NCBI GenBank assembly: GCA_030704615.1
Contig: CM060732.1
Location: forward strand, 16,058,001 to 16,122,000
Source of the DNA: Takakia lepidozioides
Taxonomy: Eukaryota > Plantae > Bryophyta
DNA: 64,000 nt
Direction: 5' to 3'
Shown: piece after piece, positions 1-64,000 of the stretch
Layout: every line of letters starts with the position of its first letter
Position numbering within the stretch: position 1 is the stretch's first letter
Made by a program: the position numbers and the translations under genes
The notes under the pieces: generated by a model
Database searches by the model: none
The model's input: only the letters and a program-made list of their open reading frames with translations
Told to the model about the DNA's origin: nothing

Positions 1-3000
1 CCACATTGTCTATGTACTACGTTACTACTCATTCGAATCATCGTCGTCACTGTCCTAGGACAAGGGATGTGATGTTGTGGCATGATTTGCACTACCAGTA
101 CGGAGAGCCTGGGACCGTGATCTCGTGGTCAATGAGGGACCCAATGACATGTGATCAATTCTGACCAGCATCCGCTTACTTTGCGGCGAAAGTTGACTTT
201 CTTGCAGAATCTCACGACGTGACGAGGGTCAAAGACGTCCGTAATTCCGGCAATGATGCGGTCAATACTGCAATCTGGCATTGTAAACTCCGCGGACATG
301 TCCACGTCGTTCGTTTGAACATTATTGTGGACAGCGCCTCATTGTTTCGAGGCGTGTTTTGCAATGTACCCTCCAACTCGGCTATGCGCAGTCTGTCATT
401 CCACAAGGTTCTGCAGGGTTCGGACTCGCTGTTTTGTTTCCACCAGTTCATCCTCTAACGTTCCAGATACTTGTTGCACCGGTGCCTCAGGCACGCCTAG
501 TATCATAGCCTGGGGTACCGGTGCCCCGCGCACGCCCAGTATCGTAACCGGGGGTGTTCCAAACGTGTTCGAGATGTTGACGAAATGGTATTGCATCGTT
601 GCGTTCTTCCTACTAGCAATTTGTCAATTCACTGGACGCAACAATATCACCTCCACGTACAATATGGCTGCCAAGGTGTACAAGATTTAGTCCTTTAATA
701 GTGGTTCATCCCACAACGTGCAATGCACCTCAGTTGCCCTATGCTGGAAATGCAAATTCATGCAAGACATGAAGTCCGCGCAATTGTTTCTGGTTTGCAC
801 CACATGCCTAGATCTAGGCCACAATTGATTGATGTGACACCATTTCATGAATTCTTTGCATCTCGTGCTCGGCCACCTGAACTCTTCCGGAAAATCCTCC
901 CATCATTCTTCCGCTAGTATGCTAGGGTCATCATATACTTCTCAATTTAAGTCATGCCTTGACCATTTGATTTTCTTAAGGGGCAGTCCATGTTCATAGG
1001 GGTCATCTTTTCCATGACGTTCATCGTCCTGGCCGACCTCTGTCATTTTGTAACAATCGGAGCAACCCTAAATGACGTTTACTAATAAGTAACGGAAAGT
1101 TAAACACTACTAAAGCAAACGTGGAAATGGCTAAGAATTAAAGAACTGCGATCTCGATCGTAAAATTACAATTGACCCTAAACCCTTAACACAAAACGGG
1201 TTTGAATAAGTGTCATAATAGTTTCCTTCTTCTTCATGACAACCTCATGCAACGGAAACCAATGCTTCTTGAGCTGCAGAGATCACAAACCGCATGGATC
1301 AGGTTCAGAGTTGGAAAAAGAAACACCATGTCAATAATTGAAACCCATACTATGAAAAGCAACATATGGAAATAAACAGTCAGAAACGTACCGGGCCTGC
1401 ACCTCCAGCCCGTGGATGTAGAAAGGTTTGATTCAAGTAAACACCTATGTAATGTGCCGTGAAACAACCACCCATTTCTTGGGACACTGGTGCATGGGAG
1501 AAAGACAATTTTTTCTTACTTGTGGTTTTGTGAGGTGATTGCATGCATAGCGACTGAACCCAAAAATAAACCTCTGAAAAAAAATAAAAAATATGATGCC
1601 TCCCGAAGGGAGCGTAACTTATGGTGTCACTTCACCACAAGGGCTACTGCCTTCCAGCTGAAAGGTGGACACCTTCATGACACACCAGACCGTGGTTTGA
1701 ACCCACAACCACATCCAACGTGGTATGTGCCCATTACCACTGGGCTACATGCTGGTTGTCTAAACCTCTGACAATGGTGTGCATGTCAATTATCGTAAAC
1801 CCTAAACCCCAAAACATCATGAATGGACTACAAATAATATGACATATCTAATATGGAGAGTGATTATGCACCACAATAGTAACCTACTGTTCTGGAAGGA
1901 AAAAATGTGATAGAACATATGTGCACGTCCCTGGAGCGAGCCAATGAATTATGGAAGTGATGCCCTCACCTTCGATTCTTGTAATACAACATCACAAATT
2001 GCAAAGTGGGCAGCTTTATGCCTTACTAGTCTGCCCAGGATCCGAAAGTATCAGCAAAGTAAGAAACTCTTCAACTCAGCTCCATATGAAACCCGCTCTT
2101 CACCTCCGCTCCATGTAAATGCTTGCATGAAGTGCCCTAGCAAACATGCCCACTTTTGCACTTTGCTAACTACTGTAGTGGAAAAACGATACTTGAGTTA
2201 TGGGTGTTGTGCATTTAGGGCAAGACAGACATAGTGCAATAGCAGTAGTTTCACGATTTGCCCTGTTCCCTCATTTTCAGTATCCCTAGTTGTCGCAAAG
2301 GAACAAAACTATGTTTCACTATATGCAGATTTGTGAACCTATGCATGCAATATATGTGAAAGAACCAACAAAGAACGGAATGTGCCAAAGATGATTGGGT
2401 TTTGGATGCTCATTGCAGAACTCACTCACCCGCATCACCATGGCAGGGAACAGCGGGGGCGAGGCGACCAAGTACTGACCTAGGCAATATTTAGCAATTT
2501 TCGCCTAGAGGAAGATCACAATGGTAATCCGGAGCAGACAAATGACAAAGTTGATCGTTGTGGAGCGATAATAAGGACTTGCACGCAAGAAACATTTGGA
2601 GCGGAAGCATTGCAACCTTTGAACACGGCGAAAACATCCTGCATCGTAGAACGATTGCCCACTGCTGTCCACAAAATTGACGTGCATGACGGGACGCGGT
2701 ACGCCAACAATAGCAACGAAAGCAAGAGCTGGTCCGTGTCAAGGGAACCTACCCTCATCATTTTACATGCAATCCCATCATGTGGATGCAATGGCATGCA
2801 TGGGGAGGATTAAGGCATGCATGGGGGATGGAGGACGATGCCATGCATGAGGGCAGGATGGGAGGCGGGGTGGGGATGCGGGAGAGGGCATGTGTCATGT
2901 CCCCGCAGCGGGAACATGAGGTGCGGGAGGGCGTGTGCCGCGTGGGCGCTGCGATGGAGTTGGGGGTGGGCGTGGGGTGGCGGGGGGTCCACGCCCCCCC

Positions 3001-3436
3001 CCCTCCCGCATTCAACTCCAGGGCCTCATCTATTACTTGGCATTCAATAGTGGGGGCGGGAAGGATTTAACAGGGGCCCCACCGGAGGAGCCCAGGCTGC
3101 CAGAATCCGGCGAAAGTACCGTCAGATGGCACGAGTGCATTGAGTTCTTTACCTCATTCCTATTATCTTCCTCGGAAGGAGTCCTCTTCTAGCTCTCGGG
3201 TAATAAATTTTCCATACCGTTGCTTCATAAGATGACTGAGCGAGATAACCTTAATAGACAACCAGTCCATGATCGATAACCGCCCAACAGGACCAAACTC
3301 ATGCAAGAAAAATATTTAAATGGAGCAATACATTTATTCAACATCCTGAAAGCAAGCCACTGGAAACACTGGAAATACTAGCACAATCTTTGTAGGAAAA
3401 CTTTGGCAAGCAATAAAAATAGAACTCGAGTCTGGA

Positions 3437-3822
3437 ATGCTTGTGGATGACATCTTCCTGGTACTTCAGGCGGAACCTTCCACTCTTACAGCTGCTAAGA
3501 ACACTCTTAAGAAATTCTGTAGAGTCTCTGGCTTCCGGGTTAACTGGAGAAAGACCAAAGCCTTGCTAATAGGGGACCCATCTATGTCTTCTATTGGGAT
3601 CAACCCCAACTGGGGAGTAGACCAAGGTATGGCCTGGCTTAAAGCAGGAGAACCTACCACACTGTTGGGTCACATCTTCAGCCTAGACCTCACCGAGGAG
3701 CAGAGAAATGGGGCCCATTCTAGCCAGGCTCAAGAAGGAGCTAGCGTTCTGGGGCTCTAAGTTCCTCTCCATCACCGGAAGAGCTCTGGCTGCCAACCAG
3801 ATTCTGCTTGCTGGGATCTGGT
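3437..3822 (+). pseudogene. L1-type LINE reverse transcriptase fragment
   Basis: LVDDIFLVL...LKKFCRVSGFRVNWRKTK...TLLG, then after a frameshift WGSKFLSITGRALAANQILLAGIW; this is the plant L1 RT pattern (xDD...F...SG..VN..K; W..k.LS..GR..L). Confidence 0.8.
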
Positions 3823-3970
3823 AAGGTGAATTCATATACTCGCTTAAGAATGACTCAGACAAAGAAGTGAATGTCGTCAACGACATTCAATCTGGATCTA
3901 TGATTGCAATCCTTATGAAGCCACATTTTTTCCCAAAAAAAACAGTAGAGTTTCAAGTATGACATTGCAC

Positions 3971-4490
3971 CTGTACACAACTCGCATCATGGCCCACTCT
4001 CCTCCAACCTGACTGTCAAAGTCGATGGACCGTAAAATGTTACCATCTTTGGAGAACTCCCGAAAAAAACAGTATCTCCAGGTGAGACCTCTCCACTTCC
4101 TTATGTATGCCTCCAATGACATTTGGGGAGGGGAAACAATCGAAATGTTCAGGTCCTTCAAAGTCTGATCCAGCACAATGACGGCGCGCTTTTCGAGCTG
4201 CAAATAGTATATTTGTCAGAATTGCAAATAAGATACTCATCACATACTTGAAGAGAAGAAAACGACATGTTTGAATACACACCTGACTCCAAAATGTAGC
4301 CTTGTGGAGCCAGTTATCAAACACCAAATCACTGATTCCTTCCATCTTTGTGCCAGGCTGTATGGTGCTCTTTGGGAACTGATTCAAGTCATTTACTGTT
4401 TGATCTGAGCTCCATATCTCTAGCCACCTTATTTTTGTTTGTGGGTCAACCATCGATATGGCCAGCCGGTGCAATTTCTCCTGCACATTA
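3971..4490 (-). pseudogene. Element D: two-exon relic of the ParB-methyltransferase cargo gene (A-like)
   Basis: QEKLHRLAISMVDPQTKIRWLEIW...DNWLHKATFWSQ|gt and ag|LEKRA...EAYIRKWR...FFREFSKDG...YR|gt match exons 4-5 of the gene at 23158-23941, with the same intron positions (intron 4283-4198). Confidence 0.85.
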
Positions 4491-4569
4491 TGACATGGCC
4501 CTTCAGATGTTGCGAATGAAAGCATAACGAGAATTTGCAGAACAGCATACAACAAGATTCTGCATACAT

Positions 4570-7500
4570 GTCCCACAGATGAGGTCGAGCACTGTGCCCT
4601 CCACGTCAGTGCATGTCTCCATAATTGTCTGAATGAAGGCAGGGCTCCGAGTCCGTGAATACCGCAGGGGTTCAGTTGAAGTGAGGCTATGAGGGAGAAG
4701 TTCCGTGGGAACGTTGTTGAACAGGACGTCGTAATCGATGGGGTCGCAGTTCGGGTCAACCAACAATCCCTCCTTCCGGAAAGCAAAGGTGGAGTTCTCC
4801 TTCACAAATCAGTATGCATCAAACTGCTTCGTCTGCATACACAGTGGGGAACGATTAGAAATCGAATGCGGCACCGCATTTCAAAACTCCTAAGAAAATG
4901 AAAGGACGAGTGCCAATGTTGTAATTACCTTCTTCCCTTCCGACCGAAGGCCCAATGTGTTGATGCACGTCCACTTCTTCTTCAGAATTGGGACGGCGCT
5001 CTTGCGGGTCCACTTCGCAATTCCTGTCTGCGTGTTTTTGCCTCTGCTCGCCAGGACAACCACACAGCCTCTGTCGTCCAACACCATGCGGGCGAGCCCG
5101 AATCCTTTCTTCCAAAAGTCCTCGGAGTACCTGTTCCAAGATGGCAGAGCTTGCAGTCCTTCCACAGGCTCTCCGTCCGGAATATCCAAGATGATCATAT
5201 CGCAAGACCACTCAGTGGCATTTCCGCCCCTCCTGCAATCCTTGTCTGCACACACCCTCTCAAAGAACGAGACCATCTTCAGAAACCCAGGGGTGTCGGA
5301 AGGCTCTTCGGCAACCGCCTTCTTCAGTGCTTTGCCCTTCAGACCCTCCATGGTCTTCATGTATGCCAACTTGGCTGCCCGTCCATCCAAAGCCGCAAGA
5401 AACTCTCATTCACACACTGGACTACTGTATCGGGATCCACTTTTGGCCTCTTCATTTCCACCGGCTCGAAAGGGTGCCCCCTCGGGGGTTGAAGAGTGCC
5501 TTCTTTGCCGAGCCAGTTCTCGTCCCTCTCGTGACAACGGTGGGCACAGGGGATTTCGGCTGCGTCTCGGGGGTGGGCTGGTTGCAAAGTCTCCATCGGA
5601 GTCCTCTTCCTCACCCTCTACCTGCACTATCTGTTTCTGCTTCTTCGTTTTATTGGGTGTCACAACTGCTGCTCCTTGCTGGCGAGTCCGCTTCTTGGAC
5701 CCCTTCTGTTGAGCCTGCACAGCTGCATCCACCGTCTTTTGTGCCATCTCAGCTACCTTTCTGGATTGTTCCAGAGCAGCAGCTTCCTTTGCCGACTCTG
5801 GCCGAGCAGGGACACGTCTTTCCTTTCTCTTCTCTTCTGCTTTCGCGTGCAGATCTTTCTCAGACTCGTCAACAATTCCGCCAGACATGTCCAGGTACCA
5901 CGGGCATCCAACCAGATGTGCGGCATGCCATTGTTTCTGCATCTCGGGTGTGTAGACACAGCTTGGGCCCGCCACGGTCCAAGCCATGAAGAACGGGGGC
6001 TCTTGAGCCAGGGCCCCTGTCTGAAGAAGCACGTATTTCATATACCTGCAGGGCAGTCAGCATGCGTGAGCAAAAGTTGAGACCAACGTACTCGCAGAGT
6101 GCAACCGAAAACTTAAAATGCGAATGCGGTGCCGCATTTCCCAGACAAACCTCATAACCAGGCTTCGCATACAAGGACAGCTGGGCTTCACCTGTAAACA
6201 ATTCGCATTGCAGCTTTTCCCGCTCCCTCCTGATGTGTAAACTCCACGCTCTTTCTTGTTGTCTGCAGCTCCCTGGCGAAGAGGTTGTCCTTGTACGCAT
6301 ATCTGAAACGTGTCACGTAGTCTTCCAATGTCTGTGTTCCATCCCATTTGACGTACAAGCCGAACAAATTTGTATGCATTACGACTTGCTCCTTCGCATT
6401 TGTCATTACCTGCGATTCCCACATGCATTGTCACGTAGCAGTTCAAGGAATTCATTTCAGAAAAGCAAATCTGGGGAAGTACCTTGAATTACCTGGAACC
6501 ACCAAGTCATGCGGTTGAGCCACACATCCACTGCAGGGTCGGAAACTTCGAGTGGAAAAGACCACATTGTCCTTATACTCTCCGATGCATTCCAGATCGA
6601 CAGCCACCGTGTCTGCCATTTCCGATCCAATGTCAGGAGCAGGAAGAAGAGTGGCTATTGCTAGGAAGGAACTTCAGTGCATTGAAACATCACCTTCTCT
6701 TTCGCTTCAACACATGCCGTTGAGAGGTGATGCAGTTTCTCCAACTGCATGGTCGGCTGCATGGCCCGAGAATACTGTTTTGCAATCTCGGGGATGAAGT
6801 CCTTTCCAAGTGCCGGATCTGCAATGGCCACCAGCTTCACAAGCTTTGACTTGTATTTCATTCTGGACTTGACCCCGGCTTCCTTCAAGTGCTCAATCAA
6901 TGACTGCAACGTTTTGACCTGCCCCTCACTTTCCATGAAGAAGCGTTTGGCATGGGCCAAATCCAGCTTGATGTTTGACTGCCAACAAAAACATGCAGAA
7001 GCGTTACATTCGATTCATGTGGAAAGATTACTGGAAATTGGGGAAGGATGAGCAGAGGGAAATGGGAGGACGACTTACTTCGCATATCACCTCCACCATT
7101 CCATCCATAGTGAGACGATACCATGTCCGTCAGTTTTTTGCCACGGCTTTCTGAATGAGCTCGGGCTCCAGCATTTCCGCAAACATGTGCGGATCAGTGA
7201 GACCAGTTTTCCTCACCCTGTACAACATATGTGCCATGTGGGTATGCACGTATGCATTTTCAGTTACCCTGCAAGGCACACTCTCCAGTTCAGTCCACGA
7301 AAGCACGGAAACAAAACAGATTGGAAACCGAAATGCGGCACCGCATTTCGAACGTGCTTGGGAGGGTATGAGTATCTTACGAGTTGAGGTCCGCCATGGC
7401 ATTCTTGAGCAGGGAGGAGTCTGCCGCCTTCACCTTGAGGATGACACACTCCACCATGTAATGCCAGCCAATGTGCTTGGCATGGTTCTGCTTGATGTAC

Positions 7501-8915
7501 TCCCACCAGGCAAGAATTCGGCGATTCCCGTCCACACAAAGAACATTTTACCCGACATATGGCCGAAGTCTGGATCACCCCTTCAGCGTTGCCTCGAATT
7601 CGTCGTTGCGAGTGTGCCAGTGGGTATCCCATGTTGACAATTCATCCGCAGTGGGTCCACGAGATTTGCCGTCCTCATTCTCAAGGGAAACGTAGAAGGC
7701 TGGCGAACCTAGATGGTACCCTTCTCGAAATACGAACTTGAGCTTATCCACATCTCCGGGAAGTGCCTGCCTGACAATGGGAAGGGAGACCATGCGACAG
7801 AGTGGGATTTGAAGAGTCCGCTGGAATACCTTGCTGCCCAGAACTCTGCCAATGCTACTGTGTGTCTCCTCCAACATTGTATCCGCTGCACTTTGGAATT
7901 CCTCCGGAGACATTTCTGCTGGTGGCGGTAGGGGCTGAGCAGCTGGAGCATCCCCAACTGGAGCTGCACTCTGGGGAATCTTTGCGGGCAATTCTGCAAT
8001 TGCAGAGGCCTCCTCCGGGCCTGCAATATTCTGAAGATCTTCCTCAACGGTGGTCTGGTCTTGCTGCGAACGTTGAGCGGCAGCACCCTCCTCCGGTACC
8101 ACATCGACAAAATCGGTCGATCCCATTGCCTTCGCTGCAGCAAAGACGCCCCCAACATCACCAGGCTGGAAATCAAGCAGGAACTGGGCTTCAGCTCGTG
8201 GAATCGGTTTTGCGGGAGACTGCTCCGCCCTCCCCCTGATTGCCTTGTGCTTCCTCATTCTTGCAGGTGAAGGTGTCTGCTGCAATTCAATCTGCTTCAT
8301 TCGCCTGGGTGGGGGGGAAACGGTCTGGTCCGGTTCAGAAACAAGTTGAAGGACGGGCTGCTTCTTCTTCATCTTTGCTGGAGAAGGGCTAGACCCCTGC
8401 TGGCGATTCTCCATGACCTTTGAACGCGAGTCGCTCTCTGGGGCTTTGAATTGCAAAGACTTGCCCTTCGAAGCCACGTCCTTGAAACGCACAGGGCTAG
8501 GCCCGGCAGGAAATCCCATGCTCGTGGATCGGCTGGGTGTACATGCTGCAGCTAGCTCCACGGACTCTGCCTGCGGCTCTTCGGATTCCTGCGATCCCTC
8601 CAGCACGTCCACCTTTCCGGTTAGGCATGCAAACATCTTCTACATTCAAGTCTCCTAGCATACAGTCTAAGAATTGCAGAAGAAAAATGAGGCGAGTTTC
8701 GGTGCTCGATCAGCTGGCGAATCCCGATAGCACGGAGCTCTCACTGGTGGCTGGGTTGCCTGCGTGGCCTGATGCTGCGAGATGGCAATCTCCTCCTGTA
8801 GATGCATCTGCTTCCTCCCCTTCGGCATTGGCCTACGTCCGAAGTACAATTTTTGGAGCTTGCGACGATGTCTCTTCTCTGGTGCACGCACTCCCTCCAT
8901 CTCAGGTTCAAGCAT
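4570..8915 (-). pseudogene. Element B ParB/Srx-DNA methyltransferase fusion gene, disrupted
   Basis: Exons encode LQIPLCRMVSLPIVRQAL...MFFVWDGNRRILAW (ParB-like), CDMIILDIPDG, VLDDRGCVVVL and RSPAFIQTIMETCTDVEGTVLDLICGT (MTase). Lesions: +1 G frameshift near 7578 and in-frame stops near 7131, 5407 and 4810. The last exon is missing. The first exon (8915-8745) is inferred from in-phase splice sites. Confidence 0.85.
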
Positions 8916-9262
8916 AAGAAGAAAAAAGACAGGGAAAAAAGGCGAAGAGTGCAAATGGAAAGGGCGCGAGAGGGGTGACTCAGGAAACACGACAAAAGAA
9001 GATGAAACGGCGGTGATGCACCACTTGGGTTCGAAAGGGTTGGAAAAAGTGTCTCCTCGTGGACCTTGCGTCATTACAAAATTTGAATCGTTCAGGGTAC
9101 GCCTGTCGTCCGAAAAACAAACATCATTATCCAACGGTCAGGCCGCGCCGCCTCATGCCACTTCAGTCAGATAGAGTGCAGACATGTGCCGCAATTCCGT
9201 TGCTCCACGTGTTCACATTTCATGGCATTTCCGTCCCAGCGTCTGATGAGTTGGAGTGAAAA

Positions 9263-10605
9263 TGCAAATGCGGCGCCGCATTTCCATTAAGTATCATCAC
9301 GAAGCTACACATCCGTACTTGTTGGAAGAAAATGCGGCACCGCATTTCCGTTCCACTTTCACAAACCTTAGTTGTTGAACGCAAATACGGTGCCGCATTT
9401 CCGTCCCACAGCTCCATGCCTGAGATACAAAAGGGAAATGCGGCGCCGCATTTCCGTTCTGGAATGTCGAAAGGTGCGATTCGGAAATGCACAACATTTC
9501 GGTTCCCCGTGGTTCATGATTTTCAATCTGAACGAAAATGCGGTCCCGCATTTCCGTTCCACCTTCACATACCTTAGTTGATGAACGGAAATGCCGTGCC
9601 ACATTTCCATTCGGGAAAGTATAAAGGTCTCACCTGAACGGAAATGCGGTGCCGCATATCCGGTGGGGAAAGTTTGAAGGTCTCACATGGATGGAAATGC
9701 CGCACCGCATTTCCGTTCTGGAATGTTGGAAGGTGCGACTCGGACGGAAATGCGGTGCCGCATTTCAGTTCCGATGGTTCACGATTTTCAGTCAGAACGG
9801 AAATGCGGTACCGCATTTCCGTTCTGGAGAGTATGAAGGTCTCGCCCGCACGGAAATGCGGTGCAGCATTTCTATCCCTTAGCTCCATGCGACAGATACA
9901 AAACGGAAATGCGGCGCCGTATTTCCGTTCTGGTATGTCGGAAGGTGCGACTCGGACGGAAATGCGGTACCGCATTTCCGTTCTGGAGAGTATGAAGGTC
10001 TTAACCGGTCGGAAATTCGCTGCAGCATTTCCGTCACCCGGCTCCATGCCTCAGATACAAAACGGAAATGCGGCGCCGCATTTCCGTTTTGGAATTTTGG
10101 AAGGTGCGACTCGGACGGAAATGCGGTGCCGCATTCCAGTTCCGATGGTTCACGATTTTCTGTCTGAATGTCTGTTCTGGAGTGTATAAAGGTCTCACCC
10201 GGACGGAAATGCGGTGCAACATTTCTATCCCTCAGCTCCATGCGTCAGATACAAAACGGAAATGCGGCGCCGTATTTCCATTCTGGTATGTCGGAAGGTG
10301 CGACTCGGACGGAAATGCGGTGCCGCATTTCAGTTCCCGTGGTTCATGATTCTCAATCAGAACGGAAATGCGGTACCGCATTTCCGTTCCACCTTCACAT
10401 ACCGTGCTTGTTGGATGGAAATGCGTTACCGCATTTCCGTTCTGGAGAGTATAAAGGTTTCCCCCAGACGGAAACTCGGTGCCGCATTTCCGTCGCTTTG
10501 GTGCATGACTAAGATGCAAAACGGAAATGCGGTGCCGTATTTCCGTCCAACAGCAATCGAAAGTATCACTCCGGACGGAAATGCGGAACCTCATTTCCGC
10601 ATGCG
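9263..10605. repeat. Palindrome array 1 of element B (24-bp CGGAAATGCGGNNCCGCATTTCCG plus 29-bp linker; 53-bp period)
   Basis: Repeat starts at 9798, 9851, 9904, 9957 and 10010; about 25 copies; perfect 34-bp palindrome at 9793-9826. Confidence 0.95.
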
Positions 10606-11266
10606 GAACCTAAATGGGTTGCTTTGTTCCGAAACAACACAATTGCGGCCTGTCTTGATGAGCACAACTTGGTTGTCTGACCGTTTTAACCGAGGCGGGT
10701 TTCGGTGTTCGCTCAGTTGGTGAATCCCGATAGCACGGAGCGCTCACTGGTGGCTGGGTTGCCTGCGTGGCCTGATGCTGCGAGATGGCAATCTCCTCCT
10801 GTAGACGCATCTGCTTCCTCCCCTTCGGCATTGGCCTACGTCCAAAGTACAATTTTCGGAGCTTGCGACGATGTCTCTTCTCTGGTGCACGCACTCCCTC
10901 CCTCTCAGGTTCGAGCATAAGAAAAGCAGAGACAGGGAAAAGGGACGAAGAGTGCAGATGGAAAGGGCGCGAGTGGGGTGACTGAGGAGACACGACAAAA
11001 GAAGATGAAACGGCGGTGATGCACCACTTGGGTTCAAAAGGGTTGCACGAAAGTGTCTCCTCGTGGACTTTGCATCATTACGAAATTCGAATCGTTCAGG
11101 GTACGCCTGCCGTCCGAAAAACAAACATCATTATCCAACGGTCAGGCCGCGCCGCCTAATGCCACTTCAGTCAGATAGAGTGCAGACATGTGCCGCAATT
11201 CCATTGCTCCACGTGTTCAAATTTCAAGGCATTTCCGTCCCAGCGTCTGATGAGTTGGAGTGAAAA

Positions 11267-11995
11267 TGCAAATGCGGCGCCGCATTTCCGTTAAGTACCA
11301 TCACGAAGCTACACATCCGTACTTGTTGGAAGAAAATGCGGCACCGCATTTCCGTTCCACCTTCACATGCCTTAGTTGTTGAACGGAAATACGGTGCCGC
11401 ATTTCCGTCCCACAGCTCCATGCCTGAAATACAAAAGGGAAATGCAGCGCCGCATTTCCAATCTGGTATGTCGGAAGGTGCGACTCGGACGGAAATGCGG
11501 TGCCGCATTTCAGTTCCCGTTGTTCATAATTCTCAATTAGAACGGAAATGCGGTACCGCATTTCCGTTCTGGAGAGTATGAAGGTCTTAACCGGTCGGAA
11601 ATGCGCTAAAGCATTTCCGTCACTCGGCTCCATGCCTCAGATACAAAACGGAAATGCATCGCCGCATTTCCGTTCTGGAATGTCGGAAGGTGCGACTCGG
11701 ACGGAAATGCGGTGCCTCATTTCAGTTCCCGTGGTTCATGATTCTCAATCAGAACGGAAATGCGGTACCGCATTTCCGTTCCACCTTCACATACCGTGCT
11801 TGTTGGATGGAAATGCGTTACCGCATTTCCGTTCTGGAGAGTATAAAGGTTTCCCCCGGACGGAAACTCAATGCCGGTTTTCCGTCGCACTGGTGCATGA
11901 CTAAGATGCAAAACGGAAATGCGGCGCCGTATTTCCGTCCAACAGCAATCGAAAGTATCACTCCGGACGGAAATGCGGAACCTCATTTCCGGATG
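11267..11995. repeat. Palindrome array 2 of element B
   Basis: Same repeat and linker types as array 1, about 14 copies, inside the second copy of the duplication. Confidence 0.95.
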
Positions 11996-12384
11996 CGGAA
12001 CCTGAATGGGTTGCATTGTTCCGAAACAACACAATTGCGGCCTGTCTTGATGAGCACAACTTGGTTGTCTGACCGTTTTAACTAACAGTCCTGGCACTTG
12101 TCAGTGCGAACGTTCATGTCTGCACCAAGAATACTGCTGGATCCACCCTCAGGAGAAACTGTCAGGAGATGTTATTTCGTCGCCGAATCGGCCATCATTG
12201 TCATACTTACTGGCTATGGAATCACACCTCCCACCTTCATGCATGTAGCTTGAAACAAGACTTTCCACTTCAATGTGCAACTTCCAATCGTCGAGGGACT
12301 CCGCAGATCCACTTACATGGTGCCTGTGAGCCTTGGTATGTCGCTATACTGAACCTCGCACTTGCCAACTTCGTGCGGTTTTCG

Positions 12385-14085
12385 ATGGCTCCGAATTCCT
12401 ACGCTATAGTTTGCTGTCCTCCGCAACTTGGGAGAGCCTGGATCCCAAACGAGGGAGGACTTTGCAGAGTGACTGAAACTTACCTTTGTTCCAAATTCAA
12501 ACTCAAACCGGGCACAATTTATTTGGAAGACGAAAGGAAGGATGTTCCTGGACAGGTTGACGAGACCAGTGTCGTGCTAGGTAATGACGGAGGTTGCGGA
12601 ATCGAATGGCACGTACCCCCATCAGACACCATCATGTACCGAGCTGTGGGAATGCCCATTCACTTTCCGAATCAGTCGCTGCCCACACCATCCACAAAGG
12701 AGTCCGGAAACCGACAGGCGGCCACTGCCAACAGAGAGGTATGCAACGATAATCATTCCCGACCTGGACCGTCAAGACCCTCCATAGCTTCTCGTGTGGA
12801 CATATTCGACATTTCCGACGAGGAAGATGAGTGCATTGAGGTCCCCATGTCCTCCACACGGTCGTTCAAATCCGACATGGACGTCTCTGCAGGTACTACG
12901 CATGTACCCTCGAGCATAACTCCAACCCGGTCCATTGTGCAGCTCCTACGGCAACATCACCTCGATGGTTCTCGCTCCGAGCTGGCTGCTCTTGACTATG
13001 CCAAATTTCCTGTCAGTATCTGCCTCCCGAAGTTGATGGCAATGTCATCTTCGAGTTTCCACCTATTACTTCGTCAAACAAAGCCTCAGGGATGTTAACA
13101 GACATGGATCGAAAGCATGACGGACACCCCTGGTGTGTGACGAAGACCAGTAGCACGAAAATTGCTGATGGTGTTCGTGTACGATACGTCCTCTGTGCGG
13201 GGAAGCTGAGGTGCCTCAATCCCGCCTGCTTCCACTTTCTCTCCAAAGGAGGGCGGAGAAACGAGACGGATTGGACTGGCACAACGCCTCATCCATCCAT
13301 TGTCTCCAGCCAAGCTCCTTCGGGTACTTTCAAGTGCGCACATTGCAAAGAACCACCGACGTGCATGTCCATGTGCAGAGCCAAGCAATATTACGTTATC
13401 CATTTACTCCCGGACTTGACTTGAGCTTGCATACACGTTGGGGTCCACTGCCACCCCTTGGCGAGAGGCAACATGCGTGAGGCTGTGCAGGAAGCACACG
13501 ACATCATAAAGAGGAGGTGAAATTGAGCCCCGGAGCCAGACCAAAGCAGATTCAGCTGAAGGCAGCCCACAAGATTGCTCTTGGCAAAATCATGTCTGAA
13601 GATGGTTCAGACCGGGTGCCCTTGAACAAAGAGGAGATGCTTGACCTGTTGGAGTCCGTCTCGCACGTTTGTAGTCCGAATGTGCGGAATCACATTGTAT
13701 CTTGCAAGCAGGAGTTTGGCCGGGGGTCGGACATGCACTCAATCCTGGAGGTGAAACGAATGACTGGATATGACTACATCCAAGGTAGCAGATTTCCAGG
13801 GTAAGGCAGCGAATCCGATCATTGTTACATTTTTAAAATGTCGACGTGTGGGCCTGAGAGTGGAGTCGACTTGGTCACTCGCATGACAACTGGAAACTTG
13901 TCGAATGCTTGGGTGATGTTTGATCACATCAAGCGAATTACAAACCATAAGTGGGTGACTATGGGTGCGCATGTTTATGACTATCACTCCAAGAGGCTCA
14001 TGACGATTGCAATCTGTGAGATGAAAGGGGAGGAAACACAGTCGGAGATGCATCTGTGGGAGGGCATAAACGAGCAGATGGCAAG
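12385..14085 (+). pseudogene. Element B MULE transposase, 5' part
   Basis: MDRKHDGHPWC...C.G.L.C.N..C...C..C (homologous to A), WVMFDHIKR, MTIAICEMKGEE. Frameshifts near 13015 and 13510, stops at 13422 and 13802; ends at the TSD. Confidence 0.9.
14077..14085 (+). repeat. 9-bp target-site duplication, left copy (GATGGCAAG)
   Basis: Identical to 26684-26692; the flanking bases differ on both sides. Confidence 0.95.
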
Positions 14086-14190
14086 CAGCGTAGCTACGGC
14101 GTGAGCCCAGCCCCGTGAGCCTGGGAGCTGAGCTCACGTTCAAGCTTTGAAGCGTGAGCTGAGCTCACGCTTCAGGGAAGCGTGAGCGGC
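14086..14190. repeat. Left terminus of A: degenerate TIR with clustered CGTGAGC/GCTCACG motifs
   Basis: CAGCGTAGCTACGGCGTGAGCC aligns with the right-end reverse complement GGGGGGTGCTATTCCGTGAGCC (GCTA and CGTGAGCC in register). Confidence 0.8.
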
Positions 14191-14504
14191 ATGAATCTGC
14201 TGGAGAAGCAGGTCCTATAGGCGAGGATTGCAGGAAGAGGGCCTATTACCGTGGACAAAACAAAGGAGGCCACCATGCACCATGTCTGCAATGCGTGCCA
14301 AAAAAGAGGAATATGTAAACATGTCAGATTTGAGCTCAGAATGATTGACACAGTTTATTTCAATTCACAGAGAGACGCTTACAATGAATCGCAAGTGCAT
14401 TTGCCCTCACAAGTGAACGAAATGTATATGTTTGTCATAAAATGAAAAGTCTTCACACGGCAACCTGGAAACCAGCATGGGAAGCGGGCATGGCTCGTAT
14501 GTGT

Positions 14505-17500
14505 TCAAAGAGAAGTTGGCGGAGCTCTACGCGAGGTGTCCCGCTGCAGAAGGGTGATGACTTCTCCGTAGCCTAGTGTGGCTTGGTGAATGAATTGGTC
14601 TCTCTTACCGTCGCAACACATAATTACAAGGTATATGTAATATTGATGCTTGCAGGGGACCCACTTCCCTCTCATGCCGAGAGCGCCCTCACGCATCGTT
14701 ACAAAATCCGGACAAGTGCACGATGGGAAATTCCCAATGGTAACTTGATATTCTTTGGCATGAAGAACTGAGCCAATTGACAGCACTGTGTAAATCCGTC
14801 CATACCCCGGGGAAGGGACTTCGGTGATACGAGCCACCGTAGCCTGCAAAATTCTAGCCGATTCCATCTTGCATTCGTGATCTGCACCCGAAGCAACACG
14901 GCGCACTGTTTTTCCATCTCTTTTTGTTGGGTGGGAGTTGGCACCGGGTGGAGGCATTGTCGGAGCATGTGGCACATCTGTGCCGACAGTGCATAAGGGC
15001 ACCACCCGGGACCGTGCAAGACAAAACCCTCCCTCCTCCAGCATGCTTATCTCGGTTGAGGACAGCGATGTCCCAATTTGCACAGGCCAAATTGCGGGGG
15101 GAGGGGGCTTCATTATCACGGAAGGACGAACTGTTCCCTTCACGCATCGTGCCATATCGTCTGGGCAGAACCAAAACTTGTGCTCTTTTGACTCCCCACT
15201 ATGATAAGGTCGGAACAACCCTGTGAATGTTGGAGCTGGAGTCCCCCTGGAGCCTTTGCATATTTTTGATTTGCATTTCTTGAAAGAGGGGGTCCGAATT
15301 GCCATGCAAGCCACTCTAGATCCTGGTGGGGTGCGTTCTATATGCCAGTCACTATCAATGCAATCAGATTCCTGCACCATGGCCACCACCTCCTCCAATG
15401 GGATTTCCGCTGCTATGCTTGCATGTTCCGCACCTGCTCCACAGGAGGAGGACCCACCTGGGAAGGGGCCGGCACAGGACTTAGTCTGCACTGGAGACAC
15501 CTTTGGCACAGAGAAATTGACCCTGTCTGGCCTATGGGAATCTCCATCTGACCCTGGAAGAGTGTTTAATTTCCTTTTGCATGATCCAAATCTTTCCTCG
15601 CCTTCCAAATGGGGGAGCCTGGATTGCAGAGGGGAACCTTCAGTGCACCTGTTTAGAGCTCTGGCCATCTTTGACGGGTCTCCGGACCTACTCGCAGCCC
15701 TTAGCATCAACAAAGTCGAATCGGGGCCCTTCCCTCCACCCCGTCCCATCAGAAAATTGCGGTACCTGGTTTGTTGTGTAAGTGCCCGCACCATGTCATC
15801 AGCAGTGGCCACATACAAGTCACGACCTGCTTTGGTAGACTGTTGCATCCAGGCGTTGTGAACAGTCTCTGCCAAATTACACGATGGCATGTCGGCCAAG
15901 TCCTCCAAGGACATGTCCTGCAGGAGGCATTGCATGGAAATGTGAGGAAGGAAAAGAAATGGTAGAGGTTATTCAAGTGACAATCGAACAACCCCAAATG
16001 AACAGGCACGATGCAAAGTGCAATTTGTGTTTAAGGAAAACTTGTGAGGCTTACCGTCGTCATGAAAGCTCCCCACTGTCTGTACCTGAAGTGCCAGAAA
16101 ACCAACCAGTCCTCCAACTCCTTCAGGTGGATACCTGTAGCAGCACCAGCGGAGAACCACCAAGCCCGGATTGCCTGGTAAGTGCTCTCTGCTTCTCCCA
16201 TTGAGGTGGCATTCTTGTACTTCAGACAGAGCCTTCTATGCTCCAACTGAAGGTCAGGGCGAATGCAGCGCTTTGTATGACGTGCCAGAGATTGACTCCA
16301 ATGGAAGAGGCATGTGCGCTCCCTATTTTCCATGGGGACCTTAGGATCCCCAGAACCAAACACGCGCCGCACTGCATTGAAATTTGCCTGTGCACTATCA
16401 GCCATGAAGCCCGCAAAGTTTGTGTTCTGTATTCCATTGCGCTGCATGACGGTCAGGAGGGACTTCCACATGAGCATCTGGGATTCAGTGTCCTCCGACT
16501 GCATATCACAAATTGCTATGGAGAGCACACGCTGGTACGCTGGATCATACACATGGCACGCCATGGTTGTCCAACCCTTCACCCGTTTGCAGTGATCAAA
16601 CATTAACCAACATTTAGCCAAATCTCCTCCAGGTTGCATTCGGCGGACAATGCTCACACCACTGCCTTGGCCCACAGCGGACATCTTGAACAAATACACT
16701 TTGGACGAGCCCTGGCCAGGGAACATACTGTTTTGAATGAATTCATAGCGACTCCTCCGTTTGAGGTCCATAATGTTGTCCATGAATCCAGCAGTGCCTG
16801 TGCCCATTCTGAGTGCATTCACCTGGTTTCGAATATTGGGAGAGCTCAACACGGAGAAATGGTCCATGACTGCCTCAAGGGAATCTGCATCCAGCATTGG
16901 CTGTGTCGAATCCCCTTCACCCAGTATGTGTTTTTCCAGGAATGCCTTGCTAGCTGCAAGCGCTATAGCAGAAGGTGTTGCAGAAGGGGCATTATGGAAC
17001 TCTTGCTTCAGTAGATTTCTAGCGATGTCCACGCTATCCCTGCAACTCCCTTTGGACACAGGATGCTCGTGTGCACCCATATGAATGCAGGCACGAGTCA
17101 TTGTCTTGCATCGATGTGCCACCTGATACATACGAGCGTGGCAAACAGAAACACAGGACGGGGAAAGTTTGCAGAACCTGCACACAAAAGTATTGGTATT
17201 GGGAGGTGCAAGCCCTGGGGTGAAAGGATTCAGGGGCACACCTTCCCACTCACTTTCGTTTGGCTGAGCGCTGTTTCTCAGCCGAGGGCAAGAAATATTC
17301 AGGCACTTGCAATGCCCAACGCAAACCGACCTCCGAAATTTCAAGCCAATGTCGTTATGGATGTTCGAAGTTTTTGTCCTGCACCAAGGATGTCCGTCAT
17401 GTTTCTTGTCCATGCCCTGCAGAAGCCCAGCCAGTCCACTGGAAGACGTGGGAGGGTTGAGCTCAAACAAGATGTCCCCATCAAACTGAGCTGGCACGTA

Positions 17501-18076
17501 TTGAACACGTTGCACTGGAAGGGACTCCCAATCAACAAAACGTAGCTCGCTCTTGCACCCAGGCACACCTGCGAGGGCTTTCAATTTTGGAATGACACTT
17601 GTTATCTCGCGCAATTCGTCATCATCCAATAAGGGAGTTTGCACTGGCGGAGGAATCTCAGAAACATCCTCCGAGGACGAGTCCGAAAGAGTAACGAAGG
17701 TAGTGGATGTGCTCACCTCTTGTTTCACAGGAACTGTGCCCTTCTGTTGCACGACCGATGCTGCAGTGCCAGGGGTAACGACTGATCCTGCTGATTGTCT
17801 TCTCTCTTTTCCAAGGACACGGTATGTTCCTGGAAGGACTCTCCACTTCCTTCCACACTCGCCAACCAAGGGTTTCTCCAAGTGCCCAGAATCCAAATTC
17901 CCATCCTCGTCATACACCTCTTTCTGAACAAGCAGAGAACCCAACTCCAGCGGGAACACTGTAACCAGCTCATCCTCATGAACAACTGCATACCCATCGT
18001 CGTCTGCAGTGGCAGTCAGTGGAAGAGTACCTGCATTGGAATGGAATCGAGCGAGTGCATCTCGCTCCCTCGACAT
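14505..18076 (-). CDS. MULE transposase with GCM-like Zn domain, DDE core and C-terminal SWIM finger (about 1144 aa; exons 18076-16055 and 15917-14505)
   Basis: WLMFDHCKR; FMADSAQANFNAVRRVFG; ERTCLFHWSQSL (MULE CxxH); CNLAETVHN (catalytic E); CTCPDF...CKH (SWIM). A phase-0 GT-AG intron joins two open frames. The start codon is inferred. Confidence 0.9.
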
Positions 18077-19018
18077 GTTTTCCAGCACTGAACGAAACTG
18101 CCGATGCAGAACGGAATCCCCGAACTGAGAGCCCGTAATTATCGAAAGTGGAAATACCACCAGCAAACTGAGGTCAACAAGGGTAGCACCAAACCCAAGG
18201 CTGCCGGCGATGCATGCCAAGGATGTAGGGATGACGTGCACATTCACCTCCCACCAACCAGAAAAACGGTTTTGAAAGACCAGAGCCACAAGAAGCCGTA
18301 CTGTTTTTGGATGGAAAACAAACCCTGAAATTGACATGAAACCATCCATTATGAAATGACGGCAACAACCCTGGAGAGCAGTAAACAGGAAGATCCGATT
18401 GTAATGAGATTGTGTTGCGCCAGAATAGCACAGAACAAACACCGACACTTCAAGAGATACCTCGCACGAATGTGTGCAACACATGGTCATATCCGACACA
18501 ATCCTTTATACCGAATGACCCCATGGGGACGGTCACGGCATAAAAAAAACCACAGGGCATGCAGCACAACACACGTGGATGCATATGTGAAGCATAACAA
18601 TTATTGCGAATCTGGAAGAACTGCTCGGAATTGAAAAAGCACTACATTTCTACGGCGCATTCGAATTTGAAAGAAGGCAAGGAGGCCGCCATGTATTGGC
18701 AGGCGGCGAAGCACATCTGACATATATCGCAAATGCATGCAACGGATATTCTTTTTCTTCGGCGCTTTATTAGCTGGGTAATACAAAGACGACAAAATGG
18801 ATGAATTCCGTTCGCACACAATATCAACACCCGCATCCAAATACGGTTGACAACGTCCATTTTTATTTTTGTTACATGCGATACCAGAACTTGTTGCAAA
18901 CGTCAAACTGGAGAGCTCCAGGGGCATCGTGGGGAGCCCTTGTTTCCAGCGGAGGAGAAAGAGAAGGAAGTCATTATACTTCACGAGTTCTAGAAACAGG
19001 AATAGAGCTAGATATAGA

Positions 19019-22000
19019 ATGAGGATGGAAAGAGTGGAGGAAGAGGAAAAGGAGGAAGAAGAGGGAATACAGGAAAGTGTGGCGATGGAGGAGCAGGAAT
19101 CTGGAGAAGAACAACAACCCACCATAGTTCCAGGAACAGGCGAGGAGGACACTGCGTCTGAGGGAGAGACAGACGACATGGAGGAAGATGTTGACACTGG
19201 CCTCACGAACGATCTGACCACGGGAAAGAGGAAGGGGGAGAGGCTCACCTACATAGTCGGCGAAGAGAGCAGCCCCAAGCGGAAAGCGTCCCCGGCAACT
19301 GGGGAGTCTTCTCGAGTAGCTACGAAAAAGGTAAAATCCACACGACCCATATTTGTGAAGAATTCGGCTTTGAATGGCAGGTATTTGTGAAAGAAAGAAC
19401 CATTGGTCTTGCAAAATTTGGTCTTGATGTCTGTTATGTGAGGGTGAAACGAACCCTTCACTGCCAGCCCAGACAGTGTGCGGCAACGCACACTGTTTGA
19501 GCTGAGCATTTCAATGTTTCTGGGTGCAAAATTTGGACTTCATGGGCACCTGTGTGAGTGTGAAAAGAACCCTTCACTGCCAGCCCAGACAGTGTGCGGC
19601 AACGCACACTGTTTGAGCTGAGCATTTCAATGTTTATGGGTGCAAAATTTGGACTTCAGGGGCACCTGTGTGAGTGTGAAATGAACCCTTCACTGCCAGC
19701 TCAGACAGTGTGCGGCAACGCACACTGTTTGAGCTGGGCATTTCGGTGTTTCTGGGTGCAAAATTTGGTCTTTGCTGTCTGTTATCTGAGGTTGAAATGA
19801 ACCCTTCAAAACCAGCTCAAACAGCGTGCGGCAACGCACAATGTTTGAGCAGACCTTTTCAATGTTTTAGGGTTCAAAATTTGGTCTTGATGTCTGTTAT
19901 GTTAGTGTGAACCCTTCACTGCCAGCTCAGACAGTGTGCGGCAACGCACACTGTTTGAGCTGAGCATTTCAATGTTTCTGGATGCAAAATTTGGACTTCA
20001 GGGGCACCTGTGTGAGTGTGAAAAGAACCCTTCACTGCCAGCTCATACAGTGTGCGGCAACGCACACTGTTTGAGCTGAGCATTTCAATGTTTCTGGTGA
20101 AATATTTGGACTTCAGGGGCACCTGTGTGAGTGTGAAAAGAACCCTTCACTGCCAGCTCAGACAGTGTGCGGCAACGCACACTGTTTGAGCTGAGCATTT
20201 CAATGTTTCTGGGTGAAATATTTGGACTTCAGGGGCACCTGTGTGAGTGTGAAAAGAACCCTTCACTGCCAGCTCAGACAGTGTGCGGCAACGCACACTG
20301 TTTGAGCTGAGCATTTCAATGTTTCTGGGTGAAATATTTGGACTTCAGGGGCACCTGTGTGAGTGTGAAAAGAACCCTTCACTGCCAGCCCAGACAGTGT
20401 GCGGCAACGCACACTGTTTGAGCTGAGCATTTCAATGTTTCTGGGTGCAAAATTTGGACTTCAGGGCACCTGTGTGAGTGTGAAATGAACCCTTCACTGC
20501 CAGCTCAGACAGTGTGCGGCAACGCACACTGTTTGAGCTGAGCATTTCAATGTTTCTGGATGCAAAATTTGGACTTCAGGGGCACCTGTGTGAGTGTGAA
20601 AAGAACCCTTCACTGCCAGCTCATACAGTGTGCGGCAACGCACACTGTTTGAGCTGAGCATTTCAATGTTTCTGGGTGAAATATTTGGACTTCAGGGGCA
20701 CCTGTGTGAGTGTGAAAAGAACCCTTCACTGCCAGCTCAGACAGTGTGCGGCAACGCACACTGTTTGAGCTGAGCATTTCAATGTTTCTGGGTGAAATAT
20801 TTGGACTTCAGGGGCACCTGTGTGAGTGTGAAATGAACCCTTCACTGCCAGCTCAGACAGTGTGCGGCAACGCACACTGTTTGAGCTGAGCATTTCAATG
20901 TTTCTGGATGCAAAAATTGGACTTCAGGGGCACCTGTGTGAGTGTGAAATGAACCCTTCACTGCCAGCTCAGACAGTGTGCGGCAACGCACACTGTTTGA
21001 GCTGAGCATTTCAATGTTTCTGGGTGCAAAATTTGGACTTCATGGGCACCCGTGTGATGGTGAAATGAACCCTTCACTGCCAGCTCAGACAGTGTGCGGC
21101 AACGCACACTGTTTGAGCTGAGCATTTCAATGTTTCTGGGTGAAATATTTGGACTTCAGGGGCACCTGTGTGAGTGTGAAAAGAACCCTTCACTGCCAGC
21201 TCAGACAGTGTGCGGCAACGCACACTGTTTGAGCTGAGCATTTCAATGTTTCTGGGTGAAATATTTGGACTTCAGGGGCACCTGTGTGAGTGTGAAAAGA
21301 ACCCTTCACTGCCAGCCCAGACAGTGTGCGGCAACGCACACTGTTTGAGCTGAGCATTTCAATGTTTCTGGGTGCAAAATTTGGACTTCAGGGGCACCTG
21401 TGTGAGTGTGAAATGAACCCTTCACTGCCAGCTCAGACAGTGTGCGGCAACGCACACTGTTTGAGCTGAGCATTTCAATGTTTCTGGGTGAAATATTTGG
21501 ACTTCAGGGGCACCTGTGTGAGTGTGAAATGAACCCTTCACTGCCAGCTCAGACAGTGTGCGGCAACGCACACTGTTTGAGCTGAGCATTTCAATGTTTC
21601 TGGGTGCAAAATTTGGACTTCATGGGCACCCGTGTGAGGGTGAAATGAACCCTTCACTGCCAGCCCAGACAGTGTGCGGCAACGCACACTGTTTGAGCTG
21701 AGCATTTCAATGTTTCTGGGTGCAAAATTTGGACTTCATGGGCACCCGTGTGAGGGTGAAATGAACCCTTCACTGCCAGCCCAGACAGTGTGCGGCAACG
21801 CACACTGTTTGAGCTGAGCATTTCAATGTTTCTGGGTGCAAAATTTGGACTTCATGGGCACATTTTTGAGTATAAAATGAACCCTTCACTGTCAGCTCAA
21901 ACAGTCTGCGGAACCGCACACTGTGTAGGCAGAACATATGAATATGGAAGGGCGCAACTTTCGGCCCTCATGGGCAGATATTTGAGCAGAACTTTTCAAT

Positions 22001-25000
22001 GTTCTTTCCCTGTGTAAATCGGGAACATAGTGCATGTCCGTGAGGATCAATGAACACTTATCTGGCAGCTCAAAGAACACTTCCCTTTTTATCCCACTTT
22101 TTCATGCATCGGTCGACGTTTCATTCCTCTCTTATAAGAATTTGAGTGAACAACCTTGCAGGGGAAAATGCAAAGTGTGGCGGATGAGGTCCCTCAGGGT
22201 CAGGGGAAGGAGACCAAAGATGATGTTGACGATGAGTTTTATGAAAGCAAAGCCGCTGAGATGCTGGGGGGTCAAAAGGTGAACTCTCAGCTTGTGGTTC
22301 AAAGTATGCTTGCTCCTGGTGGGAGGTTGAAGATTCCCCTGTGTAGGTTGGTTTCCATGCCCGTCGTTCGTCCACCCCTTGTCAAAGACATTCTCAAGCT
22401 GGAGGCCGAGTTTGTTCATGGGTATTTGGATGGATCCGCGGTCTTTTACGTTTCTACTAGGGATTCAAGAGGTAACGAGCTCCTTGTTGATGAGTCAATC
22501 GTCGACTCCTGGGACCCCATTTGGAGACAGGTGAACGAATCCTTCGAACTTCTTCTCTCCAGAAAACCTTCCACCCAGGTATTCTCGGGGAAGATGTTTC
22601 ACGTTTGGGATGGCAACCACCGGTTGCTTGCATGGATGGCTGTCATTGGGAGGCTGCACTCACAGGAGGAAGAGTGGCATTACTCTGTTCGATCGATGGT
22701 GCTTGATTGTGACGACAACATGATGGGTCTTCTGACGGCAATGAATGATGTGAACAGGTTGGTTTCTCATTGTACACGTTGCACTTCTGGTTCCGTTCTT
22801 CCTTGATTGAAGTCCTTGAATTACATTCTGAAATTCAGATATCATTCTGCAGAGGGACGGAGACATCGCATGTCAAAACGAGTCTGGTTCACACACTGTA
22901 TAGGATACAAAGGATCGGGCAGATGCCCTTGACCAACTTCAAGACCATCCTTTCGGCAGAGATGTATAAGAAATGCGAAAGCTCCAAGACTTCGGAAACA
23001 TGGTACTCGTTGACCCGTGAGGCTTTCATGGAGTACATGTACACGGTGAGATACATCTTCCTTCATCTGGCCTTTCCATATTCCTGCTTCCACATGTTTG
23101 TTTCTCTCTGTCTCCCTTGACCTTGGATTGATGCAACTCTCTTGCATTCCCTTGCAGCAAGACATTGCAGATGCAGGGGAGCGTGGCAAACTGGAATACT
23201 ACAGCTCTACCCCTGAGGAGAGAAGGACAGCAAAGGGAGTTGAAAGTCACATCCAGAAGGAGATGAACGCTACAAGAAGGACAATAATGAGTGCTTTTGT
23301 GAAGCAGTTGAGAATGGCCGACCCATCATTCGGGCCGCAGTTTCTGCTGGAGATAAAAAACCATTATAACAAGCCAGGCAAGCCGGAGATGGCCCAGGAG
23401 AAGTTGCACAGGTTGTCTACCGCCGTCGTGTCTTCTGAACAGAAGGTGAAGTGGCTGCAGATATGGAACTCCGATCCCACAGTTAGGGATACCCACATGT
23501 TCCCAAGGCCAGAGAAGGAGAAGAAGACCCAGCGTGTCGTTCCTGTCAGTGACAATGTGCTGGACAACTGGCTTCACAAGGCCACTTACTGGAGCCAGGT
23601 GTGATGTCCTCTCGTATCTCACTTTCTTTTCTCTTTTCCTGTCCTTCTCTTCCCATTGCCTCTTACATTCGCTGTGACTGTTTTTGGGTTCATTCTTCCA
23701 TTTCAATTTTTTTGCAGTTGGAAGAAAGGGCCCGATCGGTTCTGCATACTCAGCTGGCTGACTATGGCATCACTATGACAGCTCCGAAGGTCTCCTTCGA
23801 AGCATACATGAGGAAATGGAGAGCCACAGTGTGGCACTCTGGTTTCTTTAGAGAGTTCAGCAAGGAGGGTGGCATCAGTCGAACAAATGAGCTTGACCAG
23901 CAGGAAAAAGGAGAGGAAGCCTGGAAACGATGCCTTTACAGGTGCACACCCTTGCACTCTTTGCTTGTGTTGTGGTTGCAATGTGTTGTGTGGCATACTG
24001 TTTAAGGGGGTCTTCCTGGTGTGTTGAAAAAGCTGGGACACAATATGTGCATTGGATAATGAGGCTGTGTCTGTTCGTGCAGGTACATTAAGTTTGTTCT
24101 CCTGGAAGAGAATTGCTTGGACAAACATCCAGATTTCGTGGACCTTTGGCTTGTCCCTGCTGGCAACCAGACCATGTTCACTGCTGGGATCTTGCATGAC
24201 TGGGGTCCGGACCATCTTTCTTCTTGTGGTTGGTATTTGGATTGCCCTCCTTCAGAGACCCCAGCTGTAGAGTTGTCTTTGAGGAGAGAGAATGACCGTA
24301 TTGCAGCCACTGCCGCAGCAGCGGACCTCGACATTCATGAGCGTAATCTGAGGACTCTTGCAGAGAAGGAGCCTCCCGCTCAGGATACCCCGGGTAGAGG
24401 AAGAAAGGCAAAGGGAAAAGATGTTGCTGGTGTTGTGGGGACGGGAAGGGGTAGAGGGAAGGTGGCACAAGGGCAGGGAAGTGTTGCAGCTATTGGCCCT
24501 GTGGAGCATGTCCAGCAGACTCCACCGCATGGTAGGGGATCCGGGAGAAAAAACAAGGGTGTGGTTGATCCCAAGGACCCGTACCATGCAGTGGAACATC
24601 CCACGAGGGTCATTCGTCCAACCAGGTTGGAGATTGCCAACGTCGGGTTCCTTGCCATGATGGAGTCGAAGAAATCTGATTACAAGGGCGAGCCATCACC
24701 AGTGTGGGAGAGGATTGTCGAGTTCCTCAGCACGGTGCGTGTTCTCTTTGGGTTCTGTGGCTTCTGCTCTCTTTGTCTGCTGTGGGCATGGATCGTTTAT
24801 AAACTTGTCAGAATTCCATTGTATTTTTGTTTGCAGGCTAAAATGACCAAATCGTGGGTGAACGGGAAGGAGAAGCCATATGCAGCGGAACTCATCATCT
24901 TGGACATCCCTGATGGGTTGGCAGTCCCGGATATCCCACCATCGGGTGCTTGTCCGGGTTGGAATGCATTTGATGAGCGCTACTGGCGGTGGGTTTTTTC

Positions 25001-25897
25001 CTTTTGCAACTTCTTCCTTTCCGATGCAGGTGTTTTGGTTCTCATCCAGTCCATCGATGTTCGGTGTCGCCGTGCCCTTGCCAGCTATTTGAAAGCCTCG
25101 AGCATGAGAGTCCTGAAGACATGGAATTGTGTGAACAGCATGTACCTTACGAAGGGGGATCGTCCGGGAGAGATGGTGAGTTTCCCTTCTTCTTCCTCTT
25201 CTTTTTTGTTCTGGGATTGTGTTGTGTAGGTCGCTCAAACTCATATGTAGGGGCCCGATTTTATTTTGGTTCTTAGTTCCTTCTGGATGTCATGTTCGCA
25301 GACTCGTCTGTTTGAAGCTGTTTGTCTCGTCCGGGTGCATCCACCAACGACTCCGGCCGGCATTACGGAGTTTGCCATCACTCACGGGGGCAAGTTCATA
25401 GATGACAGGACAGATCCTCCCACGGATGACATGCATCACAACTACGTCGACAGCAACGTGTGCTTGCGAAGGGGGAATGGGGTTCCTTGGAGAGGGGCGA
25501 GGGAGAGGAGCCCGGCTTTCATTCAAACGATTGTGGAGTGCTGCACCTACACAGACGCCAGAGTTCTGGATTTGTCGATGGGCACAGGTTCGTCCCTTCA
25601 ACATTCACATTTCATGAGGTTTGATTGAGCTTGCACTTTCAGCACTTTCCACCGTTCCGAATGTGTCTTCAATGTCTGCTTACTTCATTCTATTCCACTG
25701 CAGGTGCTTCGTACCACGCTTGCAAGGCCAGTGCGCGACATGTCTTTGGGATTGAAGGGGATGCTGAGATTTACAAGAACCTCCTGATGGGTTTGGGTGG
25801 ACACACTTCTCAGGTCCTTCCGAAGCCCCGTCCCGCTGATACTGGTACAGAGGAGACTTCTGACAAGGAGCTGGACTCCGACTTTGCCTGTGAGTAA
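19019..25897 (+). CDS. ParB/Srx-domain-N4/N6 DNA methyltransferase fusion protein (about 1078 aa, 9 exons)
   Basis: Predicted exons 19019-19330, 22162-22757, 22853-23045, 23158-23598, 23718-23941, 24083-24734, 24837-25175, 25302-25587 and 25704-25897; all GT-AG and phase-compatible. Motifs: MFHVWDGNHRLLAW; ELIILDIPDG; FLSDAGVLVL; ERSPAFIQTIVECCTYTDARVLDLSMGTGASYHACKASARHVFGIEGDAEIY. Exon 1 is the least certain. Confidence 0.85.
19430..21930. repeat. 116-bp tandem array (about 21 units), each unit with an 18-bp-arm hairpin; lies in predicted intron 1
   Basis: GTGTGCGGCAACGCACAC starts at 20165, 20281 and 20397. Hairpin: CAGCTCAGACAGTGTGCG-GCAA-CGCACACTGTTTGAGCTG. Confidence 0.95.
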
Positions 25898-26529
25898 GTT
25901 GAACCTGTGCATGCTTGCATTGTTGTTTCATTATCGAGAATCGCTGTTCTTGAGGCAAAGTGCAAATGGGAGACATCCTCTTCGTTGGACTTGTGCATTG
26001 CATCATTGTGTTAAAAATGGAATTTTGTGGACATGTGTAGGAGTCCGCGTGCTTCCACTTGCCCTCCTGGGCTATCACACCTATTTGGACTTGTTTTCAG
26101 TCCTCCTCGTCTTGTGTGCTACCTGTCTATGCGGAGGCACTCGCAGCAAGCATGTCCGTTCATGGCACTCAGAGTCCACCTTGCGATGGCCTTCGTAGAA
26201 CACGTGGTGTTGGGGCCAGAATCTTTGTAGATGACATAGCACAGGAGGTGGACATTGATTGTGATGACTGCGACACTTGATATGAAGTATTCTTTTGGTT
26301 TAATTCTGGGACAAATTTGAAATGGGATGGTTGTGTGTCCTTATTGTCCTCTTTGCAATGTGTGCATGGAATTCACATTCATGGTTCCAAACTATTGTTG
26401 GAGATGGGGGTTGCATGGACTGCCCGGATTGTTCCTTCAATATATTTGTTGTTTTGTGGACCTCACAGACTTGAGTACATTGCAAAAACAAACAAACCAC
26501 TTTGTTCTCAATTCTCAATTCTCCCCACA

Positions 26530-26683
26530 TCAACCCGCGGAAATAGGTGACCCCACTCGGAAATAGGTGACATCCGCGGAAATAGGCACTGTTTGCATGC
26601 TGACGTGGCGTGAGCCTGTGCTGGGCTCACGCTTTCCTGGGCTCACAGGCTCACGCCTCCAGGCTCACGGAATAGCACCCCCC
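26530..26683. repeat. Right terminus of A: three CGGAAATAGG direct repeats, a GCTCAC(G) cluster and terminal CCCCCC
   Basis: Read directly from the sequence; abuts the TSD. Confidence 0.85.
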
Positions 26684-28588
26684 GATGGCAAGGGCAGGAT
26701 TGCCAGAGCCCAATTTCAGGGGATTCATGGCAAACAACGCTCAGGCCAACTGGGCAGCGGTGCGGCGTGTGTACGGTGAGGACCCCAATGTTCCAATGGA
26801 GGGGAAAGAGAGATCATGTGGATTCCATTGGATGCAGAGTCTATCTCACTACACTACCAAATTTGTTGCTAGCTCATTCCAGGCTGAACACCGTGTCCTT
26901 TGTACGGCGTGGAAGGATGCACCCACATTTGATGACGCGGAGGTTAAGTTTGCTATCATCGAGGCTTGGTGGAACACGTCAGGTGCAGTGGAGACAACCA
27001 ATCTAGGAGCCTTGCACAGCTGGTTGGGGTGGTGGCATTTCCGGTATCGACAGTTCGGACAGTACATGCGGGAGGTATGATGCTGTCATTTTCGTGCAAT
27101 TGTCTTTCTATTACGGACCTTTCCATTGGTTCCTCACCATTGTTTGTGTCCTTATAGGAGCGGTGCTTGGATTCCGATACGGACATGCCGAACACGAATA
27201 TGGCAGAATCAGTGCACTCCTCCTAGCGAGCGTCTTCTGCCGCACATCTGGTGGACGTAGTGACGGCCACAACGGAGGACATCGACAGAGCAATAATGCA
27301 GCAAGCCACGTACCACAAGTTCCTGAGCGGGAAACAATGGGGCTTTGGGCCGGACATGGAGGAATTGTTGGTACGAACAACTTCGAGGTCGAAGAATCCA
27401 CTGAAATGGGCGACATCATTGCGAGAGAAGATCAAAGGGACGCCTCTGCACCGCAGAGGTGAGCACCTAGAGGGGGACGTCCGTACTCGCCTTGTGAGGC
27501 GGAGGATTGAAGAGGAACCCGGGTACGAAGAGGATTCTTGGAGATCCGACAGGAGCATTCGGACAACACCTCGAGGGCCCGTCATGTTGCCACACAATGT
27601 GTCTTCCAGCAGTGGAAGCCCAAGAAATTCCAGATCGCCATCGCCTTCAAGCGGGGATTCCGTGCGAGAAATTCCCACCGCTCGCTTGCCCCAGATTCCG
27701 CCCGCTGTTATGCAGTATGGCCAAGCCATTGTGGAGACGACTGTATCTGCGTCACAGTGGAGAATTGCTCGCACAAAGTCGTCGTTTCGAGGCAGGTGTT
27801 CCGCAATTCGAGTGGATACACGACAACGTTGTTTAGAGATGATAAGGAGGAATCCAGATGGTGCTGTCCCTGCTCCTACTTTTATAGGAAGATTTGTCCA
27901 TGCAAAGTTTGCGGAGGCGACAACCACCCAGTTCTGGTTCTGCAGGCACGACATTATGACTTGCGTGTATGGAAAGCCCAAGTACGGCATACAAACAATG
28001 CCAGAGGCTCCCCCGGTGTGGCCGGTGGAACCAGGCTACGATCTGAGTCAGGTTGAGGCCGACGCCCTTACCGCCGCAGGATTTTGGATGGTGCAGCGCA
28101 CTGACGTCCCCAGACAACCATTTCCGCTTCCACAGCCTCCACCACCGACCCCTATGAGAGCAAGAACAATGGGACCCGACAGCTCTAAGCATCCTACACA
28201 CCATTGGGGGAAACCGAAGAGGCGGCGACCTCCCTCAAAAGTGAACGAGACAAGGATGGGGAATGCACTTCGGATGAACTGTACAATCCAGAGCTCGACA
28301 GAAGTGCCCCCACCAGGCTTCAGGCGTGTGTATCAGATGGCCACGGCAGGCTCAGCTGTTCGCAATGAGGTGTACACCATCACCATTTCAGAATTACCCA
28401 CCTGCAATTGCACCGACTTTCAGATCATGGCGAACAAGGGGGCATCATACTGCCCTTGCAAGCATCTGTACTACGTGTACCTAAAGAGACTCCGGTGTAA
28501 TTCCACAACTCATCACTTCATACATGCACCAGGGTTGAGCCCCAAAGAGGTGCACACTCTTCTGAATATGGATCCAGGGGACCAGTGA
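26684..28588 (+). pseudogene. Element B transposase, 3' part (starts with the right TSD copy)
   Basis: FMANNAQANWAAVRRVYG, ERSCGFHWMQSL, WWHFRYRQFG, an intron at the same position as in A, NMAESVHSS* (stop), and SWIM CNCTDF...CKH. Confidence 0.9.
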
Positions 28589-29154
28589 CCTTGGCTTGCG
28601 GTCCCAACACTATGGTACGCCCATCCTTTTCGGATAGTAGAACTGTACTGCTGCAAGTAGCTCTGACTCTGGCCACAGAAAGGTCCGACTTATGTCTTGC
28701 CTACCAGTAACCTGTTTTGCTCGAACTAAGATAATACTATGTCATTCACTCGTGTTTCCACGTGCATGTATTTTTGTGTGTTGGAGGGTTCCTGTTTTTC
28801 TGCTCTCCCAAACTTTGCTTTCCTCATTCGACCCCCAGCAAGGAAATGCGGCGCCGCATTTCCAAGTAACGTCGTAGGTACTGGTAGATGCGGCATTCAC
28901 CAACACCAAACTGCCCAGAAATTTCGCACGTGCGAACCCTAATGCGGCACCGCATTTCCCAGTTGAGTCGCAAACCTTTCCCGCCGAATACTCAAAGATG
29001 ACATAATTGAGCAGACTCTATTGGTTCAATCGCGGCAAAAGGGTCAGCTTCATTCCAATGTTAAGGCATGTAAAACCGCGGAATACTCTATACAGGCCAG
29101 TATGCGACGTCCTTTTGCCATGGTATACTGGATTTCTCGTTGCACGGTCACTCA

Positions 29155-29545
29155 TTTCCATGAGCGGATCTAAAAAACCATGAGCGGAGTTGTCACTGAC
29201 GACATATCTTCGCCGCATTACAACATCTGGAACTTCCAAAAACGGCAAGGTCAAATTAAAAAAAACTATTATTTTAATACTTGTTTAATCTGCCGCATTT
29301 CCAAATTTGGAGGAGTCCGCTGAGGTTAGCTATTTCATGAGCATGAGCGGCATGAGCGGAGTAGCAAGACAATCGGTTTTCATGAGCAGAAGTACAAATT
29401 TCTAAAATAAAAAATATTATAAAACATTAATTTAATGCAATGTGTCAGAAAAAAAAACAAATATATTATTCGGCACCTTGAAGGGGAAATTGTAGTTTTG
29501 AGAGTTGTGCTCATGATATTTCGTCTTCCGCTCATGCCAATTCCC
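29155..29545. repeat. Probable right subterminal region of B (CATGAGC(GG) motifs in both orientations)
   Basis: About 8 copies; a one-base variant of A's CGTGAGC terminal motif, at the equivalent position downstream of the transposase. Confidence 0.6.
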
Positions 29546-29559
29546 AGCGACATGTGCAA

Positions 29560-29955
29560 AAATGGTGCCGAATTTCGCGGTAATAGGGTCCGTAACCGGA
29601 AAGAATCGCGACGTATTTTGCGGTAATAGGTCTCTCTGCCGAAAAATGGTGCCGAATTCTGCGGCTATAGGTCCCCTCATGACAAGTGTGTAAGCCCAAA
29701 ATTTGGAAATGTGGCGCCGAATTTCGGTACATGGTGCCGGGGATTACACAGATGTTGGGCAGTTCTGGGCCATGTAACTGGAAATTCGGCGCCATTTTTC
29801 CAGACATCGTTCCCGAGCATGTTCGGACTTAGCCAGTTTTCGGCCCAAAATAGGGAAATTCGGCGCCATTTTTCCTGACACAGGGGTACCAATGCATGTT
29901 GGGACTTAGCCAGTTTTCGGCCCAAAAAAGAGAAATTCGGCGCCATTTTTCCAGA
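29560..29955. repeat. C-type motif cluster (AAATTCGGCGCCATTTT and its reverse complement)
   Basis: GGCGCC cores at 29788, 29862 and 29939, with variants upstream. Confidence 0.85.
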
Positions 29956-30109
29956 AATGGCCCCACAACTGCTTCTGTTGGATCTCAGTTTGAATGGAAT
30001 ATTGCCTCATTCCAGGAGTTTTGGGGTGCATTTCATTACACTGCAAAAAAAAGTCTGATACATGAAAATGCAATTGAAAATATCCATATGGAGGATTCCC
30101 TTTGCCCCA

Positions 30110-30681
30110 TCAATGATTTCTGGAATCCCTAAGGAGGAGTTTGTGCAGCTCGTTCACGCTCAACGCCGGTGCATGAATAAAGTCATCAATAGTCACGTTC
30201 ATCCTCAACCTCTTCAGGTAAATGTAATACAGATGCTTGCACGGATAATACTTTGAACCCTTCTTTGCTTCCATCAACGAGAAGTCCGTACAATTGCAAG
30301 TCGGCTCCACTCCAATCGTAATTGTGTATACATCATCGCGTACAGCCGAGCCGGCCGTTGCCATCCGATAAACACGCCCAAGGCCGGGTGGAGGTACGTC
30401 CACAGAGCTCTGAATAGTGCAAGCCATCCCAAGAGCATTGGCAATCCGCGTCTCATTCAACTTGTTGGGAGGGTGTCGTCTCTTCACTCTTCCGAATCGC
30501 ATTGTGGGATGTGCAGAATTGTCCAATCCGTCTCTACTGGATTCGCGGATTGTTTCGTGGAAGGCGCCAGGATAGAAGGTGCATTTGGCGGGCAAATGAA
30601 GTCCCCAACAGCCTTGTATATGACGCTGTCCGATGGTGGAACTCGCCATTCCCTGCCATCGCCGAAATCATCGTGGAGCAC
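30110..30681 (-). pseudogene. Element C transposase remnant: N-terminal piece joined to the SWIM C-terminus
   Basis: EWRVPPSDSVIYKAVG and ETDWT match B's N-terminal region; NETRIANAL...CNCTDF...CKHLYY matches B's C-terminus. The DDE core is absent. Confidence 0.85.
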
Positions 30682-30719
30682 AACAATACTCTCGACAACA
30701 ACGCCGTTTGAGTCCTTCC

Positions 30720-33350
30720 TTTCCTCCTACAAAAAAACCGACCCCGGTTTCGAGCTTTCTGACCAGGATGACATCCTCCCGGACATCCCCAGGCCCCAAA
30801 CCCGCAGCATACAGGCTGGATTTGGCGGTCCTGGTGGGCTGCCGGAGAACCCCTCTGTAGCAGACGTCATGTCGGAGGCGGATATGAAGTTGGCCGCTGC
30901 CAAGATGTTGGAGGCAACCCACAGCAACATTGGCAGGGTGTTGGGGGGCATGGTGTACCCGGCCAAGCTTCGAATTCCCCTTTGCCGCTTGGTGTCTTTG
31001 CAGGTGGTGAGACCTGCCCTCCCAGGCGATATCGACAAGCTGAAATTCTCTGTCCGGGATGGATATCGAATGGGGTCTGCTGCGTTTTACGTTTCCATTG
31101 AGAACGACCACGGAGCTTCCCGTGCCCACACTTCCGATGAGGTGGACAAATGGGGTCCCCATTGGCAAAGGCAAAATGAGGAGTTCGAGAGATCGATTGT
31201 TACTGATCCTCTTTTCCAGCACTTGTCCGGAAAGATGTTTTACGTGTGGGACGGCAATCATCGCCTCCTGGCATGAATGGAGCACATAGCCGAAGCCCAC
31301 CCCAACGACCTCGATTGGCATTTCGCCGTGGAGTGTGTTGTGCTGAAGGTTGCGGGGCCCAAAGATCGCAGTCTTCTCAAAGCTGCAATGGCGGACATCA
31401 ACTCGTAAGTTACAACGCCTCTTGCTTTTGGACCCATCCGATTGTAAGTCATTTCATTGCGAATCCTTATATTTGTTGTAAATTCCCATTTCAAAATTGT
31501 TTGATGGAAATGTGGCATTGCAGGGTGACTGAGAATGCCTTCATTGCCACCAACTTGTCCCATATGCTCTTCCGAGTGAATGATGTCGGGAAGCAGGGGG
31601 TGCAAGAGTTTGCCAATTCGCTCAGTGCCGACCTCCTGCGCAAGTCGGAGGCAAAGGCAGACAGAACCTGGTATAGGCTGAGCATGGACGCCATGGTGGA
31701 CTACATATTTCGGGTAAAGCTCCTGACTGTTTTGTTGAGCTAATCTGTCTCTCCTCCCCCAATAGAAGAAAAAGTGTTGCGCAGGATCTCTAATCTTATG
31801 TGCGCATTCTTGACAGACAAAAATTCAGCAGGATTTGGCACATGCGCGGAGGTTCTACATGGAGTCAGAGGAGAAGAATCTAACCCTCCCGGCACTCGAA
31901 TCGTATCTCAAAGCTGCGGAGGTGAGGGCCCGCATAAAGTACAAGTCGCGGATGGTAAAGTACGTGGCCATAGCTGATCCCGCCCTTGGTGCCGACTTTC
32001 TGGTGGAGGTGGGGAAGCACTACTCCCGCGCTCTGAAGCCCACGATGACATTGGAGAAGCTCCATCATCTAGCCACATCCTGTGTGGATGGTGCAGAAAA
32101 GGTGATACATTCTTAACCAAATTGTGGTGGCAACAACTCGTTTTTGTGGTGTTTGGCGCTTACGAATATGCTAGGTGGTTGGACAGACCCGGTGGCTCCA
32201 AATCTAGAATGGTTCCCAAAGTACAATGGACATGTGGAGCTTCCCCAAACCGGACAAACTGTCTGACCCCACATTCGACATGTGGATGAACCGCATGACA
32301 TGGTGGTTTCGGGTACTTCCCCACGCTTCGTTTGGCGCTTCTACTCTTGTAGGGGGTGGATTCATTGTATTTTTTCAGCAATGCGATCTGATGGAGAATC
32401 TCCACAGGTGACGACGAATGCGCAAGAGCAGCTAGACACACAAGCACATCAGTTCAAGATGGAGATTTCTCCTGCAGCAGAGAGCCTACGCGACTATGTG
32501 ACGAGGTACTTTCTGCTCTACAAAACCGACCTATTTTTTCGGGAGATACCACATGCCCGCCGGAGCCACGAGTTCACCGACCAGCCGAACGCGGACAAAG
32601 CAGCAATGCGCCTTCTGTACAAGTACATACGCGATGCCTTCCTTTCAGTCCTTGCATTTTTCGCCGAATTTCCAGATCAGGGCTCCGAAAATGGCTAAGT
32701 CCCTAGGGTGGCCGGCCCTGAATTGGAAATTCGGCGCCATTTTTCCAGGTCAAGGCCATATGGGACTTAGCCATTTTCGGGCCGGACCTGGGAAAATGGC
32801 GCCGAATTTCCAGTCAGGGCTCCGAAAATGGCTAAGTCCCTAGGGTGGCTGGCCCTAAACTAGAAATTCGGCGCCATTTTTCCAGTTCTGGGCCCTATTG
32901 CCCTTGTGGGACTTGGCCATTTTCGGGCCGGACCTGGGAAAATGGCGCCGAATTTCCAGTCAGGGCTCCAAAAATGGCTAAGTCCCTAGGATGGCTGGCC
33001 CTGAACTGGAAATTCGGCGCCATTTTTCCAGTTATGTTCTGGGACTTAGCCATCTTCGGGCCAAACCGGGAAAAATGGCGCCGAATTTCCAGTTCAGGGC
33101 TCCCAAGATGGCTGTCCCTAGGGTGGCAGTCACCGAAAAACAAAATTCGGCGCCATTTTTCCATTTCTAGGCCCACTCAAATCCGCCCCAACCTGGGAAA
33201 ATGGTGCCGAATTTGCAGTTCAGGGACCTCATTGTGTTTTTCATGAATGCAGGTACTGCAAGTTCTCCCTTTTGGAGAAAGGTCATTTGTCTTTCGAGCC
33301 ACCATTCTTCCTGCGCAAGACCAGGATAAATGAACCGCTGGATATTGGTT
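30720..33350 (+). pseudogene. Element C ParB-domain gene (B-like), truncated before the MTase domain
   Basis: LRIPLCRLVSLQVVRPAL...MFYVWDGNHRLLA* (TGG>TGA). Exons are colinear with B's; the last visible exon, YCKFSLLEKGHLSFEPPFF, starts near 33253. Confidence 0.85.
32655..33225. repeat. C-type motif array in alternating orientation, inside an intron
   Basis: GGCGCC cores at 32733, 32798, 32870, 32944, 33016, 33077 and 33149, between the ...RLLYK exon and the YCKF exon. Confidence 0.9.
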
Positions 33351-35865
33351 GATCAAGGGTAGCGATCCCCACTTCCCAAACGGATGAATGACATGGATGA
33401 GAAGCAACATTCATGAAGACTTAAAATGGCTCATGTATCAATGTAAGTTGGTCATGTACCAAACTTAAGTTGGTCATGTCCCAAGATGGAAGATGGATGA
33501 AAATTATGGAAGGATGAAGGTTACAGATGGATGGAATCAGCGGATGGAACCATGGATGGATGGATTACGGGCTGGATTTCTGGACGGATGACAATACCAA
33601 TGGATGGAGGAAAAACACGTGGTTCGATCTGGTCCGTTCAGGTGGAGGGAGCAGATATGAAGGATTAAAATAAAAAGATTATATATTATATTAATGGACA
33701 CTCTAGGAAAAATTAATTAAAAACTTTAACTAGGTGTCGGTGCTTAAATGGACCAGTGGTGATTTATTATTTTTTTGAGAAAGGGATGGATGATAGTCGT
33801 CAAAACAAGTGACGGATGGAGGGCAACGGGCTGCTATAAATTAGCCGGCGAAAGGGAGAACATGGACAATCTAGTTCTTATTTCTCTCGCTCCCTCTCTT
33901 CCTCTTCGCTCTCTCCCTCTTCACTCTTTTTTTTCATTTTAGTGTATGCTAGATGTTGTAGTGAAGAATAAAGGTGTATAGCGAACTGTTTTGGATCAAA
34001 TATTACAGCCACAAGTCGTTGGGATCAAGGTGCCGTATTAGTTGAAGTGAGTAGTGTGGTACACCGAGACATGCATGATTGAATTAAAGAAGCTTCTTAT
34101 TGTCTAGATTCCCTTTGAGCTGTTCGTGTACATACCCTCTCTACAATCTGATCGGTCGTCCGTACTATAAGAACTCATATCAGTTCCGTGAGCAGAATTC
34201 ATCAAACCTGCACCACCAGCGACATCAACTCGAGACTAGTGTTCGGGTGAGCACCGTGTGGGAAACTCTACCTCGAGTAGTTAATTATTTTGTATAAGAC
34301 TACCCTCTATACCTACCTGGAGTTCTATAGAGACAAACTCGAGTCTGAACTTCAGATATCCTAGACCATCCTAAATTTACACCGAGCTAGGGGAAACGAC
34401 CTTGGAAATCTAGCACTCCGAAGCTACAGCCGAATCGTTTGAAGAAGTGTCTCGTCTTGGTTGTTTGTTTTCTTTTTATTCTTTCTTCCCTGTTCTGTTC
34501 TCTTCTGTCCTTTCCAGGTAACGAGCCTTGGGTACTTGCGGTTGGGTCATCAGAATACCGCCCTATCGATTTTCAACTGGGAAGTCATACCAGGATGTGA
34601 CTTAGTTTGTTTTCTTTGTTGGCCCAGCACATTAAGTATTATTGATTAAATTATTAACTTCAAGCTGAGACCTTAATTAGTGTTTGGATGATCTAGAAGA
34701 GGTGCTTATTGAAGCCCATAGAAGGAAGAATGTTAGTAGGAATCTGATTCAAATTTAAGGAAAACAAGTGGTGAGTACAGAATTAGGAATTTTTGAACAG
34801 GGTTAATTCTTGACTGCAAAATAGTTTTGTTATTATTATGAGCAGCCACGATTTGACTTAAAACCTTTTTATGGACCTTGATTCACAAACTAATTCCAAA
34901 ATCTTGTTGAGTAAAGCTTAGGTCAAAGCCTCTGTTTTACAGCAAGTGAATTGAAGAATGTAGTAGGGACTTATGAATTTTTGAAAACAGGGAATTCTAA
35001 CTACCAGGCCATGTTAAAGAGTGAGATTTGACTATTGTGTTTAAATAACTAAAAGAAACCCTCTTATAACAACATCTCTAGGTTAGTTTGATGGTTAGTC
35101 TGGTAGTTTAAACTTTTGGGGTTTGGGGTTCAACTCCTGCCGGCCATAACTTATTTAGTTTTGCTCATCTGTTCAGAACCTTTGTAATAGCCCTATAAGT
35201 ACTTAGATAGACAAATTGGCTTTGAATATAGCTTGAGGGACTTATCGGTTAGAAAATTCGCTTGCACAATCGAGGTTCGGGTTTCAATTCCCAATAGCCG
35301 ACATATTGCTTTCCTATAGTTGGTTTTGATTCTCTTCTTTTATTTTGGTTATATTAATATTGTTTGTTGGGCTAATCTTTTCCTCAGAATGATCTAATTA
35401 ATTATATATTCTTGACTCACCTAAATTAATAGGTACTAGTAAAAACTAAATAAATCAGTATCTCTATCTTTTGAACATATATATATATAAAGTTATTCAA
35501 AAAATAAAATAAAAAATAAAGTTGGTTAATTGAAAAAAAAAAATTTGTTGTTTACTAAATAATTAATATTTACACTAGAATATCTCTCTTCTAAAATAAC
35601 CATAACCCTTTATACCGAGGATAATTATACATTCGCATTACTTATTTCTGGACTATTGTTTTCGTAAATACGTCAATGAGTTAAAACTAACTGTTGGTTA
35701 CAAATTACAAACACAAACACTTATAACATAGAAAAATTATAATCCACACTAGCAGCACCCTTGGGGCTAGGCGGCGCCTTCGGGACCTAACCTGGCTCTG
35801 TCTAACACAAACCCTAAATTAAGTATGCAACTGTTAATGGGGTGCATTAATGTTTGACATATTTT

Positions 35866-35884
35866 TGGTGCGTCTGCCGGGAGT
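35866..35884 (+). promoter_or_regulatory. Primer-binding site complementary to the 3' end of tRNA-Gly(TCC)
   Basis: TGGTGCGTCTGCCGGGAGT is the reverse complement of the plant tRNA-Gly 3' end ...ACTCCCGGCAGACGCACCA (tRNA sequence from memory). Confidence 0.8.
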
Positions 35885-36125
35885 TGGACTAGCTGCTTTG
35901 AATTCTTTAAAATCTTGCTTGTAGTTTTGGTGATAATAGCTTTACGGAATATTCTCAACGATTGAAAATGGTTGTGTAGAAAAAACAATGGTAACAACGA
36001 TCGGATGTGTCATTTGAGAGAATAGTACAAATGACATTACCACACCATCTCCTCGTGTCAATTAGGGGATGGGAGCCGTGATAGTGCAGGCGACGCTAAC
36101 ATAATAAACCAACTAGCAAAGATGA

Positions 36126-38366
36126 ATGTCGAATTCTGCTTCTAGTTCCCATCACAGTCCTAGTATAGATTCTGGAGAGACAGATCCTAGACTTAGACGT
36201 AGAATATTTCGTGCAGCAATTAGAGAAAGATTTTTTCAATTACCCAGAAGTACAGTTCAAGTAACAACATCTGCAGAAGAAACGGAAGAGACTTCGGTTA
36301 ATCAACCTATAGATCACCTGAATATAGATTTGAACGGACAGGACTCTGAAGGTTCTGGATCTTCAGTATCCTCTCCACCTTTAAGCCCAACCAGACCCAG
36401 TAGTCCAGCGTCTAATCCACCATTGAGCCCAGGAGGTCCAGTGGTGCAACCACCGGCTTCAATGACACAACCAATGGCGCAGCCACAACCACCACAGGCA
36501 CCGCCGGTACTGGCGCCTCCACCAGCACCGTTTGCTCCGGATATCCCAATCGTGGTGCCAGCAGGGTTGGCTCCATTGCCACTACCAGGTCACTTGTCTT
36601 GGTTTTCTGGCGAATCACATGAAAACCCTGAATATCATGTCAATTTTTTTTATCCAAAGCTGTTACTCCAATCAGGCTTTGGATGATGCTTATTGGTTGA
36701 TCTGGTTCCCTACGACTTTAAGGGGTAGAGCGTTGACTTGGTATTGGCAGCAAAACGGGGGTTCATTTCAACATTGGGCTCAATTTAGAGATGATTTTCT
36801 AAATCATTTCAGAGCAGTACATCAGTTTACAAGTGTTCTTATGGCCCTTGCCAGAATTAGACAGGGACCAAACGAGGAAGTTGCTGATTTTGAGATGCAT
36901 TTCAAAGAGCTAATGCGATTACAGAATCCTCTAACACCCTTGGATGATGGGATTCTGAAATATTGCTTTCTGAGTGGGTTACGAGAGGATATTCACTTGT
37001 TTGTGTTGCAACAGAGACCTGCTACATTAGCAGATGCGATCAACTCAGGGAAAGAACATGACAACATGCATCGTCAGGTTCAACGTGCGAAGATGCCGGA
37101 GATGGCACTTCCTTCATACATTGCGGTTAATCCAACGCTTGCAGTTTCGGAGGCACCTCCCCCGCCCTATTACAGACCGACAATGACTGGAGGGATGGTT
37201 CCTGCTACCACGATGACATCTGCAATGTCTTTGGTGGCTACCACCACCCCCTCGAACCCAGCAAGTCACTTTAAGTCAGTTCCTACTGAATCATATACGG
37301 GATCCACTAGCAATGATCGGATGGGACATTTTGAGGAACAACTAACATCTGTGTTGAGAGCTGTTGAGTCCATGGGAGATAGAGTTAGTGCCATTGGTCA
37401 GCAGGTTTCCAGTTATGTCCATCACAGGGATACTCAGGTTCCATTAGCTGAGACGGGTCCTAATGCATCCAAGTTATGGTGTTATGATTGTCGAGGGTCA
37501 GGTCATGATCCCCAACATTGTCCCAACCCTATCCAGGAAAGGGAACCTCCTACAGCCCAGAATCCTCCACTAGGACAGGGGTATAGGCCACGAAACCATT
37601 ATCCACCATGTGGAAAGTGTGGTCGGTCCAGTCATAGAACAAAAGATTGTTGGAACGATGTCACATGTCTTCATTGTGGTCTAGTAGGTCATCATTTGGA
37701 GCGCCGTCGAACTAGAAATATTGAGAGGCCAAAACCTACAATCCAATGGCAAGTTGATCAGAATCTACGAGGTCAAAGAGCGCCATTTCCTGATCAATAT
37801 AATCAGGTGCCTCCGGCAAATTTACCACCCCAACACGGGATGTACTTTGCTCCGCAAATATTACAAAAAGATCCAAATTCAATCCCCCAAAGCAATCCCA
37901 ATTCAGTCATCAGCCTAGGGTGTCATTTACCAATCCTGTGATGCAGGAAACACAAAGTCAACTTCCATGGCGACGATCTCAGGATGAGAGGAATCAAGGG
38001 TCCAATCAAGCATCGACATCCACACAACCTCTTCCACAAGCAGGGACTTCCTCTGGTCCAGTCACGCAGAAGTTACCATCGCAACCTAATATGAATTGGA
38101 TACACGCCGAACTGTCAAGCATGCCAAAAGAGGAGAAACGTGAGGAGAACACATGTGTGGTGATGACTCGCCAACAACGAGAGATGCTGGTACGAGCGCC
38201 GGAAGAGGTAATTCCAGAGGTTACAACTACTTCATCTTTGGACAAAGAGAATAGCAAGCACCCATCACCAGTAGCCCTAAGACGACGAGCTTACAAGTAC
38301 CTAATGCATGATGTTTTTGAAACAAACCGGAGACTAAGTGTGCATGAATTAGAAACTCAAAAGTAG
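36126..38366 (+). pseudogene. Retrotransposon Gag with CCHC knuckles, frameshifted
   Basis: FSGESHENPEYHV / FPTTLRGRALTWY...W.QFRDDFLNHF...IRQGPNEEV...FLSGLREDI; knuckles CYDCRGSGHDPQHC and CGKCGRSSHRTKDC. Confidence 0.85.
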
Positions 38367-39411
38367 ATAGTGAATACCTACTATCTAGCTATAGTGGGTT
38401 ACAAATCAAGGTCCAGACATCATAATCCTTCTCCTCTCAGAGTTGGGCAAATGCTGCCATAACTACACTTTCACATCTCTTATGCATCACATCCAATGGT
38501 CTGAGCTACCACAGTACAACTTTCTCATTTCCCTAAAACAGATCGTGTGGAAGCGAAATGCTCCTTCAACTACATCAAAATCAAGACTCCTCCTCACTAG
38601 CTCTCCTCACCTCCGCATCTCTCATCTCCAGTTCTACCTCCAAAAACATGCGAGAAGCCAAGCTGAATACTCGGTGCCACTACTTGGCATATATCATAGG
38701 AGCCTTATCACGCTCATAAAACCTCGCCGCCCTTTCCTGCTGCTCTTGGTCATGTTCCAGCTCTGCTGATTTTCGTCAGACACCATACTGACACACAAAA
38801 TAGGATGCAGCCTCTGGGCTGTAAATGCTAACCGCCGAATATAAAGAAAGCACCGCAACACCTCCTTCAAAACCCTTATGCACACACCTCATGCTTCAAG
38901 CCTCGGAGTGATCACTCTCCCTTTTGCGCAGCTCGTGTCTATGCTAGAAACAACTAGACTAATATCCCGAACGTCGTATAGAGGTGCAGAATTCATCCAC
39001 GGGATTTCTTATCCAACAAGGTCATGCAGGATGATAACCCACAACTTCATCCATAGAAATCCACCAACAGATTTCATCAAGGGACAGCCAAAAACGCACC
39101 CAGGCTACTAACCCTTAAGTGCATCAAAAAGGAAAAGTGAAAACATGGCACAAGAATTTGCACCACATATGTGGTGTGGCTCCCGTTTTAAGTGACAGCA
39201 TCCCTGCTGTCTTCGTGCTGACTTGATTGTGGTTGTGTACTCACATTTATAGGCTCACACCTCATCGTCGGTCAATCCTTCTAGTCCTTGCCATACTGGG
39301 CACCTGTGAGCCAGGATAATGGGCATGACCATGTGGATCCCTGTCTCTTGAACCTGTAATCTTGCATGATGGCATGCAACCTCGCATCCCAATCAGCTTT
39401 ATTAGCAATGC

Positions 39412-39618
39412 TCAGGTTGATGATGCCCAGTTTGCTCCTCTTCGAGCTTGCTCATTGCTCTTGTCCCAAAAGGACGTGTTTATGCCATGATAAATGCCCA
39501 TGCACTCACACATCTTCTTGAACACTCGTGCCCGATCAAACTCTTGGTCGGTGAACAAAAACCGTGGGTGTCCAAACCTGGATACAACTTCCTCGTCCAA
39601 GAACTTGGCCGCACACAA
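39412..39618 (-). pseudogene. Integrase core fragment
   Basis: AKFLDEEVVSRFGHPRFLFTDQ...FKKMCECMGIYH matches the rve pattern F+.e.iv.rfG.P..i.tD. Confidence 0.7.
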
Positions 39619-41355
39619 AGGTGAGTGACGAGCCCTGGACGCGTGCGGTCAGGGTGACGGCATACTAACTAGAAGGGGTCGAGGTGTGTAGCGGAATGGA
39701 TTGGGCTCAAGAACCGTCCACCCGATTGTGGTTAATGCAGGGGTTCCGCGGTAATGCTAGTGGCGGTGATAATGAAACAATTCTACTTCTACCGGCAAAG
39801 CGAATACGATTTCTACTTCACAGAGCAAGTTTGCGTTTCTAGTTCCTATAGTCTTTTTATGTAATTTTAGTCTTGCAATTGCCTTCCAAGTCTTCTTTAT
39901 TTACTAAATCCTACAGGCCTAAACCCCGAGACGCAAATAGCCGGGACACTTTTCCTTGTCCCTTCACAAAGCACCTACCGAGTTTAGGGAGGAAGAGGGG
40001 GGAATCCCTTCCCAATACCCCTCCAGTTCCTGGGTGGTTGTGTTCAACCCACCGCTCAGGAAGGGCCAACGTCCTTTAACTCACGAATTATGGCTTTAAA
40101 ATGGTGGATATACTCTCAAGTCCCTAGGACTAATTCCCCACAATTAATAATGCACAAATGGACAGCAAATATAGAAAAAAATAAAAAAATAAAAAAAATC
40201 AGAAAAACACCTTTAGGTAGAGAATCCTTCCTAGACTCCAAGGATCGTGGAATTACCTTTAGGGGACTGAGGGAACAGCATGGGAACCAACCCCTAAGGT
40301 GGGAACATCGGGGAATGGCTCCCAGCACGGGGGACAGCCGCCGTAATCAACGACTGCGGATGAACACAATCCGGGGCACGCCGCCCATCCGTTGCTCAAT
40401 AATTCATCCGCTGGCTCAAAATATGCTAAGTGCGGTGGGGCCGGGCTGTTTTCCCCACGTGCCCTCCACTCCCTTTACTTAAGGCTAGTGGAGACCTTTT
40501 CTATGCTTGACACTATTCCTCACTGTAGCCTAGATTCAAGGCTAGTGTATTTCTTGTCCAAATTTTCTCTCACGCTGTCTCAGTGTGTAGCTCGGAGGCT
40601 CCTAAACTCCCCGGACTGAGCTATGGCTCATACAATCCCTCTTCCTTAAAGCTCTAACATACCCGAGTTACGGAATTTATCATCCCATTGATCGTAAGAT
40701 AGACCCACAATTCGCCTAAGAGGGGTATCAAAAAAACATAATAGTACAAGGTAGGGAAATACCCCCTTCAGTAGGCGCTTCCGCCGCACCCAGCGGACAA
40801 AAACTGCAGTATTTTGAAAATTTCTCCCAATACCATCCCAGACAAAAGAGCACTTCCACCCTTACGTAATATCTGCGCTGCCTCATACCTATAAACCACA
40901 GCCATGCCCCAACTTAGAAGCAAAGATTTGAAGACATGAATTCATCGCTAAAGAAGATGGGAAAACTTGCAGGCATCAGCAAGTGACAGCAGCTGCTATA
41001 TTGTAGAATATGTTTAACCAGCACACACTGGATCAATCTATAAGCGACACCATACACAGCTCAGTCCGCAAAGATCTGAAGACATGCCAACTGCTTGCTG
41101 AAAAGGATTATGGGAAAAATGCTTCCAGGCATAGCAGATGAAGCATCATTGCGCTGAAATCACACTAGAAAATATTCCCTTATAAAGCGTACAATGAATC
41201 CATGCAAGACAAACAATCCCATACTTGTAGAAGGATACGTACTGTGTGTGGGAGGCTGTCAATGACTGCTGGGCTTCAGCACCACGGACAAAATCATGGA
41301 AAGTATGTCACAATTCTTGAGGGTAGTCGTTGCATTGACTGCTTGGGTCTATGCA

Positions 41356-43260
41356 CTACCATAGCTCAGTAGAGCGAGGAAAGAAGACCTTTGATGACCC
41401 TACAATGACAGAAGCCAGTTCCCCAAGTTCTACAACTGCAATCAAGGCAGGGGCCACATCGAAGCCATAACCACACTGCTTTTCGTGGAACTGTACATAC
41501 GCCTGCAAATTGGCCTCTGTTGGCAATATCATCTTCCGCTTTAAAGTCTCTACTGCACGACAGATCAGGCTCTGGTGTGAAGAAAACAGTTGCTGACGTT
41601 GGGTTGCCGACTGCTCTACGAGAAACAAGTGGGGCAGCAGCATGTGATGCAAGCACCTCAAAGTTGGTCCTCTTTTCTCCATAAACTGTGAGGTACTTTT
41701 CTCGGTTGGGATGGCTTCCGCCACCACGATATCAAGTAGAGGTCTCAAAGCAGTCGGATGCTCTTGATGTATCACGTTGGGCTTTGCTCTAGCCAGCCTC
41801 GAGTGAGTGAGAAAAGTGGGGTTCACATCAGAATTGGACCAGTTGTCAGCTACTGGTACATCATGTCTCCTTGCAGTGGGCATCATACATGCACCATTGT
41901 CAGGCTTGGCTCCCACAACAACAAAGGGCCCAGGCCCTGAATCCCTATGCTCCACTTTATTATTGATAAAGGAAAGTCTCACTTCAGGCACGTAGGACTC
42001 TACATTGCCAGTCAATGGCTGCAGCTGGGGGATGAACTCGGTTGAGGAAGCTACATCTGCCTGTGAAGCTGGTTCATGACGCCTTTGTTGTCATGGGAAA
42101 GTCGCAACTGCACAGTAGGCTGCCCACTGATCATGTTATTAGACAGTGGACCCTTTCCATTATTGCTTGCACCTACAGATGACAAGCTCTTATTGCATGG
42201 GTGATCTGGTGGAGCCTCCCATCTAATGCCAGCTTCAGACTGTACATCCCTGTCTTTACCGGGTGTGGGACCGTTATAGCTTGTGTGTACAGATACCCGC
42301 CCATTCACATACTCAGATGTACTACTGGAATATTCAGGTGCCAAGACCCTATGGTTGGAGTGATCCCAAGAAGAAAGAGGTTGCTCTGATCGAACTCTTG
42401 GCAAAGTTGTAGACTCAGTGTTTACGCCTTCACCGCGTGCTAGGCTAGCCCAAAGCCACACACTTGATGGCACATCAAGCAGCGATGGTGATACATAGAG
42501 ATTAAGAGGCCGTGCCAACAAAATATTGTAGGTTCTCATTCAAAGTCGATGAAGCGCATTGGCAAAGTCACGATCCCCTGATATGAGAAGACAGTGTGCT
42601 GGAGGGGGGTTGTCAAGTGCCCAAAATATCATGTCCACCAATATTGCCTTATCACTTGCATCCTTCCTGCCTGTCAACCACATGCCTTCTTGGTGAACAC
42701 CTCGTAGTAAATGGGTGATAATAGAAAGAAACTTTCATTCAGTCTGCAAGCTGGCACACCTATTAGAACATCTCGAGGCTACTCTTCCAGTCTTTCACCA
42801 CTTTGGTTTCATGGTCTCTCGATGTAAGCAAGGCCTGAATTGGGATGGCTGACATCTATTTGAAAACCCTGCCCACATTCATGCCCTAACTCAAAATACA
42901 AAGATACAGCTTGATTACACATCTGCATTCACTGCAAAAGCACCTGGCCTGGAAGAGACTTCCACATGGCATGGAGAAACTGATATTTTCTAAAGAATTC
43001 CACGTATATTAGATGTATCATCGGGAGCATTGAGCTCATTTGTCCCCTTGAAGTACTAGATGAACAACATACACAGTCGAACTTTGCATTTGAAACCAGA
43101 GAACCCTACAATAAGCCAGTGAGAAACGAGTCGTCCCAACTTAATCACAACATTGCTGCGTCAAAGCCACTACGGGCTTCAGGCCAGAAAAACACGAGGG
43201 CGTATGCAATTACAAACCTGATGGTACATGGTGCAAGTTGATTCCTGTGCTGGATAGTAC
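41356..43260 (-). pseudogene. NYN-domain (MARF1-like) gene remnant
   Basis: LSSTGINLHHVPS|GRKDASDKAILVDMIFWALDNPPPAHCLLISGDRDFANALHRL*MRTYNILLA; in-frame stops; 5' end replaced. Confidence 0.85.
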
Positions 43261-43620
43261 TCTGCCTCATCTAATCGCCCTGCACGGCCAAGAAGGTCCA
43301 CCATGCAGCCAAAATGCTTAAAGCCTTCCTGTCACATTTGTTCAAAGAGATGGAAGGCCTCCCTACCACACCCATAATGAGCACATCCTGCAATCATCAC
43401 ATTCCATGAGTCCACATTTTGTATAGCCATGTTGTCAATAGAATTCCAGTTTTGATGATGTCAGCATGGACCCGCTGCCCTCTTTCCAGGCTTCCTAGCT
43501 TGGCACATGCATTGAGAACACAAGTGAATGTTCCTATGCTCAATGTTCCTATCCTTCCGCAGGGAATCATAGGTAATCTGAACTCTGAGGAGTTGGCCAC
43601 TCAGCACTTGAACAACATCA
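43260..43620 (-). pseudogene. PLS-class PPR fragment
   Basis: TFTCVLNACAKLGSLERGQRVHADI and GCMVDLLGRAGRLDEAE, with deletions. Confidence 0.8.
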
Positions 43621-44569
43621 GCAGCCGTCCACCAGCTAGTATGTGGTAATCTATGGTTGAGGTGCCTGGGAATCATACGTAATCTTGTGCTTGAAATCTG
43701 GCCCTCTTGGATGAATCTGGACCCACACTCTATCCCTTCTCCTTCAAGCTCTATCCATGCCTCAGCACAAATCATGCATTCATCGTTGCCCTTGCTGCTA
43801 GCAGCTGACAATGACAGCCTAGGAAACACCCAATCACACTAGTTCCTATGCTGAATTGCGTCTGCTACTCTCTATCATCTAGCAGGCATTCAACTTTTTG
43901 CCTCCGTTGTCCCACCATTGACTGGGGTCAACAATTCCACACCTTCTCTTCATCTCTGTTACCTATTTTTGGATACTTTACTGTTATCACATTAGCAGTA
44001 TCATGTCAAAATCACTCCAAACTAGATTCACTCAACCAGCTAACTTGCAAAATTCAACATGGAAATTCAGGGCCGGTTCTCACAAGAGGGAAAAACAGGG
44101 TGAAATGTGTTGAAGAAGGTGCCTTCATTAGCAGTGCCTTGTTCTATCAATTGTGCCGTTGCCGCTGTTGTTTCCAGTTGACCAACTACCCACGCAAATT
44201 TCTCGTAGCTATTGATCCACATGAATCAGAAGTAATCTTGTGTTTGAAATCCGGCCATCTTGGATAAATCTGGACCTCTATCACTGGTCCTTCAGCTATC
44301 CCTGCCTATGTACAAACCAAAGCTTCTCCTCATCTCTGTTATCTGTTTTTGGATACTTTCCTTGCTGCCACATCGGCAGTTACTTGTCAAAGTCATTCCA
44401 AACTACCACAGATCCACCCAACGTGCTAACTTACAGAATTCAATATGCATCTCAGGGCCGAGTCTGATGAGAGGGCAAAACATGCTGAAATAGGTCGAAG
44501 AAGAAGGTGCCCTCACCACATTGTCCTTGACAATTTAGTATGTATCTCAGGGCCGAGTCTGATGAGAGG

Positions 44570-45110
44570 GCAAAATAGGTTGGGCATATCCTGCAATTGT
44601 CGCATTCCACGACACCACATTTCGTTCAACCACATTGTCAAATACTCCCTTTGCATCCTCCATGCACCCACATTTCGCATACATGTCCACTAGGGCAGTG
44701 TCCAGAATGACATTTGGTACAATTCCAGCTTGATGATGTCACCATTCACCTCTTTGCCTTTTTCCAAGGCTGCCAGGCTTGCACAAACATTGCCAATGCA
44801 CACAAACGTGATGTGGTTGCACTTCACCCCTCCCCCATCATTTGTTCATAGGTCTCCAAGGCCTCCATCTCGCGCCCCTGCTGTGCATATCCTGCAAGCA
44901 TGGCATTCCAGGACACCAAATCTCGTTCAGCCATATTGTTGAACACTCCCTCCGCATCCTCAATGCTCCCACATTTGGCATACATGTCCACGAGGGTATG
45001 GTTCAGTATCAGTGATCACATCTGGTACAATTCTAGCTTTGGCCATGCAACCATGCACCTCTTTGCCCTTTTCCAGCATACGCACTGCAAACGCATACAA
45101 ACGTGATGTG
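44570..45110 (-). pseudogene. PLS-class PPR fragments
   Basis: The minus strand reads LVDMYAKCGSIEDAEGVFN, SWNAMLAGYAQQGR and LVDMYAKCGCMEDA; frameshifted. Confidence 0.8.
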
Positions 45111-45329
45111 GAAAGCTATGACCTACAAAAAATTCTTAGATCTCTCATTTACGTTTTGGGGTCTGAAAAGGGCTTGTGGCAAGTAAACAAGCCCAAAACA
45201 GATTGCACTTCAAAGGCCATTTTTGGCAGAAAATTAGCAATTTTGGAAAACAGTCGCTCGGTCATTACGTGGTGGGAGTCCTTCCGGCCAGTCGTTCCAC
45301 TGACTACGGGGTAATTTTTCAGGTACAGC

Positions 45330-45830
45330 CACGTGGCACCGTCACGCAAGGCGTTTACTGAATCTTAGATCTTGACCACAACGGATTTTTGACTGGGGGG
45401 GAACTTCCCCACAGTCACTACTACATTTGGGGGGGGGGGGGGGTCTGCAACGCCCAACGCCCCCGAGACCGCAAAGTCTGCGACGAAACCGTCGGGGGCC
45501 CATCTGCGGCGCCTGGGGAGTCGCAGATTGCGACGAAACCAACGAGGGCCAATCTGCGACGCTTTTCCGTCGCAAGATGAAACACCTTGATTTGAAAAAA
45601 AAAACCTTATTTTTTTTGCGACGCTTAAGGGTCGGTATGGCGACGTTTAGCGACCCCTGCGACTCCTTACGACCCCCAAGGCGTCGCAACAAGTGGGAAA
45701 AAAAAAAAAAAAAAAAAAAAAAAAACCCAATTTTTTTTGCAACCCCTGCGACTTCTTGCGACCCCCTAGGCGTCGCAGAGGCTCCAAAACGTCGCAATTA
45801 TTTTGCGACCCCCTGTGGGTCGCAGATGCT
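45330..45830. repeat. Short non-autonomous TE-like insert rich in TGCGAC/GTCGCA motifs
   Basis: Many (T)GCGAC/GTCGC(A) copies in both orientations with homopolymer runs; ends not defined. Confidence 0.5.
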
Positions 45831-46320
45831 CATTGACAAGTTGTATAATGAATGTATCTAAAATTTCTATGAGCCACTAATTTATATGAGCCACTAATGT
45901 TGGGAGGTTCTTTGATTCAATTACAAACCCCCAGAGATTATCAAGAATATTATGTGGATATATAACCGCAGATCTCATAAAAACAAAGAACCGGCAATGG
46001 CTCATGACCGCCGGCTACATAGTTTTGTCTGAAAACCAAGAAAGATCCGTCGGTTATTAGATGAAAACCGCCGGTTTCTTGAGATTCTTATTTTCAACCG
46101 AAACGAAAGGTTCTTTCCATAAAAATATATATGAAAAACCTAGAATCGGAGGTTCTTTGATCATAAGTTTTGGATAAAACCGGAACAGGAGGTTATGAAT
46201 GAAATCAAATTACTGCCCAACATTGGTTACAACGTTGAGTTATAGTCGCAGCACATTGTTTAAGTAACATATATATATTTATATACATAGATAGATTTAT
46301 AGGTTAGATTTAATATATTG

Positions 46321-46323
<3 letters not shown>

Positions 46324-46361
<38 letters not shown>
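46324..46361. repeat. (TA)n microsatellite
   Basis: Read directly. Confidence 0.95.
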
Positions 46362-46363
<2 letters not shown>

Positions 46364-46953
46364 GTTATAGTATATTAAATATATGATTTATTATTGATAA
46401 CGTGATGTTAACCCTTAAGTTCCCAAGCCCTTTTTTGACATTTTACCAATTTTGGGTACCCAGCTGCAGTAAATTGCCCCTAGAAACCTACCAAAAATCA
46501 TCCAGAGATTCCAGCCTTATAGCAATGGGCCCAGCTCATTTAGGCATGACATACCAAAAAATGAGCCAAGTCCACCGTGGAAATTGTGAGATTATAGCAT
46601 TGGCCCGGACCTCAAATATCAGGTCCCAAAAAAAAAGTGAGAAAGAAATTGGTTTGACCAAATCAAAACCTAGCTTTATCCAATTTTGCTTGCCCCAAGA
46701 CCACCATTTCCAAATCAATAGTGGAGTGGCTATGACCCCACTAAATTGCAGGTCCAACTGATTTTTTCACCTATGGTTGCTATGCATGCAATTACATGGG
46801 GGTTGAAATCTTAAAATTGACAAGAGAAAATGTGCCTCCAAATGAAGTACTTTTTTTTCTACAAATTTTTTTAAAGCCAATGGTGGATGTGTGTATGTAA
46901 TGCTCGAAACTGACTTGCCTTAGGATTGTAGGAGCTGTGCTACACCGCTCCAA

Positions 46954-47400
46954 GCTCTGATACCATGTTGACAGTAATCATGTTAAGTGGCTCTTAGTTA
47001 CGCCGGCTTGGGCCGAAGTCTTCTCTCTCTTGACAGAAATCAAAGATGAGTTAAGAGAGAGAAAAATGCCACATAAGTAAGCCTAGTGGGCTGAGTCCAA
47101 AGGAAAATAGTCAAGCTCCTAATGAGTGTGAAGGGTGGTAACCTTCACTGCTGCCAATGCCAACGACGCATAGGCTGCCGTTACGGAGACCATCACCTAT
47201 TCCACTGCTTCTACTCTACACAGTCCACTTACGGTGAAAGGTGTCACTAAATGTAAAACCAGTTAAATGCCTAAGGGAGAGAGGGCCCACTCCCGAGAGG
47301 GGGCAGTAGCCGTGAGGCGAAGTGGCTCTTAGTTACGCCGGCTTTGGCCCCAGTCTTCTCTCTCTAGAGTGGGGGGTGTAAAGACCCATACTCTACAGAG
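46954..47400 (-). mobile_element. LTR remnant with initiator-Met PBS
   Basis: GCTCTGATACCA (46954-46965) is the reverse complement of TGGTATCAGAGC and abuts TGTTG (LTR end ...CAACA on the minus strand). A ~45-bp direct repeat lies near 46985 and 47320. Extent uncertain. Confidence 0.55.
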
Positions 47401-47973
47401 CTTGAACGAAAGCGATGATCGGAAGGAAGGGCGCTTAGTGACGTCAAATCTGCTATTTACTGCCTCCACGTCCAATGTTTGAAGCTTCTTCTTCATGACT
47501 TGAAGGTGCCCTGAAGGGTCATTGGTAGAACTCCTCAGTGATTTCGATGTTCGTTCCAACGTGTACGTTTGGAGAAGATTTGGCTGGAGCACTACACTGT
47601 TGATTTCTAGCAAAGCAGGACAAGAATTCTTCTCAGGCTTTGTTCTTGAACAAAGAACTTGGAGTAAATTATTATGTCTACATGTGCAGGTCGTCTTGGC
47701 TGCATGTTGCCTGGCATTGTGAGGTCCGTAGACTTGATCTGGCGCTGAACATTCTTCAGTGAGTAAGCTACTCGGTTCAAGGAGAAATCTAAATTGACCA
47801 GTAAACATTGGTCTGACATTCAAGTGACCAGTCTCTAAAGCTGGATTATTTTAATGTTCAATTATGGATGTCCAGTAACTCACTCTAAGTAACGACGCCC
47901 CTCTGCTTCCTTGTGGAGAGAGCTGGGACACAGCCAGCTGATCACGCTGAGCACCAAAAATCTTCAGAATTTA

Positions 47974-48500
47974 TCATGACAGACATGCCATAATTAGCTG
48001 CTTGAACTCAACAAAATCTACTTTTCCATCGCCGTTCCTATCTACACCAGATATCATTTTTTGACAATCTAGGAGCCTTACACCTCCAGGTACTATTCCA
48101 AGGCTTCTCAGAACCGTGTGAAGTTCAGGAACAGAGATGAAACCGTCCTTATTATTGTCAAATATTGAAAAGGCTTCCAAAAGCTCACCCTCCGTGTCAG
48201 GCTGTTCACTGGGACGCGCTGCTTCTTGCCCTACGCCCTCAGTAAACTCGCCACTAGATCGAGGCTTATGAAGGTCGAGGAACTCTTCAAAGTCTACATA
48301 TCCATCCCCGCTCTTGTCTGCACATTCCAGCATGCAAAACAAGCTCCTCCTCCGACATTTCAAATCCTAGCTTCTCCATAAACATGCAGCTCATCTTTGC
48401 ATATCTGGCCATCGCCATTCTCGTCGTATGTGTTGAACACCCTCTTCATTTCCAATATCTCAGGAGTGCATATCCTGGATGCTGTGCTAAATAAACTTTC
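47974..48500 (-). pseudogene. Calmodulin-like (four EF-hand) gene, frameshifted
   Basis: EF loops DENGDGQICKDE, DKSGDGYVDFEE, DNNKDGFISVPE and DRNGDGKVDFVE; two frameshifts near 48340-48385. An N-terminal extension may reach about 49100. Confidence 0.85.
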
Positions 48501-51500
48501 ACAACTGCGAAAACGTGGACCATGGTCTCCTGATCTGCAAACCGTCAGAGAAAATTGGTCAGTACAAGCAAATGAAAACGTGCCACAGGGAACTACATCT
48601 CGGAACTACATATGTACTAGATCTATATCTACCCTGTTGATCGATCTTTATGTCGTATTCGAGCGCATACAAAATTTTACTAACTAGTCCTGCCCAGGAA
48701 TTATACATATTTATTCGATCCAATCCTGCAATCGCTTCTGAATTCTCAACATGATCGTGGCAACTTTGGTAAGCATACCTCGCGTTGCTGCTTGAGTTAG
48801 TGCTACAATTGCTACATCCAGTCAGACATGCGCTTAGACTTGCGCCTTCTGAGCTGACCTCGGACTTCACTCGTTGGGATGACCGTCGCGAAAAATCTTT
48901 CAGTATATAGTCCTTTGGCGGCAATGCAGTTGTTGTCACCAAGCTATTGCCTTTTAGTATCCGTTGTATTCCATTATCAGTACTCTCTCTCGACAAATTA
49001 ACAAGTCGAACAGCGAGCTCGTTGTAGCTCTGCAAAACAAATGAAGTAGCAGGAAACTCGCCAAAGCTCGATGAGCGACGATGGTATAGCAAATGCAGAG
49101 GTCTTGAGATTTGCACCCAAACCCTAAAGAAGAGAGAGAGTCAGAAAATACTGTAGTTCTAATAATTAGATGTGATGAATGCCTTACAGTTAAAAACCTT
49201 GGCATGGACGGGAATACAAACAGCGATATAGAGAGAAAGCAGGTGTAATGGAGAGAGCGAGAGAGAGAGTTTGTAAAACTTTTCAAGACAGTTGACTGAC
49301 GAGCTATTTTTCTTGGCTTTTTGGGATTTACTGTTTCAAAGAACTTAGGGCTTCACCAGTACAGAATGCGCGACAAAGAGGAAGGATGCACAGGACCAGT
49401 GCCAAAAGACTTGATGAATCCTAGTGCAGACAGCTTGTGTGGCAAGCAGGGAAGGCCGGCGTGTTTTGAGCGATTGTTTGTCAGACGTTTCAGGGCTGGA
49501 GAAAAGTGGAGAATGAGGCAGCTACGGCTGATGGTGTGGGTGGGTTGGGCTGGGGTGGGGGGGAGGGGGGTGGAGGCGCATGGGGAATCACTTCACGAAA
49601 TCGCGTGTGGGACGCGGTATTGGAAGCTCCGTTTACGCCGCCTTCATATCTAGGGAATAGCAAAAAGGCCGTGTTGCGGGACGCCATAAAAATGAGAGTT
49701 TTGGGCTGGCCTGGGGCGCTGCCCGGGGTCTAGACCAGTGTTGGCCGGGTATGGCATTTAGACATTCATACCCGGCGGTTATTTGCCGGTTATGCATAGG
49801 TGCATAACCGGAAAGTGCAGCCCGCAGGACCCGGCTATGGAAGGGAACCGGCAAAGGCCATCGAGGTTGCTAACCGACTAGACAACCGGGCGTCGTGATT
49901 GTAAGGGTGTTATACCCGGAGTGAGATCCGGAGCAAGTGTGGATGGCGTAGAGGCGGTTCTAAATAATGCAGGTGCAGGGTCCAAGAGAAATGCTTTCAA
50001 TCGATTTGATTTCGCCGCCATGCAAGAATGCATGTCTGCTCTGTCACGCAGCCATTGACATCTTTTCAATCAATTCTCTCATCCCTCCATTAAGGTTTCT
50101 GATTTGTGTTTTGTCTCTTTATTATTACTATTATTTTCTGGTCCTCTTGAAATATATATATAAAGAAGAGGGTAAGAGGCCCCAAGCTTTATAATAAGGA
50201 CATGAATGTATGAGAGATACAAGAGGAAAAAATAACCTCTGAATATATCATAGATGAAAATCAATTTCTCCTCTCACAGGGCCTAATTTGTGAGCCAGAT
50301 GTTTCCCTTTAAAAATAAAAAATAAAAAATAAAACCACTATTGATAACCGTAATATAGGTACCCGGTAGTCTTCCACTTGGATAACCGGTATATTGATAA
50401 CCGAGACACTTTTTGGGGGGACCATTCTATTGATAACCTGTAACCAACTTAATTTTTGAACCACTATATTATATATAACCGCCTCCATACCACTTTACAT
50501 GAATATGCTTTATCCGGACCCTTCAATATGCCCAAAATGTGATACCCTGCCAACACTGGTCTAGACCATGGACCAAGCCAGGTCGACTGGACGTCCTGCA
50601 CCCCAGTCCATACAGGGAACTCATTGGGAACAAATTTCGGCTGCTGCCCGTCCTTTCCTGTTGTCCCGGGGTTGCAGTGGCCCGGGCTTAGAAAGCCCGG
50701 GAAAGATTTGCTAGCCCTGGGTAAATATTTCCTGGACCCAGGGAAAGATTCTTTACCCTGGGATATGAAGACACCCAAGAAATATTCTAGACGAATATTC
50801 CTTGATCCTTTAACCCTGGGTTTACATAAGGCAGTTTTCATCCGTCGACCATGTATTCTACATCGCGTATTTTCTAGGTGTCTCGCGTACGAGAGCACTG
50901 CCTCTCTCGCCAAACAACAAAGGCGTTGTTTTTACTAAGCATCCGTTTTCCTTCCTGTTTGGATCTCGGAAAATGTCTCTTACGAAACGAGGACAGACTC
51001 TCTTGAGGACTCGAAAGATACTTGAAAAATACCCCCAAGCAGTTCGGCAGAGGTCAAGGAGATAGGCGGAGGGAAAAGCTCAAACATTAAAGCTGTTGCT
51101 GGAATGTTTATGTGGAAAAGGGGAAAGCAGCGGCAACAGGAGATAGTCGCAAGATCCCTCCAACTTTGGGGAATGCAAAAGGGAGGGCAGAGGTCAAGGA
51201 GGTAGGTGCAAAGAAAAGCTCCAACATGTGTTGCTACGTCTCATATTTTAGGCAAATAGGACCTCTCTAAGACTTGTTGTGTATTCTGCAAATTGTTATT
51301 TGCATATGGCAATTGGCAAAGCTACCACACAAGATTTGCCTACATGATGTTATGGCACACACAGTTTCTTTCTAATAAGAAGTAAAGAAAGAGAAGTGAA
51401 GAAAAGATATTTGTAACCGACATGGAGGAGAAGAAGAGTATGTATTTGTGTATGGCAGCAATTGTCATGTGTTGTGTGTGTGGGGGTTTAGGATTTCCAG

Positions 51501-53648
51501 ACAGAGAGTATACTGTCAAAAAGAGCACAGTTCATTCGGACGGGACAAATCAAAGGTGAACTGGAAGTGGATTCTGATAGGCAGAGCCACAAGGGCCTCT
51601 GTCCATTAATGCCTGACGAGGTACTCCTTGGCAGTCAGGACAATGAAAATTCACATCTGCATATATGCGTATCTTTTATATCTTCAGATTAGGAAAGTCT
51701 GCGGTTGTCCGTCATTGGTTGACGCTGGACTCTGCCACTCTAGGAACCCGCTTCTGAACATTTGTCAAAGCTGTGAAGAGTTGCCACTCCCTATACAGAA
51801 ACTGTACATTAAGTTGCATATAGGGCTATGTTCGGTTGGGAGAAAGTTTAGAGATGGAGTATCATCTAGGGGACAGTTTGTCCTGCAACTGAGCTCCCTC
51901 ATCCACATCTGGGGTAACTTTCTTGGCTTATCCAAAAGTTGTCTGATTTGGATTTTATGAGTTCCTTCTGAGTTCTTGGTCTGGAGGACTGTGCTTGGTG
52001 TTATGTGCATGCATGGACTCACAAAGTACATCTTAGTTTCCGAAGGAGGATTTTATGTGCTCAGAGGATCTTAATTGAGGGCCAAAGTTAATTTTGACAT
52101 CAGTAAATGTCAGCAACGAAGGACCAGCTGACTAGCTTGCAGATAGACTGTGCTTGTCTCATTTATTTGTGTGACTTGTGGTTCTTATTGGCTGGCATTG
52201 TGTCAGTTTGTCTTCCTTGAGAAGATATTGCTTAAAAGTTTCTTAGCACCTTCTTCAGTTCCACACTGTGCCCTTCCATGCCTTTTCTGCATAATGAAAG
52301 CCTGGAGGCCTGCTCTGTGCAACTGCATCAATGTAGAGGAGATACTCAGAATACACATTGGCACTCAAATCTACCTCTGGAGATCCTAAGTGTTAGCAGG
52401 ACTGTCTTGCAGGTTGTTCTTGTCTTTGCTCTGGGAAGAATCTCAAGACGACGATCCAAATCCCAGTGTCAAGGCCCCTCTTTGCTGGATATGCGTCCCT
52501 TATTTGGTGCTCCGATGGTTTTTAGATGTTTTCAAACATTCAAGCTGTTTTAAACAAATACGATGTTTGAAGAGGTACGGCTGTAAAAGGAAAAACAACT
52601 GCCATGTTGGAGTGTCTAATTCATTATAATCCATTTTTCAAGAAGATTTTGTTCAGCTAGGTTGGGACAACTCTGCTTTATGTCAGACCTTGTGTTTCAC
52701 GAAGATTCACCAGCCAGGCAGATGTATTTTTACATGCACATCACAGGTTCAGTGTCTTGTACTTGATACCAGTCTGTGGCTTGAAGGTTGATGGTGCCTT
52801 CTTTACCAATTATTTGAAGATCTGGTCTTGTCTCTTGGGTTGGGAACTTTTGGAGGGGGTCGACTTGCATTGACTGGCCTCACCAACTAAGTTATTTTTC
52901 TATTGACATGTTTGTCAAGTAGATGCTTGAATTAGTGTTTCATTCCAGAGCTCCATGCCCGGGAGGGGTTTGATGAGTTTTTGGTGAAATTTTGGCAGAT
53001 TATGAGTCTTTGTGCTCCAGAGTGGGATAGAAGTGGCAAAGTACTAGATGCGGTCACTCCAACAAACTGTTTTTTTTCTGTGGTGAAAGGAAAAAGGGGA
53101 TTCTGTCCATCAGAAAAGAGACCATCTTTTGCACTTGGCCTTCGTGTAAGTCTTGCTTCTCTGTGTCTTTTTTAGATGGATTGCTTGAATTTATGCCAAG
53201 AAGTATACTTCTGTTGAATAGTTTCAATGGAGGATGCCTGAAGTGCACATGGGCTCTTATTTTTGCACTTACTGGTGATTTTTTCAGGCCGGAGCATGCC
53301 TGCGTAGAACTGTCGTGCACTGAGGATGGGCATGTAACTCATTCTCTTTTTGTTCACATATACTGGTGCTTGGATTGGACAAATCTCAACCAACTCTGCT
53401 ATATTGCATACCAGGTGTGGGCAGATCCAAGTGAACAGCATCACCGCAAGGAGAAACGTTCCGTATGAGTTTCTGTATCTTCTTCTCTGTTTACACTATA
53501 GATGGTTGAAGCCACTGCCCCTGACTTAAACTTGCTTTGATTGTGCCTTCCAACCAGGTCGTGAATGCTTTGTTACTGTCATCATTTATGCCTTTAGACC
53601 AAATTTTTCTAGAAACTTGGGAGTCATGCCTGCCGTTGCTACCCCTTC

Positions 53649-53654
<6 letters not shown>

Positions 53655-53712
<58 letters not shown>
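53655..53712. repeat. (CT)n(CA)n microsatellite
   Basis: Read directly. Confidence 0.95.
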
Positions 53713-53759
53713 TATGGGTTGATAACTCCAACCAGGCTAAGTCTCTAGAATCCATTCAA

Positions 53760-54440
53760 GTGGGGGTGCTTAAGGAGTGCTTGTCAGCATGCTCCAAACC
53801 AGCCAATGTGGGTTTGGCGTCCCTTCCTTACATGCAGGGCCAAAGCAACAACGGGAGTAAATCACAGTGGCAGCTGACCTACTCCCCTCATTGGACCAAT
53901 GGGCAAGAAACTGAAGAAGTGGTGGTTCCGCCAAAGCCACCCACCCCTGTCAAGGATTCCATGCTGGAAGCAATAGTGAATGAGACAGCTGCTGGAGCCC
54001 CAGCACCCTCTAGCAACAATATCCAAGATGATGAAATGGTGTCATGGTTACAATATCCCCTCGATGATTCATTGGAAATGAACTATTGCTTGGATTTTTT
54101 TGGAGAGCTGCCAAGTTCAAATATTGCAAGTCTTGAAGGATTCGTTTGTTGTTGGCCAGGGAGTAGGCCGAGGTCAGCGGCTGCCTCTACCAGCCACTAT
54201 AGGGATGAGAATGTACCGAATAGGGCTACGAGTGCTGAGGCTGCTATGGCATTAGGGGCTGGGCGTGCTGTGGGTCTAACATCACAGGCAGGGGTTGAGG
54301 CCTTCACCAAAGTGCGGACCCTGCACCCATCTGTTGCTAAGGGGCAACCACATGGCCTCACTCCCAGCTCTTCCAAGGGCTTTGGTTTGTACCCAACTTT
54401 GGGCCCATCTCCCACAAGAACAGTTCTGTGTCCCAACGCA
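53760..54440 (+). pseudogene. Fragment of a PIF-like bHLH gene (N-terminal part, no bHLH domain)
   Basis: IQDDEMVSWLQYPLDDSLEMNYCLDFFGELP resembles the conserved PIF motif DEM.SWL.YPL; truncated. Confidence 0.6.
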
Positions 54441-54779
54441 TGTGACTTCCATTGTATTTGTATTGCTCAGTGGCATAGAGGCATGAACTGTTCTGTTCAC
54501 ACAGCTTCTGACAAATTGTACACAGTCAATTGTTCACACAGTCTGTTCAATTGTTCACTATTCTGTTCACACAGTCAATTGATGGTCTCTTTCAGGATGT
54601 CAATCTCACTGATGATGTCCCTAGATATACTTCTGAATTGGTTTGCACCTCACCTTCAATTTTCTGCCTGAAAGGATTTGTTGGTTGCTTGCAGATTTCA
54701 CTCCTCAATGTCTATGCCGACATGTCTACAACATGCAAGGTCCTTCCGCACAGTCTCCTAGCTAGGTACACATATATTG

Positions 54780-57700
54780 TCATGGTCTCCCATAACTTGT
54801 GTCCATTATTGAGTATTGTATCCTTCGAAACGTCATCTGCTCGTCTTTGTAGGGTGGTAGATAAAGGGTCTGCACACAGGTAGAGGACTGAATGCAAGGG
54901 TTATCTTTTCGGTCTAGGAGCATGATGCTCATGCATCGCGCTCCAAAATACTCCAGACCTGTCGTAAACACGGCGAGACGAGTTCTTTCTGCATAGGTCA
55001 TCCTGTTCACACACCTCGTGAACCAATGCCATTGCACGGGGTCAATGGAGTGGTGGAAGTCGCAGTGTCGTAGGAAATCTGCCGCCTCAATAGCACAGGT
55101 CCCGTTGAACAACACCCTTAGCGTCTCTGGAGTGAGTAGATCCAAGCAAGCTCGCATTTCTGATTTTTTTGGGGGAGATGCATTTGCATGCTCAATACCC
55201 ATAACAAACCCTTCATGCATGGCAAGGCCTATTTCCCCTCGACCCTCAAATAGGTGGTTGTATATTATTGCTCCAACTTTGGATTTCACATCCTTCTCCC
55301 AACTCTCCTCCTTCACTTCAAAATTTTGGAATGTCCACCCAAGACCTTCATCAATCTGCTCTGTAGACAACTCCTTGACCAGGTCTTTAGCATCTTCAAT
55401 AGATTTGGTCAATCACGTAAGAAGTGCCCACTTGCTTGGCCATCCGAGCCTAAAATCTCTCTCTAAATCTGTGCGTAGTTTCTGGTCAACCCCTTTCTCC
55501 AGGTTTTGAGACGTTGGCACCTAGTTCAACATTATGAGTAGGGTTGCATACGAAAAGAAGCGTGGGACCTCAATCATATAAGAGGCCAGCTTGAAGATTA
55601 GATGTCCGAGCATGCGGGCCTGCGTTTAAGAATTTTCGACTATTAGTCAGTGGAAATCAATTGAAGGAAATCTACTAATTGTGTTTACTGAAAAACAGAC
55701 CAGTTTTTGAAGAGGAAGATGTGGGCGAAGTGTGAGGCACACCCAGAGACCCCTGTAGCAGATCAGACTGTTGCAATGCTGCCACAGCCCCCTCAAGATT
55801 GGGGAGTGCCTACTGATTCCACCTCTCTTTCTCTCTCTCTCAAACCTTTCCTCTCCCTCTCTCTCCACCAATACAAGGTGGCCCCAAGAAGTCTGGCCAA
55901 CATGTGAGAGTGGTTAATTAGAGTGTTGGATTTGAGTCGGGAAAGAGGATTTACACTGTCTAGTTGCATATCCGGACGCACGACCTCGGTATCGAGCTTG
56001 ACATGTAAAAGTTGTCCTTGCATATTGTCCACATATTCAAATATCTGGTTGTAATTTTGAGGCCAAGAATAACACACAGTTAGTCCAACTTATCCCAAAT
56101 TATGTCAACTAAAATTGGATACTTATTTTTGCTCTGCTGGGCATATATTACAGGTGAAAGGGAATCTCACGTAGTGGATTGACCAAAATTGTTTCCATGT
56201 ATTGGTAAGCCACGCATCTCGCAACCCGTCAGCGTCATATGTGTTTGTTTCTGCGATCCCGCTCGCGTGTATGAAATCCACCTTAGGTTTGTACCAAGCT
56301 TCTTTGGATAACAAGATTCTGCACCATTGTTCTGTAAAAGCCTGCAAATATTTTCCTTGGTGCACCTACAGAATTCCAATGTTTTTTTATGAGAGTTTGT
56401 TAAATCATATGCATATGCTTGTAGTCATATGCATGTGTAATTTTAATCTCCATGACAACAAATCTTTGTGATAGTAAATCTTTTTTTACAGTAAATAACA
56501 ATGTTGTGCTTTCATAATTCTGGTAACAGGGTGGCGGTTTTTTCTGTTATACCTTAATTCGAGTCTCCTGGAGCCTGGAGGAGCTTAGGTGGTCGTTGTA
56601 GGTCTTGAACACTTTCCTCTCTACATAGAAGTGTTGATAGGTGAAGAGTGCCTCATCCACCTGTGTACAGGCTTCCAATAAGATTGACTCGTCTTCTTCG
56701 GTGAGCTGATGTGCTTGATGGCACATAATGTCCAATTGGGATCTTGTAAAAGAGCTGAATGTGGGCATCTCCAAGATTTTGTCCACGTCTTCAAGATCTG
56801 ATGATGGTCCTCTTTCTAGGCCCTTGCCATAAGCTTCTACAATAGCCTTTGCTGCTTGTAAGGCATCGCACTCTTCAGTTTGGGCAACACATGCCTCAAA
56901 CTCATCCCATTTTTTCCAATATGGTAGAGCAACAAATTCGAATTCCCTTCGAATGTCGCTTGGTGCAAACATGGCTAAGGTCTCATCTCTGATCACCTTT
57001 GCCAATTCAAGCTCGGTACATCCCACCCCTCTCTTGGTGTCTTTGCGATTGCATAGCTCTAGACCAATTTGTCTTAACCCCTCCTCCACAGACGAATCTC
57101 CCCTAACCTTATCTTCAAATGCATTGAAGGCCATCCAAAATGTTTTAGATCTTCTTTAGTTAGAAACATTGCTGTCACCAACCTTGATGTGACGTTCCTC
57201 CAAGGCGTCAAAGTAAGCTTTGCACGAACAGATCCACAACTCTGACAAGGATTCTAGCTTGAAGTCATCATTGGAGTCACTGATGATGAGAGGCTGGTTC
57301 ATAGGTCCATCTTGGACCACGTCCTCCAAGTGATCAAACCCATCATTAGGATTTTCAGAGGGGGAGAGAGATGTTGGCCATGTGGGTGACTGGTCGCTTG
57401 TGGAAGCATTGAGATTCAGTTGTACATAGGGGAATGACGGGGGACCTGTACAAAGTTTTGAGGAATTTAGCACATGTTGTCTTTTGGCAAGTAGCACCTT
57501 GTACATATAGGTCACGCAAGTACACTAACTATATTCACCATGGCAGCCCCTCGTCTTTTACAGATACAGCCCTCAAGGACTTCTCATGTCTCTATTGTAG
57601 TTACATCAGGTGCTTTGCTAAGTTCTCCCCATATTGGATCGGGCCAATCATTCGGATTCATAAATCAGGAATCAGGAATGGTCAGCAGCAGTTCCATATT

Positions 57701-59135
57701 TGATCAATTGCATTTGGATTTGGATTTCTAAAACAGATACTAATATATAATAGATGTGTATGTGATGTGAAAACCAAGATAGGAGGAGGTATCCGTGCGC
57801 GAAGTTTGAGAAGGTCTTTCATCAGAGGAGGGAAGTGACGAAGACAATCGAGCTCTTTGATTGGAAGATGCTGGAACACGCAAGAATCGATCATCTGGAT
57901 ACATGTAGACATCATCGATGCCTCCTGGCATTGCAGGAGGTCCACCTCCTGTTTTGTCAGAGATTGGTGAGTTTTAAAATGGTCACATAATATTTCTGTT
58001 CTACCCAACCATATACTCCCTAAGCTTCTTCCCAGCCACGGATGGGGTATGACTAAGTGCCCTCACTTTTGGCACAAGGCTGCAGTTCACTAAATTATTG
58101 GGGTATATATAGACCACTTCACGACCAGATTGGTAGAGACAGATTCCTTAATGGAGTTTAAACTTCTGTACCTGCAGAATAAATTCAGAGAGGTCTCTAC
58201 TTGGAAGTTCAATTTCATGAAAATGCATCAAGAATAGTGTACTTGTAGAAGGTCCAGCGCGGTATGGGATTGATGTTGGTCCCCTTGATGATGACGCAAC
58301 AAGTGATGAGGGAGGCAATTGGTCTTCATATGGTGAAGGCAGTGTATCGTCATCTTCATCATTAGGCATGTCTCCTTGCAACATTGCAATGTAAGAAGTA
58401 ACAGCAGCCCTTGGTAGGATGTTAGGCTCTAGGCAATACACCAAATACGTGTTGGATGTAACCGTTCCAAACAAGCTTCCAGGATTTGCCACAAACAGTA
58501 AGAGTGAATAACTCTGTTGTGAACCTGCCCCCTCTAGCCTCTTTGATCTCTTGTAGAATATTCCCGAGTAGGTTGGCCCTGCGGTATGAGCATATCGTGG
58601 GACTTGCGCAAATGCATTTGCAATTGCGAACTCCACAGAGGTGGGTGCGAAGGGTGATGGGTGTGTAACCAGCCCACCGAGTGTCTGATGATAAATTCAC
58701 GGCCACTGCTGGAATATTAGATGGCCAAGTAGCCACTGTGGGTACTATACCACCTTGTTTGCGCACCCAAATGGTTCCTCTTGGTAATTGATACACAGTC
58801 CGGTTGATGATTTGTGAATGGCGAGTACGTGTAGCACTTGCGGCTGGTCTGCCTCTCAAAGCTCTCCCAAATTGGGGAGGAAATGCAAATCCTTGCCCAC
58901 GTCCCTGAAGTGGGGATGGAAACACTGCCACCCTTGGAGGAGGTGTAAATGTCTCGGTCTCTGCACTATACCTTGAACCTTGATGAGTTGGAGATGCACT
59001 GGCGGAGAGATTTGATTGCATTCTTGAAGATTGTCCTTGGCAAGGCAACACCACCCTTTGTGGAGGAGTGAAGGTATCATCCCCATCTCCTTCATCGTAT
59101 TCTGAAGAAGGTGACCGTAGGCACCTGTTATCCAT
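54780..59135 (-). pseudogene. Multi-exon gene with a C-terminal HECT-like E3 ligase domain, probably TE-borne and decayed
   Basis: The last exon has ERTRLAVFTTG...IQSSTCVQTLYLPPYKD...YG (HECT C-lobe with catalytic Cys). Upstream ORF pieces at 56123-59135 are assigned by strand and splice sites only. Confidence 0.6.
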
Positions 59136-59349
59136 CTTGGAATACTTGTAGGCTGTATTCTCTTCCTAACATGCATGGAGGCCAGTGTTTAGAAGATACC
59201 TATGAGTTCTCACAATCAGATCCTCAAAATTTGATATATCTTCAAAGGCATGTATATGTTTCTCTTTCTCTCTCTAATTGCTTAAAGAGGACAACAAGTT
59301 CTTAGGAACAAGCAGGCAAAGAAAGAACAAGAGGGCCTGTGAAACTTAC

Positions 59350-59437
59350 AATCTTCTCCACCAGTGTTCACCTGCAACAGGACTTTCAAAGGCTGTCTTC
59401 CCAGTCCACTTACAGCCCGATCTAAATAGTTTGCAAC
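59350..59437 (-). pseudogene. Isolated exon of a YggS/PLP-homeostasis protein gene
   Basis: ag|VANYLDRAVSGLGRQPLKVLLQVNTGGED|gt matches the YggS motif QVNTSGE; no other exons recognised. Confidence 0.75.
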
Positions 59438-60343
59438 CTGCCAAACACCCTCACCTCTAAGAATGCCTAGTGGCATAATTTAAAAAAAGTAAAGTGTGAC
59501 TCTAAAATTTCACTACTTCACTACTTCCACTATTAGTACTTGCATCATTCAACAGACTGATAGATCTGAAATTCATGCACTTCTTGAATTCTGCAAATTC
59601 TAACCTGGGATTATAAACTGTGAGCTACATCATGGAGCCTCACATCCTCACCAAGCTCTGTTGCATTATTGCCTGCATAGAACTAAAATTCATCAAACCA
59701 CAATCAATCCACATGCATTCTAAAATTCATAAGCCAGAGCAATGATGTAAATGCCTATTGACAGTAGAATTGTGCCTCACAAGAACACTTACATGGCTAT
59801 CAATCACCACATCTCTGGACAAACTCACAAGCAGGTAGCAAATGCCTACAACAACAGAGGAAATCAAGAAAGTGACGGAGGATGAAGGAAAACATTTTCA
59901 TTCATCTTATAATCATCCATCTAAACTACTTTTGTCGGACAAGTCTAGCGCTGGTATTGGAACAGGGCTAGAAAGAAGCGGGGATTCTAAGCTGCTGATA
60001 CTCAGGTGTCTGAACCTCCATCGGAGATTTTGTTTTTCATTTTGGGTACACCGAGCCTTGCTACCTCATGAGATCGACATTATCATGGATTCCGGGAATT
60101 GGAAAGAATTGCGGTCTCTTTGCGTAGGGCGACTGTGGAGACTGGTGAAGAGTTCTTAGCAAGCAAGAGATACCACATATAGTAAGGGCTTCGGAATGTG
60201 AAGGGCCTGGGAGGTATGTCAACTTGTTTCTTGCTAGCACATCCAATCACTTCTTGTTTTGACTCACCAAAGCAATTTCCTCAAGGGAAAGGAGGATGAG
60301 AATGTAAACAGATTTTGACAAGATAGAGCAGGATGTAGTCAGT

Positions 60344-60730
60344 ATGGAGGAGTACGTTGAAGCCATGTTGCAGGAGGGAGTGCCATTGAAACACATCGCT
60401 GAGGCTTTATCCATTCCCGATGTTCGACAACTGAAAAGGACCATGAGTAGGATATTGGGGTCCAAGTTCAGCGTATACCATCAATTGACTATGCCAGAAA
60501 TATGTGAGAAGATAGAGAATTTGCTTCCCATCAATGAGAATGGCGTGAACTGGGGAATAAGACAAGTACGGGCAGCCCTTGCAACGTTTAACATTCGAGT
60601 TCCTGAGCGCAAGGTAGCAGCTGCACTTCGGATCATATCACCATACCAATATGAGAGAAGGTTGAGGGCTCGATGTCTTCTACGGGGACAATACAATGTC
60701 ACCATGCCGATGGGGCTTTGGCACATATCT
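60344..60730 (+). pseudogene. N-terminal part of an IS3EU-like/integrase-type DDE transposase
   Basis: HTH-like start, then WGIRQVRAALATFNIRVPERKV...ISP...RR...RGQYNVTMPMGLWHI, matching G.r.....L....rV.....P....R...Y.v..P..lWH.D; breaks just before the first Asp. Confidence 0.65.
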
Positions 60731-62949
60731 GTAGTGTGAATGCAGGGGACAGAACATTACATATGTTTACCATTACGACCTACATCACTATGACGGAGTG
60801 CCCGTCATCCCAACTGCAGAAAGGATGTATCCCTTCATGTAGGTAGTTTCATGAGCGCACTGAACTTATGCTTTGCCAGGAGAAAATGGCTAAGTCATGA
60901 CGGTACACATTTTCATCCATGCGATGAACGTTTTCATCACTGGTTCTTGACCTAAAAGATCGCGGGTTGAGAAAAACGAAGAGGAAGATGACGGATGGCT
61001 CGTAGCGGCTGTTGCAAGCAGTGGTGTCGGCAGGGCAGCCTGTGTTAGGAGGTTGTACCTGCGCGGTGGGATCTTGCTTGGCTTAGGAAGCGGCATTAAG
61101 ACGCCTCTGCTTGGTATTCTGTGTAGAAAGAAGCGGTGTCGCCTCTCTCGTAGTGATGATCAATTCCAAGAGATAGAAGCATGTAAGGAAAGCGGCGCAC
61201 CACCACTGCCGCCAGTGCCTTGAAGATGATAGTTATGGGCAGATGAGCAAGCAAGGAAAAGGCCAGCTGCTGAAAGCACAGGGAAGAGAGTCTGGGCACA
61301 ATCAATGGGGGGGGAGGTAAAGCATGTGGAGTTCTGGCTGTATGGTATCTCAGGTTCTCTGTCATTAAGCTTCTAGCTGCTTTGTGTCTCCTTGTTATAG
61401 GACCAGGCCAATTCGAGAGGAAGAATTGCATAGCGTAATCTGGTTGTCAGGCCACAGGATGGTCCAAGTGAATTAGGGGAGCCATCATGGCGTCATAAGG
61501 TCTGGAATCAAGACAAAGAGAAAGGGTTGAAGTGGTTGCTGACGGGCGATGGCAAGGTGCCACCTTGACAGGCAGACCCGCCGCTTCACTAGTGGATAAA
61601 AACAGATAAGTCGATGAACAGAGGCTTCTTTTTGGGAGGACTTAGAAATTGCTTTGGTAGATTTAGGACTGCCATCTTGGCAGAAGAGAAAAGGTAGAGA
61701 CATGTGACAAGAAAAAGTTTTTGAAATGGGAATGGAGACTCTGGACTTCAGACCAGAACGTGGAAAGGATGGATGCACCTGATGTTGTGATGACAGTGAG
61801 AGAAATAAGTGAAGAGAGAGAGAAAGAGAGAGCCTGTTCGTCACTGAATTCAGAATGGTCACTGTTGTCTTCATTCTTGCATTTTGATTCAGTGTCATAA
61901 ACCTGGACACCATGTTGCCGTGTGTAGTAATAACCTGGAACCAATGTAGATCTGGCTTGTTTGTTTGGAGAGATCAATGATGGTTAGCTGGAGTTGCAAA
62001 AAAAAACATGGAAAGGATAAGGTGATTTCACTATGGGATCAGGATCTGAACAAGCGTTCCACAGTTGAAGGGAAAAGAGGGATGTTGGGGTATTTGGGTT
62101 GAAGTCTGACAAAAGAGATTGAGAGCTGTTTGAGCGATGGGTCATTGGAAAAAGGGACAAGAGAGAGAGAAAGAGAGAGAGACTGATGGATGGGATGGTT
62201 GTGTCTTGAGAGACCGAGGATGACTTCAAGGCTGGCCGCACTGGATGCCTAGCAGCGTGTGCATTCACATTACATGACAGATCTGCTGTTGTGAAATAGT
62301 GGGGAACCTGGGGACATAGACAGAGATAGTGAAACAGACAAAAAGGGAAAAGAAAGAGAGAGAGTGAAAAATGGGATTTGGGTAAGGAGAGAGCTGCAAT
62401 TCAAAAGGGCTGTTGGGGGGGGGGTTTGGCCAATTTGGGGAGATGAGATGAAGAAAACCTGAAAGAAACCAGTGCCCCTGCAGACCATGAAGATCTGAGC
62501 TGCCTCCTCCTAAATCTGTGTCACCACTACAAAAAAGGGATTTCCGACCTGTCACTGCTCAAGTGGGCTTCACATAAAGGATCGTGTTTACCGCTGCCAT
62601 TGGGCTGATTTGCATCACTGAATACATCGCACCAGCATAGCTGGTGCTGTACCTGCTGATAGGGGATGTTGTGTAAAAGGTAGAACCAAGAGTGAACAAC
62701 AAATTGACTCCCCATCCATGTCTTCCCTTCCGCTGCGGCGTGGATGAGGATTGCTTGAACTCTGATCACGGAGGAGCTGAGGGAAACCCACAGCCAAGTA
62801 ACGACAGTTGGACAGATTAGAAAGAACGCTTCTTTCCTCTTGCTCCGCAATCAATGGAGGGGAGCACAATTAGAATTATACAGAAGGGGATTCACGCCCC
62901 TTCTTTTCACACTACATATCCACTTAGGTCACCTACAAACCATTTTCTG

Positions 62950-64000
62950 CTACCCCACAACCGCCTGCCAAAATAATTGCCCCATAAACTGTGCGACTTC
63001 GCCCCATCATCCATGAGAGCTTCTACCTCAATACCGCTCCCAACCTACACGCCCCCCACTCGCTAGACTGTTTGTCACCCCCATATCTCATCCAAGCGCC
63101 GCTCAACCTATAACTGCCCAAACAACGGATCCACAACAACCTGACACAACCCAGTTAGTACAAACCCTACTGGAACCCCACTATGAGCTTCAAGAAATAC
63201 AAGGTATCGTTAAGAAAATGCGAGTGGACCAATATGGAGCCTCGTGCGCTGATACTATGTACCTGTGTAAATGGAAATGTGACCCCGACAAGAAAGCCAC
63301 TTGGGGACATAATGACACCCTCTTTAATCGTCTATCAATACAACAATTGCAACACAATATCCAAATGATAGCTGATTATTACCGCAAAACCAACATTAAC
63401 TATTTGGCGCATATTCATAATCAGCATATTACGGAACTGCAAACTTATGACAAACGTTTCATTAGCCCACCACGAAATGTGTCCAACCTACATATTTCTC
63501 AAGACGAGTGCAACCCAGACATCGATATTCTCTGCACCCACCCAAAGATCCAGACCCACGCTGGTCTTGCCTACATATATAGACCACTAGGCTGCTACAT
63601 TGGAAGCATATCGCTTGCTAGATTGAACTGGCTATGGAATATGTCCAATTTAAACCCCTACCTAGCTTGCAACCCCAGATCCCGACAACATTTGAGACAA
63701 ACATTTCCACACTCCTCCAACGCTATGCTCAAGATTTGCCCCCCAAGTGTCCAACCACAACCAACAAGCTCTCTCTCGCACGTTCTCACTCAACCTTACC
63801 CATGGCCCTTCTAGACTTTCTTACAACATAACTTAAACTCACTCACTCATACTACTCTAACCCTCTCACATGCCCCATGGGGATGAAGAGTTACTCCAGC
63901 TTGTATAACGCAGACCAGTGTTTCGGCCCTCTAGGCTTGGCCAGATCTCATCACTAGCAAGGTAGAGGATTTGCGCACCCCCCGGACTCTAGTACAGCTA
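62950..64000 (+). mobile_element. Degenerate LINE-like ORF with a chromo-like segment and a PCIF1-like methylase segment; runs off the window
   Basis: YLCKWKCD...ATW; TLPMALLDFLTT*LKLTHSYYSNPLTCP...YSSLYNADQCFGPLG...*QGRGFAHPPD. The LINE assignment is inferred, since no RT lies in the window. Confidence 0.5.

Follow-up and report, generated by a model that had tools for sequence, protein, structure and literature searches.

A window of 64,000 nucleotides from Takakia lepidozioides (contig CM060732.1, positions 16,058,001 to 16,122,000) contains an intact Mutator-like DNA transposon, element A, nested within the transposase gene of another element, B (Table 1). Element A carries a transposase gene and a second gene, gene A, in head-to-head orientation with a tandem array between them. 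The methyltransferase-like domain examined here is the C-terminal part of the spliced cargo protein encoded by gene A. The preliminary description of the domain did not mention this setting, a putative ParB-like fusion gene carried by an intact Mutator-like element.

Table 1. Features of elements A and B in the window
Feature	Coordinates	Strand	Description
Copy B	4568..8636	-	decayed gene A paralog in element B; 7 exons, 5 in-frame stops
Element B array	9250..11990	.	53-bp period; palindrome unlike that of A; between gene B and B transposase
Element B transposase	12169..28588	+	frameshifted; in two parts, 12169-14085 and 26693-28588, on either side of element A
Target-site duplication, left	14077..14085	+	9 bp, identical to right copy
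Element A	14086..26683	.	12,598-bp Mutator-like DNA transposon; intact; identical 9-bp flanks
Element A transposase gene	14505..18499	-	1285-codon open frame over two exons, separated by a 137-nt intron
Element A tandem array	19437..21924	.	21.5 copies of 116 bp; between transposase gene and gene A
Gene A exon 1	22168..22757	+	DUF3723/ParB-like domain (ParB assignment putative), DGNHR motif
Gene A exon 2	22853-23045	+	part of middle region (exons 2-5, 22853..24734)
Gene A exon 3	23158-23598	+	part of middle region
Gene A exon 4	23718-23941	+	part of middle region
Gene A exon 5	24083-24734	+	part of middle region
Gene A exon 6	24837..25175	+	motif IV equivalent DIPD (24903-24914), near-invariant WN downstream
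Gene A exon 7	25302..25587	+	counterpart of motif X (from 25488) and the larger part of motif I, with its Asp at 25569
Gene A exon 8	25704..25893	+	remainder of motif I; motif II, its Glu at 25754-25756; gene followed as far as 25893
Target-site duplication, right	26684..26692	+	9 bp, identical to left copy

Element A is an intact Mutator-like transposon

Target-site duplications of MULEs are 8-11 bp long, and the perfect 9-bp duplication of element A falls within this range. An empty site was recognized by eye in contigs of runs X1 and X2, which go from 26684 into sequence like that of the left flank. Comparison of the right end with the left end by blastn gave no match, and only short subterminal repeats were found in place of terminal inverted repeats; MULEs of the non-TIR type exist. 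One short repeat is concentrated near the two ends (approximately 14100-14181 and 26609-26663), where 10-11 of its 12 listed matches lie. In the transposase, candidate DDE acids, CxxH and a C-terminal SWIM finger were located. It matched Pfam Transposase_mut with E 7.6e-4 (18.9 bits, below the cut-off of 21) and SWIM with E 0.086. Its 1285 codons are the length of the open frame, not a count from a fixed start codon.

Gene A encodes the domain in three exons

The interval 24837-25790 comprises exons 6-8 of gene A, so that the motifs are split over exons and do not form a single ORF. All eight exons are joined by GT-AG introns into a frame open for 971 codons, giving a product of at least 971 amino acids. 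The canonical introns and open frame rule out a frameshifted gene or a pseudogene. The string VLDLSMGTGAS forms only once intron 7 is removed, and a contig of run X4 runs from exon 7 straight into exon-8-like sequence. Exons 2-5 encode a middle region and a low-complexity linker, parts of which have homologs in copies B and C.

All motifs quoted in the preliminary description were found where it had placed them (LDIPD starting at 24900, FEAVC at 25311, RSPAF at 25506, VLDLSMGT at 25563 and HVFGIE at 25739). Their order, IV-X-I-II, is that of the beta class, as had been claimed. Single exons gave no useful match in Pfam or PDB; when Pfam was searched with each of the eight exons at E up to 1, only a chance CobS_N match appeared.

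Copy B had been cited as an independent case in which the motifs persist despite divergence of the neighboring sequence. The motifs are indeed present: copy B retains IILDIPDG, RSPAFIQTI and VLDL..GT, with LDIPD at 5189 on the minus strand. Over the methyltransferase-like region 65/185 residues (35%) are identical between A and B (score 253, compared with a shuffle maximum of 48, n=500), and ILDIPDG occurs twice in the six frames of the whole window. However, copy B lacks the motif-II exon and its five stops make it a pseudogene. Its DIPD thus reflects an old shared state rather than present-day selection, and copy B was discarded as proof of current selection.

The domain family is predicted to keep the permuted beta-class fold

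The fold was examined with a model of a region of KAG0605740.1, a relative from the moss Ceratodon, rather than of gene A's own protein (pLDDT 73). The model superimposed on CcrM with Z 18.0 in VIA (rmsd 3.2, 215 residues aligned) and with E 9.5e-14 in Foldseek. The 20 best VIA matches were all beta-class or MT-A70-type enzymes; the next unrelated structure scored Z 6.2. Identity to solved beta-class chains was only 9-16%. The domain family is therefore predicted to keep the permuted Rossmann fold of beta-class amino-methyltransferases, with motif IV before motif I, in agreement with the assignment originally made from the motifs.

In profile alignments, D-I-P-D fell on the D-P-P-Y of M1.HpyAVI, and the W that follows downstream fell on a W of CcrM. 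The E-values behind this register are weak (0.09-0.48), but 3/3 matches were to beta-class enzymes. The best match to Pfam N6_N4_Mtase (PF01555) reached 15.7 bits (E 0.015), below the gathering cut-off of 26.7, and single exons gave none. Prediction of a homodimer with SAM, made without the alignment, scored only 0.01. No useful match was obtained with full-length P0072 by phmmer or with nine proteins in NCBIfam, and a word-index search of long proteins with the exon-6 region found none. Contigs from metagenomes, viruses and prokaryotes yielded either nothing or matches of only 20-30 residues. A tblastn search of phages matched annotated DNA methylases weakly over residues 114-268 (E 0.005-0.3 among the 15 matches listed of 220), and with exon 1 it gave nothing useful. 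No donor for the domain was identified in this way.

An acid replaces the motif-IV aromatic throughout the family

To survey motif IV, 82 hits were collected. P0003 and P0053 were dropped as repetitive and not homologous, and P0044 did not include the motif region, leaving 79 relatives with a median pairwise identity of 31%. Position 4 is aspartate or glutamate in 70/79 (E 43, D 27) and otherwise K (3), S (3), N (2) or T (1). None is aromatic at this position and none has DPPY, so the change proposed to be conserved in the preliminary description is conserved well beyond A and B. Active beta-class enzymes have (D/N/S)PP(Y/F/W) as their catalytic motif IV. The motif of the gene A family is D-x-P-[E/D], of which DIPD is one version and in which E is commoner than D. 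We wondered whether the search itself had excluded DPPY proteins. When DPPY was substituted in silico, 51/79 relatives still scored above the search cut-off, which rules out search bias as the reason for the missing DPPY. The motif also resembles motifs on strand 4 of spermidine synthases and tRNA m1A58 methyltransferases. This likeness was set aside, since both have unpermuted folds and the Z-score of spermidine synthase against the model was 4.8.

Conservation elsewhere in the domain is uneven. Position 1 of motif IV is acidic in 72/79 relatives (Asp in 61/79), the minority having Q, N, R or G. The motif-IV proline is present in 66/79, with L and S among its replacements. Tyrosine or phenylalanine occupies position 2 in 16/79; gene A has isoleucine there. 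The downstream tryptophan is found in 79/80 relatives. In motif I (FxGxG) the phenylalanine equivalent is missing in 20/20, the first glycine is retained in 4/20, the second in 18/20 and a threonine in 17/20; gene A has both glycines. Motif X keeps lysine or arginine in 19/20. Its histidine is replaced by glycine in 20/20 rows; the search pattern demanded this glycine, yet 0/19 of the relatives given failed the pattern. The motif-II glutamate, at the position whose acid binds the ribose of SAM in beta-class enzymes, is present in gene A and in 5/5 relatives where the pattern was found, most hits stopping before exon 8.

Copies of gene A are under purifying selection. Among the contig matches listed, exon 7 has 22 silent and 11 replacement changes (pN/pS 0.16) and exons 1-3 have 14 and 3 (pN/pS 0.06), with no stops in either set. 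The excess of silent changes is what the preliminary description had expected of a module kept by selection.

Each element carries its own palindrome

In the ESM Atlas, exon 1 scored 0.95-0.96 against clusters of DUF3723, and 0.92 against one that has ParB_N on 11%. Against a ParB assignment, Pfam, NCBIfam and PDB profiles and structures gave no match to exon 1, and its predicted fold (pLDDT 36) was too poor for a fold search. Its DGNHR resembles the ParB/Srx motif. The gene A product is a candidate ParB-type protein.

Candidate binding sites lie in the arrays. The array unit of element A contains a palindrome with 10-bp perfect arms and a 4-bp spacer, longer if one mismatch is allowed. Three related elements in the window (A, B and C) have three different palindromes, each nearly confined to its own element: 21/21 window matches for A, all inside the 116-bp array, 40/41 for B (35 in the array and 3 in introns of gene B) and 14/14 for C.

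Gene A probably encodes a binding protein

Loss of the motif-IV tyrosine has a known effect on a related enzyme. The Y107G mutant of HP0593, altered in its DPPY motif, is reported to be inactive, indicating that the tyrosine is needed (PMC3036652), and the motif-IV tyrosine has been modelled as stacking on the target base (PMC10406627). With an acid where a ring-shaped residue is needed, the gene A product likely grips the palindromes of its element instead of methylating them. On balance we favor a pseudo-methyltransferase that is part of a putative ParB-type protein, one that would bind the palindromes of the element encoding it. The DUF3723/ParB-like N-terminus and the methyltransferase-like part would recognize the array palindromes jointly. 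With the stacking aromatic gone, neither 6mA nor 4mC would be written. The conserved proline, tryptophan, threonine and motif-II glutamate may hold SAM or SAH, or may merely stabilize the fold. Once bound, the protein would help the element that encodes it. Most likely it would prevent host silencing from shutting down the promoter region shared by the two genes, much as VANC acts for VANDAL; this is the weakest step.

Could the domain still be an ordinary writer of 6mA or 4mC that marks its own array, with a tolerated motif variant and the aromatic supplied by another residue or a partner subunit? The family is predicted to retain the complete fold, its motifs stand in the usual order, the catalytic-position aspartate predominates, and some relatives have an aromatic at position 2. 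Against this, position 4 is never aromatic, gene A itself has isoleucine at position 2, losing the same tyrosine kills a related enzyme (PMC3036652) and motif I is eroded. Nor did the coding frames of element A contain a DPPY-type motif, so that no second, canonical methyltransferase is encoded there. We regard an ordinary writer as very unlikely.

Altered chemistry deserves more attention, although we are doubtful of it. Here the domain would be a working SAM-dependent enzyme whose acceptor or reaction is new, and in which charge or hydrogen bonds from two acids, spaced three residues apart, would take over from base stacking. The target might be a ring nitrogen, an unflipped base or an amine of a chromatin protein, or another part of SAM might be transferred. 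The position-4 acid is about as conserved as the catalytic-position acid at roughly 31% identity, which is more than a merely dead site needs and counts against a pseudo-enzyme. Several cofactor contacts described for N4CMT (PMC10406627) have conserved counterparts by alignment mapping: the motif-IV proline, the loop tryptophan, the motif-I serine or threonine and the motif-II acid. Together with the second motif-I glycine and the motif-X lysine or arginine, their persistence suggests that cofactor binding and some chemistry may be possible. Purifying selection on exon 7 is also consistent with an enzyme, and in algal transposons ParB-like domains are reported to be fused also to a 2OG oxygenase, a modifying domain of another kind (bioRxiv 10.1101/2025.02.11.637652). 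Conversely, the motif-I phenylalanine is lost in every row, the first glycine in 16/20, and the motif-X histidine has become glycine throughout. Position 1 and the neighboring proline vary in a minority of relatives, and a literature search found no active beta-class enzyme with a D-x-P-[E/D] motif. The preliminary description had offered altered chemistry or substrate and a dead binding module kept by selection as two options. The dead module is now the better supported, although the present analysis does not separate it from altered chemistry.

In its boldest form, which we consider unlikely, the fixed tyrosine-to-acid swap would have turned a DNA amino-methyltransferase of bacterial origin to a new reaction in a widespread land-plant transposon family. 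A ParB-type clamp would load the enzyme at helically phased, element-specific palindromes, and each element would mark only itself with a DNA or chromatin mark undescribed in eukaryotes.

The protein might instead coat the array and thereby repress, pair or package the element that encodes it. Alternatively, the transposase could bind the palindromes, with the cargo protein acting elsewhere. Element A has no true TIRs and may need help in pairing its ends. A Mutator transposase is itself reported to activate cognate copies sequence-specifically (preprint 10.64898/2026.08.24.746577). The observed/expected CpG ratio is 0.55-0.57 in element A and 0.34 in its array, compared with 0.49 in the distal 24 kb of the window. 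Element A is thus depleted much like the distal window, so that CpG content shows no lasting protection from CG methylation, which weighs against anti-silencing. In contrast, the separate short repeat at both ends offers better candidate sites for the transposase, and the array sits between two genes, where a regulator would act. A role in transposition or self-limitation seems quite unlikely.

Comparison with known systems

ParB-methyltransferase cargo genes have been published for algal transposons and proposed to let transposons mark themselves. Our literature search found no land-plant, acid-swapped form of such a cargo gene. The accessory gene of Sola1-1_Ec32 from Ectocarpus (PMC12477816) is closest in layout. 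It is a second gene of about 1100 amino acids on the strand opposite the transposase, has ParB-like and N4C/N6A-type methyltransferase domains in one chain, and is a proposed binder of its own transposon. Compared by description, gene A has the same layout, with a methylase-like and a candidate ParB-like part in one chain opposite the transposase strand. Sola1-1_Ec32 is described as a brown-algal Sola element with 282-bp TIRs, a 4-bp duplication and an enzyme presumed active (PMC12477816); element A is Mutator-like, has a 9-bp duplication and no true TIR, resides in a land plant and has an acid for the motif-IV aromatic.

PAG2/PAG3 of Plavaka elements in Bostrychia likewise include a ParB-like accessory gene beside inverted-repeat tandem arrays, proposed to bind its own element (bioRxiv 10.1101/2025.02.11.637652). 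According to the same preprint, these elements also carry a PF01555 methylase gene, with homologs in Chondrus Mutator elements, but a 2OG oxygenase is the fusion partner of ParB and a SET domain that of the methylase, each pair in a gene of its own. In gene A the ParB-like and methylase-like parts form one chain, and the latter falls below the PF01555 cut-off.

CcrM (6PBD), M.BceJIV, M1.MboII, M.PvuII and bdelloid N4CMT share the predicted fold and the motif order of the domain family. Beta-class enzymes carry (D/S)PPY and a motif-I phenylalanine, whereas the gene A family has D-x-P-[E/D] and serine or threonine. Marchantia DN4MT1 is also alike in fold and motif order, but is described as a host sperm enzyme with TSPPY (bioRxiv 10.1101/2021.02.12.428880). 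METTL14 and the inactive methyltransferase domains of DIRS1 retrotransposons illustrate that amino-methyltransferase folds can outlive their active-site motifs, in DIRS1 within a transposon, and are proposed to act by binding (PMC4738411). METTL14, however, has an active partner, METTL3, and element A encodes none; the domains of DIRS1, a retroelement, belong to group 2 and their fold is unpermuted (PMC4738411).

In the VANDAL/VANC system of Arabidopsis, anti-silencing has been demonstrated for proteins with DUF1985/DUF287 domains that bind non-palindromic 8-9-mers (PMC5735166). Gene A differs in having palindromic candidate sites and no DUF1985/DUF287 match on any of its eight exons (Pfam, E up to 1). 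Element A is a complete test system with an open cargo gene, an open transposase and exact ends, and three elements with three palindromes in one window make specificity swaps possible. Annotated relatives are present in the laboratory moss Ceratodon purpureus, so both the dead and the active readings are testable. If the domain is active, its chemistry is new. If it is dead, the self-marking idea fails for the land-plant branch, and the fold would be a sequence-specific binder in a VANC-like system made of bacterial parts.

Element A and its cargo gene

Element A, a Mutator-like element of 12,598 bp, is flanked on both sides by a perfect 9-bp duplication. Its empty site was seen in contigs of two sequencing runs, and it is inserted inside the transposase of element B, an older relative. 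Once its single intron is spliced, the element A transposase is open over 1285 codons and carries candidate DDE acids, CxxH and a SWIM finger; its Pfam match (Transposase_mut, E 7.6e-4) lies below the cut-off. True terminal inverted repeats were looked for at the ends of element A and none were found. In their place a 7-bp word occurs five times near each end in both orientations; these words are candidate transposase sites. The transposase and the cargo gene, gene A, diverge, with 21.5 copies of a 116-bp unit between them.

Gene A was modelled from GT-AG splice signals as eight exons with introns of 95–141 nt and at least 971 stop-free codons, the model covering the gene as far as exon 8. The methyltransferase motifs quoted in the preliminary description were all recovered from this eukaryotic DNA, spread over exons 6–8; motif IV comes first, followed by X, I and II. 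A contig from X4, a run presumed to be RNA, matches exon 7 at 84% identity and runs straight into letters like the start of exon 8 (26/30 match, counted by eye). Upstream of exon 7 it has an open frame similar, by eye, to the last part of exon 6. This contig supports introns 6 and 7, for a related copy. A contig of run X2 represents a family copy from which the entire methyltransferase-like domain has been lost.

Copy B, in element B, is a real paralog of gene A (65/185 residues identical; alignment score 253 versus at most 48 in 500 shuffles). It is not intact, having five stops and no motif-II exon. A further fragment just past its cut end is equivalent to exons 3–4 and 43–48% identical to gene A, reflecting either a rearrangement or a fourth element.

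Positions of features in the window
Feature	Position	Strand	Remarks
Short ORF	3437-3760		Resembles a LINE reverse transcriptase end, by eye
Paralog fragment	3970-4534	Same as copy B	
Element B array	9250-11990		53-bp unit
Element B 1.3-kb duplicated segment	8689-9980 and 10692-11991		84% identity; includes part of array
Element A	14086-26683		Contains gene A
7-bp words	14100-14181; 26609-26663	Both orientations	
Element A array	19437-21924		116-bp unit
Gene A exons 1–8	22168-25893		
Gene A exon 1	22168-22757		
Segment omitted by X2 contig	24477-26068		
Element C	29500-33250		Third related element
Element C SWIM fragment	30110-30649	Minus	
Element C ParB-like gene	~30850 to ~32650		Contains stops; breaks off before methyltransferase-like part
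Ty3/gypsy gag, then further ORFs	36126-38366		Retrotrans_gag E 1e-10

A predicted beta-class fold with an altered motif IV

An 11-row profile, which combined six relatives free of introns with five exons from the window, had only three matches in the PDB. All were weak (E 0.09–0.48), all were beta-class methyltransferases, and the alignment sets D-I-P-D against D-P-P-Y. Named relatives come from Ceratodon purpureus only, which makes a seed-free land plant the likely host. The matching 279 residues of Ceratodon KAG0605740.1, 24–47% identical to gene A exons 6–8, were folded as a stand-in for the spliced protein of the window (pLDDT 73, pTM 0.76). Foldseek matched this model to CcrM (E 9.5e-14), as did VIA (Z 18.0, rmsd 3.2, 215 residues), followed by BceJIV, MboII, PvuII and N4CMT (Z 16–17) and MT-A70 proteins (Z 10–13); unrelated rows begin at Z 6.2. 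The predicted model of this relative thus bears out, for the family, the fold originally assigned.

The survey of motif IV that had been called for was carried out with phmmer and exon 6. It gave 82 representatives, of which two repetitive proteins and one lacking the motif region were excluded. Median pairwise identity among these relatives is 31%. Position 4 is never aromatic (0/79): it is E in 43, D in 27, K in 3, S in 3, N in 2 and T in 1. Position 1 is D in 61 and E in 11, position 3 is P in 66, and WN follows downstream in 79/80. Since the query itself bears DIPD, hits were rescored with DPPY swapped in; 51/79 remained above the search cut-off, so close canonical relatives would have shown up. 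Motifs X and I were counted in gene A and 19 relatives spanning both, hand-picked one per cluster and 11 of them from one subfamily. The motif-I Phe is missing in 20/20, the first Gly is present in 4/20, Thr in 17/20 and the second Gly in 18/20, and a motif-X Lys/Arg is kept in 19/20. Motif-II Glu was present in all five relatives in which that exon was located.

In solved relatives (PMC10406627), the motif-IV Tyr is modelled stacking on the target base, and the cofactor is held by Pro of motif IV, Trp of a loop, Phe, Ser and Thr of motif I, His of motif X and the acid of motif II. Mapped by alignment, the present family appears to have lost Tyr, Phe and His and to have retained Pro, Trp, Thr and the acid. 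Replacing the motif-IV Tyr abolishes activity in HP0593 (PMC3036652). Although part of the cofactor site may persist, these losses make ordinary writing of 6mA or 4mC very improbable. As a scaffold the domain behaves like a beta-class methyltransferase; the catalytic motif that marks the active family is absent from it.

The position-4 acid is too well conserved for mere decay, which counts against a pseudo-enzyme. For this reason altered chemistry is kept as a possible, if rather unlikely, alternative. Most differences between the window and contigs were silent, with silent to replacement ratios of 22:11 in exon 7 and 14:3 in exons 1–3, approximate counts because only the 40 best-supported rows were used and one range start was inferred.

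Palindrome arrays and a proposed binding role

Each 116-bp unit of element A contains one palindrome, and 21/21 window matches lie inside the array. This palindrome can also form a strong hairpin (z -4.6). The arrangement recurs in element B with a different palindrome. Of the 41 window matches to the B palindrome, 35 fall in the B array and 3 on the side of gene B; 2 more are at the far end of B and 1 is in C. A third palindrome belongs to element C, with 14/14 matches within C. At 10.5 bp per turn, the 116-bp period makes 11.05 helical turns and the 53-bp period 5.05, both close to whole numbers, a hint from two arrays that the palindromes would face one side of the DNA.

Beta-class enzymes are dimers that recognise DNA by loops following motif IV (PMC10406627), so the fold could be useful without catalysis. 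We lean towards a pseudo-methyltransferase that, jointly with the N-terminal domain, would bind the palindromes of its own element and favour that element, as VANC does (PMC5735166). CpG depletion counts against this reading, being alike in element A (0.55–0.57) and the rest of the window (0.49). So does the N-terminal domain, termed ParB-like only on language-model leads and a motif that resembles that of ParB.

Comparison with known systems

Language-model features liken exon 1 to DUF3723, which is conserved as cargo in the Starship elements of fungi (bioRxiv 10.1101/2021.12.13.472469). This likeness may connect plant, fungal and animal transposon cargo. A search of the PMC4738411 supplement for DIPD/DIPE gave unrelated matches only. 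Full-text searches of the main text of open-access papers and preprints turned up neither a land-plant Mutator counterpart nor a D-x-P-[E/D] motif.

The methyltransferase-like feature is real; the design is not new. Inactive amino-methyltransferase domains are already known from METTL14 and DIRS1 elements (PMC4738411), and in Bostrychia Plavaka elements a ParB-like gene adjoins inverted-repeat arrays (bioRxiv 10.1101/2025.02.11.637652). Here an intact copy whose ends are exact, a swap quantified across the family and three adjacent specificity variants make the self-marking hypothesis, proposed earlier from algal ParB-methyltransferase transposon genes, directly testable.
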